Source: an uncultured delta proteobacterium | Lineage (GTDB): Bacteria; Desulfobacterota; Syntrophorhabdia; Syntrophorhabdales; WCHB1-27 | DNA length: 64,000 bases | Direction: 5' to 3' | NCBI GenBank assembly: GCA_963810935.1 | Contig: CAWEPK010000016.1 | Coordinates: 32,001 to 96,000, forward strand | Shown: piece by piece, positions 1-64,000 of the stretch | Layout of the letters: each line of letters starts with the position of its first letter | Numbering within the stretch: position 1 is the first letter of the stretch | Made by a program: the position numbers and the translations under genes | The notes under the pieces: model-generated | Seen by the model: the letters and a program-made list of their open reading frames with translations, nothing else | Databases searched by the model: none | Told to the model about the DNA's origin: nothing

Positions 1-1220
1 ACCGTGTAGCTCAAGCCGTTGGAGCCTGCGTCCAGGTAGGTTGAGTCGATCTGGTGGATGTCGCCCGTGAGGACGATCTTGCTCCCCTCTCCTACACGGC
101 TCAGCACAGTCTTTATCTCGTGGGGACTCAGGTTTTGCGACTCTTCGACGATGATCCAGGACCTGGCGAGACTCCTTCCCCTTATGTGGCCGATTGACTC
201 GAGGCAAAGGACATCGGCCGTCATCAGGTATTCTATGGTCATCTTCTGGTTGTTCCGGGACAGCGGCGCAAAATTGTCGAAGACGGACTGCACCCACGGC
301 AGCATCTTGTCTTCCTTGCTGCCTGGCAAAAAGCCGATGTCCTGCTTCCCCACGGGCACGACGGGCTTGGTGACGATGATCCTGGTGAAAAGGCCGTCTT
401 CGAGGGTCTTGTGGAGACCGACCGCAAGGGCAAGGAGCGTCTTGCCGGTCCCTGCCTGGCCGACGAGCGAGACCGCCTGGATGGCGTTCTCCGTCAGAAG
501 CTCTACGGCGAATTGCTGCTCTTTATTGCGCGCCTTCACGCCCCAGAACGCGGCCCCCGTGTGATCGACCTTGCGCAGCTTTTTGTTCCTGGCTATGGCG
601 AGGCCGGAGGCGCCGTTTGGCGCAGTCAGGAGGGCGCACTGGTTTTCGAGCATCCCGCTGCCGCTGCTCCCGAGCGAATCGAGGCCCAGCTCGCCTGTCT
701 GGTGCAGGCGGTCGAGGTCGGCAGGCGCTACAGTGAACGACGCCTGGCCGGAGTAAATGGCCGATGCGTCCACCCGGTCCGTCTTGTAATCCTCCGCCTT
801 TATGCCAAGGGCAAGCGCCTTGACCCTTGCGTTTATATCTTTCGAGACGAAAACCGTGTTGCCGTTGCATCGCTGTTTGTAAAGCCAGGCGAGGGCGATG
901 ATCTTATTGTCCGTGTGCTGCGCGCCGTTTTCCAGGACCAGGGGGAAGCACCCTTTTTCCGGCCCCTGCAGGGAGGCGGAGTCGAGCTTGAGCCTGTTCT
1001 CGCCGGGGATGGAGGGCTTGCCTGCCCCTTCAACTGCTTTGCCGAGGAAGCGGATCGCCTGCCTTGCGTTTTGTCCCGTATGGTCAAACCGTTTTTTGAG
1101 GCGGTCGAGCTCCTCCAGCGCTTCAAAGGGTATCACGACTTCGTTTTCTTCAAACCGGAACATGCTTTCAGGATCGTGAATGAGAACATTGGTGTCGAGG
1201 ATGTAAGTCTTCCTGGGCAT
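1..1220 (-). CDS. PIN domain + PhoH-family ATPase (PhoH2 type), 3' end runs off the window
   Basis: Not in the ORF track; read by hand from the ATG at 1220: MPRKTYILDTNVLIHDPESMFRFEENEVVIPFEALEELDRLKK (PIN start), later VGQAGTGKTLLA (Walker A), KDIGFLPG, IIVEESQNL, TRVGEGSKIVLTGDIHQID and SNGLSY, all typical PhoH motifs. Confidence 0.92.
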   Translation of the reverse strand, partial: MPRKTYILDTNVLIHDPESMFRFEENEVVIPFEALEELDRLKKRFDHTGQNARQAIRFLGKAVEGAGKPSIPGENRLKLDSASLQGPEKGCFPLVLENGAQHTDNKIIALAWLYKQRCNGNTVFVSKDINARVKALALGIKAEDYKTDRVDASAIYSGQASFTVAPADLDRLHQTGELGLDSLGSSGSGMLENQCALLTAPNGASGLAIARNKKLRKVDHTGAAFWGVKARNKEQQFAVELLTENAIQAVSLVGQAGTGKTLLALAVGLHKTLEDGLFTRIIVTKPVVPVGKQDIGFLPGSKEDKMLPWVQSVFDNFAPLSRNNQKMTIEYLMTADVLCLESIGHIRGRSLARSWIIVEESQNLSPHEIKTVLSRVGEGSKIVLTGDIHQIDSTYLDAGSNGLSYT

Positions 1221-1308
1221 ATTGTTATCTCCTGAAGAAATGCACACGAGGCTTGCGGACGTCCGGCTGGCGGGAAGTTTACGGTCACGGTTGTACCATA
1301 TCTCTTAG

Positions 1309-1351
1309 AAAATACTATTCGAATGTGAAATCAGAATTATCTTTATGTTAA
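1309..1351 (-). promoter_or_regulatory. Pho-box-like direct repeats plus -10 element upstream of phoH
   Basis: The minus strand reads TTAAC-N6-ATAAT-N6-TTCAC-N10-TATTTT (11-bp period). Confidence 0.55.
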
Positions 1352-1440
1352 TAATAGGGAACCGGTACCTTGACGGCCCATCATTGCCCGGCTATCATTT
1401 GATATATGTCCGCATGCAAACCCCTGGAGATGGGCCGTTC

Positions 1441-2106
1441 ATGAAGAGCACGCTGAAGGACATAGCCGTTTGGATGTTGTTGTGGTTCTGCGGATGGGGC
1501 ATCTATTATCTTTTGCTCGCCCACGACGTAAACTACCTCACCTCGCCCCTCGTCTGTGCGCTTTATTTCTCTGCGGCGTCGCTGACGATCATCGTGTTCT
1601 ATAGAAACGTCTTCTTTTCCACAGCAAGGCTCGTCGGCCCTGCATCATGGTTTATGGCCGCCCTCTCCATCGCGGCGGCGCTGGCCGTTTATATACTGCT
1701 CCCTCTTTTCATCCCGGCCCCGGAGACGCTCATCCTCCGCAACCCGGACATGTTCTTTCTACGCCTGGATACGGCATACCTCTTTTCCAAACCTTTCGAG
1801 ATAGTTTTTCAGCAGGTGCTCATCTTCCTCCTCGCAGCGCACATGACGCGGCGCGGCCTCTCCCTGCCTGCAACATGCCTTATCTCCTGTCTCGTGTTCG
1901 GCGCCTCCCACCTTTACCTCATAGCCCACAACGGGTTGATGATGGGCGGCTACTTCACTATCTCGGCCGCCTGCGCGGGCCTGCTCTTCCCCTACCTGAT
2001 CCTCCGTCTTCAAAAAGGCCTCGTTTACACCTCGTCGATCCATCTTCTCTTCTACGTTTTCACCGGGGCATTGTGCCGCCTTTATCCGGCGGCCTTCATA
2101 GAATAG
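1441..2106 (+). CDS. Multi-pass membrane protein, possibly a divergent CPBP/Abi-family intramembrane protease
   Basis: About 7 hydrophobic segments. FEIVFQQ, LVFGASHL and SSIHLLF loosely match CPBP motifs 1, 2 and 4. The ATG at 1441 is preferred over 1345. Confidence 0.55.
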   Translation: MKSTLKDIAVWMLLWFCGWGIYYLLLAHDVNYLTSPLVCALYFSAASLTIIVFYRNVFFSTARLVGPASWFMAALSIAAALAVYILLPLFIPAPETLILRNPDMFFLRLDTAYLFSKPFEIVFQQVLIFLLAAHMTRRGLSLPATCLISCLVFGASHLYLIAHNGLMMGGYFTISAACAGLLFPYLILRLQKGLVYTSSIHLLFYVFTGALCRLYPAAFIE

Positions 2107-2113
2107 GCAAAAA

Positions 2114-2167
2114 TTAACGCAATTTTCACATGGCCTTCATGACACCTTAACAGGATTATCTTAAACT
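2114..2167 (+). promoter_or_regulatory. Four Pho-box-like repeats plus -10 element upstream of the response regulator
   Basis: TTAAC (2114), TTCAC (2125), TTCAT (2136) and TTAAC (2147) at exact 11-bp spacing, then 10 nt, then TAAACT (2162-2167). Confidence 0.7.
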
Positions 2168-2199
2168 CGATTATAACTTTCCGGATAAAGGGGCTGTTT

Positions 2200-2889
2200 T
2201 TGCAGACAGGCAAACATATCGCTGTAGTGGAGGACGACGTTGACATCATGGAGCTTGTCACCCTTCACCTCAAGAAGGAGCGCTTCAACGTAACGGGCTT
2301 CCTCAATGGGACGGGCTTCCTCAGGTCTCTGGAAGGGGCGCTCCCCGTGCTGGTGGTGCTCGACCTGATGCTGCCGGACGTGGACGGCTTCGAGATTTGC
2401 AGGCACCTCAGGACGAAGCCTGCGTACTCTTCTATCCCTATCATAATACTGACTGCCCGCACGTCCGAGACAGACCGCGTCCTCGGCCTTGAGCTTGGCG
2501 CGGACGACTACGTTATCAAGCCCTTCTCGCCCAGGGAGCTGACCGCGCGGGTCAAGGCGGTCCTGAGGCGAACGTCCAGGCGGGAGCCCGAAGCGAAGAC
2601 AATCGAAATCGACAGCCTCGTCAGCATCGACCCGCAGAAATACGAGGTGACGGTCGACGGCGAGAAAGTGGACCTGACCGTCACGGAGTTCCGCATCCTC
2701 CAGCTCCTCGCTTCCAACCGGGGCTGGGTCTTCTCCCGCGACAAGATACTTACCCATCTCTGGGGCACGGACAAGATGGTGCTCGACAGGACGATCGACG
2801 TGCACATCAAGCACCTCAGAGAAAAGATGGGTAAGGCCGCCCCTCTGATTAAGAACCTTCGGGGAATCGGATACAAGCTGGAAGCATAA
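2200..2889 (+). CDS. OmpR/PhoB-family response regulator (PhoB/PhoP-like)
   Basis: REC domain (VVEDD, LDLMLP, ILTAR, GADDYVIKPF) plus winged helix (LTVTEFRIL, DRTIDVHIKHLREK, RGIGYK). TTG start. Neighbours include phoH and pstS. Confidence 0.92.
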   Translation: MQTGKHIAVVEDDVDIMELVTLHLKKERFNVTGFLNGTGFLRSLEGALPVLVVLDLMLPDVDGFEICRHLRTKPAYSSIPIIILTARTSETDRVLGLELGADDYVIKPFSPRELTARVKAVLRRTSRREPEAKTIEIDSLVSIDPQKYEVTVDGEKVDLTVTEFRILQLLASNRGWVFSRDKILTHLWGTDKMVLDRTIDVHIKHLREKMGKAAPLIKNLRGIGYKLEA

Positions 2890-2943
2890 AGGGACCGGGA
2901 TCGTTAAGCCTATGACTTAAACGGCCCGGGGCGTTGCGTCGAT

Positions 2944-3514
2944 TCACGGTTTTTCGGCCCTGGCGCGGACCCTTATACATAAGGCTGCAATCGCCACACA
3001 GAGGGCGATCATTAAGGTGCCGACGATAAGGCGTGCCGCGGTGTTCGAGATGATCGCGCCGAGTGCCGCCCCCAGAAAATAACCCCCCATGCCGAATATT
3101 GCGGCCCATGCAAGACCCGAGACCGCGTTCAACGCAACAAACGTGCAAACCGGCACGCCCGACATGCCGATGGCGAAAGGCGCGGCCATCCGCAGTCCGT
3201 AAAGGAAACGAAAGCCGATAATCGCAGGGACCCTGTACCTACCGACCAGCGCGAGAAAGCGGAGCGATTTCTTTTCGAGGGCGGGCCATACGTGTATAAT
3301 CGACCTGCCCTTGAAGCGGCCGAGGAGATAGAAGAACTGGTCGCCCGCAATTCCCCCCAGCCATGCAACGAGGATGACCAGGGGCAGGCTGAGCCAGCCG
3401 TGCCGGGATGCTATCCCGGCGGATATGAGGATGGTCTCCCCTTCGAGGACCGTGCCCGCGAAGACAGCCGTGTAGCCGAGGCCGGAGACGAGGTCCGGGC
3501 CGGACGTATGTCAC
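2944..3514 (-). CDS. DedA-family membrane protein (start disrupted by an apparent 1-nt indel)
   Basis: The open frame 3510->2944 reads GYTAVFAGTVLEGETILISAG...AGDQFFYLLGR...IIGFRFLYGLRMAAPFAIGMSG...FVALNAVSGLAW. The only nearby start (GTG 3514) is one base out of frame. Confidence 0.85.
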
Positions 3515-4573
3515 CTATATCCTGTCTTGCCTTACGTAGGGGGTGAGAAATGACTCGGTGACCTTGCTGCGCCCTGAAGCGATGAACAGGGCGGCAGCCA
3601 GGACCTGGAGGGCGAGGATGGGCGCCGGGTCCCAGAGCCGCCCGATCCCGGCAGCGATATCGGGCGTCACTCCTGTCTCCACGGGGAAGACCGCCCATAT
3701 CAAGAGGGCATAGGGGACAGTGAAGGCGGCCATAACCTGGTAGGCCGTGACGCGCCCTCCACCCCTGTAATCCGCCCGCAGCGTCTCGGAAACACAGCGC
3801 CATACCTGACTGAGGATGGTTGCAAGGAGAAAGGCAGCCCCGTAAAGGGCATTGAGGAACAGGTAAGCTGCGGCAAGGCCGCAAACGACGAGGAAGACCG
3901 AGGTGATCGCCTGGATGGGCACGACCCGTGTCCCGTCCAGGCCCGCCTCATACGATATCTTCTTTGTCCGGCCGCTGAATATGAAGCTGTGCCTGTCGAA
4001 TAATTTCCTGAGCACGGGGTGGAGTTGCGAGACGGGCTTGCCGTAACAGCAGCCGAAGCTGATGCAGGAGAGCCTCCCCAGGCCCTCAGCCAGCATATAG
4101 GCGGCGCTCGTGGCTGCAAGGACCGGCATGACAGGTATAGGAAGGCCCGCGCCGGTCCCGGCAATGCCGTTCGCGGCCGAAATGAGCCACGGCGCCGTCA
4201 GGAAGCCGGCGAAAAACGCGCCGCCTATTGTGGAGGTGTGCGCTTTCTTCTCAACCACCCGCGCGATTATCCGCGAGGACCCGAAACAGATGAGGCTGCC
4301 CGCTGTAACGAGGCAGCCTGCGACCAGGGCAGGCACCGAGATATCGAGTGCGCCGATCAGCACGTACGCCAGCGAGCCGCTCACCAGCATTGCAAACGCC
4401 TGGAAGGCCCCGTAGTACGTGTAGTTCGTGCTCCTCCACGCGCCCGAGTCGAGCTTGGCGGCAGGCGCGGCGAAGGCGATCTGCCACTCTTCCTCCGGAA
4501 GCCTGCGGGACCCCCAGCCGATCACGAGAAAGCAAAAAGCGCCAAGGGCAAGTATGAACATCTCGTTCTGCAC
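3515..4573 (-). CDS. Lgt-like (prolipoprotein diacylglyceryl transferase family) membrane enzyme, divergent
   Basis: EGLGRLSCISFGCCYGKP, PIQAITS and SETLRAD match Lgt signature regions. Multiple TM helices. AAGGAG RBS before GTG 4573. Confidence 0.75.
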   Translation of the reverse strand: MQNEMFILALGAFCFLVIGWGSRRLPEEEWQIAFAAPAAKLDSGAWRSTNYTYYGAFQAFAMLVSGSLAYVLIGALDISVPALVAGCLVTAGSLICFGSSRIIARVVEKKAHTSTIGGAFFAGFLTAPWLISAANGIAGTGAGLPIPVMPVLAATSAAYMLAEGLGRLSCISFGCCYGKPVSQLHPVLRKLFDRHSFIFSGRTKKISYEAGLDGTRVVPIQAITSVFLVVCGLAAAYLFLNALYGAAFLLATILSQVWRCVSETLRADYRGGGRVTAYQVMAAFTVPYALLIWAVFPVETGVTPDIAAGIGRLWDPAPILALQVLAAALFIASGRSKVTESFLTPYVRQDRI

Positions 4574-4591
4574 GGCATCTCTCCTTCTTCC

Positions 4592-4692
4592 GTCATTCCG
4601 GGCTTGACCCGGAATCCATTTTTTTGCCTTACCAACCTCTGGACCCCGGCTCCCGGATTAAAACGTTCCGGGACAAGTTTTGCCGGGGTGAC
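4592..4692. repeat. REP-like palindromic intergenic element (GTCATTCC...GGGTGAC type)
   Basis: Hairpin GTCATTCCGGGCTTGACCCGGAATCCA, followed by TGGACCCCGGC-[TCCCGGA...TCCGGGA]-GCCGGGGTGAC nested inverted repeats. Confidence 0.65.
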
Positions 4693-4721
4693 GACCATAT
4701 AAATTTCGCGGTTCGCTCTAG

Positions 4722-5741
4722 TTAAACATCAACGGGCCTGCCCGTGTGGAGTGCGTACCCTATCGCGGATCTGACTTTCACGTCCGTTTCCAGAAGGGGC
4801 TTACCGAAGGCTGTGGTAAAGCGGCTTGACCCTGCCGCATGGCGCATGTTGCGGACGAGCTGAGCATCGAAGGCCATCCTTCCGGGCTGGAAGAGAAGCA
4901 CGTCCGTGCTGCTCCCCGGTGCGTAGACGCTCTTTGGGCAGCCCTTTTTCATGTGCATGCCCGGCTCGATCCGCCGCGGGTCGTCGTAGCGGTTCTCGCT
5001 GTATCTCTGCTCGACTTTGCCTATCATCAGCGCCGTCACTTCGACCATCGCTACAAGCCCCACCCGGGTACCGTCGGGCACATCCGTATCTATGACCGTC
5101 ACAACGCGGGTGTTCTTCGAATACGGCGTGACGACGGTTACGACCGCCTCCGGGTTGCACGAGTGGTAAGCGCCGGGCAGCTCGTAGATATCGACGGCCT
5201 TCCCGGAGACGGGCACATGGTTGTAGTGGTACCTGTCCGGCGTCAGGCGGAAGATCGCAAAATCGGCCCCCCGGAACGCCTCCACCCACGCGGGCTTCCC
5301 CAGCAGCTCGTCCGTGTCGAAGAACTTGCCTTTCAGGAAAAGCCCGGACGCCTCGCTCAGGGAGCCGACCAGCACGCGGGAATCGGCCGGCGAGACTACG
5401 GCGTCCTGCCGGTCAGGCATGGGCCGGCACTGCCAGTAGCGTATCTTTCGCTCGAAAAGCCTCTTGGGCGAGGAGAGGGCGCCGATGGGGTCGATGCACT
5501 CCGCCAGGTCGATGCCGCAGTGGTCGAGGAACCTGCCGATCCCTCCGATCCGCCGCGAAAGAAAAAGGTCGTAATTGAGAAAAGCGATCAGGGAAGATGC
5601 TCTTCGGGACGTTAGGAGCCGGAAGAGAGAGGGGGCATCCTCCCTGACCCTTGAATACAGATAGGTAATCACACGGTCTAGATACAGCTTCTCCGTGCGG
5701 AGGATGAACGTGTCACGGTCGATATACTGGTGGCTCGTCAT
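4722..5741 (-). CDS. Phosphatidylserine decarboxylase-family pyruvoyl-dependent decarboxylase
   Basis: VSPADSRV, FRLTPDRYHYNHVPVSG, VEVTALMIG and the self-cleavage-type motif YAPGSSTDVLLF. Confidence 0.88.
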   Translation of the reverse strand: MTSHQYIDRDTFILRTEKLYLDRVITYLYSRVREDAPSLFRLLTSRRASSLIAFLNYDLFLSRRIGGIGRFLDHCGIDLAECIDPIGALSSPKRLFERKIRYWQCRPMPDRQDAVVSPADSRVLVGSLSEASGLFLKGKFFDTDELLGKPAWVEAFRGADFAIFRLTPDRYHYNHVPVSGKAVDIYELPGAYHSCNPEAVVTVVTPYSKNTRVVTVIDTDVPDGTRVGLVAMVEVTALMIGKVEQRYSENRYDDPRRIEPGMHMKKGCPKSVYAPGSSTDVLLFQPGRMAFDAQLVRNMRHAAGSSRFTTAFGKPLLETDVKVRSAIGYALHTGRPVDV

Positions 5742-8153
5742 GTCCCCGTTTCTTTGAAGAAAACCTCAGGCTCGGGCACACGGGAAAGGTCCGCGCTTAT
5801 CGCGAGAAGGACCGTGCAGATAAGCCTCCTCAGGCTCGCTTGCCGGGATCGTCTCCGTCATTACGGCCTCGCGAACGCTTCTGACGTAGTCGAGGGCCTC
5901 ACCGGACACAAGCCCGTAAAGGAGCCTCCCCACCGTGGCGTTATGGGGGGACGAAGGTGAGGTAAGGAGCGACAGGTCTTCTTCCATGATATCGAGCGCC
6001 TCAGCCAGGTGGCGCAAGCGCAGGGGGTTGCGGTAGAACTCCTCCGCCGCGCCGTTGAATGCCTCGCTGCTCACATCGAGGGGCGAGCGGGCCCCTAGCG
6101 TCCCGAGGACCTCCTTCGTGAGTGCGGCTGCCGCCTGCCGGCCGGGCGCGCCTTCGAGCCTCTCTTTCAGGTCTTCCATCGTCTCGCCCATGCCGAAGAG
6201 GTCTATCAAATCGGCCGCCTCGCTTTCCAGGCGGCGCACGAGGGCCCGGCAATATTCCGTATTGTAGACTCTGAGATATCCGGGATACCTGTGACTCGCC
6301 CGCACCTGGTCGCACCGCTCAAGGACGCCTTTCATGAAGCGGTTCTCCGTGTCTTTCCTCACGAAGAACGTCGGGACGCCGATGGCCGCGCCGAAGAAAA
6401 TCTGCCTGCGCTCGCTCTCCACGAAGGGGCTGTCGGGAATGTCCTCCGCTTCGATGGTCCCATTCGTAATCGATTTGAAGGCATAAGCGATCAAAAGGTT
6501 CTGAAGGTCCACGGCCGCGGCCATATCGTTTTTGATGCTCGGGAAGAGGCTGTAATAACGCCCCTCGAAGCCGCAAAAGCCTACCCTGTCGAATTCCCTG
6601 AGCTTGAGCGGCAGGTAAAGGGACATGCGCGTGTCGAATACGCCCAGGTCGGCGAGGTCCTTCTTGAGGTGCTCGCTGTTGCCCGGCGTCCCGTTAAGCG
6701 CCGCGCTTCTCTCCGTGCTAAGGAGGCTGACGAGGTAATCGATAAGGCGGAAGTCAGGCACGAAATCGCCGCTTAAGCCTGCTATCCTGCTGATTGCCCT
6801 GTCGAGCAGGGGCGGGCCGAGGGGCGTCACCGGATGTCCGCAGAACCTGATGTCGGCCTTCGCCTTCCAGCGCCGCCAGAGCATGCGCAGGTGCGTGTAG
6901 TCGAGCTCATGGGGCAGGAAGCCGAGGACGCGCTCGGGATGGAAGTCGGCGAAATCGAAGCGGTACGGCGCTGCGCTGTACGTCTTCACGAAAAGGGGGA
7001 GGAAATGCTCCATGATCTTGACGGCTAAATCGCCCGCCTGCTTCTCTTCGCGCAGCCCGAAGCCTGACGACGGGTCGTTGCGCAGACGCGTGAGGGCGTT
7101 GCTTCCCAGGCTCACGTGAGTGCCGTTGTTGGCGAGGCTGATGTCGGAGGTGCTCGGGAGGACCACCAGGTTGCTCGTGTTGATGCCCGCGTCGTGGAGC
7201 TTGGCAACAGCGTTGAGCCGGCTCCGGCTCAGGACCTCGTGACACAGGCTCATATATTCCTGTTTCGCCTCCCCCCTGTCCCATCCCGAAAGGCAGGGAC
7301 TCATGAAAAGCTCGCGATAGAACGAATCGGATATGCAGGCGGAGAGCCTCTTCTGGCGCACGGGGGGATGGGGAGAAAAATAGATCATGGCCTTCTGGCC
7401 GCTCGATGCAAGCTCCAGCTTCTCATTCGCGTACATTACGAGGAGCTGGGTGAGGAGGAAGCGCTTGGCCGTCTCGCGCGCAAGCTCCCTGCCAGGCCCC
7501 CTGCCGGGAGCACCATGGACGATATAGAAGGAATGGGTCTCGGGAGACGTGTTATCGCTCACGAAATGGTCGAGGAGCTGCACGCCGGTTCGGCGGACGA
7601 TGGGGTGGACGTTGTCGCCGCCCACTGCGTCGGCGAGGGCAAGCTTTACGAGATAGCTGACGGGTACGCGAAGGTATTCGATGCCCTCTTTGACAAATGA
7701 GAATTTCCCGATGTCCGAACGTGGGCCGGCCTGCGGGTCCGCCTTATCGGCCGAAAGGTCGCCTTTTAGAACGTCGAGGGCAAAACGATTCAGGAGCACC
7801 TTGGGGAACCGCACCCAGCTATTCTCCCACACGTTCCGGCCGCCTTCGTTCAGGAACCGGACAAGCTCACCCCCCAGCTTGCGCGGCGCGTCTCCCGAGG
7901 CGGCCCGCCGCATTATGTTGGCGAGGTAGTTCGACTGCTCTATCATGAGCGGCAGGTCAACGTCGTTTTTCCTGCCGGCGACAACGGCCTGCAATTCCGT
8001 CTCGGCCCCTGCCGTCGTATCTTCCGGTGAAAAGAACACAACCCCCGGTCCGTCCTCCCATGCCGGCAGGGACAGGCCGTGTTCCTTCTCGACATGGAGC
8101 CGGGCCGGCCGCCTGATGAGAGTTATTCCGCGCAGTCCCCCTTTTTCCACCAC
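5738..8153 (-). CDS. Large uncharacterised protein with carboxylate-amine ligase (GCS2/glutamine synthetase superfamily)-like motifs; 1-nt insertion near 5833
   Basis: AAGGAGG RBS before GTG 8153. Motifs AGAETELQ, RELFMSP, NNGTHVSLG, HFLPLFVKTYSAAPY and FEGRYYS. Removing one C near 5833 gives ASELRRLICTVLLAI...ETGT*, whose stop overlaps the decarboxylase start as ATGA. Confidence 0.7.
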
Positions 8154-8179
8154 TTTCGCCTCCTTGGCGCGAGATGGAT

Positions 8180-8235
8180 AAGTTAACCACCCCAATGTTA
8201 ACAGGCCGTGTGGCTTCCCGTGAATTTGCGGCGAA
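8180..8235 (-). promoter_or_regulatory. Pho-box-like repeats plus -10 element upstream of the ligase-PSD-Lgt-DedA operon
   Basis: Minus strand TTCGC / TTCAC / CACAC / TTAAC at 11, 12, 11 nt spacing, then 11 nt, then TAACTT. Confidence 0.55.
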
Positions 8236-8260
8236 AAACAGTTTCGGCCGCGCTGCTGCT

Positions 8261-10273
8261 TCAGGACCGTGGCGCAGGCGGGAAACAGGCGCCCTTCGAG
8301 GCGGCTTCATCAACGAGCTCCCTGATTTTCCTGCACAGGGAATCAGCCGAGAACGGTTTCTGAATGAAACCGATGCCGATGCCGTCGGGCAGGACGGCGC
8401 CCTTCTGGACGAGCCCGTAACCGCTTACGAAGAGGCAGGCTATATCGGGCCTGATTCTCCGCATCTCCTCGCAGACCTCGACCCCTCCCTTGCCCGGCAT
8501 TACCATATCGGCTATGACGAGATCGAGCTGATGGAGTTTTGTTCCGAACAGGGCGAGCGCCTGATCCCCGTTTGCGGCCGAATAGACTTTGTGTCCGAGG
8601 GTGCTCAGCATATCGAGGACTACATTGCGCAAATCCCCGTCATCCTCGATAAGCAGCACCGTTTCCTTTCCCATTACCGGAGATGCTTCCGTCACCGCCT
8701 CCTCGGGCCTCGCCCCGCCTGCGGCAGGGAGGAATATCCTGAACACGGCGCCGTGGTCCTTGTCGCTGTCGACCATTATGAACCCCTCATGCTTTTTCAC
8801 TATGCCGTAGACTACGGAAAGGCCCAGGCCCGTTCCCTGTTCTTTGGTGGTAAAGAAAGGGTCGAATATTTTCTCTCTTACGGCTGCGTCCATGCCGGCG
8901 CCCGTATCGGTCACGGTAAGGATGAGATAATCCCCCGGCTTGCCGTCCGGCGCAAAGAGGATCGCTTCGTCGTCAGCGATGCGGGCGAACGACGTCTCTA
9001 TTGTCACCTTCCCGCCGGCCGGCATGGCCTCCCTGGCATTGACTACCAGGTTGAGGAGGACCTGGTTGATCTGGCCTACGTCCAGCTTCGCCGAAGGCAG
9101 GCCGGCCTGTAGAGAGACGCGCATCTCCACGTTCTCGCCGACCATCCTCCTCATCATTTTTTCAAAATCTTCGACTACGTGGTTAAGGTCCGCGGTGACA
9201 AGCTCCAATACCTGCTGCTTGCTGAACGTCAGGAGCTGCCTCACGAATTCCGTCGCCCGCTTTACAGCTTTTTCGATGGATTGGCAGCGGACGCGCATCT
9301 TTTCCCTTTCGGGGTAATTATCCGTTCCGTTGGTGGGGGTGCCGGGCGACGCGAGCTGCAGCTTCAAAAGTTCGGCGTTCCCGAGGATGATGCCCAGCAG
9401 GTTATTGAAATCGTGGGCTATGCCGCCTGCGAGGCGACCGACCGTCTCCAGCTTCTGCGACTGCAATAGCTGCTGCTCCAGGACCTTTATCTGCCTGAGC
9501 TTCTGCACCATGTTCCCCATTGCGGCAAGCAGCCTGGCCGGCTCGTCCCTGCCTGCGGCCGCCACCTCCACGTCCAGGTCGCCCTCGGCGAGCCGGTTGG
9601 CAATCTCGACGCCCTGGCCCAGCGGCACCGTGATGCTTCTTTGCAGGATTATGCCGATTACGATGGCGAGAGCGATGATGAAAGCGCCCGTAAGGACAAA
9701 GAGGTTGCGGGTTACTTCGTACGTTTTCACAGCCTCTCCATAATAGAGGGCCGCCTGTTCCCGCTCGTAGACGACAAGCTCCGTCGCGAACTGCTGAAGC
9801 TCCAGCGCCTCCGGCCGCAGCCTGTTCATGTAGGCGTCGCCTGCCTGTCTCAGCTTTCCCATGGCTGCAAGTCCGAGGGCCTGGTCGCCCAGGTAGATAG
9901 CCTTGCGCACGGCCCCCTTGAGCCGGAGCAGGAACATCTTGCCTTTCCCTGTCGTCTCGAGCCCGTCCAGCCGCTCCAGGGCGTCTTCGTACGTGGCCCT
10001 GGCAGTGAGTATGCGGACCTGCTCGAACGCCATGACCGCTTCGTCTTTTGCCAGGATGGTTGTAAGGACGGCTTCACCCTCGGTGCAGACCGCGTCCTTT
10101 ATGATGTTGGCGTACCATATCCTGGCGCTGGTTGTCCGGACGACCTGGTCCATTTTCCCGCTGATCCCCTTCATGGCTGAAAGGCCGAGAATGACAAGGG
10201 CTATCATGAACAACATCAAAAGACCCATGCCGGCGCTGAGCCGGGTTCCAATCCTCATCCATCGCAAGTCCAT
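8261..10273 (-). CDS. Hybrid sensor histidine kinase (periplasmic four-helix bundle, HAMP, HisKA, HATPase, REC)
   Basis: Two TM helices flank an MCP-like 4HB. HAMP domain, [42 protein letters not shown], and a C-terminal receiver (LIEDD, DMVMP, QKPF). Confidence 0.93.
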
Positions 10274-10321
10274 CTCAATGGCGCCTCCGATCTGTGAAAT
10301 CACCGACGGTCTGGTTGTTAT

Positions 10322-11440
10322 TCAATTCCTTGGCGCAACGGGGGCCTTCTCGCCGGGCGGCCGGTCCATGTGGCCTTCCCGCCCGCTCTTCAGCAGCGGC
10401 AATCCGTCGTACGTGACCGATTCGAGGATGTTTTCCGCTTTCCTCACCGCAACCTGCGGGAGCGGCACATAGTGCAGCCGGCGGGCGTGTTTCTGCCCGT
10501 TGTGAATAGTCCACCAGAGCAGCCGGATCAGCTCTTCCGCCCTTTGCCTGCTCCTGCCGTCATAGTTCTGTTCCCTGAAAAGGGCGATCCACGTAAAGCT
10601 GCTGACGGGGTAGCCATCGGTCGCAGCCGTATTGGTCAAAGAGACGTTGGTGTCATCCGGGATCGAGTCCGTAACCGCGAGACCGATCGATCTGGTCGTA
10701 GGATCGACGAACCTGCCGGAATTGTTGCGCAGCGTCGCTATCGGCATGCCGTTGCCGAGCGCGTAGATCAATTCCAGGTAACCGATGGAGTTCGGGGTTT
10801 GCCGGAGCAGCCCGGCGACACCCGCGTTCGTTTTTGCCCCTTGCCCGACCGGCCACTTAAGCGAGTTGCCGAAACCGACCCGTTGCCTCCATTCCTGGCT
10901 CACCTTCGAAAGATATTCGCTGAAAATGAAAGTCGTCCCGCTGCCGTCCGTGCGATGTATCACGTGTATGGGGGAATCGGGCAGGCCCACGCCGGGGTTG
11001 AGGGCGGCGATCTTCGGATGGTTCCATACGGTGATTTTGCCGAGGAAGATATCGGAAAGGGTTGCGGAATCGAGCCGGAACCTGGGGTTCCCGGAAAGGT
11101 TATAGGCAACCGCTACCCCACCGAGACACGTAGGGATCTGAATGACTGCCGCATGGCCTGCCCCGTATAGGGGCCTTACGAATGCATCGCTCCCCGCGAA
11201 ATCGACACCGCGGTCGAGAAGCTTATCTACTCCGTCGCTCGAACCCACGCCTGCGTATTCGACCCGCACGTTGAACTGCTGCCGGTAAATATCGAAGATC
11301 GAGGAATAGAACGGTAGGGGAAAGGTCGCCCCCGCACCTTTAAGCTGCACCTGAACACCCCATGCTTGCCTGTGCAGTGAGACGGTCCCGCCAAGCACCA
11401 GCACAGCCAAAAAGACGAGATATAGCACCTTGTTTTTCAC
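10322..11440 (-). CDS. pstS: Phosphate ABC transporter substrate-binding protein PstS
   Basis: Signal peptide, GAGATFP, YAGVGSSDG, DFAGSD, RTDGSGTT, YPVSSFTW. GTG 11440 is preferred because ATG 11473 abuts the predicted -10. Confidence 0.93.
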   Translation of the reverse strand: MKNKVLYLVFLAVLVLGGTVSLHRQAWGVQVQLKGAGATFPLPFYSSIFDIYRQQFNVRVEYAGVGSSDGVDKLLDRGVDFAGSDAFVRPLYGAGHAAVIQIPTCLGGVAVAYNLSGNPRFRLDSATLSDIFLGKITVWNHPKIAALNPGVGLPDSPIHVIHRTDGSGTTFIFSEYLSKVSQEWRQRVGFGNSLKWPVGQGAKTNAGVAGLLRQTPNSIGYLELIYALGNGMPIATLRNNSGRFVDPTTRSIGLAVTDSIPDDTNVSLTNTAATDGYPVSSFTWIALFREQNYDGRSRQRAEELIRLLWWTIHNGQKHARRLHYVPLPQVAVRKAENILESVTYDGLPLLKSGREGHMDRPPGEKAPVAPRN

Positions 11441-11474
11441 TTGCCGCTCCCGTGAACGGAAATGTCGTCGCATA

Positions 11475-11529
11475 ATCGTAACCCGTCTTTGTTAATGCCG
11501 CATGACTGCATAGGCTAATAACAGGTTAA
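11475..11529 (-). promoter_or_regulatory. Pho-box-like repeats plus -10 element upstream of pstS
   Basis: Minus strand TTAAC / TTAGC / GTCAT / TTAAC at 11, 12, 11 nt spacing, then 10 nt, then TACGAT. Confidence 0.7.
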
Positions 11530-11623
11530 GATGTGAATCGCGGGATGGCAGCCGCAGAAGATGCAAAAAGCGAAAAGGACTACAAGGATGCCATAGAAGG
11601 ATTTCAAAAGGTAGTTGTTATCG

Positions 11624-12352
11624 TCATCTTCGAGAGATCTTGTCCGTAAGGATCATGTCTTTGAGCTCGATTTGCAAGGCCTGCTCCATGTCAAGATCGA
11701 GGGCCCGGTTCATTGCCAATTTTGCGAGCCTGTTCGCCAATTCAGGGTTCTCCGCCATCTTCTCCGCCATCGCTATGGCTTCGTCGAGCAGGCGGTCAAG
11801 AGGTACGACCCTGTTGACCAATCCCCACTTCTCCGCCTGATCGGCATCGATTATCGTGCCCAGCATGATCATTTCCTTCGCCCTTGCCATGCCGATTATA
11901 AGGGGAAGCAGCTTTGTAGCTCCGTTCCCGACCGCAGATCCTATGCGGGTCTCTGGAAAACCGAATTTTGCCCCCTCTGCCGCCAGGATGAGGTCGCAGT
12001 TCATGACCCACTCGCATCCTGCCCCCAAGGCATACCCCTGGACGGCCACAACAACGGGTTTCCCCATGCCCATGATTGCGCCGGTGACCTTCTGGAGGAG
12101 TTCGACGGCTGCAAGCTCCCTCTCCAGGGAATCTTTGCCCGTCTCTTCCGTGAGGTCATGACCCGAGCAAAATGCCCGGCCCTCCCCTCGAAAGACAGCA
12201 GCCCTCACTTCCGTGTCGGCATCGGCCTCCTTGAAGACTTCCGCCAGCTCCTGCGCCATAAGGGCGTTCTGGGCGTTAAGCTTCTCCGGTCTATTGAGAG
12301 TGATAACGCCAATGGGGCCTCTTTTCTCATACCTCACGGTCTTTTGATCCAT
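11624..12352 (-). CDS. Enoyl-CoA hydratase/isomerase (crotonase) family protein
   Basis: ITLNRPEKLNA, RAFCSGHDL, ALGAGCE, FGFPE, WGLVNRVVP. Confidence 0.92.
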   Translation of the reverse strand: MDQKTVRYEKRGPIGVITLNRPEKLNAQNALMAQELAEVFKEADADTEVRAAVFRGEGRAFCSGHDLTEETGKDSLERELAAVELLQKVTGAIMGMGKPVVVAVQGYALGAGCEWVMNCDLILAAEGAKFGFPETRIGSAVGNGATKLLPLIIGMARAKEMIMLGTIIDADQAEKWGLVNRVVPLDRLLDEAIAMAEKMAENPELANRLAKLAMNRALDLDMEQALQIELKDMILTDKISRR

Positions 12353-12414
12353 GCTCTTATTTTATCCCCCGAAGTGCGTTTTGTCGATCCTTCCTGTAAC
12401 CGGTCTTGCCGTGC

Positions 12415-12927
12415 TCAATGTGGAAGCTGCTGTTCCCAATATCCCACTATGCGGACAAACGATTGCAGGTGACCCACATCGCCGTCCCTGGCGGTAATCG
12501 TCCTTTTTCTGATTACCCCGCGGGGATTGTTCGATTCAAGGAGGGTCATCCTTATGTGCGTTTTCGAAATGTCCAAGTCGAGCACGTACGCAAGGTGGCC
12601 CGTACCGTTGCGGAGGTGGATCACCGCAACTTGTCCCTTCCTGGGCAGGTGCGACGTGATGATTTTCTTCTTGTCCGCAAGTGTGTGAAGCCCGAACGGC
12701 AGTCTTCCCCTGGTGAGCCACCTTACGTAGGCAACACAGTTCTTTGCATGCCGGGCGCTATAGTAACGGTCGCCGGCTTTGATTATAAGGATATCTTCCC
12801 GAATGCTGCCTTTCGCAAAACACGGCATGTGAACGGAGAGTGCGATAGCCATGAGAAGTATAGAGAGAAGGGCCTTCACATATAAACATGATGCCGGTTG
12901 ACGGACTCGACAACCCGCTGCATACAA
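12415..12927 (-). CDS. Secreted CHAP-domain-like protein (start uncertain)
   Basis: Hydrophobic leader, then NCVAYVR...GHLAYV...LLESN: Cys, His and Glu in CHAP order. Confidence 0.55.
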   Translation of the reverse strand: MYAAGCRVRQPASCLYVKALLSILLMAIALSVHMPCFAKGSIREDILIIKAGDRYYSARHAKNCVAYVRWLTRGRLPFGLHTLADKKKIITSHLPRKGQVAVIHLRNGTGHLAYVLDLDISKTHIRMTLLESNNPRGVIRKRTITARDGDVGHLQSFVRIVGYWEQQLPH

Positions 12928-13046
12928 GAGCTATATTGCCGGTTCTGCACAAGCACGGCGCGCGATCTATGAAGCAGGCGATTGCATTGGCCTGTCGAAG
13001 GCACGCCGCGCCGATGCCCCCACTTCGGATCGGCCCCTCCAAAGAA

Positions 13047-13238
13047 TTATACTTGCCAGCGGTCGATTTCTTTGTCGGCTTCTTCCTTGGAGTAACCATA
13101 TCTCTGTTACAGCTTCCCGACCAGTTGATCTTCCTTGCCTGCAATCACTTCCAGGTCGTCATCCGTTAATTTACCCCATTGCTCTCTTACCGTGCCCTTC
13201 ATGGTTTTCCAGCTACCCGATACCTGGTCCCAATTCAT
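13047..13238 (-). pseudogene. CsbD/YjbJ-family stress protein with an in-frame TAA at codon 44
   Basis: Not in the ORF track: MNWDQVSGSWKTMKGTVREQWGKLTDDDLEVIAGKEDQLVGKL*QRYGYSKEEADKEIDRWQV. Good GGAGG RBS. Confidence 0.85.
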
Positions 13239-13429
13239 GCGTTCGTCCTCCTTTTTTCTTCGGCCCACATATACGGCCGTCTTCAGGGCCGTAGTAATAG
13301 CGGTGCCATCAGAATAATCGACAGGGTGAGTCGACAGCTCTTCTTCTCGTGCGTGCAGCCGGTTGACTCACCCTGTTCTTTACCCGTTTGGTATCATATC
13401 GATAGCCGTACCTCGGCGCGGTGGTGCTT

Positions 13430-13807
13430 TTACTCGGTCCCGGAAGCAGCACCAGAAGTGGACATCTTCTCGCCGGTACTACCGGCCGTGCCCGGCGCCA
13501 TCCCTGCCACGCGGAGGTTAGTCTTTACCGATTTGACGCCCTTCGTATCCCGTGCCATCTGGATCAAACGCTGCTGTGCGGCCATGTCCGGCACCTGCCC
13601 GGAGAGCGTTACGTTCCCCTGATACGTGGCGACGTCGATGGCCAGCGTCTTGAGGTCGGGGTCCTTAACTATCTTGGCTTTTATGTCACTCGTTATAACC
13701 GAGTCATCGAGGTTCTGACCGGCCGTCTCGCCCGACATGTGGCTACAGCCCGCAACGGTAGTTGATGCAAAAGCGAACACGGCAATAAGAATCAGTAAGC
13801 GACGCAT
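13430..13807 (-). CDS. BON-domain (OsmY-like) lipoprotein
   Basis: Lipobox VAGC; DDSVITSDIKAKI...IDVATYQGNVTLSG...GVKSVKTNL. Confidence 0.9.
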   Translation of the reverse strand: MRRLLILIAVFAFASTTVAGCSHMSGETAGQNLDDSVITSDIKAKIVKDPDLKTLAIDVATYQGNVTLSGQVPDMAAQQRLIQMARDTKGVKSVKTNLRVAGMAPGTAGSTGEKMSTSGAASGTE

Positions 13808-14034
13808 GATCACGTACCTCCTTTGTTTGTAAGATATATTCGTCTGGCCTCTATGACGGTTATCTAAGCCCAAACATAAGTACCGGGATGCCGGCGCGTG
13901 TCTTCAATGCCGCTATGGCTTCGTTAATCGACAGCCTGTTCCTCTTGCCACGATATTTCACCTTGATCGTTATAAACCCGGGGCAGCGATTGCGTTCATT
14001 GATTTCGGGCCGCTCCGGGCTGCTTAAGCAACCT

Positions 14035-14208
14035 TCAGGCTACCGGGGGCGTTCCGCGCCTTCCGAAGACCAGCGAGACAACAAACAGAATGAGGAAAAC
14101 GATGAACAGCACCTTAGCTATCCATGCCGCAGTACCTGCAATCACGCCGAAACCGAAAACGGCAGCTATTATAGCTACAACCAGGAAAACGATAGCCCAG
14201 TAAAGCAT
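14035..14208 (-). CDS. DUF1328 (YtjA-like) small membrane protein
   Basis: [51 protein letters not shown]. Confidence 0.92.
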
Positions 14209-14333
14209 GAGCACCTCCTCGCTGTCAGTCCTTAGCGTTAACATAGGTATAAATGTGGATGTGTCAACCAATGGCCGGACTTACAGGCGCCTACTTAAAA
14301 CATAAACGGAGGAGCCTCATCCAAGCTATGTTC

Positions 14334-14729
14334 CTATCTTCCAGCGCCCGCACCGCCTGCGCCGCTTCCGTAGCCGCCGCCTGCGCCGCCCGTGCCCGTA
14401 CCTCCGTAACCGCCCGCACTGCCGCCTATACCGCCCGACTGGCCTCCGGCTCCCATCGGAGTGCCGAGGCCGCCGTAGCCGCCCGGCTGGCCGGGCGCGC
14501 TTGTCCCGCCATAGTTGCCGGGGGCACCCGGCTGTCCGGGCTGGCCCGGCCCTGTGTACGAAGCGCCGCCGCCCATAGAGCTTCCGGGCGGCGCGGACGG
14601 CAACGGTGCGCCTGCACCGCCTGCGCCTCCCGCGCTTCCGCCGACGCCCTGGGCCATCGCAATATCAAAGACGGCTAAGGGTAAGCAAATAAAAAGCCCT
14701 AGAAGACAGCCCGTAAAAACTCTTCTCAT
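14334..14729 (-). CDS. Small secreted glycine-rich low-complexity protein
   Basis: Signal peptide (…AMA|Q), then G/P/S/A-rich sequence with PGQPG and YGG repeats. AGGAGG RBS. Confidence 0.65.
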   Translation of the reverse strand: MRRVFTGCLLGLFICLPLAVFDIAMAQGVGGSAGGAGGAGAPLPSAPPGSSMGGGASYTGPGQPGQPGAPGNYGGTSAPGQPGGYGGLGTPMGAGGQSGGIGGSAGGYGGTGTGGAGGGYGSGAGGAGAGR

Positions 14730-14916
14730 CCCGCACCTCCTCGTTGCAATCGTCCGTTGTCGAAATTGTCGCCTTAATTCTATAGGTAAACATCCGTCGC
14801 ATTATGTCAATTCAGGGCTGATAAGGCACTGGGCAGGATTGGAGGGGGAAGGCAACGTAAAGATTTTGCGTGATAAAAAAATGCCACGTGTGCAATAATA
14901 TGCAGTCGGCGAAAAT

Positions 14917-16021
14917 ATGGAAAGAGACGAGAAAAAGACGCCATCGACCGCAACCGGCGCGAAGAAGCCCGGAGGCATCATCTGGCAGGACGCCGGGGCG
15001 CGGACCTTACGGGCCGATTTAACGGAAGGCTCGACGGGCCGGGAAGAGATAAGCCTGACTTTCGGCGTAGGGCGGCCCTCGCCTGAGGATGCCGGAGAGT
15101 CTGACCGGAGAACTCCTCGCACGTATAGTGATGACGCCTTTCATGGCCAAACGGCTGGCCTTCGCCCTGTATGCCACCCTGCAACGTCATGAGTCGCTCC
15201 ACGGCCCTATCTGGCCTGACGCAAGGGGCGGAAATCACCGGGCGCCGGAAAAAACGATGCGGGAAAAGAGCCTGCTCCTGGGACTCGTCAACGAGTTCCG
15301 GGTCGATCTCGGCTCGGAGCGTTCCTTCAAGGTTTTCAAGGGCATTGTCCTGACCGACCGTTTCCTCCTGTCTGTACCCGCTGGAGCGGTGCCCAGGGAG
15401 AAGATTCTCGATGTCTGCCGGAGGCTCGGCCTGCCCGACCCTTTTTGGGCGCCCCTACTGCAAAACCTCCCGGACGCGAAGTTCATCCATTTCGGGTTCG
15501 AGGATAACGAGAAATCGTCGGTCTACAAGGTCTACCTGGAGCTTCATTTCAAGAGCCGCCATTATCCCTTCCTTATCTATATAGGCTTTAAATGGGATAC
15601 CGCTGACACGGCCAGGCACGCCCTTGCGCGATATACCTGCTACCCCTCGTTCACGACAAAGGACATCATGGAGAAATTGTCCCTTGCCTTCGCGGGACCG
15701 GACGCGGAAGAATCCGCCGGGATCGCGCAGGGTATCGTAGGGGCAGCCGTGAAGGTCGCCCCGGAGATCTTTTACGTCGAAACGACTGAGGATGGGAACC
15801 CGAGAAAATCTTTCGACATGAACCTGTACGACGCGGCCCTCACGCTCGGGTCGATTGAGCCTTTGCTTATGCGAATGGGCGAGCATTACGGTCTCCCCCG
15901 GGAACAGTTCGCTGCGTTTGTCGACGACGTCAGGGCCAAGAGGCTGGGCCACCTGACCGGAGGCATCGACAGAGAAGGGCGTGATTTCTTTACCGTCCAT
16001 TTCGGGGTGGAGGAGTGTTGA
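14917..16021 (+). CDS. DUF3467-like N-terminal domain fused to an uncharacterised enzyme-like domain; 1-nt insertion near 15100
   Basis: Joining ORFs 14917 and 15089 gives IIWQD...STGREEISLTFG...LLARIVMTPFMAKRL...HESLHGPI, collinear with the stand-alone DUF3467 at 25834-26157. Confidence 0.75.
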
Positions 16022-16980
16022 CCGCAGGGGAGCGAGGTCTGGAAGGGCGTACGGGGCAGGGCAGGGAATCGACCGGCCCGGCGAGCGGACCCACGGTCAA
16101 GCTCGCGACGTACACGGTCATCCCTCTCTGGTACGGGTGCAACAACAACTGCGTCATATGTATGCTCGGGCCCGTCAAAGCGAAGCTGCGCACGGTAGAC
16201 CGGGACCTCTTCAAGCGGCTGGTCATAGGCATCGCGGGCGGAGACACGTGCAGGCGGCTGATCCTTTCGGGGGCGGAGGTAACGACCTTCGATGACCTGG
16301 AGGACTACGTCAGGTTTGCTGCGGGCATGGGCTGGTTCGAGACAATACAGATACAGACGAACGGGAGGAAGCTTGCCGACCCGGCTTATCTTCGCAGGCT
16401 CATAGAAGCGGGCGTCAACGAGTTCTTCATAAGCCTGCACGGCCCGAAAGACGCACACGACGCCATTTCGCGCGTCCCCGGCTCCTATGAAGAGACGATG
16501 GAAGGCATTCATAATTTGGCGGACTACCCGGTGAAGGTGCTTACGAACACGGTCCTGACGCGCCTGAATTATCCGTACCTGCCAGGCTTTTTTTCCGCGG
16601 TAGCGGCCGGCGGTGTTAGCGAGATGCACCTCTGGAACTTTTTCCCGATGGACGAAAGGGATGAAAAGGACCTGGTTGTACCCTTAAGCGACCTTATGCG
16701 GCTGATCGACAAAGTGGTCCCGCTTCTTGCGTCCAGCCGTAAACCGTTGGTGCTCAAGGCTTTTCCTGAATGTCTTCCCGTCCACGACCCGGTTTTTATC
16801 GACAACAACTTTCCCGCAGTCCTTATACCCGATGCTTTCTGGGGTTGCCTGGAAAAAAGCGGGTTCGGCTCCTGTATTTACAGGGAATCGTGCATGGCGA
16901 AGACGTGCTGGGGCCTTTCGCGGCCATACATCGCAAAATTCGGCGACGAGAGAAACATCCTGTCCCCGGTCGCACGATGA
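16015..16980 (+). CDS. Radical SAM enzyme with a C-terminal Cys cluster
   Basis: CNNNCVIC (CxxxCxxC), LSGAEVT, IQTNG, ISLHG...HDAI; C-terminal CIYRESCMAKTCWG. Confidence 0.9.
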   Translation: MLTAGERGLEGRTGQGRESTGPASGPTVKLATYTVIPLWYGCNNNCVICMLGPVKAKLRTVDRDLFKRLVIGIAGGDTCRRLILSGAEVTTFDDLEDYVRFAAGMGWFETIQIQTNGRKLADPAYLRRLIEAGVNEFFISLHGPKDAHDAISRVPGSYEETMEGIHNLADYPVKVLTNTVLTRLNYPYLPGFFSAVAAGGVSEMHLWNFFPMDERDEKDLVVPLSDLMRLIDKVVPLLASSRKPLVLKAFPECLPVHDPVFIDNNFPAVLIPDAFWGCLEKSGFGSCIYRESCMAKTCWGLSRPYIAKFGDERNILSPVAR

Positions 16981-16995
16981 CACGAAAAGCGCGCC

Positions 16996-17022
16996 GGACG
17001 TCCCGGCTTTCGCCGGGGTGAA
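16996..17022. repeat. Degenerate REP-like half element
   Basis: GGACGTCCCGGCTTTCGCCGGGGTGAA; the hairpin and 3' end resemble the right arm of the 4592-4692 element. Confidence 0.45.
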
Positions 17023-17028
17023 TGAACC

Positions 17029-17904
17029 ATGAAAGAGACATCGCGTTTCACGCCGGAATATGCGACTAAGGACGACAAGTTTACCAACTACGCCCTCTGG
17101 CCGTATGAGCCGGCCCTCGCCTTCGAGGGGAAGCTCAGGTCGATAAACCTGCTTTTTCAGTCGTTCGAGGTTGCCGGCGCGGATGACTCGATGTTCCGGC
17201 TTATCCGGCGCATAAGAGAGGCGGCGGGCATCGGCAATACGGTATACGGGGTCAAGCAGGCAGGCGGTGGCCTGAAGTGGGAGCTTTACTTTTACGACTA
17301 CGAAAGGAGCAGGAGGCAGAGGTCCATGTCCCTGGTCCTCGATGCCATAAAGCCCGTCGCGGCGAGCCGCGTTGTGCCCAACGAAAGTCTCCTCTATTTC
17401 ATGTTCTCCATGGATGTCGACAACGCGCTGGCCGCAGGAAAGAGAGACCTCGAAGAGCTGCACATGTATATCGGGAATCCGGGCAGCGTGGTTTCGTCGG
17501 GCATCTGTTATTCCGTCACCGAAAGCGGGAACAGGCTCGAGAATCTTTATTACTTTTTCGATGCCCGAAGGCAGCTCGATGAAGTCTATGCGAAGGCAGC
17601 CTGCTCGGCCCACGTCGATATGACGAAGATCGGAATCGATGCCATCGTCCGTCCTGAGTACAGAGATTGCAGGACGATCTGCATTGCCAACAAACAGGGC
17701 AGCGATTGCATCTACTTCGCCGGAGTGAGCATCGATGCCTTCATCTCTTTCCTGAAAGAGTTCGGCTACCCTGAAGAGACCGTTTCATTCGTCGAAAAAA
17801 ACAGGCCGATGCTCGACCACCTGGAATACGACGTGGGGTTCGACTACAGGATGGAGAGGGACGGCCTCAAGGTCCTCAAAAGCGGCTACTATGGAATATT
17901 CTGA
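17029..17904 (+). CDS. Uncharacterised soluble protein in the radical SAM/methyltransferase cassette
   Basis: 291-aa ORF overlapping the next gene, with aromatic-rich beta-strand-like segments (WELYFYDY, LENLYYFFD, YDVGFDY). Confidence 0.75.
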   Translation: MKETSRFTPEYATKDDKFTNYALWPYEPALAFEGKLRSINLLFQSFEVAGADDSMFRLIRRIREAAGIGNTVYGVKQAGGGLKWELYFYDYERSRRQRSMSLVLDAIKPVAASRVVPNESLLYFMFSMDVDNALAAGKRDLEELHMYIGNPGSVVSSGICYSVTESGNRLENLYYFFDARRQLDEVYAKAACSAHVDMTKIGIDAIVRPEYRDCRTICIANKQGSDCIYFAGVSIDAFISFLKEFGYPEETVSFVEKNRPMLDHLEYDVGFDYRMERDGLKVLKSGYYGIF

Positions 17905-18922
17905 GGAAAGGGATTACCTGCGCGTCGATTCTTTTATGGCCGGCGTCGTCGAGGCGGGGGCCGTGGCGTGCGCTCTCGAGACGGGCCTGATAGACCATCT
18001 CCTCGACCACGGGCCTGCCACGCAGGCAGAGATAGAAGAACGCCTGTCTATCGACGCGCCGGGCGCGGACATGCTGCTCGGCCTTTTGAAAGCGAACGGA
18101 GTGGTGAGCGAGAAGGACGGCAGAATAGGCCTGACAGCCGGGTTCGCCGACACCCTCCGATATCGCGGTCTTATGGAGACCAAGCTGGAATTTGCGCGCC
18201 TTGTCCTCTCCGATTTTACGGACCTTTTCGGCGCGCTTATCACCGACCCCGGCCGGTTCGTCCGCTCCTCCCGTACGTTCGAGCTTTTCTCCTACGGCCG
18301 CGCATTGGAATATACCCCGGAGAATTACGAGGCTACGCGGCGATGGGTGCGCTTCACGACGGCCCTTACGCGCTGCGAGGCCGCATCCTGCATAGCCCGG
18401 TACGATTTCGGCCGCCATCGCAGTATGCTCGATGTAGGCGGCAACAGCGGCGAGTTCGGCCTTCAGGTCCGTAAGAGACACGCTGGGCTGAAGGTCAGCG
18501 TTTTCGATCTGCCGCTCGTATGCGATATAGGCAGACAGCACGTAGCACAGGAGCCGGAGGCCGGGCGGATAAGCTTTATCGAAGGAAACGCCTTTGCCGA
18601 TCCGCTGCCGCCTTCCTTCGATCTAATTTCCTTCAAATCGATGCTGCACGACTGGCCGGACAAGGAGGCGTACTTTCTGCTCGAAAAGGCAGCCGCGGCG
18701 CTCGAGCCGGGGGGCTCCCTAATGATATTCGAGCGGGGCCGCCTGCCTTCGGGCCAAACGCTGCCTTATGCCTCCATCCCTATCCTGCTTTTCTTCAGGT
18801 ATTTCCGTGAACCGGGGTTTTACGAAGAGAGTCTGTCGGTCCTTGGACTTCACGACGTCGGGGTGACGGAGATAATGCTCGACTCGCCCTTTTACCTCAT
18901 TACGGGGACGAAAAAGAAATAA
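17891..18922 (+). CDS. SAM-dependent O-methyltransferase (Methyltransf_2 type with N-terminal dimerisation HTH)
   Basis: MLDVGGNSG, VFDLP, EGNAF, SMLHDW, LEPGG. Confidence 0.9.
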   Translation: MEYSEERDYLRVDSFMAGVVEAGAVACALETGLIDHLLDHGPATQAEIEERLSIDAPGADMLLGLLKANGVVSEKDGRIGLTAGFADTLRYRGLMETKLEFARLVLSDFTDLFGALITDPGRFVRSSRTFELFSYGRALEYTPENYEATRRWVRFTTALTRCEAASCIARYDFGRHRSMLDVGGNSGEFGLQVRKRHAGLKVSVFDLPLVCDIGRQHVAQEPEAGRISFIEGNAFADPLPPSFDLISFKSMLHDWPDKEAYFLLEKAAAALEPGGSLMIFERGRLPSGQTLPYASIPILLFFRYFREPGFYEESLSVLGLHDVGVTEIMLDSPFYLITGTKKK

Positions 18923-18966
18923 AAGAGCGGAGACAGGGGGCAGGCCCGGCTAATCGCCCGGCAGGG

Positions 18967-19710
18967 TTATTTCCTGTAAAAACGCACCCTGCATTTAAGG
19001 CCCGCCGGCAGGCCGTGACCGGGGTTGGGCAGCTCCACCCTGATGCCGAAGGTACCGCTCGCCGCGTCAATGACCTTGTCCACTATGACTACCCGTCCCG
19101 TGTGACTGCCGCCGACCGGGGCCTCCGGTCTCACCTCTGCGAGCATACCTTTCGTTATTGTCCCGTAGCGCCTCACCGGGACCACCACTTCAACGTTGAG
19201 CGGGTTGATCTGGGCCACCATCAGGATAGGCTTGTCGCCGACATAATCGCCGGCCGTCAGATCCCGCTTCACGACAACGCCGTCGACCGTGCTGCGGATG
19301 TTTCGCATCTCGAGCTTAGCTTTTGCCTCTTCGAGCACGGCTTCGCCTTTCTTCATCTCCGTCTCGATCTCGTCTTTCTCATTGGCGGAGATATGCTCTT
19401 GAGCGAATAGCTCCGCGTTGCGGTTGAGCTTGCGCTTACTGAAGCCGAGCTGAGCCTCCGCGAGATGAACGTTGGCCCTTTCCACTGACGCGCGCAGGGT
19501 AGCCAGTATCTGGCCTTTTTGTACGACGTCGCCGCGCTCGACCAGCACCTCGTCGATGATGCCCGGCACCTGGCTGCTGATTTTGACTTCGCGGTACGGC
19601 TCTATCATGCCGTCCAGGTACTCCGAGGGGCCGGTCGCTCGCGCAGAGGCGCAAAAAAGGACCGGAAGAACGGCCGCCAGAAAAATAGTCGCACGGAGAA
19701 TCCTGTTCAT
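18967..19710 (-). CDS. RND/HlyD-type periplasmic adaptor (membrane fusion protein)
   Basis: Signal peptide, lipoyl-like halves (VPGIIDEVLVERGDVVQKGQ, RSTVDGVV), coiled coil, DAASGTF, LPAGL. Confidence 0.9.
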   Translation of the reverse strand: MNRILRATIFLAAVLPVLFCASARATGPSEYLDGMIEPYREVKISSQVPGIIDEVLVERGDVVQKGQILATLRASVERANVHLAEAQLGFSKRKLNRNAELFAQEHISANEKDEIETEMKKGEAVLEEAKAKLEMRNIRSTVDGVVVKRDLTAGDYVGDKPILMVAQINPLNVEVVVPVRRYGTITKGMLAEVRPEAPVGGSHTGRVVIVDKVIDAASGTFGIRVELPNPGHGLPAGLKCRVRFYRK

Positions 19711-19723
19711 CGAACCTTCCTCT

Positions 19724-21712
19724 TTACTCGCCCAGCCCTGAAAACGAAAGAAGCGTGCCCATCCGCTCGTCCTGTTTGAGAAGCTCCCGTCTCGCCCTGG
19801 CGTGAGCGCGCTCCATCTTGCGCTGAGCATGTAATATAGCGATTTTCGAAACTAGTGTCCATAGGCACGGGAGGCGTCGCGGCACGCGCCTGGCTGCCCA
19901 TCCGAATATACCGGCCCTTCCGCCTTCCAGAAGCGAGTCCTCCATCGATAGGATCGCTTCGAAGCTGCCCGGGTCCCCCTGGCGGCCGCAGCGGCCTCCG
20001 AGCTGCCGGTCGATCCTTCCCGCGTCATGGCGCTCCGTCAGGATCACGTGAAGGCCGCCGAGCTCCGCCACACCCGGCCCCAGCTTTATATCCGTGCCCC
20101 TTCCGGCCATGTTCGTCGCTATCGTAACGGCCCCCGGCCGGCCTGCCTGTGCCACTATCGCCGCTTCGTCGCTGTCATTCTTTGCATTGAGCACGCAATG
20201 GGCCATGCCCGCCTCCGTGAACGACTTGCTGAGGCTTTCGGAGGCCGCGACGGAGCGCGTCCCGATGAGCACCGGGCGGCCCCTTTGGAAAAACTCGTCA
20301 ACCCGCTCCACGACGGCCATCTTCTTCTCGGACAGGGTTGGGGCCACGAGGCCGGGCAATGTTTTGCGCCTGAGCGGCTTTTCCGTCGGCACGCGCGCAA
20401 CGGCAAGGCCATAGACCGACCACAACTCCTTCCTCACCTCCCAGGCAGTGCCCGTCATGCCGCAAAGGTGCAGGTAACGGCGGAAGAAGCGCTGGTACGT
20501 GATGCGCGCCATCGATTCGACCTGCCGGGTCAGCTCGCAACCCTCCTTTATCTCGATGAGCTGGTGGATGCCGCGCTCCCACGAGCGGTCCGGCATGAGC
20601 CTTCCCGTATACTCATCGACTATCTGCACCTTGCTCTCTCTCACAAGGTAATGGATATCCGGCCGGAAGAGATAGAGGGCAGCGAGGGCCTTCCGTATAG
20701 TCTCCTCGCGCCTTATGGTCCCGGCCCACAGGGGCCCCAAGGCGGCCGAGGCTTGTCTGACGTGCTTGAGGCCGCTGTCTGTCAGGTCTATCTTATTTTT
20801 GTCCAGGTCCAGTATATAGTCGTTGCCCTCCCTCATGGCAAGGGCAAGCGACATGCCCTGGCGCAGGAAAGTCTCTTCATCGCCGGTGTCTCCGCCTCCC
20901 GATATAATGAGCGGAGTACGGGACTCGTCGACCAGTATGCTGTCCGCCTCGTCGCAGATGCCGAAATGGAGGCCCCGCAAAAGAAGACGGCTGTCCCTTG
21001 CATCATGCGAGTGAAGGTATTCCGCCTGCAAGCGCAGGCTGTCCGTTATAGGGCCGAGGGTCAGTCTGTCGCGCAGGTAGTCGAAGACCACTTCCTTATT
21101 GGTGCAGTACGTGATATCGCACCCGTAGGCCGCCTGCCGCTCCCCGGGGTCTTTGTCGTGGACGACGCAGCCAACGGACAGGCCGAGGGTAGCGTAAACG
21201 GGGCCCATGGCCTCTGCGTCGCGGGCGGTAAGGTAGTCGTTAACGCAGATCACGTGGACAGGGATGCCCGCAAGTGCGGCCGCACCCGCTGCAAGCGTGG
21301 CGGTCAGCGTTTTTCCCTCCCCCGTCTCCATCTCGGCGATCGTCCCTTTTAAGAGCAGAAAACCGCCCATCAACTGGCTGTCGAAATGGCGAAGTCCGAC
21401 GGTCCTCTCCGAGACCTCACGGATGATGGCGAACAGGCGCCCGGCCGGCTCGACATCGAAGCCTTTTATCCTCGCTTCCATGCCCAGGCGCCTCGCCTCC
21501 GCCCGTAATTCCACGTCGCTCATCCGGGACACGGCGGCAGCGTGCCTGCCGGCAGCGGTCACGATTTTTCTGCTCCGGCGGAACAGGTGCAGGGATAGCG
21601 CAACGGGCGCGCATAAGACCTTCGCTGCGCGCTCGACGGAAGAAAGCGCAGGGTCCTTCTTTTCAGGCCTGAGGCTGCGGGTTGCGGGGGGATGAAATAT
21701 CTGGCGTCCCAT
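19724..21712 (-). CDS. Accessory SecA-like DEAD ATPase lacking the C-terminal wing/IRA1/Zn-binding regions
   Basis: METGEGKT, VNDYLTARD, DEADSILVDE, GMTGTA, ATNMAGRGTDI, RIDRQLGGRCGRQGDPG. Only 662 aa. Confidence 0.92.
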   Translation of the reverse strand: MGRQIFHPPATRSLRPEKKDPALSSVERAAKVLCAPVALSLHLFRRSRKIVTAAGRHAAAVSRMSDVELRAEARRLGMEARIKGFDVEPAGRLFAIIREVSERTVGLRHFDSQLMGGFLLLKGTIAEMETGEGKTLTATLAAGAAALAGIPVHVICVNDYLTARDAEAMGPVYATLGLSVGCVVHDKDPGERQAAYGCDITYCTNKEVVFDYLRDRLTLGPITDSLRLQAEYLHSHDARDSRLLLRGLHFGICDEADSILVDESRTPLIISGGGDTGDEETFLRQGMSLALAMREGNDYILDLDKNKIDLTDSGLKHVRQASAALGPLWAGTIRREETIRKALAALYLFRPDIHYLVRESKVQIVDEYTGRLMPDRSWERGIHQLIEIKEGCELTRQVESMARITYQRFFRRYLHLCGMTGTAWEVRKELWSVYGLAVARVPTEKPLRRKTLPGLVAPTLSEKKMAVVERVDEFFQRGRPVLIGTRSVAASESLSKSFTEAGMAHCVLNAKNDSDEAAIVAQAGRPGAVTIATNMAGRGTDIKLGPGVAELGGLHVILTERHDAGRIDRQLGGRCGRQGDPGSFEAILSMEDSLLEGGRAGIFGWAARRVPRRLPCLWTLVSKIAILHAQRKMERAHARARRELLKQDERMGTLLSFSGLGE

Positions 21713-21727
21713 CGTTTATACCGAAAA

Positions 21728-23893
21728 TCAGACGTTCAACCGGCGCAAAAGGACACGGCGGATCGCACGGCGCCACCGGGACGACAGAGGCTCCGGGGTG
21801 TGGACGAACCGCACAAATACGCGCTCGCCCACCCCTCTGGCCTGCACGCCCGGCAGGAGGATATCAAAATTGAAAAGCTTCTCGAAGGCCTTGGGGTTGC
21901 GGGTCTCCTTCGGGTCGAGGGCCACGGAGCCTCCGCCCTGGACGCTCAGGGCCATGCTCGGCAGGTCCTTCGACGCAGCCGGGACTTCCCGCTGTATAGA
22001 GGCGGCAGTGACGGTGGGCAGCGATTCGGCGAGGCGCGCCTCGACCCTGCGCGTCCGGTGCCTGATATGCTCTACGTCTGCCTGGTTGACGATCACCCGC
22101 ACCACCGTCTTCGAGAAATCGACCACGTAGCCCACAGGCGTGCCCCTGTGAACGAACCTGCCCGGCCAGTCCTCCGACTGGGGCAGCAAAAAAGTCCCGG
22201 AGGCGGGGCTGCGCACGATCATCTCCGACATCCTCTCTTCAGCCCGGACCAGCTTCGCCCGGACCCTGCCCATCTCGTCCTTCAATATTTCCGTCTGCGT
22301 GCGGTCCGTCATAAGGCTGACCCTCATGCGGACGTCTACCTCGTTCAAATTTGCCTGTAGCACTTTCATCTCGGCCCGAAGGCCGGGGGCATCGCAGAAC
22401 AAGAGCGGCTCGCCCTTTGAGACACCCGCGCCCGAGACGGCAAGGACTTTGACGACAAAGCCGTCCGCGCCGGCGAAGACCTGCGATTCCTCCGGCACCC
22501 ATACGACGCCTTCGGCAACGGTCGATGAGGGCAGGGGATACCAGGCTACGAAAGCTGCAAGCGGGCAAATGACGGCTGCCGCAATAGCGGTCACCCGTAA
22601 GGCGTGCTCACGCATCTCGCTCGCCACGCGGCGTATGAGTTTCACCGTCGGCCAGACCAGCATGCTGAAGGCGGCCCAGAGGGCTAAAAGAACGCCTATC
22701 GCAAAAAACTTCGCGGCGACGAAAAGAAAGATGCTCACGGAGATGAAGATACGGTATGCAAAGGCAGCAATGGCATAAACCACAAGCCAGGGTTTTTCTC
22801 CCTGCGCGAGCACGGTCGAAGCGGCGCCCTTTATTCTGAGCAGGTAACGCTTGGCCAGATAGCCGACGTACTTGTTGGCCCTGTCGGCCAGGTTCGGGAT
22901 CTCCAGGTAGTCGGCGAGGATGTAATAGGAATCGAAACGGAGCAGGGGGTTGCCGTTTAGCAGCAGTGTAGAGAGCCCGGCGACGAATATGACGTTATAG
23001 GCTACGGTGCGCACCGTACCGGGTTCCGCGAGCGACCAGACGACAAGGGCAACAGACGCCAGGAGGAGATCGACTATGATCCCCGCGGCCCCGACGAACA
23101 TGCGCCTGCCTTTCTCCGGGAAGGCCGAAGCCCATGAAGCGTCCACGTACGGGAGGGGCATGAAGACGATGAGCATCACGCCCATCTCGTGGACTTCCCC
23201 GCCTAGCCTTTTGACTGCATAAGCGTGGCCGAACTCATGGAGTATTCTAGAGATAGGGTAGATGAGGGCTATGAGTATAAGGTTCTCCGCGCTTAATACG
23301 CGGTCCGTGACGTTGCTTGAAAGCCCCTGCCAGTGTACGCCCAGAAGCAGAAAGGCGATTGCGAGGAGCATGCCCCCGAGGACTGCGCCCGTTTTGCCGA
23401 GGAAGGGCCGGACGAGGAAGAGGCTCCTGTCCAGAAACGAGTTCGGGTCCCAGACCGGGAAGCTCATAGCCGCCGGAGACCGCACGATAGCCATCCAGCG
23501 GCTGCTCTTATCCTTCCTGCTCCTCTTGGCCAGATCTGCGATGTCGGGCAGCCTGTCCGATTGCAGCACGTCGTTCTGGTGCAGATAGGAGAGGAGGTTG
23601 ATTACCTCGCCTTGCGTCGGCATGTCGTCGCCTAGACGCTCGCAGGCCGCCTCCCATATCTCCTGCATAGTGCGCTTGCCGTCCATCAGGCCCACGATTG
23701 CGTAGGCTTCCTTCGAGAACCTGTGGAAGCGCCCGGTAGAGTTGTCCTGAAGGATGTACCAGTCGGTCTCCCTGTACACGTGATGGTGGAACTGCGTGTG
23801 GCTGCGCAGACGGGGGTACAGGCCGGAGACCCGGTACCACGACTCGCTGAAAAGGGTCTTTTGCTCTCCCGGAGTTTTTTTTAAGGACGCCAT
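21728..23893 (-). CDS. PqqD-like + M50 (site-2) metallopeptidase + HlyD adaptor fusion
   Basis: N-terminal three strands plus helices (WYILQD...FHRF...MDGKRTMQEIW), HEFGH, NGNPLLRFDSYY, several TMs, C-terminal lipoyl/coiled-coil/beta-barrel. Confidence 0.88.
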   Translation of the reverse strand: MASLKKTPGEQKTLFSESWYRVSGLYPRLRSHTQFHHHVYRETDWYILQDNSTGRFHRFSKEAYAIVGLMDGKRTMQEIWEAACERLGDDMPTQGEVINLLSYLHQNDVLQSDRLPDIADLAKRSRKDKSSRWMAIVRSPAAMSFPVWDPNSFLDRSLFLVRPFLGKTGAVLGGMLLAIAFLLLGVHWQGLSSNVTDRVLSAENLILIALIYPISRILHEFGHAYAVKRLGGEVHEMGVMLIVFMPLPYVDASWASAFPEKGRRMFVGAAGIIVDLLLASVALVVWSLAEPGTVRTVAYNVIFVAGLSTLLLNGNPLLRFDSYYILADYLEIPNLADRANKYVGYLAKRYLLRIKGAASTVLAQGEKPWLVVYAIAAFAYRIFISVSIFLFVAAKFFAIGVLLALWAAFSMLVWPTVKLIRRVASEMREHALRVTAIAAAVICPLAAFVAWYPLPSSTVAEGVVWVPEESQVFAGADGFVVKVLAVSGAGVSKGEPLLFCDAPGLRAEMKVLQANLNEVDVRMRVSLMTDRTQTEILKDEMGRVRAKLVRAEERMSEMIVRSPASGTFLLPQSEDWPGRFVHRGTPVGYVVDFSKTVVRVIVNQADVEHIRHRTRRVEARLAESLPTVTAASIQREVPAASKDLPSMALSVQGGGSVALDPKETRNPKAFEKLFNFDILLPGVQARGVGERVFVRFVHTPEPLSSRWRRAIRRVLLRRLNV

Positions 23894-25740
23894 GACCAGA
23901 ACCAAAGCCTGAGCCAGTTACGGAGCTTCAGCGTCCAGATGTATATGAGCTTTTGCCGGTCTACCGATATCTTCCCTATGCCCTCCATCCCCGGCCTCAG
24001 TGTGTTTGTCGCCTTGTCGAGGGCCGCCTCCACGCGGAAGCAGTTCTTCCCCTCCTGGGCGGTTGCCAGCGGGGTGATTTTGCGGACGACGAAGCCGAAG
24101 GTATCGGGCAGCGCCGAAAGCACGAGAACGCCCCTCTGGCCCTCCCGCACGCGCGCGATCTCGGCTTCGTTCACCTGAAGGATGAGGCGGTAGCCCGCCA
24201 GAGGCGCGATCTCGAACAAAACCTCCCCTTCTTCAACCGCCGACCCGACCTTCTGGCTCAGGTCGCCGGCGAGGACGAGGCCGTCGAAGGGGGCCTTCAT
24301 GCTGGTCCGCTGCAGCTTTATATCGGCGAGATCGAGTTGGGCTATGACCTGGTCGAGCTGGGCCTTGATAACGTTCGCCTTGGCCCGATCGTGCAGGGCA
24401 ACGGCCTCCTGGTGCTGCCTGAGGAGCTGGCTTTCCTGGCCCGCGAGGTTCGTTTTCTCCAGGCGCAAATCGCGCTCGTCGAGGGTGCACATGACGCCTC
24501 CCTCGCGTACCGTGTCGCCGTGGCGGACATAGGCCTCCCGGATGTACCCTTTGAACGGGGCGGCGACCGTACGGCGAACCGATCCTTCGAGCGTCGCGGT
24601 TGAGGTGATCCGGTATTGGCCTTCGGCAAAGCTGAAAAAAGCGACCGCGCAGGCCAGAAGGAGCAGGATAAGCTTCATTCCGAGGTGGCCGGGACCCATA
24701 ACGCGCTTGAGCGCACTCAGCGCCGCGTCGTATGCGTATTTCGGGAAGGAAAGGGCTTGTACCCTTTTTCCTTCCAGTGCAGGGGCGGCCAGGGCGAAGA
24801 TGCTCTTGCAGATATTGACGTCGTCTGTATCGAAAGAGTCTTCTCCGTTCCTCTCAAGCGTGAGCGCCCCGTAATAACGGCCGCTCGCGTAAAGGGGAAC
24901 GGTGAGCATCGCGTTTACGCCGTACCGGCCCGCAAATGCTTCGTGGCTACGCGTCACGAGGGCGGGAGAGCCGGGGGGCGATGGATAGATGACCTCCGTG
25001 CCCTGCTGGATGGCTTCGTCCATCACGGTGCCGAGGGAGCGCACAAAACCCGTACGCTTGTCGAAGAGGGCGCTGTGGGAAATCGCCTGTATGCGGACTT
25101 TATGCTTTTTCAGGAAGCCGAGGCTGACCCGGTCGCACGCAAGACGGGCGGCGACGCCCGTTGCGAAGGTCATGCACGCGCCGTCGAATTTTTCCTGGGA
25201 GAGCACGTCGGCCAGAAGGTCGATTGCCGAGCGCAGCCGCGACATGACTGCCCCGTCTTCCCGCGTCTGCTGCCTTCTGAAGAAAAGCTCCAACAGGGGC
25301 ATACCCCACTGGAGCTGCTCCATGACCGGCCTTAGCTCTTCTTCCGACCTGACCGCCACCTCGATTGCCGCCACCCCATGAAGCCGGTCGTCGAAGAGAA
25401 GGGGGCAGGCGACCCCGAAAGTGCGCAAGGCTTGCCCGTCGCCGGGGGGTGCGGGCAGCTCGGTAAGAAGCGAGCGCCGTTGCGCGAGGCTGTTTTCGGC
25501 AACCTCCGCGAGCCGCTCGCCGTCTGCCTCCGGAGATGCTGACCAGAAGGCGATAGGCACAAAGCCGTCGCCACCGTCCTGTTGCATGACCAGGACGGCC
25601 TGTAGGGTGGAGCCGATCAGAGAAGACTGGAGGGCAAGCCAGCTTTGGGAGTACTCTTCGAGATTGCCTGCTGAGGCGATCCCCGTCCAGTGGGCAGACT
25701 GCTCCCTTGCGCCTTCCTCTCCGACACGCTCTTCAATCAC
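23881..25740 (-). CDS. GAF-domain HlyD-family adaptor
   Basis: Two GAF-like segments (VACPLLFDDRLHGV; LTVPLYASGRYYGALTLE), one TM, then an MFP (APFKG, APFDG, LRPGMEG). Confidence 0.88.
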   Translation of the reverse strand: MIEERVGEEGAREQSAHWTGIASAGNLEEYSQSWLALQSSLIGSTLQAVLVMQQDGGDGFVPIAFWSASPEADGERLAEVAENSLAQRRSLLTELPAPPGDGQALRTFGVACPLLFDDRLHGVAAIEVAVRSEEELRPVMEQLQWGMPLLELFFRRQQTREDGAVMSRLRSAIDLLADVLSQEKFDGACMTFATGVAARLACDRVSLGFLKKHKVRIQAISHSALFDKRTGFVRSLGTVMDEAIQQGTEVIYPSPPGSPALVTRSHEAFAGRYGVNAMLTVPLYASGRYYGALTLERNGEDSFDTDDVNICKSIFALAAPALEGKRVQALSFPKYAYDAALSALKRVMGPGHLGMKLILLLLACAVAFFSFAEGQYRITSTATLEGSVRRTVAAPFKGYIREAYVRHGDTVREGGVMCTLDERDLRLEKTNLAGQESQLLRQHQEAVALHDRAKANVIKAQLDQVIAQLDLADIKLQRTSMKAPFDGLVLAGDLSQKVGSAVEEGEVLFEIAPLAGYRLILQVNEAEIARVREGQRGVLVLSALPDTFGFVVRKITPLATAQEGKNCFRVEAALDKATNTLRPGMEGIGKISVDRQKLIYIWTLKLRNWLRLWFWSWRP

Positions 25741-25833
25741 GGTCGTCTCTCCGGAAAGGAAGGTCCCACAATGGAGTACGCATCTTCATGCATCCGTTCT
25801 GCGTTACTGCAGGTGAGGGGGACTGCCGTACCT

Positions 25834-26157
25834 CTACTTGGGACCCGCCAGATCGAGGTCAAGCGTTCCAAACCGCGCTTCGTAGTCGGAAACGATCCGA
25901 TTAAGAAGCAAGGAAAGGCGTTTCGCCGCATAAGCGTTGAGAATGACGCGGTCCGTCAACTGCACGATGAGCTCGTTCTGGCCTGTCTGCCACGTCTGGT
26001 TCGTACCGAACAGGACGGTTACCTCTTCTCGCGTGCTCGACACGTTGCAAACGTTCGCGTAGGACGTCTTGAGGTTCGAATCGTCCCATTTTATCCTGAG
26101 CGTCCCATCCTGCTTAGGGGCGTCCTGTTTCGTTGCCGCGTCATCTTCTTTTGCCAT
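25834..26157 (-). CDS. DUF3467-family small cytoplasmic protein
   Basis: IKWDDSNLKTSYANVCNVSSTREEVTVLFG...RVILNAYAAKRL...YEARFG. AGGAGG RBS. Confidence 0.85.
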   Translation of the reverse strand: MAKEDDAATKQDAPKQDGTLRIKWDDSNLKTSYANVCNVSSTREEVTVLFGTNQTWQTGQNELIVQLTDRVILNAYAAKRLSLLLNRIVSDYEARFGTLDLDLAGPK

Positions 26158-26204
26158 TTGCACTACCTCCTGATACTTATTCTGGCCGGGACATAAGCCG
26201 CTCT

Positions 26205-26234
26205 ATTCTAACCGATAAGGGTTTAAAACATCAA
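26205..26234 (-). promoter_or_regulatory. Possible internal sigma70 promoter for the DUF3467-to-MFP genes
   Basis: TTGATG-N18-TAGAAT on the minus strand. Confidence 0.35.
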
Positions 26235-26403
26235 GTTTCCGATTCAGTGTAGCTTGCTACAGGGGTTGCCATGCTTCGAGTCCCTGCCGTTGGGGTATCC
26301 GCACACCTCACGACACGCAGTCATTGGGGCTCAGCGCTCCCTCCAACGGCATCAGCCGCTGGAGCCTCCTCCCCCCCCTTGGCGCGGCGCATACGCTTGC
26401 TTT

Positions 26404-26431
26404 ATGACCCTGCTTCTTGCAGCAGGGTCAT
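26404..26431. terminator. Perfect hairpin just after the giant gene stop
   Basis: ATGACCCTGCT-tcttgc-AGCAGGGTCAT, 11-bp stem. The T-rich tail is on the plus strand only. Confidence 0.55.
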
Positions 26432-26440
26432 TTATTTAAT

Positions 26441-29400
26441 TCATTTGCGTGTGCCCGTCCGCTCGCTGCCTTTATCGATTACCTTTCCGCCGAACCATGG
26501 CAGGAAGCGGCTCCTCTTACGCTCTTCTTTAAGTCTCTTGAACCCGTCACGGTCGAGGAACACATCTTTGCGGGCAGCGGATGCGACCGCTGCGCCAAAG
26601 GCGACAATGCCGTCGTCGAGGCGCTGCTTGTCCTTCTCGTTGGCGGCGACCGTCACTTGCACGTCCGTTTCCTGCATCCCCTGGCTGTCTCCTCCCTGCG
26701 GCGATTGATCGCCTTGCTGGTTGCCGTCTCCGGCGCCCGGCTGGCCCTGGTCGGTCCCCTGGCCCGTCGGCGAGGTCGATTGTCCTCCCTGGCCTTGCGA
26801 TTGTCCTCCCTGTTGGGTCGATTGCTGCCCCTGACCGGTCGTAGACTGCTGCCCGGGCTGAGTCGTGAAACCGGTAGAGCCCGTATGGCTCGACTGCTGC
26901 TGCTGCTGGCCCTGGAGGTCCTGATTGTTTGTGCCGGTATTCAAAGACGTAGAGAACGTGTTTGTCGAAGACCCGGTTCCGGTGAACGTGCCGGTTCCGG
27001 TGAACGTGCCGGTTCCGGTTCCCGTTACTCCTGCGATCAGCCTGATGGGCGATGTAGACGACTGCATGCCCGATTCGCCCCATTCGCCCGATTCGTTGCC
27101 TTGTGCGCTGTAAAGGGTGGAGAGCGGGCTCGCGAGGGGGTCGTCGCCGAACCAGAAGCAGGCGACCTGCGTCGTGCGCCCGTTTTCGACGACTATATAG
27201 GCGAACCGGCCGATCATGATGTCGCTGTTGAAATTACCGACAAATGCTGAATTACCGATACCGCCGATCATGATGTTTCTTCCGCCGCCTCCGCTCAACC
27301 AATCATGTCCGCCAAGCTCGATGTCTATGCTCTCTATGATCTCGCTATTGGCTGTCCATGCGATAGTGCCGACGCTTTCGCTATTGCCGGTCCAGGCGAC
27401 CCTGCCCCCGGCCCCGAAGATGATGTCGTTACCTGTGCCACCGAAGAGCCAGTTGTCGCCCGCGCCTCCTATGATGAGGTTGTTGCCGCCCGCAACACGG
27501 ATAACATCGTCCCCGCCCAGATAGTTATCAACGGAGTAGGCATCCTTGGGGAAGAGTCCCTGTTGATCGAAATCGATTTCCCCACTGTGTCCGATGACTA
27601 TGCTCGCGCTCGACGTCCTAGGGTCGGGCGTTGTCGTACCTCCCAGGGTGATCGTGTTGCTGCCGTATCCTCCGAAGACATAGTCGCTGCCGTTGCCCGC
27701 TGTGATGGTGTCGTTGCCACCTATCGACGAATTGGTCGTCTGGGCAGTGCCAAGCACGCCGGGTGACTGGTAGCTCACCTGGCCGTTGCTGCCGAAGATA
27801 ATGTTGCTGCCGTTTCCTGCCGTGAGCGTATTCGACCCCGAGCCGCCGAAGATGATATTGTTGCCGTTGCCGGCGTTAATGATGTTGTTCGACGCAAGCT
27901 GCACATCGATGCTCTGAGCGAGGCTGGGCGACCCGGCCGGGAAGAACTGGATCGACCCGTCTTCGCCGAAGATGATGTTATTGCCCGTGCCTGCAAGGCC
28001 CGCGGTAATGTTGTCCGAGCCCGTGCCGCCGAAGATGATGTTATTGCCCGTGCCCGCCGTGATAGTATCGTTGGCTCCGTTGGTCGCGTAGGTCGATTGG
28101 ACGGTGCCCAAAACGCCGGGCGACTGGTACTGCACGGAGCCGTTATCGCCAAAGATAATGCTGTTGCCGTTGCCTGAAGTGATGGTGTCCGCTCCGGAGC
28201 CGCCGAAGATGATGTTTTTGCCGTTGCCTGCCACGATTTGTTCATTCTGGGCAAGCTGCGGATCGGTTGTTTCGATCAGGCTGGCAGTGCCGGTTGTAAA
28301 GTACTGAATTAGCCCGTCGTGACCTATGATGATGTTGTTGCCCGTGCCTCCGAGACCGGCGGTAATGCTGTCGGAGCCGGAGCCGCCAAATATTGTATTA
28401 TTACCGGTGCCGGCCGTAATGGTATCGTTTGCCCCGACACCCGTGTTTGTAGTCTGGACCGTGCCCAGCACGCCGGGCGACTGGTAACTCACGGAGCCGT
28501 TGTCGCCGAAGATGATGCTGCCGCCGTTTCCGGTTGTGATCGTGTCCGCTCCGGAGCCGCCGAATACGATGTTGTTGCCGTTGCCGGTGTTGATGGTCAC
28601 GCTCCCCGCTAGCTGCGGGTCGGTAGTCTCGATCAGACTGGCCATGCCGTTGGAGAAGAACGTCATGCTTCCGTCATGACCCGTTATGACGTTGTTGCCT
28701 TCGCCTGCGGTAACCGAGTTAGTTCCGGTGCCGGAGGTCCCGGCCATGATGATGTTGTTACCGTTGCCCGCGATTATCGTTGCGGTGCCTCCCACGGTCG
28801 CGTTCGTCGTCTCTACGGAAGAGAGGAACCCGGTTGCAGCATAGTCCACCTCGCCGTTATGGCCGAAGACGATGCTGTTGCCGTCGCCGACCTTGATATT
28901 GCTCGTCCCGTCGCCACCCGTGATAACGTAATTGCCGCTGCCTCCCACACCTGCATTTATCGTGTCGTTCAGGCCCGTGCCCGGGTCCGTGGACTCGAAA
29001 GTCTGCATTACCGACGAGCCTGAGTAGAACCGGATTAGGCCGTTTGCGCCTGCGATGTAGGAGTTGCCGCTGCCCATCGTGATATGGTTCACGCCGGTGC
29101 CGCCGAAGATGTAATCCGTGCCCGTCGTATCACCTGCGTCGATGGTGACATTGCCGCCCGTCGTCGGGTTGGTTGTCTCCATCAGGGCGTAGAGGCCGCT
29201 CGTCTGGTAGTCGATCTCGCCGTTGTGGCCGAAGATGATGTTGCCGGCCGTGGTCGATCCGACGCCCGCATTTATCGTGTTCGCTCCGGATCCACCAAGG
29301 ATGATATTGCTCCCGATGCCGACATTTATCGTGTTGTTGCTGCCTACTGTGGGCATCGTCGTCTTTATAGAGGTAATGATGCCCGAGGTGTTGTTGTACG

Positions 29401-32400
29401 TTACCGTCCCGTCGTCGCCCAGCACGATATTATTGCCGTTACCGAGGCCGATCGTGTTACCTCCGGCCGCGCCGATCACGATGTTGTTGCCGTTTCCGAG
29501 ATTTATGGTGTCGCCCGTGCTCTCGTTGGGGCTGGTGCTCTGGATGTTCGTTATGATGCCTGCCGCCGTGGCGGCCACCTGACCGTAGCCCGCTATGACG
29601 ATGTTGTTGCCGTTGGCGCCCGCGTTTATGACGCTATCGCCTGCTTCGGCCAGGATAGTATTGTTCCCGCCGCCGGGGGTTATTGTGTCTGTGCCGGTAG
29701 TTGCCGTGTCGTACGTTGTCTCGATGAGTGTGGCGGGATGGACAAGGTTGTCGGTCTGGTTGATTGTAAGATCGGTCAGGCCCGGGTTCAGGGCAAGCCG
29801 TTCTGCGTAGGTCAGGCCGAGGCTCGTGATCAGGTTGCCTGATGCGTCGCGATAGTCGATCTCGCCCTGGTGGGCTATGATCGTGTCACCTCCCTGGCCG
29901 CCCAGGATCGTACTGCTCCCCGTTCCGCCGAAGATGACGAGTGGCGCGGTCGCGGCAGTGCCGTTTACATTGGAGGCGCTGGCGTTCAAGTAGTTGGTGC
30001 CGTTGCCGAGGTTGACGGCGAAGATGCCGCCCACCGAGTTATTGAGGCTTATCGCGACGTTATTGTTGCCGTTCCCCATATTGAAGACTGTGGTGGTCTG
30101 AAGAACGGTGGTCCCTACCACATCCGGCTCCAGGTTGCCCGTCACGTTCAGGGTATTGCCGTTGTTTCCGAGGAAGAACTCCATGGATTCGATGTTGTGG
30201 TAATCCAGGACGCTTCCCGGCGTCGTATTGTAGCCGGTCAGGTACATCCCCGCGCTCGTGCCGTTGAGCGTGAGGTTGGCAGTCGCCGCGGTGTCCCAGA
30301 TGGTTACGGCATCGATCTGCTGTGCTTCGTTGACGAAGAAATTCGGAGACAGATCGTTGAGGACCCAGCCGCTGCCGCTCGCCGGCAGCGCCGTCCAGTT
30401 CGACTGTATCTCATACGGGTCAAGGAGGGTAAGGGTTGTCTGGCCGGTGGTAGTACTGGCTGTCTCACCCGTAATCTGCCAGAAGCGACCTGATGCGCCG
30501 CTGTTGCCCGTGGGAGTTGTGGTGATCTCTATAGTCAGGCCTATCAGGTTGCTCAATGGCAACTGCGTGCTTGACTGGTAGATCTCGTCGAGCCATGTCT
30601 GGATATCCGTAGTCAGGACGTTCATTGTGTCGGTCGCACCGGATGTTCCTGTGCCGGAGAAAGACTGTACGATTCCATCCGTGGCCGCCACGTTCGTTTC
30701 GCCCGGCAGCATTACCGGAGACTTGATCGCGTCTTCCGGGGCAACCCCGCCGTCGATGGTGAGGCTCCCTTCTATCGAGCTAAGGTTGTAGGTCGGGGCG
30801 GGCAGCGTCGAAAGGTTGAGGTATTCAACCGCCCCGGTTGCGGATCTTTGGCCGGCGTCGATCTGCGTGCCGGTGGGCACGGCCCCGTCTAAGATGAAGT
30901 GGTCGCCGCCGAGGCCTCCGTAAAGCGTTACGTGTGCGATTGCAGGCGTGCTCAGTATATAGAAGGTGTCGTTGCCTTCCGCGCCGTCGATAATGACCGT
31001 CTGGATGTCCTCGTAAGTTATCGTCCTACCCGCGCCGTAAATGGCGTCATCGGTCACGACAAAGGTGTCGTCGAACTCCGTGGCGATGATCCGCATGATG
31101 TTGTTGCCCGCGCCGCCGTCTATCTCTATGGGGGCGTTTGCTACGTAGGTGATGGTGTTTGTCCCGGTCCCTTCATTGACGCGCGAGAGGACCGAGTTCT
31201 CCTGGACGAAGGACCTGATCGTGAACGAGTCGTTTCCTGCGCCTCCTACGAGGTCCAGGGTCGCCACGTTGCGGTAGACGGTGAAGTCGTTAGCGCCGTT
31301 GCCACCAATTATCGCCGTGTCATAGCTTACGCCGTTGCTCAGGTATCCCCTCGTGGTCAGCGTCGTCGTGAAGCTGTCCCCCGCCGCGATATTCGCATTG
31401 AGCGCGTCGCGCAGGGATTGGAAGATCTGGCCGACCTGGTACGTGTTATCGCCGCCTCCGCCGTAAATCGCCGTCTCGGTCCGGTTGTCGTCCAGGGTCA
31501 CGGTGTCGTTGCCGGTCCCCGTCTTGACCACTAGGTTGCTGATGGACGCAGTGTAGTTGATCCTCTCCACGTCGGATCCGTCGGGGTTCAGGTCTGCGAC
31601 GAACGCGTAGCCGGTAGGGTCGGTGCTGGCCCTAAGGAGCATGTTGTCCGCCCCGCTCGTGCCGTAAACGTTGAGGGTGGTGCCGGCCGTGAGCGGTGTA
31701 GCCGAGAGCTGGATTGTATTCGTATCGACGACGATCACGTAGTAAGCTTGTCCGTTGTTCAGGCCGCCGATACTTCCGCCGTTGCTATCGAACATCACGG
31801 TCGCCCCGTTCGTAAGCCCGTGGGAGTCGTATGTAATGGTAATGGGGCTATTGTCCGTAATGCTCACTTGCGCAGCCGAGAACGTGAGCGTCTGGAAAGG
31901 ATAGACGAGGCTGTTCATCGAGCCCGATGCGCCGTATCTCGTGAACGCGATCGGATTATCTTTGAGTGCGTCTTCCAGGGTGGACGCAAGTTGTATCTTA
32001 TCCGTGCCGGCAACCGGTATCACGTAGTAGATCTGCCCGTTATTCAGGCCGCCCACGTTGTTCAGGTAGCTGCCGTCATTCTCATAGCGAACCATTTCGC
32101 CTAACGTGTAAGTGTTGCCAGGGAGGGTGATCATACTATGTGTCAGGTCCACGACCGACGACGAGGACGGGTCGAAGGTCATGCCGACGGAGACGAGGGT
32201 GTTCGTCGAGCCGGATGCGCCGAGGCTCGTGAGCGTGATGGGATTTCCTGCAAGGGCGTCTTCCAGGGTGGTTGCAAGTTGTATCTTATCCGTGCCGGCA
32301 ACCGGTATCACGTAGTAGCTCTGCCCGTTGTTCAAGCCGCCGACGGCGGAGCCTCCGTTGGTCTCGTAGGTCACCATCTGGCCCGGCGTGTAAATGTTGC

Positions 32401-35400
32401 CGGGGATGGTGATCGTATTGTCTGTCGTATCCACGACCGACGACGAGGACGGGTCGAAAGTCATGCTGGCGGAAGTTGAAGGCGCGGTGAGCTGCAGGTC
32501 GGAACCCGCAGGCGTGCCGGTCAGGTTTACAGGGGTCGGATCAGTGCCCGTATCGGTCACGTTCACGAGATAGTTGCCCGTGCCCGCGTAGCTGACGTTG
32601 ACGGTGTTGTTCCCCAGTCCGCCGTCGATGTTCAAGGTGGCGGTGTCGGCGTAAGCCTGCTTGGTTATCGTGTCATTCCCCACGCCGCCGTAAACGAACG
32701 TCTGCCCGCTCACAGTCGCGATGGTGATCGTGTCCCCGGCCGGGCCGCCGTACAGGTTCGTTGTGGTCGCGTCCGTATTGGCGATAGTGAAGATATTCTG
32801 CCCCTTGCCCAGCCAGACGTTGAGGGTCGCAACATTGCCGTACGTGATGCTCCCCGCCATACCGAGGCCGCTAAGGGTCGTGGACGTTAGGATGTCGTTC
32901 GTATCGGCTGCCGTGGCGGCCGCGTTGCTGACGTTGAGCACTTCGGTACCGCCGTCTCCCGAGACGGTCGAGAAGGGCGTTGATGTGGCTCGTGTTGCCG
33001 TCCGCGTAGGTCTGGCCCAGGCCCCAGCCCACGTTTACCGTATCGGTCGTGCTCTGGTCGTTGATGGTTGTATCGTTGTTTATCCCGGTCACGTAGACAC
33101 GTGTTCGCCCCTGCGCCCGTGTAAAGGTACGTAACAGCGCTCGTGGAGGCGATCGTGAACGTTGTCGGAGCCGGAGCCGAGGTAGATATACATGGTCGGC
33201 ACTGCGAGTAGCTTATGCTGCCCGACATACCGAGACCCGTAAGCATCGTGGACGTCAGGACATCGTCGGGATCGGCTGCCGTGGCGGCCTCATTGCTGAC
33301 GTTGAGCACATCGGCGCCGTTGTCTCCCGAGACAGTGAGGAGGGCGTTGATATGGCTTGTGGAGCCGTTGGCGTAAGTATAGCCCGGACCCCAGCCCACG
33401 TTTATCTGATCGGTCGTGCTCTGGTCGTAGATCGTTGTGTTGTTGTCTATCTCGGTTACGTACACTATGTTCGATCCTGCGCCCGTGTAAAGGTTCGTCA
33501 CGGCGCCCGTGGATGAGATGGTGAAGGTGTCGGGGCCGGCGCCGAGGTTGATGTTCAGGTATTCGGTTGTGCCGTAGGTGATGCTGCCCGGCATGCCGAG
33601 GCCGGTGAGGGTGGTGGAGGTGAGGGTGCCCGTCGGCCCCGCCGTATCGCCCGAGTCGTCGATGTTGATCGTATTCGTGCCGCCCTGGCCGTTTATCGTC
33701 AAGGCATCGGCGATCGTGCTTACGACGCCGCCCGTGTTGGTGGTTGTGGCCTTGCTGCCGATGTCGATCGTATCGTTGCCGCTTCCGGCATCGATCTCGG
33801 TGGGCGTGCCCGCCTGTACGTTGGTCAGGTTTATTACGTCGTTGTCGTGGCCGCCGGTTATCGTCAGCTTGGTGCCGGTGATAACGCCGTCTATAGTTCA
33901 GGTAGGTCGTCGAGCCGGAGGTATAGGCGTCTCCCTGGATCGTCACGTTGGTGGAGGAGTTCTTGCCCGTGTAACCGGCGGCGATCACCACATCAGGTTG
34001 CACTGTGACGTTGGTCCCGGCCACGATGCTTACGTAGCTCGCGTTACTCGCGATGGTCGTTATCTGCGACGAAGAGCCTTCGAGAATCACGGCCGTCCCA
34101 GCAATCAGCGAAACGTAGCCGTTGGCGGACTGGATGGTCACACCGGGATCGACCGTAAGGTCGCTGTTCGTCTCGCCAAGCGACGTGCCCGCCTGCTTGA
34201 CGATATCGCCTTGCGCGAATACGTCGCTGGATATCTCCAGGGGGCAGTCGGTGTTGACGTACACCCCCCCGCCGGCCTGCATGCCGTAACCGCTGCCCGT
34301 GACGCTGTTTGATAGGTCAAGGGCGCCCTCGTTATCCAGGTAGATGCTCCCGGCGGTCGATGCGCCCTGGACTATGGCCGCAATGGAACCTGACGGCGTC
34401 TGCGCCTTTATCGGGTTTGCCTGCGTGCCTATGTCGCCGGATGCGAAGAGGTATGTTTCCCCGGAAGTGATGTTGGTATTTCCTGTGCCGTTCAATATCT
34501 CGCCGGCCGGGGCGGAGATGAAGGCTGTGCCGGCCTGCGTCTGGACGGTGTTGAGGGAAAGGTTGCCCGTCGTCTCAGTCACGTACGTATTGAGACTGCT
34601 TAGAGAGGTCAGGTTCCCGGAGGCATGGATGGCAAAGCCGACCGCGACGCCGCCGGAGGCTTTGTTGATGACCCCGCTGTCGGCCTCAAGGGTTATATTG
34701 TTCCCTATCGCGACGGGCGCCACTGTTCCGTTCGCGTCGTAGAGGTTGACTGCGGCCCACAGGCCGATATTCCCGCCGTTCGTCGAATCGGCGGCTGCCA
34801 CGTTCATGTTGCCAGATACCTGGTGCAGGTAGATGTTCTGCCCAGCGGTAGCCGTGACTTTCCCGCTCTGGCCAAGGTCGGTCGCGACGTAATTACTGCT
34901 TGTACCGATGCTCCCCCCTGCCTGGAGGAATGCCGACTGGCCGCCGATTTCCCACACGCCTGCGGCCGCGCTGTTCGGGTTGTCGTCGAAGATCGAGCCG
35001 GTGCCGTCGGCAGTGAGGTATACGTTGGCGTTGCTGTATATATCGACGAGCCGCAAGTCGTACTCGGTGGCAGTAATATAGATGTCGTTTGCCGCGCTGG
35101 CACTCAGCGAGCCGGTGGAGAGGGCAACGTAGATCGGGACCGAGGAGGTGCCGATGCCGTTATTGCCGCCCTCGAGGATCGCGTTACCGCCTGCTACGAT
35201 CACGGGGTTGGTGTCGCCCCTGACATCTACGAGGCCTGACTGTGCCTGTATCCTTGCCTCGCCTCCGGCGTTCACGCTTTCAAGGTTGAACCCGCCCAGA
35301 GTGCCGACGTTCACGTTCCCCGTCGCATTGAAAATGACGGTGCCCGTAGTGGTAGCGATGTCAACCGACTTAACCTCGTTGACCGTGAGACTCACGGGCG

Positions 35401-38400
35401 TGTCGGAGACGTTGACCGTGCATCCCGTGCCCTTGCCTCCGGCCGTAGCGCCGCCGTTCGCCGCCGTATAACCGGAACCGAGGGAGACCACGTTGAAGGC
35501 GGCGACAGCGTTGTTCGTTCCAAGGGCGGTGACCTGAAGCTCCATACCCGAACCGCCGGATACGGTAAGCAGGTCGCCGACCGCGTAGCCGCTTCCTGCG
35601 GCGTTCAGCACGGGGAAGACGTTCGTGATGGCCTGTCCGCCTGCGTCATAGAAAGTGATGTCCTCAGGCTCCGCTGCCGCAATGGCCACTTTTGTGGCGT
35701 CCGAGAGGGAGGCTGGAAAGGGGCAGGGAGACTGTAAGGGTCCCGTTGCTGACGCCTATGTCGCCGGTGGTCGATGTATTGCCGCCTGCGCTCAGGTATA
35801 CATTGTTCCCCGTGATGTCCGTTGCCGTGCCGTAGAGGGTCGATGTTGTGGTGTGCGATTGGAAGATGCTTACGCTGACGGAGTTTTGCAACTGGGTCTG
35901 GCTCCATGCCGCCCTCTGGCTCAGGACCGCGCCGTCCGACAGGTAGTTCCCCGTCCCCGTTATGGTGCTCAGGTCGATCGCGTTGCCGCCCGCAGTCGAT
36001 GCGAGGCTGATTACCTGCTGGTTGCCGGTCGTGACGACATAGTATGTCTGGCCGTACGTGAGGTTGCCGTTCGTGTTGCCGGCCGTTCCGCCCTCGAAGA
36101 CGACTTCCTCGCCGTTCGTAAAGGCGTTGAGGCCGACGTTAACGGTAGTCCCCCCCGAGATGTTCGATGGGCCGAAAGTCTGATGTAAGACGTCCGTGGC
36201 TGCGACATCGGTGGTGGTGTTGAACCCCGAGGTGTAAGAGAAATTGGGGTCATAGTTGCCGCCGTCGTAGTGACTGCCGGCTTCTATATTCCCGACCTGT
36301 CCCCACGTCTGGTTCAGGGTGTGGTATTCCTGGGTTTCCTGGGTCTGAAGGGTGGCGAGGGCGTTAGCTACATAGGTGCTTTCACTCTCGCTCGGGTTTG
36401 TAAGCGCCTGGTATTGTGCTTGGTAGTACGCTGTATATGCCGTCGTCTGCGCGGCGGACAGGGTCACCGACTGGCCGTCGCTGTACGGTACGTTCCGCTC
36501 GAACGTGACCGCCTCGCCGTTCGTCAACGTGCCGCCGCCGCCCGTGTTGGATATGCCCGAAACCGCAATGGTGCCCGCCGTATTGTTGATGTAGGTAGAG
36601 GAGTCATTGAAGGTGACGTAGCTCGACGAACCGGTGTAGAGGCGCTGTTGGGCGCCGCCCGCCCCTGGGTCGCCCGAGGCCGTTATACTCACAGGCGCGC
36701 CTCCCGGGGTTAGGGAAAGACTTATCGTGCTCCCGTTCAGCTCGACGTAATAAGTCTGCCCCTGGGTGAGACCGCCGACATAATCGTCGGACTGGCTGTT
36801 CCGGTAGCTCCAGTACGTCTGGTAGTCCTGCGTCTCCGCCTGCTGGTACGCAGCGATCGTGTTGTTTACGCTGGTCTGGGCCGAGGCCCCTGTCGCATCC
36901 ATGTCGTCGTACATGCTGAGGAGCTCGTTCCACGTCCTGGAGTCTGTTGTGACAGTCGTATTGGCATTCGTCAGGTTCCCGTTCAACACCTCGACCCTTA
37001 CGTCGGCCGGTGTGGTTATGGCGTTCACCCGCAGGTCGCCCGTCAGCTCAACGATGTAGACATCGCCCTGGGCGGTAGCCGTGAGGGTGTCGTGGGTCGC
37101 GTCGGTCCCCGTATCCATGTTGATGGGAAGGGCGTCGGTCGCCGGGTTTGCATACGTGCCTCCCGTGCCGAAGGAGCCTATGCCGCCGTCAGTCGCAGTC
37201 AGCGTTACGGCGCCGCCGACAATAAGCGACTGCGTGGCCGAGAGGCCCGCCGCCGCAATCTGCGCTGCCGTAGCGGCCTTGATGCTTCCTGCCGCGGACA
37301 GCGTAATGTCACCGGCCGGCGCAGACGACGTTCCTGACTCTATCTGACTGACGACCATGTCGCCGTGTGGGTCCGTCAGGTCTATGTCGCCGGTCGTGCT
37401 CGTTGCATTGATCACGCCGGGCGTGCCGTTGTTCGGCGTCGTCGGGTCGACGGTAAGGGCGTTGCCGGCGCCTATGCCGGAAGCGGCCGAAAGTATAATG
37501 TTGTAGCCGCCGACGGAGGCGGTCGCGGCGCCCGTCTCGATATCGCCGCCGGAGGATGTGATGCTCGTCGTGCCTACCGCATCCTGGATCGAGCCTTTAA
37601 TCACGACGCTTCCCTGTGACGTTACGGTGATCCCTCCCGTATCGCTGCCAATGAACTGGATGTTAATCGGCTGGTCGGCCTTTATGCTCGCCATGTAGAC
37701 TGCGTCGTACCCCTGCTCGGTTACCGACGTCGAAGTATAGGTTTTCTTGCCGTACCACGTAGAGCTTTCCTGCACTGGATAGTCCTGCGTCGTGGCCGTC
37801 CCGACGGCGTTGAATTGGCCGCTGAAGGAGAAGTTGCCCGAGTAGGTTGTAGTCTGGTTCGAGCTACCACCGTACCAGTTTGAGACGCTGGTCGTAACGC
37901 TGCTGCCTGCCACGTAAGCACCCGGCTGTATCGCCAGTCCGCCCGTGGCTACAGTATTGGAGCTTGTCAGGTTCGAAGGCGTATAGAAGGCGGTGATGCC
38001 GAGCCATGAAGACGCGCTGTACGTGTTGGTCGTCGTCTCCATGAATTGCTGCCCCTCGGTCCAGTAGTAGCGTTGGCCCGACAAGGGCGTATATATTGCG
38101 GTCCTTTGGCCGAGGTCGGCGTTGCCCACTACCGCCTGGTAGTTGGGGTCGGAGGTGGAGGCCGGGTGACTTGGGTCACCATAGTAGTTGCTTACGGCTA
38201 CCTGATCGTTCGTCCCTACCGTGTACACCGTGGTCAAGGGCGTTCCGCTGCCGTTGGTATAAGCCGTGTTCGTAATCAGCAGCTCGCCGGCCACGCCTGT
38301 TCCCGTGCTGATATTGTTCGTGACTATCGCATAAGTGGTGTTGTTCGTTATGCTGACCGTGCCGTAACCGTCGAGGACTTTTATCTGGCCGCTGCCCGTG

Positions 38401-41400
38401 CTCACGATGTCGCCGTAGAGTTGCATGTAGCCGCCCTGCACGCTTATCGATCCCAGTTCGATCTGCTGGGTCTGGGCGTCGTAAGCGGCGCTTATAGTGT
38501 CATTGGCGCCGTCCGTCGTCAGCTTGAAGAGCTTGCCGTCGCTCGTCGAAAGGCCATAATACGATTCGAGATATTGGGCATACCACGTCTGGCCCGCCTG
38601 CTCATATGAGTAGACCGTGTTTGCCTCGCTGATTTGGGTCGCCGCATTTGTTCCTATGGTCACGGTCTGTGCCGGCTGGCCGCTCTGGACGATGCCGTCG
38701 ATGTTGAGGTACTCCGCGGCGATGAAGACGTTGCCGCCTGATACGATGCTGCTTGTAGGCTGCGCCGCAAGGGCTTTCGCGATGTCCGCCTGGATGGTTG
38801 AGTCCGCTCCTGCTGCATAGGTGTAACTCGTATTCGTCGGAGAGAGGCTCGCGTCCGCTACGGCCTGATTGATCGCCTGCTGCCACCAATATTGGGCCGC
38901 GGGGTCTCCGCCAACGTTGCTCAAAGCGTTTGTATAGTTCTGCACGTAGCCGCCGCCCGCCGTTATGGTAACGGTCCCCGCGTCGAGGTTGGCTTCTTCC
39001 GTGACGCCCCCGGCGCTCGTGATCGTCACCGTGCCGTTCAGGTTATTGATGTCTCCCGCGATCTCTATGTCAGGGGTCTGGGCCGAAGGGGCGTATGATT
39101 GATCTACAGGGTCACTCGCGTTGAATTCGCTCTTGATGGTAATCGTCGGTTCCGTGGAGCCTGACCCGCCGGCCGCGTTGATGTGGCCGCTTCCCGTTAC
39201 CCCCAGCGTGCCCCCATTCAGGCTTGTGAGCGGATTATAGTTGTACATCACCTGGCCTGCGCCGGTGTTGTTCGGTATCGTAATCCCTTCGATGCGGAGA
39301 TAGGCCGGGCTCTTGTTGTCGATAGTGACTGCGACGTTGCCCGCCGCATCGAGCGTCCCGTTGACGACGAGGGCGTTGCCCGAGGGGTTGGACGCCAGGA
39401 TATTGATACTCCCCTGCTGCGCCCAGATGGGGCTGACAGTGATAAAGGGCACCACATAAGAAGTGATATACGCGGTGCCGGCGCTGCCCGTCGCGGTGAG
39501 GCCGAGCTGCTGCATCTCGGTCGCTATGTAACCCGCCTGTGTGGCGTATGCCTGGCCGGCCGTCGAGCCGCCGTACACTTGCGCAAGCTCGGTATAGTAG
39601 TTGAATTCCATAACCAGGTTGTTGGCTTCCGATTCCGTGTCCGTAGTAAAGGTGATGTCGCCCGTTGAGGCATGATCGACTGTGCCGTCCATGTCTATGA
39701 TGAGCGTCTGCGTGTCCTCTATGCCCACCTCGATATTGCCGTTCACCGTTACAGTCCCAACGGTCGTCTCGGTCCCCGTGCCGCCCTGCATGGTAGCGGG
39801 TATCGGGGTGCCTCCCAGGGCGCTGTTGATGGCGCCGGAGACGGCCGTCAGCCAGTCTTTCCCCGTGCCGTAGGCTTCCAGTAAAATGTCACCGAGCGTC
39901 TGTGCGGTGAGGTTGGCGTCCTTGGCTGCCCTTAGGTCTGTATCTATATCCGTAACCGGGTCCTGCCCTCCGACATAGACTGTGTTGTTCTGCACGACTT
40001 CGCCGTGGGAGGTCAGCGAGCTGATGGGGATCGCGGCGGCGTTCAGCTCGTCGCCGTGCGAGGTCACGCTGAAGTAGTTCTCCGTCCCCAGGTGGTTTTC
40101 GCCGGCAAGGAGGTTCAGGTTGCCCATGGCCGTTACGAGGGTGCCTGTCCCAACGTTGACGGCGTCGTTCTCGTGGATGCGCGCGAGGGCGTCAACCGAT
40201 GCGGCGGCGGCCAGGCCGTACGTGTGCGCCTTCGGCTCGGAGTCGAGTATCCCCTTGGTGTAGCTCTCCAGGTCGAGGTCTCCGACGGTGCTGATCACGT
40301 CATTGTTGCCGAGAGCGGCGGTAGCGTTGTTCGTATCGGCCCTTATCTCGCTAACGACTCCTGCGCCCGCTATGGCGCCTCCGGCGTCGATGTCTACGGA
40401 GTCGTACGCCTCGACGTCATTGTAGGCGCTAACGATGAAGTCGCCGGGGTTGGTGATGCTCCCGGTAACGGCAATGCTGACGTAGTTGCCGATGGTGGCG
40501 GACGTATTGTTGGTGATATCCGTCTCGCTATCAGCCGCGCTCCCTGCGAAGACGCCGCCCGACCCTGCCTGGACGTCCCAATCGCCCGACCCGACTGCGA
40601 CAAAGTTCTTGAGGGTTGTGCTCTGCGCCGTCACGTCAAGGGACTGCGTGGTGATATTGGTATAGTTGCCGATGGAGGCCTGGACGGTGGAGTTGGCGTC
40701 GTTGTAGCCTGAAGCGCCGCTCCCGCCGACCAGTCCGGCAGCGAGCGAGTTGGCCTCGGCGTCGAACCGCGCCGTATGGTTCGCCGTGACCGTAAGGGCC
40801 GCGACATCCAGGTTCGTTGCGTTCGAGGACGACGACGCATCGGCTATGTAGGCCTCGGTGGTGCTCGTGTCTCGGACGGTCGATGCCGCGCCGGCGCCGG
40901 CAAGAAGCCCGCCCGAGCCCGACGTCGCCTGGGCAAGGTTTGTGTCATAGCCGGTTGCGGAGATCGTTACCGACGGGGCCGTCGCTTTCGCATATACGAC
41001 CGCCTCACCCTGGTAGAGTCCGCTGTCCGGCCCGACGTAGATCGACCCGTCGGCCGTATTCAATTCCGTGCCGGGGTCGAACGTGATTGCGGCGTCGCCG
41101 TTTGCAGGTGTGAGGGTGTGACCCGGCGCCGGAACTGTCGGCTCGCTCAAAGACAGGGTTACGGGGATCTGGGATGTTGCGTTGTCAAAGCTCGAAGCCA
41201 GCATCACCCTGGTAGGACTTATCTCCTGGAAGGACTGGTTGTTCCCGGTGGCCGACCCCGGCGTCAGGGTTGTGACAAGGTTCCCGTTCTGGTCCTTGAG
41301 GGTAAAGTAACCCGGCCTTGATGCATCCGCGGTGAGCGTGTAAACTGCGTTGTCCGTAAGACCGCCGATGGGCGCATACGGGGTATACACGGGAATACCG

Positions 41401-44400
41401 TTCGAGTCGGTCCCCGACTGGTAGCTGCCTGTCTGATAGACGACCTGATCGCCCGTCATGAAACCGCTTCCCGCCCCTAGGTCAACCTCGTTGCCGCTGA
41501 TATCGGTGGCGGGGTCGATTGTCTTCGATTCGTAGATAGGCACTACGTAATACTGGCCGCCGTCGGTGAGGCCGACCACGGAGGTCCCTCCGGTTATCGT
41601 GACGCCGGTGCCGATGTAGGCCTGGGTGGAGACATTGTTGCTGTCTGCCTCTGCGACGTTGCCCCCTGCGGCTACAAGGCCGTAAGCGTCTCCATTAGCA
41701 ACTGCGTATTGGTCTGTGTTGTTTGTCGCCGTGATGGCTACGGAGCTTCCGATCGTCAGGGTCGTTCCGTTGTCCACATAGCTTGTCACGGTGCCTGTAT
41801 TGACCGCCGTACTCTGCGTCCCGTCGACCGCCACCAGACCGCCCGTCGATCCCGTGGTACTCGCCTCAGCGGCGTGCTGGCCCGATGCTTCGGAATCGGA
41901 AGCCTGGACGATCAGGCTGCCGGCCTCTATGTTGCCCGCCGCCTTGGCCGTCACTGTAGGCGACACAGTTGCCGTTGCGACCGACGCGCCCGCCGCCAAA
42001 GCGCCAAGAGCTATGCCGCTGGCGTCCGATTCAAGCTGCGGCGTGGCCCCTGCGCTTACGGTCATTGCGCCGGTGACGTTGACGTTCGTGTCGTTGGGAT
42101 TACTGCCCGTGTAACTCGGATCGCTGCCCACGTAGGCAAGGAGCACCGGTGTGGCAGTGGATGCGGCCTCGTTATAGGTTAAAGCGCCTATGCCGCCCGA
42201 CAGGCCCCATACCTCGGAAAGAGTCGTATCGGATGCTATTGCCTCTACGGTGAGACCGCCCACGGTCATGCCCGCCGCATTGCCGACGTCGGTATAATTT
42301 CCGAGGTAGGCCTCGGTAGTGCCGCCTATGGTCGCCGTAACGACGCTTGCCCCTGCCGCCACCGTCCCAAGGGTTGCACCCAGGGCGATGCCGGTTGCGC
42401 TTTCGGTGGCCTGCGCTTCTATCGTCACGAGGCCCGCACCGTCGATTTCGGTCCTTGACGTATCGGACGTCCCCGATACGTACGCAAGCGTGTTACCGTC
42501 CATGGTGTTCGTGACAACTGCGCCGCCTGCTGCAAACCCGAGGGCGCCCGCAAGGGAGATGGCAAGCGAATTAATGCTGCCCGTATCCGTCGCGGTGACA
42601 TTGATGGGGCTCGACGCGCCCGCCTCGATAGTGGATGCGCCGTCGATGTAAGCGCTTACGTTATTGTCTATCGTGTTCGTCGCTGCGGACGCATTGAGCG
42701 CCACGCCGCCCGCTGCGCCGATGCCCGCCGCGATACTGGCTATCTGCTCGCCCGATATTGCCTCGACCGTCACGTCGGACCCTGTCGAGGTTACGGCGGA
42801 GCTCGTTACCGTCGCGCTTATCGTGTTCGTGATGCTGTTCGTAGAGACCGCCACGCTGCCTGCCGCGAGGCCCGCCCCCCCGATGCTGCCGGCCAGCGAG
42901 ACTATGTTTGCCGCCTGCGAGTATGAGGCATTGCTGTTGCTGTTCAGGGCGTTCTCGACCTTCGTCAGGGTGCTCGCCGGGATGTCCATTGCCGAAAGGT
43001 AATCGAGGCCGCCGCCCGGCGCGGTGTCGGATGCCTTGATGAGCACCTCGCCGCCTGCCGTAATGGTGGCGCTCGTGACGGAGGCTTCTACCGTGCTGTC
43101 GATCTCATTGTCCGTGATGGACGCCTGCCCGGCGACGCCGCCTGCGCCTGAGATACCGGCTGCCACGCTCCTGATGATCTCCGTAGACGTTGCCGTAACG
43201 TCCGTAGCGCCGCCCGAGATAACCGTAGAATTTGCGATGGTGGCTTCTACCGTGTTCGGTTGACCGGACAGCGAGCCGATGTAGTTGTCCGCAGTCGCCG
43301 CGCCTGCGCCTAAGAGGCCCCCGGCCGAAAGGCCGATGGCTATCGCATCTATCGTCGATGTGTCGGAGGAGCTGACCGTGACCGAGGCCGATGTCGAGCT
43401 GGAGAGTACGCCTGCATTGACCGAGCACGCCCTTGCTCCGTCATTCTCGATGGCTGCTTCCACGGTGTTATGGATATCGTTTATCGTGGCGGAAAGGTTA
43501 CCCGCTGCGCCCCCCGAGATAGCGGCGCCCGCTACGAAGGAGAGCACCTGGGCGTTCGAAACGGCGGACGCAGAGACGCCCGACCCGGTCTCAACGTCCG
43601 AGCCTGAGATCTCGGCCTCTATCGTATTGCCTATGTCGTTATATTCCATTACTACATTGCCGGCGAAGCTGAAGAGGCTGAAGGAAGCGGCGAAGCCCAG
43701 GTCTGCGCCCGTTATGCTCGATTCGTCCTTAGCGGAAATCGCGAGCTGCCCGCCCGCCCTGACGGTCGAATCCTGCACCGTTGCCGTGACCCCGTTCGCT
43801 ATCGCATTGCCCATGACGTTCGCGCCGAGCGATGCGACGCCGGACAGCACGAAGCCCGCCATCGCGGCGATGATCGAGTCATCAGTCTCACTCGTCAGAT
43901 TAATGTCGGCGGCGCCGTTGAGCGGCGATACGCCCGCCTTAACCGTCGATGAAATGATGCCCGTTGCGACGGTGTTATCGATTACGTTGCCCAGGACGGT
44001 CACGCTGGCCGCCACTCCGCCCGCCCCGCCTACATTGATGACGAGGGCCACTATATTTGCGGACGACAGGCTGCCCGGGTAGCTGCTCGTCCCCGAGTTG
44101 TAGGTCGATTGATCGTTAGTCGGCACGGTCCACGACGGTATGGTCGAGGGCGCTATGTCTTCGGCCGTAAGATTTATCGCTCCCGAAGTCGTTACCGTGG
44201 AGTCACCGGTTATCTCCGCTTCGACCGTGTTATGGATGACGTTGCCGACTGCGGTCAGGCCGAAAGAGGCCCCGCCGCCGGAAACGCCTATAACCAGGGT
44301 GCGGATGATGGCTTGCGATTCGGCCGTCTGGCTCAGGGAAGCCCCCTGGACCGTCGAGTCCTCTACGTTCGCCTCAATTGTATTTACGATCGTGTTTACT

Positions 44401-47400
44401 GCGACGGCCAATCCGGCTGCGCCGCCGCCTACCGCGACGTCGAAGGATAGAGCGTTGATCTGGGAGCCGTCGTTGGCGGTGAGGGTGATCGCGCCACCTG
44501 CGCTAACCGGCGCGCCCGCGGTCCCGCTATCGACTATGAGGGCCTCGGTGGTATCGGAAATTACGTTCGCCGAAAGGGTGATCCCGACGGCGCCGACTCC
44601 TCCGGCCAGAGATAGGGTCAAGCCGAGTATGGAAGCTGTCGATTCGGCGTCCAGGGTCAGGGAGGTGTCCGCCGCGACACTGCTGCCCGATATCTCAGCC
44701 TCGACGGTGTTGGTTATCACGTTTGCGCCGATCAGACCACCGATGGCGACCGTGCTGCCTGCTACGCTGATTGCGAGGGAGGTGATGTGTGATTCATTCC
44801 GGGCGGTCAGGCCCGTTGAGCCGCTGGTCGATGTAACCGTGGAATTACCGGAGATAGTTGCCGCCACCGTTTCTGTGATGACGTTGCCGAACCCTGTTGC
44901 GTTCACTGCCACCGCACCGGAGCCAGCCACGCCCGCCGTTGCCGCCATAATGGCGTCGTTCGAAGTGGCGGTAAGGCTGACGCTTCCGCCGGCCGTCACC
45001 GTCGAGCCGATGATATCCGCACGTACCGTGTCCGTTATGATGTTGCCCGCGAGGACGCCGTTTACGGCCACCCCGCCTGTTCCCGCGATGCTTGCCACGA
45101 TGGCGAGTATATTGCCCGTAGGCTGTACCGTCGAGCCGCTGAAGGAGCCGCTGAGGGTGCCCGTATCGAGAGAAGCGCTGTTGCCCAGGTCCGTCCACTT
45201 AGAGGTATCGTTATAATTTGCGGATGTCAGATCGAGAGAAGCAGTGCTGCCTTTGTACTGGTAGCGGTCTCCAACCGTGCCCGAGCCCGTAAAACCCTGC
45301 AGCACGTCGACGGTGTCCCCGCTGTTTACGGTAGTCGAACCAGTATCGCTCGTGTTGTAAGTCGAGCTATGGAAGGGAAGGCCCTGGGTCGTCCAGTCGG
45401 GGACGAGGGTCGGCGCCTGGTCCATGGCCTGGATAGTTATGCTGCCGGTGCCGGTCGTGGTAACATTCGAACCGCCCGTCACCTGCGCGAGGACCTGGTC
45501 GGCTATAACGTTGCCTATTGCCGTTACCTGGACGGCAACGGCGCCCGAGCCCGAGACGCCGACTGCCAGGCTCCTTATGATCTCGTCCGCCTCGGCGGTC
45601 ATGTTGAGGCCGCCGGCCGTTACGTGAGAGTCGGTAATCTCCGCCTCTACGGTGTTGGCTATGACGTTGCCCGAGAGGGAGACCCCCACCGCCACTGCGC
45701 CCGTGCCTGCCACGTTCAGCGAAATCGCGTCTATCTCTGACGAGTCCAGGGCCGTCATTGTGACGGTCCCGCCCGCGCTCACGTTGGACTTGGCGGTCCC
45801 GTTATTGACGATGAGGGACTCGGTCGTGTCGGCGATGACGTTGGCCGAGATTGCAGGGCTCACCGCCACCGCCCCGGAGCCGGAGACGTCGACCGAGATC
45901 CCCATGATCTTAGCGAGTGACTCGGATTCGAGCGTTAGCGCGCTGTCCGCGTGGACCGTGGAGCCCGATATCTTGGTCTCCACCGTGTTCGTCACCACGT
46001 TCGCAGCGAGGAGCGCGCTCACCGCCACTGCGCCCGTGCCGGCGACGCCGACGCCGAAGGAGGTGATGTTCGACTGGTCGTGGGCGGTAAGGCCCATGGT
46101 GCCGGCCGAATCAACAATGGATCCACCCGTGATCGTCGCCGCTGTCGTGTCGGTGATCACGTCGCCGTAGCCCGTTGCGTTGACCGCCACCGCGCCGGAG
46201 CCTGCGACGCCGACGGTGAGGGCGATGATGGAATTCTGCGACAGGGCGCTCAGGTTGAGGCTCGACGCGGAGCCTGAGATTTCGACGCCTGAGTTGCTGT
46301 AGCCCGCCTTGACCGTGGAACCGATGATGTCAGACCTCACGGTGTCGATTATCAAGTTGCCCGAGAGTACCGCGTTGACCGCCACCGCGCCGGAGCCGGC
46401 GACGCCCACCATGACGGTCAGGATATTGTCGTTCCACGGGATCGGGGAGTTCGGAGTGGCGCTGTCAAACGAGCTGGACATGGAAGTCGGCAGGCCGGGT
46501 ATGGCGGAAGGCGCCTCATCCTGCGCTGATATCGAGACGCTGCCTTGCGCGTAAATAGTCGAGTTCGTCACGTCGGCTTCCACGTGGTTCGCGATGGCGT
46601 TCCCCATGGCGGCAACCTGGACTGCACACGCGCCCGAGCCCGCTACGCCGATGTCGAGCGCCCTGATGATCTCCGAGGACGCGGCGGTCTCGGTAAAACT
46701 CGCGGTGGAGGTCGCGCTGGTGCTTCCGGCGGGGCCGACAGTGACGGTAGAGCCCGAGACTTCTGCCTGTACGACGTTCGCAACGACGTTGGCAGCAAGG
46801 CCCACGGTGACGGCCGCTGCGCCCGATCCGGCGATGCCGATGGAAATGGCGTTTATCTGGGATGAATCTTTTGCAGTTATCGAGAGGGCCCCGTCGGAAT
46901 GCACGGAATAAGAGCCGCTATCGTTCTCGATCTCCGCTTCCGTCGTGTCGTGGATAACGTTAGCCCCGAGGAGCACCGTCACGGCCGCTGCGCCCGAACC
47001 GGTAACGCCGGCGACGAAGCTGTAAATGATCGCAGTCGATTCGGCGTCCAGGGCCAGCGTCCCGCCCGATGCGACGGTGGAGCCCGAAATAAGGGCCTCC
47101 ACGGTGTTCGTGACCACGTTCGCGCCGATGATGGCGGAGATGGCGGCGCTGCCGGAGGCCGCTATGCTAAGGGCCAGGGCGGTTATCTGTGATTGGTCGG
47201 TTGCTGTAAGGCTCATGACTCCGGTGGAGCTGACGGTCGAGCCGCCCGATATCTCAGCCTCCGTGTCATCCGTGATCACGTTGCCGAAGCCGGTCGCCTG
47301 TACAGCGACGCTGCCCGAGCCGCCCACGCCCACTGTAACGGCCGTGATGCTGGAGGACGAAGTCGCTGCCAGGATGACGCCCGCGCCCGAGACCGTAGAG

Positions 47401-50400
47401 TCTACTATATAGGCGTGAACGACGTTGTGGACGATGTTGCCGGAAATAGCCGCGCTTACGGCAACGGAGCCGGAGCCGGAAACGCTGACCATGATCGCCA
47501 GTATGTTGCCGGTGAGGCTGATGGGGGAGCCCGCGAGTGCGGTCGTCAGCGCGCTCTCCTGGGTGGAAGTCGTGCCCGTTGTCCCGGTCAGGGTGAACGG
47601 GGAAAGCAAGCTCGGGGCGATCTCCTCCGCCGTGATGCTCACGTTGCCCGAAGCCGTGACGGTCGAGCTGTTGTCTATCTCGGCGGTAACGGTGTCGCCG
47701 ACGTAGTTGCCCAGGGCCGTGACGCTGACCGCTACGTTGCCGGAGCCCGAGACTCCGAGGGCCAGCGCCCGTATCAGTGACTGGGCTTCGGAAAGAAGGG
47801 TGACGGTGGTGCCTGCGTCGATCGTGGAGGCATTGACGTCCGTCCCGATGGTGTTCGTTACTACATTGGCCGCCACGGCCGCTCCGCCTGCCGCGGTGCC
47901 CGAGCCCGCTACGCCTATGGCGAAGGCGTCGATGGTGGAGGTATCCTGCGCGGTCAGAGCGACGGTCCCATCCGACCCGGACCCGCTTGTCGTATTGACG
48001 ACAGCACCGTCGGTGAGGCTGGCCTCTACCGTGTCGTTGATTACGTTGACGGCAACCGCGACGCCCGCCGCATAACTGCCGGCCCCTGCCCCTGCGAAGG
48101 TCAAGTTATTCACTATACTGTTGTCCGTCGCCGTGAGCGAGACGTCATGTGCGGTAGCGTGGGAGTTGTCTATATTGGCCGTAACGCCCGACAGGAAGTC
48201 GCTGTCGCCGGAGGCGAGGCCGACCGCCGCCGTGCCTGCGCCGGCTGCTGCGCCTGCGATGATAGTAGCCGAAGGAGCGGTGGTGGCGCTGACATTGATA
48301 GTGCCTACGTCGGCCGTCACGCGGGCGTTATCCACTATGGAAGCATCGACTACGCTGCGGATAAAGTTCAGGGCGATAGAACCGGCTATGGCCACCTTGC
48401 CTGCGCCCGCGCCCCCTGCTGTGACGTCCACGAGGCTTGGACTCGAGTACGCCGTAACGTTCACGTTGCCGTGCGTCGATTCGACAGTCGAGCCGTCGAT
48501 GTAGGCGGTCACCTGAGCCTGGCTGCTCCCGAGCGGGTTTTCCGGCACGTTGAGCACGGGGTTGGTCGGGTCGCCGCCTATATAGTCATAGGCAAGGGCC
48601 GCGCCGATTGCCACCTGCCCCGCACCGGCTGCGCCGAGTGTGCCAGTGTCGAGCTGGGCGTTGTCCGTGGCCGACACCGTGACGTCGCCGTGGCCCGTTA
48701 CAGTGGCGTTATCCTTGATATATGCGATGACCGTATTGTCCAGCCAGTTGAGGGAGATTGCGGCGCCCGCCGCGAACTTGCCCGACCCGGAGCCTGCGAC
48801 CGTAACGTTGACGATCTGCTCGCCAAGCTGGGGGACGCTGCTCGCCGAAGGCAGGGTAATCCCGCTCACGCCCGTATTGACGTTCGATAGATTGGCCGCT
48901 GTCTGGGGAGGCGCGAACCCCGCATTGACATTCACCTCACCTGTGCTTGACGTGACGGTTGCCCCGTCGATATACGCCTCTATCCTGTCCGCCACGTTGG
49001 TGACGGAGATGGCCGCGCCGACGGCCACTTTATTGGAGCCGGCAAAGCCGCCGGCGATAGCGATCATAGTCGTGGTATCATTGGCGCTGACTGTGATATC
49101 GCCCGACGCCGTGACAGTGGAGTTGCTGTTAGTTATGTAGGCCTCGACTGTGTTGGTCGTCTCGTTCACCGCCACCGAGCCGCCCAGGGCGAATTTGTCG
49201 CCACCGGCCGCGCCCAGGACGACGTTCAATAAAAGCTCGTTTGCGCTTGCGTCGATCTTCACGGTAGACGCGGTAGACTTCAGGCTTGCATTATTGACGA
49301 AGGCCTCCACCGTGTTGTAGCTCAGATTGACTCCGATTGCGGCGCCTATCCCCGCCTGGCCCGTTGATATGGCCACCCCGCCCATTACGGCGATATCCGT
49401 TTCCGTGTCGTTCGCATTTACGGCTACAGCGCCGGTTGCGGTCACGCTGCTTGCGCCCGTCACCTCGGCCTCGACTGTATTGGACAGGTAGTTTACGCCG
49501 ATGCCTGCGGCTAATGCGGTCTTCTTGGAGCCGGCCCCTGCCGCGGCTACCGATACGACCGTGCCCGTCCTGTCTGCTTCTGCCGTGAAGGCGTTGACCG
49601 GGCTCGATGCGGTGCCTATTGTGGAGCCGGTGACTATTGCAGTCGCGGTGTCCAGGACTACGTTGACGTCGACCGCGCCGCCGAGGCCCGCCGTCTTGCC
49701 CACGGCTACCGCTCCCGCAACAGCATACAGCGACGTAGCGTCCGTCGCGAGGACTCCACGTTGCCGGAAGACGTTGTGGTCAAAGTGCTGCCCGTGATCT
49801 CTGCGTTGACCTTGTTGAGCAGCGCGTTGATCGTTACGGTGCCTGCTCCGGCGTAACCCGACTCGCCGCCTCCGCCCGTGGCGATTCCCAGAGAGCCTGT
49901 CGCTGCGACGACCGTGCCTCCGTTGGTCGCGTCCACGTTTATATTGCCCGCCGCACTTAAGCCCGCCGCTCCGTTATAGCCCGTAACGTTGGCTATTTCC
50001 GCCTGGGTCGTATTGTTCTCATAAGTAAAACCGACCGCCACCCCTACGCCCGCCTTGCCGCCGAAGGCGCCCGAGCCTCCCACGGAGACGAGGTACGATC
50101 CGTCGTTTGCGTTGACGGTTACCGCCCCACCGACAGTCACCTGGGGATTGGCAGAGGTGCCCGTGATATTCTCCAGGCCTGCCTCGGTCGTATAGGTAAT
50201 GATATTAACTCCCGCCGAGCCGGCTATCGCCTTGCCGTCCTTGCCGGTTGCCCCGGCGAAGCCCGCGGCTACGGAGATCGTCCAGCCGGTTCGCTTCGAT
50301 TCAATATCGAGCCCTCCTGCAAGCACCAGGCCCGCTACACCGTCAATGAAGGCGTCGGTCTCGCCCGAAAGTATATTGATCGCAGCAGCGCCACTGATGC

Positions 50401-53400
50401 CCGTTGCCGAATTGTTGTTGCTGCCGCTCGCGTATGCGACCGACCCGGCGAGGTTCACCGTGGTCGTGCTGTTTTTTGCGTTAATGGTAAGACTGCCGCC
50501 GCTGTACGTCTGAAAGACACCCGTATCGCGGACGTACGCGTCCGCACTGTCGAAAAGGAGGTTGACCCCTGCCGAGCCTGATACACCGACGGCCGAGCTC
50601 GACCCCTCCGCCGTGCCGCCGCCCTCGCTGTTGGCCGTACCGGCTATATTTCCGGTCATCTTGCCCTTCGCTACGGCCTCCTGCAGCACAGCGCCCATCT
50701 TGCTCTGCCAGGTTGCGAGGTCCTGGTTGCTCTGCTGCGTACCGTTGGAGCCTTGGGTGCCGCCCGTGCCGGGGTTGCTCGTGCCGCCGGAGCCGTTTTG
50801 GGATTGTGAGGCCGAGCCCGAGGATTTGCTCCCCGCTACGGCAAAGGCGCCGACGAAACCTCCGTTTATCGCATCGACCTCCACGTTTCCGGACGCACTG
50901 AAGGAGCCGAGGGTAGACGGGGCCGCCTCGCCTTCTTCCAGGCCGATCACGGCCTGGGTGTTGCGTCCCGTGAGATTGACGGCGCTGGAAAGGCCTACAG
51001 CCGTCTGGTCCGACACGGCGACACTTCCCGCAACGCTCACGAGGACCGACGTGTCATCGGCCCTCACCAGGACGGTATCGTCGCTGTTGACGCTGCCCGA
51101 TCCGATTACGACTGTAGCCCCGCTGTCGATCTGGGCGAGGGTTGTATCGAGGGCGCTGCTGAACGTGATGGTGCCGTTGAAGGCCAGGCTGCTCGACTTG
51201 CCCCCCGATGCGGTCAGGTTGATCAATATGTTCTTTGTGTCCGCCTCTACGTCAAGGCTGCCCCCGTAAAGCGTGACCCCGTCCTCTACCTTGGCGGTAA
51301 CGTTAGACTCGTCAAGCTGCACCATGATGCCGCCGCCCGCTGCCTTCGCCCCCTTACTCGTACCGAAGCCCGGCTTTTGGAAGCTAGGGACCCAGGACTT
51401 CGACGTGTCTAGAGTGAGGCCGGGGACCTGGAAGTTCCCGGTAATGTTTATAGTGTCGTTTTCTGCGTCGGCAGTCACCGCTACGGCGCTGTTGTGGTAC
51501 GCGGTGCCCTGGTTGATGACCGCGCCGCTGTCGATGCTGGCATCGGCCGTGTGCTCAAGGAGAAGAAACGCGAGGGCAGCCGATATCTGTTTAGTCTCCC
51601 CCTGTGCCGTTGCGGTCGACCAACTGTTTGCTACGTTGTATCCGATCCCGAAGCTGTCGTTCAGGTAGGTATCGAGGTTTCCGATGAAGCTTTTCGTCGC
51701 CTGTTCCGCCGTGCTGCCGAGGTCCTGCCACGAGCTGGTATCCCCGTAGTTGGTTGCCGTCAGGTCAATGGACGCGGGACTGCCTATATACTGGTAGGTA
51801 TCCCCGGCAGTACCGCCGTTCGCATACCCGGGCAGCACGTTGACCAGGGTGGGGCTGTTGGGATTGTTGGTGACATAGGTCTGACCCGTGTCGCCCGTAT
51901 TGTAATCCTGCTGCGCCGGCTGGCCCAGGTCTTTCCATAAGCTCGTATTGGTGTAGAGCGTGTTCGAAAGGTCCATCGAGGTCTGCGTCGTGCCCAGGTA
52001 CTGGTAACGGTCACCGCCGACGACGTCGACCGTATCTCCCGGGTTTATAGTAGTCTGGCCGGTATCGCCGCTATTGTACGTAGCCCCGTAGTTGCTCGAC
52101 TGGAAGGGAGCGATGAGGTTCATTATCTCCAGGCTGCTAGGACTTATCTGGTTCAGGGACTGGGCATTGACGGTGACGGCCGTTGCTCCGCTAACGGAGG
52201 CATGATCGGCTATGTAAGCATAAGCGTCGTCATGGACTATGTCGGCCGTGACGGCAATAGCGATGCCGACTTTAGTCGGCTGCTTCTTGGCGGGCTCGGC
52301 GTCGTTTGCCTGGCCCGTCGCACCGTGCTCCTGCGACTCCGTGGCGGGTGTCTTGTCTTTGCTGGCCTCGGAATCAGAGGTATCATCCTGCACTGTTGTT
52401 TGGGCCTGGATGCTCGGGCTGTCCGATACCTGCGACGCGACGCTTACGGTACCTTGCGAGGTTACCGTTGCAGCGTTCGTGCCGTCACCGATGCGCGCCG
52501 TGGTCTGGCTGTACTCCTCCTCGAAGGCTACGGCAGCTCCGAAATCGAAGCTGGGCGGTGGGCTGCTGGACGCGAATTTGCTCATGAGCCACTTGACGGG
52601 ATTACGCGCGGCCAACCACTTGCCGAGAGGGGTAAGGAGCTTTATCGCCCCGTTCTTGAGTGGAGTCGTGAGCTTCGTGATCGCTGCCGACTTGTAATCG
52701 GTGACGAGATCGCCCGTATTCGAGCCCGCGCCCACCCCCGCGCTCGCTGATACGCCGCCGACTGTGCCCGGTATTATGCCGAGCTTGTTCTGCTGGATCG
52801 ATGCACTCTGGGTGGTCGCGTCTACATTAACGTTGCCGGCTACGGTTGCCGTACCGTCGAGGTAGGCGTTCGTCTGCTCCGTCTCAAGCGAGACGGCAAA
52901 TGCAGCGTTCAGCACGCCGTCCGAGTCGGAGTTCGACATCGCCGTTGTAAAGTTGCGGTCGATTCTGTTCCCGCTCACGTACAGGTTGCCGCCTATATTC
53001 AGCACGGCTAGATGGGACACGTCGGCCGTGGCGTTCGAGTTGATGAGGCTTATTGCCGCCGCAACGCCGTAACCCTTTATGGCGCTTGGATTAGACTTGA
53101 CCATAATCGTGTTGTCGGTGCTCGCCGCTATTACCGCGTCGCCGGTTGTCGTGATGTGGCCATCGATCGTCACGGTCGCCGTTGTATCGATCTCACCGAA
53201 GGCCACGCCGAGACCCCATGAGGTCGGGTTGGCGGACGCGGACGCCTTCGCTGTAGCATCCACGTTGAGGACGGCCGCGTTGATATACGCGTTCTGGCCG
53301 ATGTCGATTGTAGCAGTCGATTTGGATATCGTCACGCCTGCGAAGAAAGAGAGGCTTTCGAGGCCGCCCAGGACGCCGTCTATCGCCTCCTGCACGAGGG

Positions 53401-56400
53401 AGGCCCCGCTCTTCAGCCTTCCCCCGACATCGAAAACCTGGAAATCGCTTGCCTGGAAGTAGTGCTGGCTGTAACCCGTTGCCGTGATGGTGACGTTGCC
53501 GCCGCTGATCGTCGCGCCCGAAGTCGTGCCTATGTTAAGCACAGCGTTTACATTGTCAATGTTGGCGAAGCCCGTCGTAAAATTGGCCCTGTTATCAAGG
53601 GCGGTAATCGTGATGGCGCCGTCCGTGCCGCCTGCCGTTGCCTTGGCGAGGATCTGGGCGCCGTCGTCTATATTTATGGTATAGCCCTGGATTGTTATGT
53701 TTCCGGCCTTTGTCACCGACGTTATCCCGTCCGTGCCGCTGTTCACGGTATAGCCGTCGATGGTGACCGTATCGCCCTCTATCGTGATGTTCTGGCCGTA
53801 TGTGTAAATGTCCTGCGTGACTACGGTGTTGCTGCCCCCGTCGTAGACGTAGGCGGCAGCCGAGCTGCCTGCGCCCACCCAGGTGATCCAGCCGAAGCTC
53901 GATGTCGTGATGTTATGCGAGCCCCCTTCGATGACAACGCTGTTATTGGTACCTCCGCCGGGGTTTACCGTGACCGTATCGATCCCCGGCGTCATGTTCT
54001 TGACATTGATCTCAAACACGTTGCCGCCGCCCAACCCGCCGTTAAGGATGTCGTCCCGGCTCGTGTTGAAGGTCACGCCGCCCGAAAAACCGGAGGCATC
54101 CAGGGTACGTTTGGTGCCAAGAGCAGTGCCGCTGTCCGTAAGGGTAATATTGCCGATATTTGTAAGGGTATCCGTTTTGGTGGTGCCTACGGTCAGTGAC
54201 GAGCTTGCGACGCTGCCGGCGAGGGTCATGTTTGCGTCCCACGCCTCTACAAGGCTGTTCGTGGTGCCCGTACCGGCTTTCATCGTGTCGTTGCCGGCGC
54301 TGGAATAAAAAGTCACGCTCCCGCAGGAGATCGGCGACCCCGTCAGGCTTGCCCCACTGCCCGTCCCCACAATACCGAGGTCCGTGGCAGCGGTGGAGCC
54401 GGAGCAGTTAGCCACCGTGAGATTATGGGAGCCGTTAGTGGAATCACCGATGGTGATTGCGCCGTTTGAGCCCAGCGTAGCCGTAAGATGGCTGTTGGCT
54501 GCGTCTATGGCGGTCAAGACATCCTGAACGGTAAAGGCGCTGCTAAGGCTTACCAGGACCTGCGTGCTGCCGTCTGAAAGGGTGATGTCGAGGTCATTCT
54601 GGCCGCTGCCCGCGCACTGGACGCCTTTACCATTGTTGAGGGACTGCAGCTCCGTGGTGGTATAGACGCCGTCGAACCCTGTAGTGTCGAGGGTATTATT
54701 GCCTCCTCCGCCCGTGATCTGGACGTTTTGAATGCCGCTTAAGGTGTCCGTTTTCAGGCCGGCGACGACCAGGCTTCCGTTCGTCAGCGTCATGTTCGCG
54801 TCGTGCGTCGCGATGAGGGTGTTCGTGCCGGTCGCGTTACCCGTGATCGTGTCGGTTCCCGTGCCGTCGTAGAAAGTGTTGTCTTCCGGGCCGCCGATCA
54901 TCACTGTCGTGCTCGAGCCGGCTTTGAACGTGTTGTCCCCCTGTCCGCCCGAGAGGGTGACGGTGCCGGTGGTGCTGAATTGCGAGGTGTCCATAAGGAC
55001 GCCTTGCAGGATACCGTAAAATCCGACGTTCTGTACGTTCGTAACAGTGTCCGGATTGGCTGGAGGCGCACCCGTCGTGACCGGGGTCACCTGCACGCCG
55101 GGGCTAGCACCGGTCAGTCCGGTGCCGTCGGCCGTAATCGTTTGGGGAAGCCCCGCGAGGTTTTCCGTGAAGGTGACGCTCCATGTCCCGGTGGTATTGC
55201 TTGCGACCGTCACATCGCCGCTGCCTATATTCGAAAGGGCCATCAGGTCAGCCTGAACGACTCCGGCCGAGGCGTTATAGGGGATGGCGATGGTCGTCTG
55301 GCCTTCATAGGTGATGGTGAAGGTGCCGCCGGTGACCGTTCCCGTCAGCGCGACGTTTTCGACTTCGTCCGTGCCCTGGCCCATATCGAGGGTAGCACTG
55401 GTGGAGTTGCCTGAGAGCACGTAGCGGTGATCGCCGACTTCCACAAGATCGTTCGTGGCGCCTGCGCCGCCCGTGACCGTATCATTGGTGCCGACCCCGA
55501 CGGTTAATGTATTGGTGATTCCGGAGCCTGCCCCGCCTACAGGCGTATCGTTATTGCCGTCGCCCGCATAGAGAATGTTGGTGGCGTTGCTGCCTGATCC
55601 GGCTTTAAGGAGATCGTTATTGCCGTCGCCGACCGTGAGAGTTGTGTTCCCTCCGGTGAAGGCAGACGTATCCATTGTGTCACTGCCGTTGCCTGCCGTA
55701 AGCGTCAGGTTCTGCACATCGGTCAGAATGTCCGAGGCGACGACCCCGCTTGTGCGTCCATCGATCGTCAGCGTCGTGTCACTCTGCGTATACAGGAAGG
55801 TGTAGCTGTCGTCGCCTCTGGTTTCGACAACCGTATTATTCGTGCCCTGGCCGATGATGGTGGTTGTGCCTCCGCCGCCGGTGAAGGTATTGGTTCCTGT
55901 GCCTCCGTAAAGGGTATCAACCTTGTTGCGGCCGTCGAGGGCTTCCGAACCGGTGACTATGGCCGCGCCATGGAGCACATTGCCGGTGGCCGTGCCCACG
56001 ATCCCCAGGTCGGTTCCGGCAGAGGAGCCGTTCATGTTAATGACGCTTAAACTCCCTCCTCCGCCTGCTGTGTCGGTCAGATTAATGCCTGTGCCCGTTG
56101 CGTTTATGGACGCAGTGAGATTGGGACTTGCCTGATTGAGTACAGAGAGAACATCCTGAATGTTGTTAAGCCCGGACAGGTCCACATCGAGTTTCGCGCC
56201 GCTCATCATCGTGATTTGGATATCGGCTGTCACCTCGGCTATCGAGGAGCCTATGAGCGTATTGCCGTTTCCTGTACAGAGAATGCCGAGGCTTGAGGCC
56301 TGACCGCTCGTCGAGTTGCCGACCAGGGGCGTAATGCTGACGCTGCCTCCCGAGTCGAGGCTATCGGTGATGACAATGGAGTCGCCTTGCTGGGAATCGA

Positions 56401-59400
56401 TTCCAACGCTCACCCTCGGCCCCCCAGGGGTGGTCTCGGTTACGTTGACGCTCCCACCGGCCAGCCCTGAACCGTCGGCCGTTATCGTTTGGGGAGAGCC
56501 GGCGAGGCTTCCGGTGAACGCGACCGACCACGAACCCGGGGTGCCGGTGACGGCAACATTGCCGCTGCCTATGCCCGAAAGGGCCGTTAAGGCGCTTTGC
56601 ACCTGGCCGGCCGTTGCGTTGTAGCCGATGCCGGCTGTTGTCTGGCCGTTGTAGCTGAGGGTGAAGGCTCCGCCCGTTGTCGATCCGGTCAGCGCGACAT
56701 TCTCGACTTCGTTTGCTTTCGGCGCCGCGTTCGTTATCGCGTTGAAAACGTCCTGAAGGGTCGGGCTCGAATTTGTAATTGTGCTCAAATCGACGTTGAA
56801 GGTGGTGCCGTCGGTAAGTGTGACCGTAAAGCCGTCACCCGAGGCGAGGTCCGCACCGGCCCCGTCATTGAGACTCGATAGGGGTGTCGATCCGGTCAAA
56901 CCGGGATCTGTCGCATCCGTCGTAGAGAAGCCGTATTCCAGGGCGGAGAGCAGAGTCTGCGAGCCTGCGTCGAGGGTGACGTTGCCCGAGAACTGTGAAG
57001 CGTCTATCGTAGTTGAGTGAAGTCCGCCTGTAAGTATGGCCGCCTGGACGTTAGTCAAGTTATCCGTCCCGACGGTGGTCCCGTTATTCGCGATAGTCAG
57101 GGTCGAGCTCGCGACGGTGCCGATAAGCGTCATGTTGCTCACGTCCTGCGTCTCGACTATCGTATTCGTGCCCGTCGTGTTGCCCGTAATCGTGTTCGTG
57201 CCGCCGCCGCCCGTGAACATGTTGTTGGCTGGCCCGCCGATGAGGGTGTTGTTATTGGCATCCCCGATGAGGGTGTTGTTTCCCTGCCCGCCCGTCGCGT
57301 TCCAGATGTTGCTGATACCGTTGGTGCCTGTAGCGATGCCAAGGCCTAAATTGACCTCTACGTCCGAATTGTACAGGGAATAGTCGAGGGTGTTGTTCGA
57401 GTAATCGTGGGTGGTACTCGAGAGTGTCCCTGCCAAGGTGCCGTCGAAAATGGCCTGGTCCTGGAACGCGAACGTGTTTGCCCCCGGGCCGCCGATGACG
57501 GCCTGTATGCCCGCAACGCTTGCAAGGGTGTCCCCAAGGGCGTCCGAAACGGACACAGTGCCGTCCGCGTTGAGCGTTACAGCGAGGGTGGGGTTATTTG
57601 TGGCGTTGAGGCCGGAGAAGTCGAGCGTCGCCGTCCCCGTAGCCCCGGTGTTCGTCACGGTAGTGCCCGTGCCCCAGCCGTTTAGGAACTTGAACGTGTC
57701 GTTGCCGCCCCCGTCTGAGAGGGTGTCCGCCCCGCCGCCCGCCGTGATGATGTCGTTCCCGCCTCCGCCCACGATCACATTCGCGCCTGTAGCGCTGGCG
57801 GTCAGGACGTCATTGCCGGGGCCGCCCGTAATATTCTGGATATTCTTTATGCCCGCCGTTCCGGTGGCCGCGCCGAAACCCGTGCTGGGGTTGGCGTTGA
57901 GGTTGACAGTCACGCCCGTCGTATATGCGGAATAGTCGATGGTATTGCTCGTTCCTGTGCCGCCGTTTATGGTGCCGTTGAAACTGCCCTGGTCGTCGAA
58001 GGCGAAGGTGTTGCTGCCAGCGCCACCTATTATCTGGGACACATTGGCGACGTTGCCCAGCGTATTCATCTGGCTGCCGTCGTTAACGGAGACGGTGCCC
58101 GCGTGTATATTAAAGGCGAGGTCTGTGTTTGAGCTGATTTGGGAAAAATCGAGGACATTCGAGCCGGCGCCGCTTGCCGTAACGTTGCCCCAGGTGTCGT
58201 CCTGAGCGGACGTGGACCCGAAGGCGAAGGTGTTGGTGGCGGAGCCCCCTATTACGTTGCTTATGTTGCTGAACGTAGTCTGGACGGAGGATACCGTCGC
58301 GGCGTCTGTTGTAAAGTTGACCGCAACTGCCGTTGTATAATGCGAAAAATCGAGCGTGTTCAGGCCGCCTGAGCCGCCGTTTATCGTGCCTGCGAAGGAG
58401 GCGCCGTTATTAAATGTAAAGGTATTATTGCCGGAGCCCCCGATTAATTGCTCCATGCTTGAGACATTGCTCAAAGTGTGGCCCGAGCCGTCCGAAACGC
58501 TGACTGTCCCTCCCGAGCCTATGGTGAAGGCGAGACTGGACGTAACGGCCGAAAAATCGAGCGTATCCGTCCCGCTTGAATCGGTTATCGTATCGGTTCC
58601 CCAGCCGTTCGAGAACTTGTAAGTGTCATTGCCGCTGCCGCCGATAAGGGTATCGTTCCCGCTGCCCACTATAAGGGTATCGTTACCGCTGCCGGCTGTG
58701 ATCGTATCCGAGCCTGTAGCGCTGGCTGTCAGGGTATCGTTGCCCGAGCCGCCGGTGATGTTCTGTATGTTGCTTATTCCCAGCGTGCCCGTTGCGGTCC
58801 CTGCCTGCAGGTCGACCGTGACGTCCGTCGTATAAGCCGCGTAATTAAGGGTACTCGTGCCCGCTCCGCCGTTTATGGCGCCGGCCAGGGCAGCGCCGGC
58901 GGCGAAAACGAAATTATTCGTGCCGTGGCCGCCGATGATGGACTCTACGCCCGCAACGCCGGTGGAGTCCGGGGTATCGGCTACGGTGTTACCGCCGGCT
59001 GCGACGGATACGCTGCCGTCCGCATTGATATTGAATGTTAGGCCGGACGTGACTGCGGAAAAGTCGAGGGTCTTGATGCCGGTCGTGGCTATGGAGACCG
59101 CGCCCCAGCCGTTTGAAAAGGCGATGGTTGTATTTGCTGTGGCCGAGCCTACCACGTTGTCGATGTTGCTGATGCCCAGCGTGCCCGTGGCGGAGCCTGT
59201 GCCGGACGCCGCCGGTAGGTCGATCGTGACGGCCGTCGTATAAGCCGAGTAATCGATGGTGTTTGCGCCCGTGCCGCCGACGATGGTGCCGGCGAACGTG
59301 CCCCCGTTGTCGAAGACGAAGCGGTTCGTGCCCGACCCGCCGATGACTTCTTGTATGTTGGCTACATCGTTGAGGGTGTCGTTGTTCGCGTCGGTTACCG

Positions 59401-60547
59401 AGACCGTACCGTTGGCATGGAACGTGAAGGTGAGGTTGGAGGTGACGTTGGAGAAATTGAGGACGTTCGTACCGGTCGTGCCTGTGTCGGTAACCGTTGC
59501 ATTGCCCCAATTATCAAGGAATATGTAGTTATCGTCCCCGTCTCCGCCGGTCAGGTTCATATTGGGCGAGCCGGCCGTGTGGTCGGTGAGGAAGTATTTG
59601 TAGCCCTCGACGGAGGTGACCGAGAAGAGGGGCATTGCCGTAACGGCGCCCGTCGCGTAATTAAGGGCCCAGGTCGCATTCGAGCCGTTGCCCATATCTT
59701 CGGTGGATGCCGCGACTACTGTGCCTGTTGCCGCGGCGAGGTCGTTTACGAATTTTACGCCCGATTGTCCGGACGCTACGTCGCACGCATAGAGTAGGAT
59801 ATCGGCCCCGGGCGCGAGCGACGCCTGCCATCCGGAGATCTCCGCCAGCCTGCTCTGAAGAGTTTGGTCATCCAGAACGGTAGTGCCGAGGGTGAGAAGC
59901 CCCGAGCTGCCGTGGGATAATATATAAACGGAACTCACGCCCTGGTATTGCGAGAGCACCTGGGTTATCTGGTCCACGCCGTCTTTGTACGGGTTGAGCA
60001 CGACGATCAGCCTGCCGTTGTCGTCGAACTCCATCTGCTGCCCGTCGCCCGAGGAGGATGTCCCGAAGGCGGAAGGATGGAAGGCTACGTTACTGCCAGA
60101 TGTCTGCCCGGCCCGCCCGCTTTGAAACATGTCCTTGATAAGCTGCGTATAGTCCGTGACGGAGGGGTCGACGAAGACGATTTCCTGTATCGGGCTCGCC
60201 TTCTGCGTGTCTGCGAAGGATTGTTTGGCCGTCCGCACGGCCTGGGATTGGGCGATGTTGAGGTGGTAGTTGGAGGCCGCCGCCATTGCTCCCGATTCGG
60301 CGGACCTTCCGGGTCCCCATCCGGCAGGTCCCTGCAAGTGCCCGGAGGCATCGGAAGCCCACTGTACATGCGCCGGAGCGGCGTGTGCGTCGGCCGCATG
60401 CTTCGCCATCTGGGACGCGATGATACCGCCGGCAGAAGGAAGAATCCTGCGTTCGAGCACTTCGAATTGCATGGCCCGTCGCTGGCGTTTCTCCTGTCGT
60501 TTTACAACTCGTTTCGGGGAGAGCCTTTCTTTCAAGCCGGCTAACAT
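26441..60547 (-). CDS. Giant exoprotein/adhesin of about 11,400 aa (LEPRxLL-type leader, DUF4347, RTX-like and beta-helical repeats), split by small indels
   Basis: ORFs 49706-60547, 35664-49703, 33290-35689, 32887-33702, 32871-33092 and 26441-32941 overlap or abut and join through small frame changes near 49755, 35708, 33898, 33205/33165, 33100 and 32970, continuing the same repeat grammar. N-terminus has FEVLERRILPS, then IVFVDPSV...SHG...LYACD. Confidence 0.85.
26973..27022. repeat. 18-bp tandem repeat (GTGTFT) in the giant gene tail
   Basis: CCGGTTCCGGTGAACGTG twice plus a partial third copy. Confidence 0.8.
27740..28760 (-). repeat. RTX-like tandem modules in the giant protein
   Basis: About three copies of NNIIFGGSGADTITxGNG..IIFGDNGSVxYQSPGVLGTVQxT...NDTITAG. 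Confidence 0.8.
31950..32470 (-). repeat. Near-identical duplicated module (about 280 bp) in the giant protein
   Basis: MTFDPSSSSVVD...GGLNNGQxYYVIPVAGTDKIQLAxTLEDAL twice, with long identical DNA stretches. Confidence 0.85.
32760..33640 (-). repeat. Tandem modules of about 360 bp in the giant protein (about 2.5 copies)
   Basis: LTSTxLxGLGMxGSIxY...LYTGAG...DQSTTD..NVGWG...TSHINALLTVSGD...VLNVSNxAATAAD repeated. Confidence 0.8.
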
Positions 60548-60604
60548 GGTGCTTCCTCCACTCTCATTTCGATGATTCTGGGCCTTTGTCCCCCGGTCGT
60601 TATC

Positions 60605-61960
60605 TTACTGCAGCCACTCGTTAACGGCAGACAGGTCCTGGTCGGAAAGCGTACCGACCGCCTGCTTCAACCTCAGGTTGTTTATGATATATTCGTATCT
60701 GCTCTGGGCGTAGTCCCTTCTGTAGAGGTACAGGTCTCTGGCCGCGTCGAGCACGGCAAGGCTTGCGTACATCCCGGACCTGTAACCCTGCTCCTTGGCG
60801 CGCAGGAGGATCGTCTGGGCCTCTACCGATTTCTTGATGGCGTTCGCCCTGCTCAGGGCCGTCTTCACGCCGTTGTAAAACGTGTTGATCTGACGGATGG
60901 CGAGCCGTTTCTGCTGTTCCAGGGTCTGGCGCCCCTTCTCGTACCGGTTGGTGGCTTCCCTTGTTTTTGACAGTATTACGAGACCTTCGAAGATAGGAAC
61001 GCTGAGCGTGAGCGTGACGTCCTTCGTATCGACCGTTGCCCCGCCGCCGAAGAGAGATCCGCCCATATCGTTACGGTAGTACCGGCCCACCAGGTCGAGG
61101 CTCGGGTAATAGGCCGATTTCTGACGGGAGATTTCGTCCTTGGCCACATCGACATCGAACCCGACGCTTTTTACCTTCAGGTTGTTTTGCAAGCCGGCGT
61201 CCACCCAGGCCTCCGGGTCATCGGGGTCGGGAGAGACGAGGGGCAGGGCATCTTTCAAGGCGCTCACTGCGACGACGCGGTTGCCCGTGATCTCCATCAC
61301 GGCTTGAAGGGCGTCACGGTAATCGTTCTCGGCCTTTACGAGCTGCGAGTTGACCGACGCAAGGCGCGCCTCTGCATCGTACAAGTCCGTGTTAGGCGCG
61401 AGACCCGAGTTGTAGCGCGCTTTTGCTCTTTCGAAGAATACCTCCACGTCCCTCTTTTCCGCTTGCGCAAATGCTATGTTTTCTTTAGCGGCAAGGGTCG
61501 TCAGGTAGGTTTGGGCCACGCGTATCATGAGGTCCTGTTTGGCCATCTCCAGGTCTACGTCGGCCCGTTTCGAGAGTTTTTTTGCCTGTGATATCTCGAT
61601 GAAGAGGGAATATCTGAAGATGGGCTGTACCAGCTTGGCCGTATACAGCTTGGTGTCGTAATTGGCGACGCCCTGGGCGAAGACGGGGTTCGACGTCTTC
61701 ACGATGTCCTGATAAGTCCTGGTGCCGACGCCCTCCAGGCTTACCCCGGGCATGACCCGCCCGCGAGCCTGCTTTATGCTTTCCTTCAGCGCAAGGCTCT
61801 CGAAGGACGCACCCCTTAGCTGGGGGTCCTTGTCAACGGCCTGCCTGTATATATCTATCAGGTCGTCGCCGTACGCCTTCCCCAACGAAATGGCGAGAAC
61901 GGCTACAAGAATAGGGAAACAAATCCAGAGAGGGAAACGTGAAATGATTGCTTGTCTCAT
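60605..61960 (-). CDS. TolC-family outer membrane channel
   Basis: Signal peptide, DDLIDIYRQA, QDLMIRVAQTY, YYPSLDL, LSVPIFEG, LKQAVGTL. Confidence 0.93.
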   Translation of the reverse strand: MRQAIISRFPLWICFPILVAVLAISLGKAYGDDLIDIYRQAVDKDPQLRGASFESLALKESIKQARGRVMPGVSLEGVGTRTYQDIVKTSNPVFAQGVANYDTKLYTAKLVQPIFRYSLFIEISQAKKLSKRADVDLEMAKQDLMIRVAQTYLTTLAAKENIAFAQAEKRDVEVFFERAKARYNSGLAPNTDLYDAEARLASVNSQLVKAENDYRDALQAVMEITGNRVVAVSALKDALPLVSPDPDDPEAWVDAGLQNNLKVKSVGFDVDVAKDEISRQKSAYYPSLDLVGRYYRNDMGGSLFGGGATVDTKDVTLTLSVPIFEGLVILSKTREATNRYEKGRQTLEQQKRLAIRQINTFYNGVKTALSRANAIKKSVEAQTILLRAKEQGYRSGMYASLAVLDAARDLYLYRRDYAQSRYEYIINNLRLKQAVGTLSDQDLSAVNEWLQ

Positions 61961-62102
61961 ATACGGGCCTGCCCCTTTCTGCACTCAGCCCACTTTTTAC
62001 AGTCCCGGGCCTTTCGAATGCATCTGTCCTATGTACGTGAAGAATAAACTTCAAGTCGATAAAATGCACCTCTACCACCGCAGCTAAAAACTGTAATGAA
62101 TC

Positions 62103-62166
62103 AAAAAAGCCGGGCCGTAAAATGAGTAAGACTGGCGTCCCTGGCGGGTCTCATTTTAGTCGCCCG
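62103..62166 (-). terminator. Leader hairpin plus U6 (attenuator-like) upstream of tolC
   Basis: CGGGC-gac-TAAAATGAG...CTCATTTTA-cg-GCCCG-gc-TTTTTT on the minus strand. Confidence 0.55.
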
Positions 62167-62190
62167 TTCCCACTTGTCCGTATGCCCAAT

Positions 62191-62219
62191 GTATTACAAA
62201 GAATCTCTAGATATGTCAA
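62191..62219 (-). promoter_or_regulatory. Sigma70-like promoter of the tolC/giant-protein operon
   Basis: TTGACA-N17-TAATAC (perfect -35, weak -10). Confidence 0.5.
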
Positions 62220-62468
62220 GGATTTTCTGTAATTATGTTGCGGATGGGACATTGTTTGTTATGCCCTTTTTGTATCCTTTGTGAACATGTTTAATTACGC
62301 CCGTTTCGGGGTGCTACGGAAATGTGGGACCGAAAGCGATCCCGGCATGCACGACCCGACGAAAGCCGAAGATTACATTGCGTCCAGACGGCCGCGAGTA
62401 TGTGCGTTTTCGCACATGATTTGCCGAGTCCGAACGGGCTGATTTGAATGGAGTCTTTCCGGCGGTTT

Positions 62469-62509
62469 GAAGAAAGGCTCCACGAGTGAAGCCCGCGAAG
62501 CCTTTCTTC
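62469..62509 (-). terminator. Hairpin after transaldolase
   Basis: GAAGAAAGGCT...AGCCTTTCTTC 11-bp inverted repeat, 10 nt past the stop. Confidence 0.5.
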
Positions 62510-62518
62510 TCATTCTAC

Positions 62519-63163
62519 CTATTTTTTCAGTGATTCATAGTCCTTAAGAAAACGCTCCAGGCCTATATCCGTCAATGGATGCTGCATTAACTGTTTGAGA
62601 ACGTTGAACGGTATCGTTGCTACGTCGGCGCCCATCATTGCTGCGTGGAGGACGTGCAAAGGGTTACGGATGCTTGCTACGATTATCTCGGTATCGATGC
62701 CGTAATTCCCGTATATGGCTATGATCTGCTCGATAACTTCCATGCCGGAGGCGGAGATGTCGTCGAGCCGGCCGACGAACGGGCTGACATAGGACGCCCC
62801 GGCTTTTGCCGCTATAAGCGCCTGCAACGGCTGGAATATAAGCGTCACGTTGGTCCTTATCTTCTCCTGGGACAATACTCTGACGGCTTTTATCCCTTCT
62901 TCCGTCATGGGGATTTTTACTACCACCTGGCTCCCGAGAGAGGCGAGCGTCCTTGCCTCGGCGATCATCCCGTCTGCCTTGGTCGCCAGCACTTCCAGGC
63001 TCACCGGCCCGGACACTAGGGAGAGGACCTCCTTGATTGTCGCGTCGGGGTCCTTCTTTTCCTTGGCCAGGAGGGTCGGGTTCGTCGTGACGCCGTCCAC
63101 CAGTCCCATTTCAAGGCCTTTCCTTATCTCTCCCGCATTGGCCGTGTCTATGAAGAATTTCAT
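62519..63163 (-). CDS. tal: Transaldolase / fructose-6-phosphate aldolase (short family)
   Basis: [43 protein letters not shown]. Confidence 0.93.
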
Positions 63164-63179
63164 CTCTATCCTCCTGCCT

Positions 63180-63740
63180 TCAGTTGTATTGATCGGAAGT
63201 TTTCCGTTTTTCCTGCCGGTGTTCGTCGAAGGATGCTATCTCTTCGGGTGAGACTTTACGGAAGAGCTCGATGGTCTGTTCCGGGCCGATGCGATCAAGC
63301 CATTCGGAGAGAGGCCGTCCGAAAACGGGGTGGACAAGGCCCGGCTCTATCTCCAGGCACGGGACGATGGTGAACCTTCTCTCGTGCACCCTTGGATGGG
63401 GTATCGTGAGCCCCGGCTCGTCCATTGTCATATCTCCGAAAAAAAGTATGTCGAGATCTAGGGTGCGCGGTCCGAGCCGGACCGTCCTACTTCTGTTCCT
63501 TTCATCCTCGACCGCCTGGAGAAAGGCGAGAAGCTCGCGGGGCGAGCCCTGCCATTCGACTTTGAGCGCGCAGTTGAGATAATCGTCCTGGCTTACGGGC
63601 GAGACGGGCGCGGTGCGATAAAAAGATGAGAGGGCGACGAGCGCCGCCCTCTCATTCCGGATTATCCGTTTCAGCCCCGAAAGAAGGTTTTCCAAGGGGT
63701 CGATATTAGAGCCTGCACCTATGAACGCGACCCCCGCCAT
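63180..63740 (-). CDS. folK: 2-amino-4-hydroxy-6-hydroxymethyldihydropteridine diphosphokinase
   Basis: [33 protein letters not shown]. Confidence 0.93.
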
Positions 63741-63744
63741 GTCT

Positions 63745-63936
63745 TCAGGATGTCTTAGGCTTCTCCTGGTCGCCCTTTGGCGTCACGTCTATTTCGCCGG
63801 GCTCCTTGATCGACTTCTTGAAGCTATTTATCCCCTTACCGATTGCGCCGCCGATCTCAGGGAGCTTACCGGCGCCGAAAATGATCAGCACAATGACCAT
63901 GATCACGATCAACTCAGGGAAACCGAGTCCGAACAT
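63745..63936 (-). CDS. tatA: Twin-arginine translocase subunit TatA
   Basis: [49 protein letters not shown] before ATG 63936. Confidence 0.95.
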
Positions 63937-64000
63937 GTGTTCCCTCCTTGTGATGCTTACATACAGGCGAGCCTCCGTGCCGAACAAGTTTTTTGCCGGC

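Follow-up and report, generated by a model that had tools for sequence, protein, structure and literature searches.

Three adjacent genes, encoding an orphan protein of about 800 aa, a decarboxylase paralog of the PSD family and a divergent Lgt-like transferase, probably direct the formation of a phosphorus-free, sulfur-containing membrane lipid in an uncultured delta proteobacterium. In the reading that we favour, and to which we give about an even chance, this trio constitutes a phosphate-starvation lipid-remodelling operon, in which gamma-Glu-Cys is made, thioether-linked to phospholipid-derived diacylglycerol and decarboxylated, so that the product has the formula of BACys, lipids that Ding et al. 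2024 (PMC11181052) termed "N-butyramide cysteine glycerol". The gene set, the folds and motifs of the proteins, synteny and the neighbourhood of phosphate genes are observed; substrates, step order, product and induction at low phosphate are inferred. A preliminary description of the 64-kb stretch of DNA analysed here (the window) had viewed the locus as a pathway that swaps an amino-acid-derived head group onto diacylglycerol taken from phospholipid, an interpretation which is, on the whole, supported.

Organization of the locus

On the minus strand, pstS is followed in turn by the genes for a hybrid kinase, the ~800-aa orphan, the PSD-family protein, the divergent Lgt-like protein and a DedA protein, beyond which a phoB-like and then a PhoH-PIN gene are located (Table 1). 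All four genes of the proposed operon are present and co-oriented in a string headed by pstS, and family profile matches confirm the phoB-like gene and pstS as the flanks of the operon. The order pstS, kinase, large gene, PSD-like and Lgt-like gene is also encountered in the relatives G038 and G027.

Table 1. Positions in the 64-kb window of the genes and Pho-box-like sites discussed in the text.
Feature	Position	Strand	Evidence or remark
PhoH-PIN protein, cut by the window edge	3..1247	-	PF02562 and PF13638
Pho-box-like sites upstream of the PhoH-PIN gene	1330-1362		matrix ranks 2 and 6
Pho-box-like site at the phoB-like gene	2114-2135	+	matrix score 13.5, top in window
PhoB-like OmpR-family response regulator, convergent with the operon	2200..2889	+	TIGR02154, 225.4 bits, below the cut-off of 296.2
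DedA/VTT membrane protein	2944..3514 (frame open 3510 to 2944)	-	PF09335, 45.2 bits
Divergent Lgt-like membrane transferase, 352 aa, 9 predicted TM helices	3515..4573	-	PF01790
PSD-family pyruvoyl decarboxylase paralog, 339 aa, long form with N-terminal extension	4722..5741	-	PF02666, 125.7 bits, E 2.4e-36
Large orphan gene, ~800 aa, carboxylate-amine ligase of gamma-glutamylcysteine-ligase/YbdK-type fold	5738..8153 (without base 5833)	-	AF2 model and fold comparison
Hybrid sensor histidine kinase, between pstS and the operon	8261..10303	-	Pfam: 4HB_MCP, HAMP, HisKA, HATPase, receiver
PstS, phosphate ABC transporter binding protein	10322..11473	-	TIGR00975, 315.9 bits, cut-off 205
Pho-box-like tandem site upstream of pstS	11485..11506	-	matrix score 11.3, rank 5 in window

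Two gene junctions had been described as abutting or overlapping, provided that an indel is repaired, and both are recovered, while a gap of 148 nt separates the PSD-like from the Lgt-like gene. In the window sequence the large ORF is called at 5766..8195 and ends 24 nt before the PSD-like gene. Base 5833 is missing from the short-read contigs of three of the four runs (X1, X2 and X4), and its removal shifts the end of the large gene to 5738 and thereby restores an ATGA overlap with the PSD-like start; the repair is therefore supported. The start of the large gene was placed at GTG 8153, because the Shine-Dalgarno sequence AAGGAGG is found there and homologs align only from residue ~52. At the second junction, the sole nearby start of the DedA gene, GTG 3514-3512, directly follows the TAG of the Lgt-like gene and lies in a different frame from the DedA gene, for which no canonical in-frame start was found. 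An assembly error as the origin of this 5' offset was ruled out by the short-read contigs of X1, X2 and X3, which cover the site without gap or indel; moreover, the same offset occurs in G001, and a dN/dS of 0.27 over 187 codons points to purifying selection. Towards the NCBIfam DedA/UptA models the protein scores 38-39 bits, below their cut-offs.

With regard to promoters, a Pho-box matrix was derived from the upstream repeats of the relatives' loci, where phased 11-bp repeats precede the trio in 12 of 74 cases (mean in shuffles 0.92), and was used to scan both strands of the window. The promoters of pstS, the phoB-like and the PhoH gene are among its top six sites in the window, but the position directly upstream of the large gene scores weakly (-0.4, top 0.16% of positions). 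The Pho-box-like promoter assigned earlier to the operon is thus confirmed only in part, the site being clearer upstream of pstS than immediately before the operon.

The large orphan protein shares the fold of gamma-glutamylcysteine ligases

At the level of sequence the large protein stands apart: no family of Pfam or NCBIfam, PF04262 and PF04107 included, was matched even at E values up to 10, and neither a sequence nor a profile search of the PDB gave a match. PF04262 has zero matches anywhere in the genome, and hhalign assigned a probability of 0.08%, that is, no sequence similarity, to the comparison with E. coli GshA. On the contrary, the AF2 model (pLDDT 91.9) is superimposed by VIA-align on 1v4g_C (Z 16.8, rmsd 3.9, 397 aligned), 3ln7 (Z 16.6), YbdK (Z 15.3-15.7; 1tt4 15.7, 1r8g 15.3) and Dop/PafA (Z 14.2-14.7), while unrelated chains reach at most 3.7. 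The former assignment as a ligase-like protein of GCS2 fold is thus borne out at the fold level only (Z 15-17), in a protein devoid of a sequence match.

The family, represented by 32 sequences, features invariant acidic, His and Arg motifs, TAGxExE, NNGTHVSLG and GFEGRxYS, in which GxExE, NGTH and ExR, as candidate metal- and ATP-binding Glu/His/Arg residues, appear in the expected order when compared by sequence motif only. Over about 400 residues the fold is common to GshA (1V4G), GshF (3LN6/3LN7) and the YbdK/GCS2 ligases, and by analogy the protein is proposed to form an amide at the expense of ATP, with a glutamyl gamma-carboxylate as the activated group. Unlike these enzymes, the protein comprises some 800 aa, carries large insertions, is helical in its C-terminal part, and shares no detectable sequence similarity with them. 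To our knowledge, every characterised member of this fold class activates a glutamyl gamma-carboxylate; that Dop, which has the same fold, is an amidase counts against the ligase assignment.

The PSD-like and Lgt-like proteins differ from the housekeeping enzymes

The best NCBIfam match of the PSD-like protein is NF001941 (124.5 bits over residues 5-301, cut-off 371). As it remains below every NCBIfam PSD equivalog cut-off, its designation as a bona fide PSD at equivalog level was rejected. Nevertheless, a search with the profile of its family recovers E. coli PSD 7cnw (E 8.6e-17) in an alignment that pairs the PAD and YHxxH motifs, and G276-S277-S278 is invariant among 23 PSD-like sequences. 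It therefore has the family, the self-cleavage and catalytic motifs (PAD, YHxxH, GSS) and the long-form architecture in common with E. coli Psd (7CNW/6L06; PF02666), from which it differs as a second genome copy that is paired with ligase and Lgt-like genes and whose proposed substrate is free of phosphate.

The Lgt-like protein exceeds the gathering cut-off of PF01790 narrowly (25.9 versus 24.9 bits) and with its C-terminal half only (profile positions 88-239 of 240), it reaches 27.7 bits with the NCBIfam Lgt equivalog (cut-off 334), and a profile search of the PDB detected no Lgt chain by sequence. Its AF2 model (pLDDT 85.5) yields E. coli Lgt 5azb as the top Foldseek match (E 1.4e-3, prob 1.00), to which VIA-align fits 235 of 284 residues (Z 13.4, rmsd 3.9; next chain 7.0). 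Both proteins (5AZB; PF01790) share the seven-helix core fold, the Arg of the signature loop and the R..E..R.D loop, and the same chemistry is proposed for both, namely transfer of a diacylglyceryl moiety from phospholipid to a thiol. In contrast to E. coli Lgt, the AF2 model has one additional TM helix at either end, and the signature loop is altered. Compared with the canonical form G-R-x-G-N-F-x-N-G-E-x-x-G, as taken from the genome's own Lgt, the loop reads C-I-S-F-G-C-C-Y-G, and invariant Cys replaces Asn and Glu throughout 26 sequences, in an hhalign alignment that is not significant (probability 0.26%); the invariant Arg, Y-G-K/R-P and the RxxxExxRxD loop are kept.

A further difference concerns topology. 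The active site of Lgt faces the periplasm and its known acceptor is a protein cysteine. Across the 26 Lgt-like sequences, the side that bears the catalytic loops carries 17.4 K+R and the other side 1.2, a pattern opposite to that of the genome's own Lgt. Because of this charge bias, and by the positive-inside rule only, the catalytic loops are predicted to lie on the cytoplasmic side, inverted with respect to Lgt, and the acceptor is proposed to be a small molecule instead of a protein.

These data bear on the reading that both proteins are redundant housekeeping copies, serving phosphatidylethanolamine synthesis and lipoprotein maturation and clustered with an unrelated ligase. Both do surpass the Pfam gathering thresholds; however, canonical genes reside elsewhere in the same genome, lgt at G000:C9 (275.7 bits) and psd at G000:C17 (155.8 bits), as the claim of a non-housekeeping function implies. 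Considering also that the equivalog scores fall far short (27.7 vs 334 for Lgt-like, 124.5 vs 371 for PSD-like), that the signature residues of the Lgt-like protein are altered and its predicted topology inverted, and that the trio is syntenic across phyla, we regard this reading as very improbable.

Conservation and phosphate-related neighbourhood

Conservation of the gene set was assessed in 80 loci, about 70 of which, from genomes with names, were evaluable for gene order. As anticipated, synteny among the homologs is strong: of 72 loci evaluable for the PSD-like gene, 68 have it no more than 700 nt downstream of the large gene, and of 69 evaluable for the Lgt-like gene, 66 have it downstream. 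Within the phylum the large gene occurs in only 44 of 401 sampled genomes, which counts against the favoured reading. The proposed four-gene operon, however, is reduced to a conserved core of three, since DedA comes next in only two of the 80 loci; in 13, its place is taken by a membrane protein of the DUF2062 type.

The postulated link to pho/pst genes is corroborated by pst, phoU, phoH, ppk or ppx in the vicinity of 28 of the 80 loci. The recurring neighbours comprise PstSCAB, PhoU, PhoH, Ppk and Ppx, together with a Zn phospholipase C (11 loci) and a GT4 glycosyltransferase (22 loci); phospholipase C or GT4 is found in 28 loci, and any one of these phosphate or lipid markers in 47. EAL-GGDEF, MCP and DksA-like genes are also recurrent near the trio.

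Another reading sees in the trio a function other than bulk remodelling. It would handle redox or metal chemistry by means of a low-molecular-weight thiol or gamma-glutamyl compound anchored in the membrane, or else lipidate peptides or proteins at the cytoplasmic face, with the phosphate genes reflecting general stress regulation. Such a role would suit the fold relatives, whose products are thiol peptides (gamma-Glu-Cys) or which attach and remove protein tags (PafA, Dop), as well as the protein cysteine acceptor of Lgt, the 33 of 80 loci without a phosphate or lipid marker within the flanking DNA covered, and the EAL-GGDEF, MCP and DksA-like genes named above. We nevertheless deem it improbable, since phospholipase C/GT4 and the Pst, PhoU, PhoH, Ppk or Ppx group each accompany the trio in 28 loci, the gene string begins with pstS in several lineages, and neither a small ORF nor a gene for a carrier protein was found to be conserved with the trio in the loci compared.

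Proposed pathway and its relation to BACys

According to the favoured remodelling pathway, the cytoplasmic ~800-aa ligase would use ATP to join the gamma-carboxyl of glutamate to cysteine, as its fold suggests. Subsequently, the cytoplasm-facing Lgt-like enzyme would move the diradylglyceryl moiety of a phospholipid onto the cysteine thiol, a step derived from the chemistry of Lgt and the predicted topology, with the thioether as an assumption; the donor is probably phosphatidylglycerol, so that glycerol phosphate would be freed for phosphorus recycling. In the third step, the PSD-like pyruvoyl enzyme, judged by its conserved catalytic motifs, would strip the alpha-carboxyl beside the free amine to give S-diradylglyceryl-N-(4-aminobutyryl)cysteine; with another order of steps, an isomer would result. 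Speculatively, DedA, or DUF2062 in other lineages, may then move the lipid across the membrane.

A lipid of this composition has been reported within the same phylum. Exclusively at low phosphate, Desulfatibacillum alkenivorans contains induced sulfur-containing aminolipids with a head-group ion of C7H13O3N2S+, bearing sulfur and two nitrogens, whose structure was tentatively assigned by MS2 only, and BACys-DAG(35:0) was given as C45H87O7N2S (PMC11181052). Arithmetically, the latter equals DAG(35:0) plus gamma-Glu-Cys minus CO2, minus H2O, plus H+; the predicted product and the published BACys hence agree in both head-group and whole-lipid composition, which several isomers have in common. Glucuronosyl (GlcA) lipids were co-induced with BACys (PMC11181052), in keeping with the GT4 neighbour of the trio. 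Only chemistry has been published for BACys, and the accessible part of that paper names no genes; Desulfatibacillum was not among the 120 matches listed, of 2960 passing, for a Desulfobacterales query.

Since gamma-Glu-cysteamine has the same formula by arithmetic (C7H14N2O3S), the trio might instead belong to a phosphate-linked head-group pathway with another product, the match to BACys being coincidental or that of an isomer. For example, transfer to free cysteine by the Lgt-like enzyme and decarboxylation by the PSD-like enzyme could yield S-diacylglyceryl-cysteamine, which the ligase would then extend; another candidate product is an aminolipid that has so far escaped observation. This alternative differs from the favoured pathway only in step order and product identity, and no specific evidence opposes it; synteny and phosphate evidence fit it equally well, and the long-form PSD architecture (NF001941, residues 5-301) even suggests a lipid-bound, phosphatidylserine-like substrate such as S-diacylglyceryl-cysteine. 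On the other hand, the phrase "butyramide linked to a cysteine" in the accessible text of PMC11181052 fits a kept cysteine carboxyl better than cysteamine. Altogether, we consider another product possible but rather unlikely.

In general, the known lipid routes of phosphate starvation lead to glycolipids via PlcP/Agt, betaine lipids via BtaAB, ornithine lipids via OlsBA/OlsF and sulfolipid via Sqd. The proposed route resembles them in the replacement of phospholipids under phosphate scarcity and in its genomic company of pst/pho genes and, frequently, phospholipase C and a glycosyltransferase. Unlike them, the trio consists of other enzyme families and would swap the head group directly via a thioether, whereas the known routes proceed through diacylglycerol released by phospholipase and its subsequent glycosylation or alkylation. 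The earlier claim of an undescribed pathway needs one correction, in that lipids of the predicted class may have been characterised in chemical terms before, as BACys (PMC11181052). If the proposed pathway is true, the trio would represent the biosynthesis genes of BACys-type lipids, genes which have so far not been known.

Organization of the gene string and quality of its sequence

The large orphan ligase-like gene, the PSD-like gene and the Lgt-like gene, hereafter the trio, are part of a string of six genes on the minus strand, which in 5' to 3' direction reads pstS, hybrid histidine kinase, large gene, PSD-family gene, Lgt-like gene and DedA/VTT gene. The operon observed in the preliminary description is thereby confirmed, as this co-oriented string includes all four genes named there, with the phoB-like gene and pstS flanking them. 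In addition, the gene of a membrane protein that is divergent from the PhoH-PIN gene is kept beside PhoH in G004, a relative from another genus (49% identity), and in the genome G010 (41%).

Features of the gene string and its surroundings in the window
Feature	Position	Strand	Evidence or remark
PhoH-PIN gene			beyond the 253-aa membrane protein gene, on the window-edge side of the phoB-like gene
Candidate Pho box, PhoH-PIN	1330-1362	-	matrix, among six best sites; shared with divergent 253-aa membrane protein gene
Membrane protein, 253 aa	1345..2106	+	no Pfam or NCBIfam match
Candidate Pho box, phoB-like	2114-2135	+	matrix, among six best sites in 64 kb
phoB-like regulator	2200..2889		convergent with the operon string
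DedA/VTT gene, reading frame	2944..3510	-	PF09335, 45.2 bits
Lgt-like gene	3515..4573	-	PF01790, 25.9 bits against a cut-off of 24.9, C-terminal half only
PSD-family gene	4722..5741	-	PF02666, E 2.4e-36
Large ORF as listed	5766..8195	-	without family match
Hybrid histidine kinase	8261..10303	-	domain search
pstS	10322..11473	-	TIGR00975, 315.9 bits
Candidate Pho box, pstS	11485-11506	-	matrix, among six best sites

The stretch from 2900 to 8300 was checked against Logan contigs of four soil-metagenome runs, in which Nextera-type adapter remnants were present. Base 5833 is absent from the contigs of three of these four short-read runs and is probably an assembly indel, which alters the large protein over its last ~20 residues and masks the overlap of its gene with the PSD-like gene. 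Without this base, the large gene runs to a TGA overlapping the PSD start as ATGA, and the tail of the protein fits the family consensus; hence, the 'ATGA coupling after indel repair' proposed earlier is supported at this junction. The start of the large gene is most likely GTG 8153, located 3' of an AAGGAGG motif, and relatives align to the protein from about residue 52 only. In several other assemblies (L008/L019 of G001, the second species of the genus; L010 of G002; contig C30 of G012), the large gene is broken by frameshifts or a TGA, for which long-read indel errors are likely responsible, since the contigs of these assemblies are few.

The PSD-like and Lgt-like genes are separated by 148 nt (4574-4721) containing a perfect hairpin with an 8-bp stem (4595-4615), which was rejected as a repeat element because it is present as a single copy in the window as well as in the genome. 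Contigs of three runs end within this spacer, and their differing loose ends (4584, 4621 and 4625) suggest strain variation. The same pair of genes shares 4 nt as an overlap in a Desulfonema limicola MAG, and in 12 loci a DksA-like gene occupies the gap. A simple scan for sigma-70 promoters and terminators returned sites no more numerous than in shuffles.

Conservation of the trio and position of the DedA gene

When 1.84 billion representatives were searched in full with HMMER, the large protein had 675 representative relatives with E-values of 0.001 or less, and at least 535 of 599 pattern-matched stretches hold relatives in named genomes. The gene was found in 44 of 401 genomes sampled evenly across the phylum and in 14 of 41 close relatives. 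In named genomes, 80 loci were retained, comprising Syntrophales, Geobacterales, Desulfobacterales and Desulfobulbales-type records along with Acidobacteriota MAGs; Brocadiaceae also appear among the names of relatives. In tblastn searches with the window's proteins, restricted to loci with enough DNA, the PSD-like gene lies at most 700 nt downstream of the large gene in 68 of 72 loci, and the Lgt-like gene follows downstream in 66 of 69. Three loci (L026, L030 and L035) feature the large gene without its partners; there, its neighbours encode an alpha/beta hydrolase and an EAL-GGDEF protein. One contig of G004 (L012/L013) carries two copies of the large gene ~10 kb apart, the second of which (L024) has the gene of a GT4 fusion protein downstream in place of the PSD-like and Lgt-like genes.

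After the Lgt-like gene, DedA is encountered in two of the 80 loci and a DUF2062 membrane protein in 13. DedA was therefore rejected as a member of the conserved set: from the four-gene unit suggested initially, the three-gene core is retained, while the DedA gene is lineage-specific. Its 5' junction is spanned gap-free by contigs of three runs, which confirm the sequence, so that an assembly error was rejected as the cause of the frameshift and the frame offset is real. The sole start codon in the vicinity, GTG 3514, immediately follows the TAG of the Lgt-like gene and lies in the frame of the latter; the DedA frame is +1 relative to it and contains no ATG, GTG or TTG before codon 108. Such 5' ends without a canonical start codon are located at 3480-3514 (-) in the window and at 12500-12560 in L019. 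The same offset is present in G001, and a dN/dS of 0.27 over 187 codons between the two frames indicates that DedA is under selection in this genus. In G004, DedA has an in-frame GTG. Possible routes of DedA initiation are a non-canonical start or a +1 shift on a run of proline codons. In E. coli K-12 (L107, 2884-4941), gshA directly adjoins yqaA, a DedA-family gene, a pairing that parallels ligase and DedA here and may be due to chance.

The large protein and its predicted ligase fold

For the large protein, neither Pfam nor NCBIfam gave a match when E-values as high as 10 were allowed, and there was no PDB sequence match, including a PDB profile search with a 32-sequence profile. A search of the ESM Atlas brought up unnamed clusters of this very family and nothing else, a comparison with E. 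coli GshA by hhalign found nothing (probability 0.08%), and all named relatives among the 120 listed are annotated as 'hypothetical protein'. The AlphaFold model (pLDDT 91.9) has GshF and E. coli gamma-glutamylcysteine synthetase as its best Foldseek matches, with weak E-values from 6.5e-3. A structural aligner placed it closest to 1v4g_C (Z 16.8, rmsd 3.9 over 397 residues) and 3ln7 (Z 16.6), followed by YbdK (15.3-15.7), Dop/PafA (14.2-14.7), plant GCL (12.6) and glutamine synthetases (6-7), with unrelated chains at 3.7 or below. At the motif level, in sequence alignment only, GxExE, NNGTH and ExR are invariant throughout the family. Because these Z scores coincide with the lack of any sequence match, the modelled protein is taken to have the carboxylate-amine ligase fold and to represent a family that is new in sequence.

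Lgt-like and PSD-like proteins

The only clear structural match of the Lgt-like model (pLDDT 85.5) is E. coli Lgt, with a Foldseek probability of 1.00 and a Z of 13.4 over 235 of 284 residues, the next chain reaching 7.0. At the sequence level, a PDB search with the Lgt-like profile retrieved no Lgt chain, and the hhalign comparison with the Lgt of this genome did not reach significance. The signature-loop Arg and the R..E..R.D loop of Lgt are kept. In contrast to the E. coli enzyme, the Lgt-like protein has one added transmembrane helix at each end, and it features three invariant Cys, unlike the genome's own Lgt, which has Asn and Glu there. Moreover, K+R residues average 17.4 on the motif-loop side versus 1.2 on the opposite side in 26 Lgt-like sequences; according to the positive-inside rule, the active site is thus predicted to be cytoplasmic, the reverse of Lgt. 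The PSD-like protein aligns to E. coli PSD and keeps the PAD, YHxxH and GSS motifs. Canonical copies of lgt (275.7 bits) and psd (155.8 bits) are located elsewhere in the genome.

Connection to phosphate

The order pstS, kinase, large gene, PSD-like and Lgt-like gene is shared by the window and two relatives from two other families (G038 and G027), while in G004 and G017 pstS is located ~0.8 kb upstream, on the same strand and behind phoB. In a census in which all ORFs of the 80 loci were clustered and cluster representatives were scanned against Pfam, recurrent neighbours were PstS (9 loci), PstC/A (10), PhoU (10), PhoH-PIN (6), Ppk (8) and Ppx (5), together with a Zn-dependent phospholipase C (11). 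A Pst, PhoU, PhoH, Ppk or Ppx gene is present in 28 loci and a phospholipase or GT4 gene likewise in 28; either set occurs in 47 loci and neither in 33, within the DNA covered. In 22 loci the trio is accompanied by an 811-aa protein (e.g. L072 4540-6975 (-), L090 6190-8634 (-)) that combines a C-terminal GT4 glycosyltransferase with a ~440-aa N-terminal part without clear family, for which a PHP domain was rejected (E 0.21, under threshold). This protein is a candidate synthase of a co-induced glycolipid; no ortholog of the fusion was found in the window's genome, which gave generic GT4 matches of at most 49 bits.

Upstream of the large gene, 11-bp-phased direct repeats with a GT(A/T)ACA-type unit are present in 12 of 74 loci, compared with a mean of 0.92 and a maximum of 4 in 50 shuffles. 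A matrix built from these Geobacter-type repeats and scanned over the 64-kb window placed its top sites, which are candidate Pho boxes for this lineage, upstream of the phoB-like gene (rank 1), PhoH (ranks 2 and 6) and pstS (rank 5), ranks that somewhat overstate significance because AT-rich intergenic DNA favours the matrix. For the Pho-box-like promoter described previously, the candidate site at pstS is the clearer one, and directly before the large gene the score is only -0.4; hence, transcription of the operon probably initiates at the promoter of pstS or at a weak one that the operon itself possesses. Among the data sets listed as containing the 5.4-kb stretch, no RNA data set was found.

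A predicted route to sulfur-containing aminolipids

When phosphate is low, Desulfatibacillum alkenivorans exchanges its PE, PG and CL for glucuronosyl lipids and new S-containing aminolipids, as reported by Ding et al. 2024 (PMC11181052). The aminolipids were tentatively named 'N-butyramide cysteine glycerols' (BACys), with a head-group ion of C7H13O3N2S+ and the formula C45H87O7N2S for BACys-DAG(35:0). By arithmetic, gamma-Glu-Cys minus CO2 is C7H14N2O3S, and its protonated thioether to DAG(35:0) is C45H87N2O7S, a match in formula that isomers would share and that concerns a structure published as tentative. Synthesis of BACys would need exactly the activities proposed for the trio, namely a ligase of the gamma-Glu-Cys type, a diacylglyceryl transferase that forms a thioether as Lgt does and a pyruvoyl decarboxylase, and the frequent GT4 neighbour would fit a co-induced glycolipid.

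In the proposed mechanism, an inside-out Lgt homolog would act at the cytoplasmic face and directly replace a phospholipid's head group by the gamma-Glu-Cys thiol, releasing glycerol phosphate and thus recovering phosphorus. The pyruvoyl decarboxylase would then trim the head group to 4-aminobutyryl-cysteine, yielding a zwitterionic replacement lipid without phospholipase C. That the trio constitutes the missing BACys pathway, including this new Lgt activity, is a tentative proposal which we hold to be plausible, yet short of probable. Among 120 listed of 2960 passing homologs of the Desulfonema limicola protein, no Desulfatibacillum was present, which says nothing either way; in the searchable literature no gene assignment for BACys-type lipids was found, PMC11181052 being the only relevant paper.

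The predicted pathway would be one of phosphate-starvation lipid remodelling, composed of a ligase from a new family and paralogs of PSD and Lgt, the last of which is probably inverted. The earlier interpretation, in which a decarboxylated amino-acid head group is transferred to diacylglycerol, is supported at the level of prediction, with three corrections: the core consists of three genes, the DedA offset is real and the Pho-box-like site stands out more at pstS than in front of the operon.

Implications

If the proposal is right, the trio would provide the genes for a lipid class of no known biosynthesis, which takes the place of almost all phospholipid when a sulfate reducer is starved of phosphate. 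The Lgt superfamily would gain a new function with a small-molecule acceptor and a cytoplasm-facing active site, and a large family of ~800-aa 'hypothetical proteins' would join the glutamate-cysteine-ligase fold class. Since cultured carriers include Geobacter metallireducens, Citrifermentans bremense, Desulfococcus and Desulfonema, the idea is directly testable. In anoxic soils and sediments, the trio would then serve as a marker of phosphorus stress and of 'sulfur-for-phosphorus' membrane chemistry.

Follow-up and report, generated by a model that had tools for sequence, protein, structure and literature searches.

Why should a cassette of four genes lie against the genes for a giant protein and its exporter, and could that protein be what the encoded enzymes act on? 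We examined this question in one window, i.e. the whole analyzed stretch of 64,000 nucleotides of DNA from an uncultured delta proteobacterium, and in related loci and genomes.

Gene content and predicted folds of the cassette

The first gene (14917..16021, plus strand) encodes a DUF3467 domain followed by a predicted ABBA (PT-barrel) prenyltransferase-fold domain, and comprises 367 amino acids once the T at position 15100 is omitted. Its reading frame is frame 1 over 14917-15099 and frame 2 over 15101-16021; from 14917, frame 1 encodes MERDEKK...GRPSPEDAGES, and frame 2 carries on as LTGELLARIVMTPFMAKRL. An intact homolog of 367 amino acids (P0002; 94% identical to gene 1) has ...EDAGELTGELL... 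at this site, and comparison with it identified the surplus letter as that single T. Contigs spanning the position had exactly one letter fewer there in four of four public runs (one study), and hence gene 1 is intact in the sampled population. The frameshift is thus an assembly error and not the mark of a pseudogene, and the indel that the preliminary description had placed near 15100 is confirmed by both the homolog and the run contigs. A promoter-like site (GTGATA, 18 nt, AATAAT with TG; 14870..14899, plus strand), which was obtained by a consensus scan and is a consensus match only, lies 18 nt ahead of the ATG of gene 1.

The C-terminal domain of gene 1 (approximately residues 108-367; 15240..16021, plus strand) was analyzed using a predicted model and homologs, of which 265 were gathered. 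The model, computed for P0002 (pLDDT 84), contains the strand pairs 132-154, 187-209, 218-242, 285-302 and 342-365. Its best Foldseek matches were LimF, PagF, FunA and DMATS (E about 1e-5, probability 1.00), and the top 50 entries listed in the structural comparison were all ABBA prenyltransferases (Z 15.6-13.0, 223-268 residues). As judged from this predicted model, the domain has an ABBA barrel, i.e. ten antiparallel strands in alpha-beta-beta-alpha repeats. The barrel domain is new and without a Pfam family: gene 1 and P0002 matched only DUF3467 among Pfam families, even at E up to 1, there was no NCBIfam hit, and the Pfam models for Trp_DMAT, PTase_Orf2 and cyanobactin prenyltransferases had no match from gene 1 or gene 3. 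Invariant columns numbered 28 in the gene 1 family and 59 in the gene 3 family. In gene 1, the invariant residues K138, R148, K204, Y206, K225, Y239, Y286, R296, Y304 and R352 are located in predicted strands, along which invariant residues alternate (K204-x-Y206-x-E208, R296-x-S298-x-D300). In ABBA enzymes, prenyl diphosphate is bound by basic residues and tyrosines that line the barrel; the alternating K, R, Y and E residues on the predicted strands may occupy such positions, for which this spacing would be expected.

Gene 2 (16015..16980, plus strand) encodes a radical SAM enzyme (PF04055, 65.3 bits versus 29.5) with the cluster motif CNNNCVIC (CX3CX2C) at residues 42-49 and a Cys-rich C-terminal stretch, CX8CX5CX4C. 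No named NCBIfam family scored above its cut-off for this enzyme, the best being HxsC4 (92.7 bits versus 500); an assignment as an HxsC or HxsC4 maturase of the His-Xaa-Ser system was rejected, the matches being partial (the other score was 57.8 versus 267.9). Gene 3 (17029..17904, plus strand; 291 amino acids) had no match in Pfam-A, even at E up to 1, none in NCBIfam, and is not similar to gene 1 in sequence. Its model (pLDDT 89.6) contains five strand pairs; the best Foldseek match was AmbP1 (E 1e-7), and the top 19 of 48,161 PDB representatives were all ABBA prenyltransferases (Z 13.2-8.6), followed by a match with a Z of only 6.3. On the basis of this prediction, gene 3 is a second protein with the ABBA (PT-barrel) prenyltransferase fold, with K76, R93, R96, K222, K284 and many Tyr residues invariant at alternate positions of the predicted strands. 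Gene 4 (17891..18922, plus strand) encodes a class I O-methyltransferase of the COMT/BchU type (PF00891, 86.2 bits versus 22.3), whose N-terminus is a dimerization/winged-helix domain (PF08100 and MarR_2 were below their cut-offs). The preliminary description had listed a radical SAM enzyme, an unknown protein and an O-methyltransferase that converge on secretion genes, and this arrangement was reproduced; the "unknown protein" does lack a Pfam or NCBIfam family, although its fold could be recognized in the predicted model.

Like the peptide-acting PagF, LimF, KgpF, PirF, DciF and the inactive PatF of cyanobactin-type RiPP pathways, the predicted barrels are small (about 260-290 amino acids; 223-237 residues aligned; Z 13.7-15.1 with gene 1, 9.5-10.3 with gene 3) and are encoded beside the gene for a ribosomally produced substrate, here a candidate one, and genes for its export and processing. 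However, the identity in structural alignments with these enzymes is only 7-14%, and the proteins here differ in having no Pfam family and, in gene 1, an N-terminal DUF3467. The pathways also differ: the candidate substrate here has about 11,500 amino acids, compared with a short peptide there, and no precursor peptide, heterocyclase or PatA/PatG-type protease was found in the locus. The same predicted fold is shared with bacterial DMATS, CymD, PriB, IptA, AmbP1/AmbP3, NphB and CloQ (best Z values for gene 1, 15.6 for 5-DMATS and 15.4 for CymD). Whereas these indole or aromatic prenyltransferases use free small aromatics and belong to metabolite gene clusters, the proteins analyzed here are shorter, unrelated in sequence and encoded within protein-export operons.

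The DUF3467 domain and the adjoining export genes

The DUF3467 domain of gene 1 (approximately residues 1-98; 14917..15211, plus strand) is broken in the assembly by the additional T. In intact P0002, PF11950 scored 30.7 bits against a gathering threshold of 25 (profile positions 1-90), and the broken second ORF of the window gene alone scored 20.3 bits (positions 57-90). A stand-alone DUF3467 protein of 109 amino acids (25834..26163, minus strand; PF11950, 77 bits, cut-off 25) is encoded by the first gene after the giant gene. The two domains are 25% identical over 103 residues without a gap (BLASTP, E 5e-12), and a profile-profile comparison aligned 93 columns (probability 99.8%, E 2.5e-30). 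The domain of gene 1 is a paralogue of the small DUF3467 protein heading the exporter operon; the collinearity of the two, proposed earlier, holds by BLASTP, profile-profile comparison and PF11950, and the motif proposed with it agrees with the columns that are invariant in 24 stand-alone copies (W, REE, FG, R, AKRL, E and G). As a putative docking domain, DUF3467 resembles in concept the domains of RRE/PqqD-fused RiPP enzymes, i.e. a small domain for binding a substrate or partner that is attached to a modifying enzyme and also stands alone in the cluster. Unlike RRE/PqqD domains, it is predicted to consist of three strands and one long helix (P0002 model), and no sequence relative was found in the PDB (best E 0.21).

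The cassette on the plus strand converges with four exporter genes on the minus strand. These encode a small HlyD-type periplasmic adaptor (18967..19830), whose gene closes the exporter operon, a shortened SecA-like ATPase of 662 amino acids with SecA_DEAD, PP_bind and P-loop domains (19724..21712), an M50-type membrane metalloprotease fused to an HlyD adaptor (21728..23905) and a GAF-domain HlyD adaptor (23881..25740). The M50-HlyD protein has a weak PqqD-like head, and its N-terminal 430 amino acids are similar to the daptide HExxH protease (NF041824, E 1e-42, 146.7 bits, cut-off 300). On the same strand lie the gene for a giant RTX-repeat protein with a LEPR-XLL-like leader (MQFEVLERRILPS) and DUF4347 (26441..60547) and that for a TolC-family outer-membrane channel (60605..61984). 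In the assembly, frame changes divide the giant gene into ORFs of 3613, 4679, 799, 271 and 2166 amino acids; the size of the protein is about 11,500 amino acids. The exporter half (18967-25740) corresponds to a conserved locus encoding HlyD, M50 and GAF proteins that Kamneva, Poudel and Ward (2015, PMC4452313) described as "secondary SecA_DEAD". A term search of the main text of that paper found none of radical, methyltransferase, DUF3467 and prenyl, and the enzyme arm and its DUF3467 link lie outside the description given in that text.

Linkage of the cassette to export loci in related genomes

We compared the gene order in 80 loci from 80 species genomes. DUF3467 was fused to the barrel in 51 of the 73 loci with a readable upstream part, and PF11950 was present in 101 of 120 listed homologs of gene 1. 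Exporter genes or a long RTX-repeat ORF occurred in 46/80 loci, and 19 of the remaining 34 loci were contigs under 12 kb; at least two of three exporter markers were found in 30/80 loci (16/29 where both flanks were at least 8 kb). A giant RTX-repeat ORF ended directly upstream of the barrel gene in 13 loci. In 11 loci the barrel gene was the last in a DUF3467/GAF-HlyD/M50-HlyD/SecA-like/HlyD operon, after the small HlyD gene (all but two of these were unfused), and its start overlapped the HlyD stop by about 25-28 nt in five unfused loci. Exporter genes followed the barrel gene on the same strand in 14 loci and were convergent with it, as in the window, in six. For example, the order in one locus (L053) was giant, gene 1, radical SAM, gene 3, methyltransferase, DUF3467, GAF-HlyD, M50-HlyD and SecA-like, and the giants adjoining the cassette in four loci (L010, L019, L059 and L048) all had a LEPR-XLL-type leader. 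The PT-barrel occurred without the other three enzymes in at least 10 operons. The adjacency of cassette and exporter recurred in several phyla and in several arrangements. These results show that the cassette is recurrently linked to the giant-protein export locus and that the DUF3467 fusion is conserved and not a local accident. The preliminary description had allowed that homologs might lack the fusion or that the cassette might occur mostly without the secretion locus; for the most part, neither is the case.

Among ORFs of at least 45 amino acids, the only conserved families in the 80 loci were those of enzymes, exporter parts and antisense shadows. Within this length range, no short precursor-peptide gene with leader and core, as expected of a RiPP cluster, was found next to the enzymes, in agreement with the earlier remark that no classical RiPP precursor is visible. 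The ORFs upstream of the cassette (13888-14898) were matched only in a 94% relative (L003) among the 80 loci.

In a phylum sample of 401 genomes, an exporter marker was present in 4/6 genomes with the PT domain versus 7/395 without it, so that the co-occurrence for which profiling had been proposed earlier was observed. Gene 3 was found in 4/401 genomes, all of which also had gene 1. Only 4 of the 11 exporter-bearing genomes had the PT domain, which indicates that exporters can do without the enzyme arm. Three of nine cassette genomes examined (G243, G253 and that of L001) yielded no exporter marker; in G243, the cassette nevertheless lies after an RTX ORF (at least 1636 amino acids) and a well-conserved stand-alone DUF3467. 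Three close relatives (L001, L002 and L004) had no exporter gene within 10 kb: unrelated genes adjoin the cassette in L001 and L004, the genome of L002 has the exporter on the contig of the cassette, at a distance of about 24 kb, and in the L004 genome cassette and exporter are on different contigs. Four Nostocales genomes carry an unfused barrel homolog without DUF3467, exporter or giant gene, and one of these homologs adjoins B12-radical SAM, polyketide-cyclase and chorismate-synthase genes. As this branch demonstrates, the tie of the barrel gene to the export system is not absolute.

Possible function of the cassette

Gene content, conservation of the fusion and synteny are shown by the sequences, and the folds by predicted models. 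The recurrence of the enzymes in many phyla between giant genes and the SecA-like exporter suggests that the cargo is probably modified chemically before export. With a confidence slightly short of even, we favor the reading that the giant cargo is prenylated and further modified in the cytoplasm by a tailoring arm made up of the four gene products, which is tethered by DUF3467 and HlyC-like in function. The operon would be an arm of a SecA-like/M50-HlyD/GAF-HlyD/TolC exporter that serves giant RTX-repeat proteins bearing a LEPR-XLL leader; we infer catalysis, donor, substrate and a docking role of DUF3467 as follows. While the cargo is still unfolded in the cytoplasm, prior to or during its passage from the SecA-like motor to the channel, the PT-barrel would move a prenyl group from a prenyl diphosphate to its side chains or to its N-terminal region. 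The DUF3467 domain would anchor the enzyme either to the cargo or to the export complex, which itself contains DUF3467. The other three enzymes of the cassette may be optional add-ons that extend the modification; since the barrel occurs without them, it could act with the cargo and a common prenyl donor, which are present in every such system.

HlyC/CyaC acyltransferases acylate the HlyA-type RTX toxin in the cytoplasm before HlyB-HlyD-TolC type I export, and the cassette would likewise place a lipid-transferring cytoplasmic enzyme beside an RTX cargo and an HlyD/TolC exporter. However, there is no homology to HlyC: a PT-barrel stands in place of the TAAT acyltransferase, and the presumed donor is prenyl diphosphate rather than acyl-ACP. 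Moreover, a SecA-like ATPase and an M50 protease replace the ABC transporter of type I systems, and the leader is N-terminal, unlike the C-terminal signal of HlyA. More tentatively, megadalton RTX-type proteins of many phyla may be prenylated and further tailored by RiPP-style cytoplasmic enzymes, with DUF3467 as a portable docking module that is free when it is a subunit of a SecA-driven, ABC-less, TolC-linked exporter, and elsewhere a tag on the first tailoring enzyme. If true, giant secreted proteins would have a post-translational modification system of a new kind, and DUF3467 could be assigned a function; we found no published description of such an enzyme arm or of such giant-cargo modification in the literature.

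A less likely reading, but a serious rival, is that the four enzymes instead make a small prenylated and methylated aromatic metabolite (e.g. an indole or phenol derivative), which HlyD/TolC would export or the adaptor GAF domain would sense, the giant remaining unmodified. Several features resemble metabolite chemistry and count against a tailoring arm, namely the small-molecule-type PF00891 methyltransferase with its dimerization domain, its relatives fused to NUDIX, P-loop kinase and tryptophan-halogenase domains, and a P-loop kinase-like gene in 22/80 cassette loci. Most characterized ABBA enzymes work on small aromatics, as do most of the solved ones among our matches, and both the lack of a precursor-peptide family in the 80 loci and the metabolic neighbors of the exporter-less Nostocales homologs fit such a product. 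Conversely, a metabolite pathway is difficult to reconcile with a protein-type DUF3467 domain on the first enzyme in most readable loci, with the barrel gene directly after the giant gene in 13 loci, or with a lone barrel whose translation is coupled to that of the exporter operon in at least five; a multi-step pathway reduced to a single enzyme in that same position would be unexpected. The chance adjacency of functionally unrelated units, for which one could cite their convergence without a shared promoter in the window and the three close relatives with no exporter gene nearby, is extremely improbable, and is largely refuted already by the recurrent synteny, by the exporter on the same contig in L002, by the DUF3467 domain common to both units and by the enrichment among genomes.

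The target might also be the small DUF3467 protein or another machine part, e.g. the invariant Trp of I-x-W-D, so that modified DUF3467 would be a lipidated adaptor or carrier. We consider this improbable: Trp 26 is invariant in the 24 stand-alone copies and lies just before the folded core, the matching stretch of the gene 1 model has low pLDDT, G243 keeps a stand-alone copy beside its cassette, the methyltransferase family has a link to Trp halogenase and many ABBA enzymes prenylate indole, but the Trp-containing N-terminus is missing in several fused family members, and a structural role for this Trp is equally likely. It is very improbable that both barrels are non-catalytic and, as chaperone-like cargo holders, bind a hydrophobic ligand or unfolded segments. 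PatF, a cyanobactin barrel that lost catalysis, was indeed among the structural matches (Z 15.1 for gene 1, 9.5 for gene 3), and the barrels belong to no sequence family that we could find; however, a radical SAM enzyme and a methyltransferase accompany them, and their many invariant charged and aromatic strand residues form a pattern typical of active sites.

The exporter-less cassette genomes, the split contigs of L004, the Nostocales branch and a lone fusion also count against the tailoring arm. This methyltransferase-DUF3467 fusion is a single case (L006), and no second one was present in the best 150 of 8911 matches from a search of 1.84 billion representatives. In Nostocales, the DUF3467 domain is absent from homologs whose genomes lack DUF3467 and the exporter, which we counted in favor of a tailoring arm.

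Arrangement and reading frames of the cassette and exporter operon

The cassette comprises four closely packed genes on the plus strand (14917-18922), encoding a fusion of DUF3467 with an ABBA (PT-barrel) domain (gene 1), a radical SAM enzyme (gene 2), a second barrel protein (gene 3) and an O-methyltransferase (gene 4). Genes 1 and 2 overlap by 7 nt, a 48-nt gap precedes gene 3, and genes 3 and 4 overlap by 14 nt. A putative promoter, identified as a consensus match, lies upstream of gene 1 at 14870-14899. The cassette converges with the exporter-side operon on the minus strand, which consists of TolC (60605-61984), the giant gene (60547-26441) with an LEPR-XLL-like leader MQFEVLERRILPS, DUF4347 and RTX repeats, a stand-alone DUF3467 gene (26163-25834), the genes of GAF-HlyD, M50-HlyD and a SecA-like ATPase, and finally a small HlyD adaptor gene (19830-18967). 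Judged by its sequence, M50-HlyD (21728-23905, minus strand) is a putative leader protease of the RiPP type, linked to a periplasmic adaptor. Its N-terminal 430 aa align end to end with the NCBIfam daptide intramembrane metalloprotease model (E 1e-42, below the cut-off), and the protein also has a weak PqqD-like head.

Gene 1 shifts from frame 1 (through 15099) to frame 2 (15101 onward), and comparison with an intact homolog (P0002, 367 aa, 94% identical) showed a single extra T at 15100. We compared positions 14600-15600 with the contigs of four public runs from one study, in which the source sample is possibly included. One contig per run spanned 15100, and all four omitted one letter there, with no other indel reported in that kilobase; in three of the four, just three other letters were unlike the window. 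The single indel that the preliminary description had placed near 15100 is this spurious T, and these contigs ruled out the possibility that gene 1 is a pseudogene. The locus of a 94%-identical relative (L003) is itself broken by uncompensated 1-nt indels in genes that are intact in the window, namely in gene 3 (17360), the methyltransferase gene (18497) and the GAF-HlyD gene (24927 and 25730). The overall pattern fits consensus errors of long-read assemblies, and gene 1 was therefore treated as a whole gene. The window's giant gene contains four frame changes that divide it into ORFs of 3613, 4679, 799, 271 and 2166 aa; because the T at 15100 was proven to be spurious, we read these changes as probable indel errors of the assembly within a single gene of about 11,500 codons. 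Gene 3 of the relative is present in the protein collection as a 167-aa fragment (P0230).

An Rfam scan of the whole window gave 0 matches. The approximately 1 kb between a BON-domain gene and gene 1 (13874-14916) holds ORFs of 115, 141 and 127 aa with no family match. As precursor candidates these ORFs (13888-14898) were dropped, since they have a counterpart in L003 only, from which their DNA differs by many indels of lengths that are not multiples of three. This region is probably non-coding or fast-evolving.

Domain composition and predicted folds of the cassette proteins

The N-terminal 100 residues of gene 1 are collinear with the stand-alone DUF3467, as had been noticed from the sequence (gapless BLASTP alignment, E 5e-12; profile-profile probability 99.8%, E 2.5e-30), and the intact homolog P0002 exceeds the Pfam threshold for PF11950. 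A collection of 5.8 billion proteins contained 265 homologs of gene 1; PF11950 was present in 101 of the 120 listed, and the proteins bearing it were mostly 344-440 aa long. Among the 80 analyzed loci from species genomes, the fusion occurred in 51 of the 73 with a readable upstream part, so that the earlier concern that it might be absent from homologs did not hold. DUF3467 and two tandem PT-barrel domains were found in a single ORF of about 680-708 aa in six loci (L010:9920-12007; L011; L025; L035, the same as L081:5484-7520; L064; L080). Long N-terminal extensions ahead of DUF3467 in L004, L019, L065 and L067 contained no extra Pfam domain and were taken as start-codon artefacts. Two stand-alone DUF3467 paralogues accompany the fused copy in L061, L065, L068, L080 and L012. 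A search for longer DUF3467-containing proteins, by a method that yields weak evidence, gave no candidate at E 0.001 or better; the stand-alone domain matched DUF3467 clusters only in the ESM Atlas, and the best E value in a sequence search of the PDB was 0.21.

P0002 was modeled with AlphaFold using 29 homologs (mean pLDDT 84), and its residues from about 108 to 367 are predicted to form a PT-barrel. The best Foldseek matches were LimF, PagF, FunA and bacterial DMATS (E about 1e-5, probability 1.00), and in a second structure comparison the top 50 entries listed were all ABBA prenyltransferases (Z 15.6-13.0). The gene 1 barrel is small, as are the peptide-acting cyanobactin enzymes. Gene 3 (291 aa) has 758 homologs more than 50% identical, spread across phyla. 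Its earlier description as an unknown protein holds in that it matched no Pfam or NCBIfam family, but its fold can now be predicted as that of an ABBA prenyltransferase. Its model (pLDDT 89.6) has five strand hairpins. When this model was compared without bias against 48,161 PDB representatives, the 19 best-scoring chains were all ABBA prenyltransferases (Z 13.2-8.6), the next chain scoring 6.3. No sequence similarity was detectable between the two barrels (profile-profile probability 0.2%). In both, numerous Lys, Arg, Tyr and acidic residues are invariant and occupy alternate positions of the predicted strands. The diphosphate-binding barrel linings of known ABBA enzymes show such a pattern, and the invariant residues may form a lining of this kind. 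These predictions suggest that genes 1 and 3 represent two new families of known fold, wired into an export system.

Gene 2 has a CX3CX2C motif and a Cys-rich C-terminal stretch and fitted no named radical SAM family. Gene 4 encodes a COMT/BchU-type O-methyltransferase, relatives of which are fused to NUDIX (P0246), P-loop kinase (P0272, P0329) and a Trp-halogenase fragment (P0324). A P-loop kinase-like protein of roughly 204 aa, with weak PRK/uridine-kinase and AAA matches, is encoded within or next to the cassette in 22 of the 80 loci (L021:11101-11715, L023:11209-11823 and 20 others) and is absent from the window.

Linkage of the cassette to exporter and giant genes

We searched the 80 loci with the window proteins using tblastn and classified the arrangements. 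Gene 1 is immediately preceded in 13 loci by the end of a long same-strand RTX-repeat ORF, which usually exceeds 3000 aa and runs past the locus edge, and in 14 loci same-strand exporter genes lie downstream. For example, the order in L053 is giant, gene 1, radical SAM, gene 3, methyltransferase, DUF3467, GAF-HlyD, M50-HlyD and SecA-like. In 11 loci, the barrel gene is the last one of the exporter operon, immediately after the small HlyD gene, and is unfused except in L021 and L065; five of the unfused in-operon genes start about 25-28 nt before the HlyD stop. An RTX ORF ends upstream of these HlyD-barrel operons. Six loci show the window-like convergence of exporter and cassette. Altogether, exporter genes or a long RTX ORF were found in 46 of the 80 loci, which bears out the proposed tie to the secretion locus. 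The cassette is not mostly found away from that locus: 19 of the other 34 loci are contigs shorter than 12 kb, and several of the 34 still contain TolC, an LEPR-type giant N-terminus or a stand-alone DUF3467. The radical SAM gene (at least 40% identity), gene 3 and the methyltransferase gene all accompany gene 1 in 28 of the 80 loci, and the barrel occurs without these three enzymes in at least 10 exporter operons.

A maximum-likelihood tree from a quick search, covering all 80 barrel domains, put nine unfused in-operon forms into one clade (support 98) and four Nostocales forms into another. The fusion label requires ten changes on the tree, at least two of them being forced by well-supported branches. 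A 6-kb contig recorded as belonging to a Methanobacteriota archaeon MAG (L062) has a DUF3467-barrel gene of bacterial type, accompanied by matches to the radical SAM and methyltransferase genes, and this locus groups with a Desulfobacteraceae sequence; its archaeal assignment may reflect a binning error or gene transfer.

We then compared occurrence across 401 genomes of the window's phylum, as phylogenetic profiling had been proposed as a check. The gene 1 barrel domain was present in 6 genomes, a strong M50-HlyD ortholog (E below 1e-100, a cut chosen in this analysis) in 11, and both in 4. M50-HlyD was therefore found in 4 of the 6 genomes with the barrel and in 7 of the 395 without it; relatives are not independent, and the four genomes represent four families. 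Gene 3 occurred in four genomes, all of which had gene 1. Genomes of close relatives in which the locus itself contained no exporter gene gave mixed results. That of L002 has the exporter together with a DUF4347 giant and a stand-alone DUF3467 at a distance of 24-60 kb on the same contig; in that of L004 they are on a contig other than the cassette's, and in that of L001 none of them was found. Likewise, the exporter marker was not found in another genome (G243; 99% complete, 180 contigs), where an RTX ORF of at least 1636 aa from the contig edge is followed by a well-conserved stand-alone DUF3467 and the cassette. Four Nostocales genomes, including one complete chromosome, have an unfused homolog and gave no match to M50-HlyD or DUF3467. 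In a Synechococcus genome, the exporter marker lies about 20-30 kb from an unfused homolog adjoining an ORF of at least 3253 aa. Thus, DUF3467-bearing or in-operon forms go with the export system, and the family overall is somewhat wider.

Possible roles of the enzyme arm

A translationally coupled barrel that stands alone in an export operon, or one directly behind a cargo gene, is most simply explained by a substrate present in every such system, which would be the cargo or some component of the machine, used along with a common prenyl donor. We tentatively favor, at slightly less than even confidence, a pathway in which the PT-barrel would prenylate the giant RTX cargo in the cytoplasm, with the radical SAM enzyme, second barrel and methyltransferase providing optional further tailoring. 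DUF3467 would couple the enzyme to the export system, a role that fits its occurrence free at the operon head and fused to the enzyme, and its absence from the enzyme exactly in genomes lacking both a DUF3467 and the exporter. The logic of such an arm would resemble that of HlyC, which acylates HlyA before type I secretion. All observations of the preliminary description were confirmed, and its interpretation, that DUF3467 brings modifying enzymes to the giant protein or export machine, was partly supported, namely by the exporter tie and the conserved fusion.

Seven of the 11 exporter-bearing genomes of the phylum sample lack the enzyme arm, which counts against modification of the cargo, as does the fact that the sole methyltransferase-DUF3467 fusion (L006) had no second example among the best 150 of 8911 matches. 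The four enzymes might instead make a small-molecule product: the methyltransferase type, the NUDIX, kinase and halogenase fusions of its relatives and the kinase-like gene of 22 loci all look like metabolite chemistry. Given the lone barrels within exporter operons, we regard this alternative as less likely than modification of the cargo, but as a serious rival to it. The additional MiaB-like and B12-dependent radical SAM genes of some loci (L006, L013) can be read either way.

To our knowledge, the exporter is widespread yet without experimental study; some of the largest proteins of bacteria are among its cargo. The exporter half of the window corresponds to the 'secondary SecA_DEAD' locus of Kamneva et al. 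2015 (PMC4452313), and the terms radical, methyltransferase, DUF3467 and prenyl are absent from the main text of that paper. Full-text literature outside subscription journals contained nothing relevant on DUF3467, LEPR-XLL or a prenyltransferase-exporter module, and no paper combining SecA, giant proteins, HlyD and M50 concerned this module by its title or abstract. There is a substantial chance that enzyme arm and exporter together are something categorically new. Two uncharacterized protein families gain a predicted fold and a testable activity, and DUF3467 gains a concrete hypothesis as an enzyme-export coupling module. With prenylation of the cargo, a lipidation step could explain the retention of giant proteins at, or their insertion into, the cell surface; with a small molecule, the cassette would be a new, widely distributed biosynthetic one with two novel prenyltransferase families, of natural-product interest. 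Under either reading, the gene set is small enough for direct expression and assay.

The cassette of L006 (L006:13052-19671) is expanded, with gene 1, the radical SAM gene and gene 3 followed by four more radical SAM genes, two with a UPF0004 (MiaB/RimO-like) N-domain, one of 511 aa and one B12-binding. The fused 450-aa ORF after them, an O-methyltransferase with a C-terminal DUF3467, may reflect a stop codon lost in assembly.
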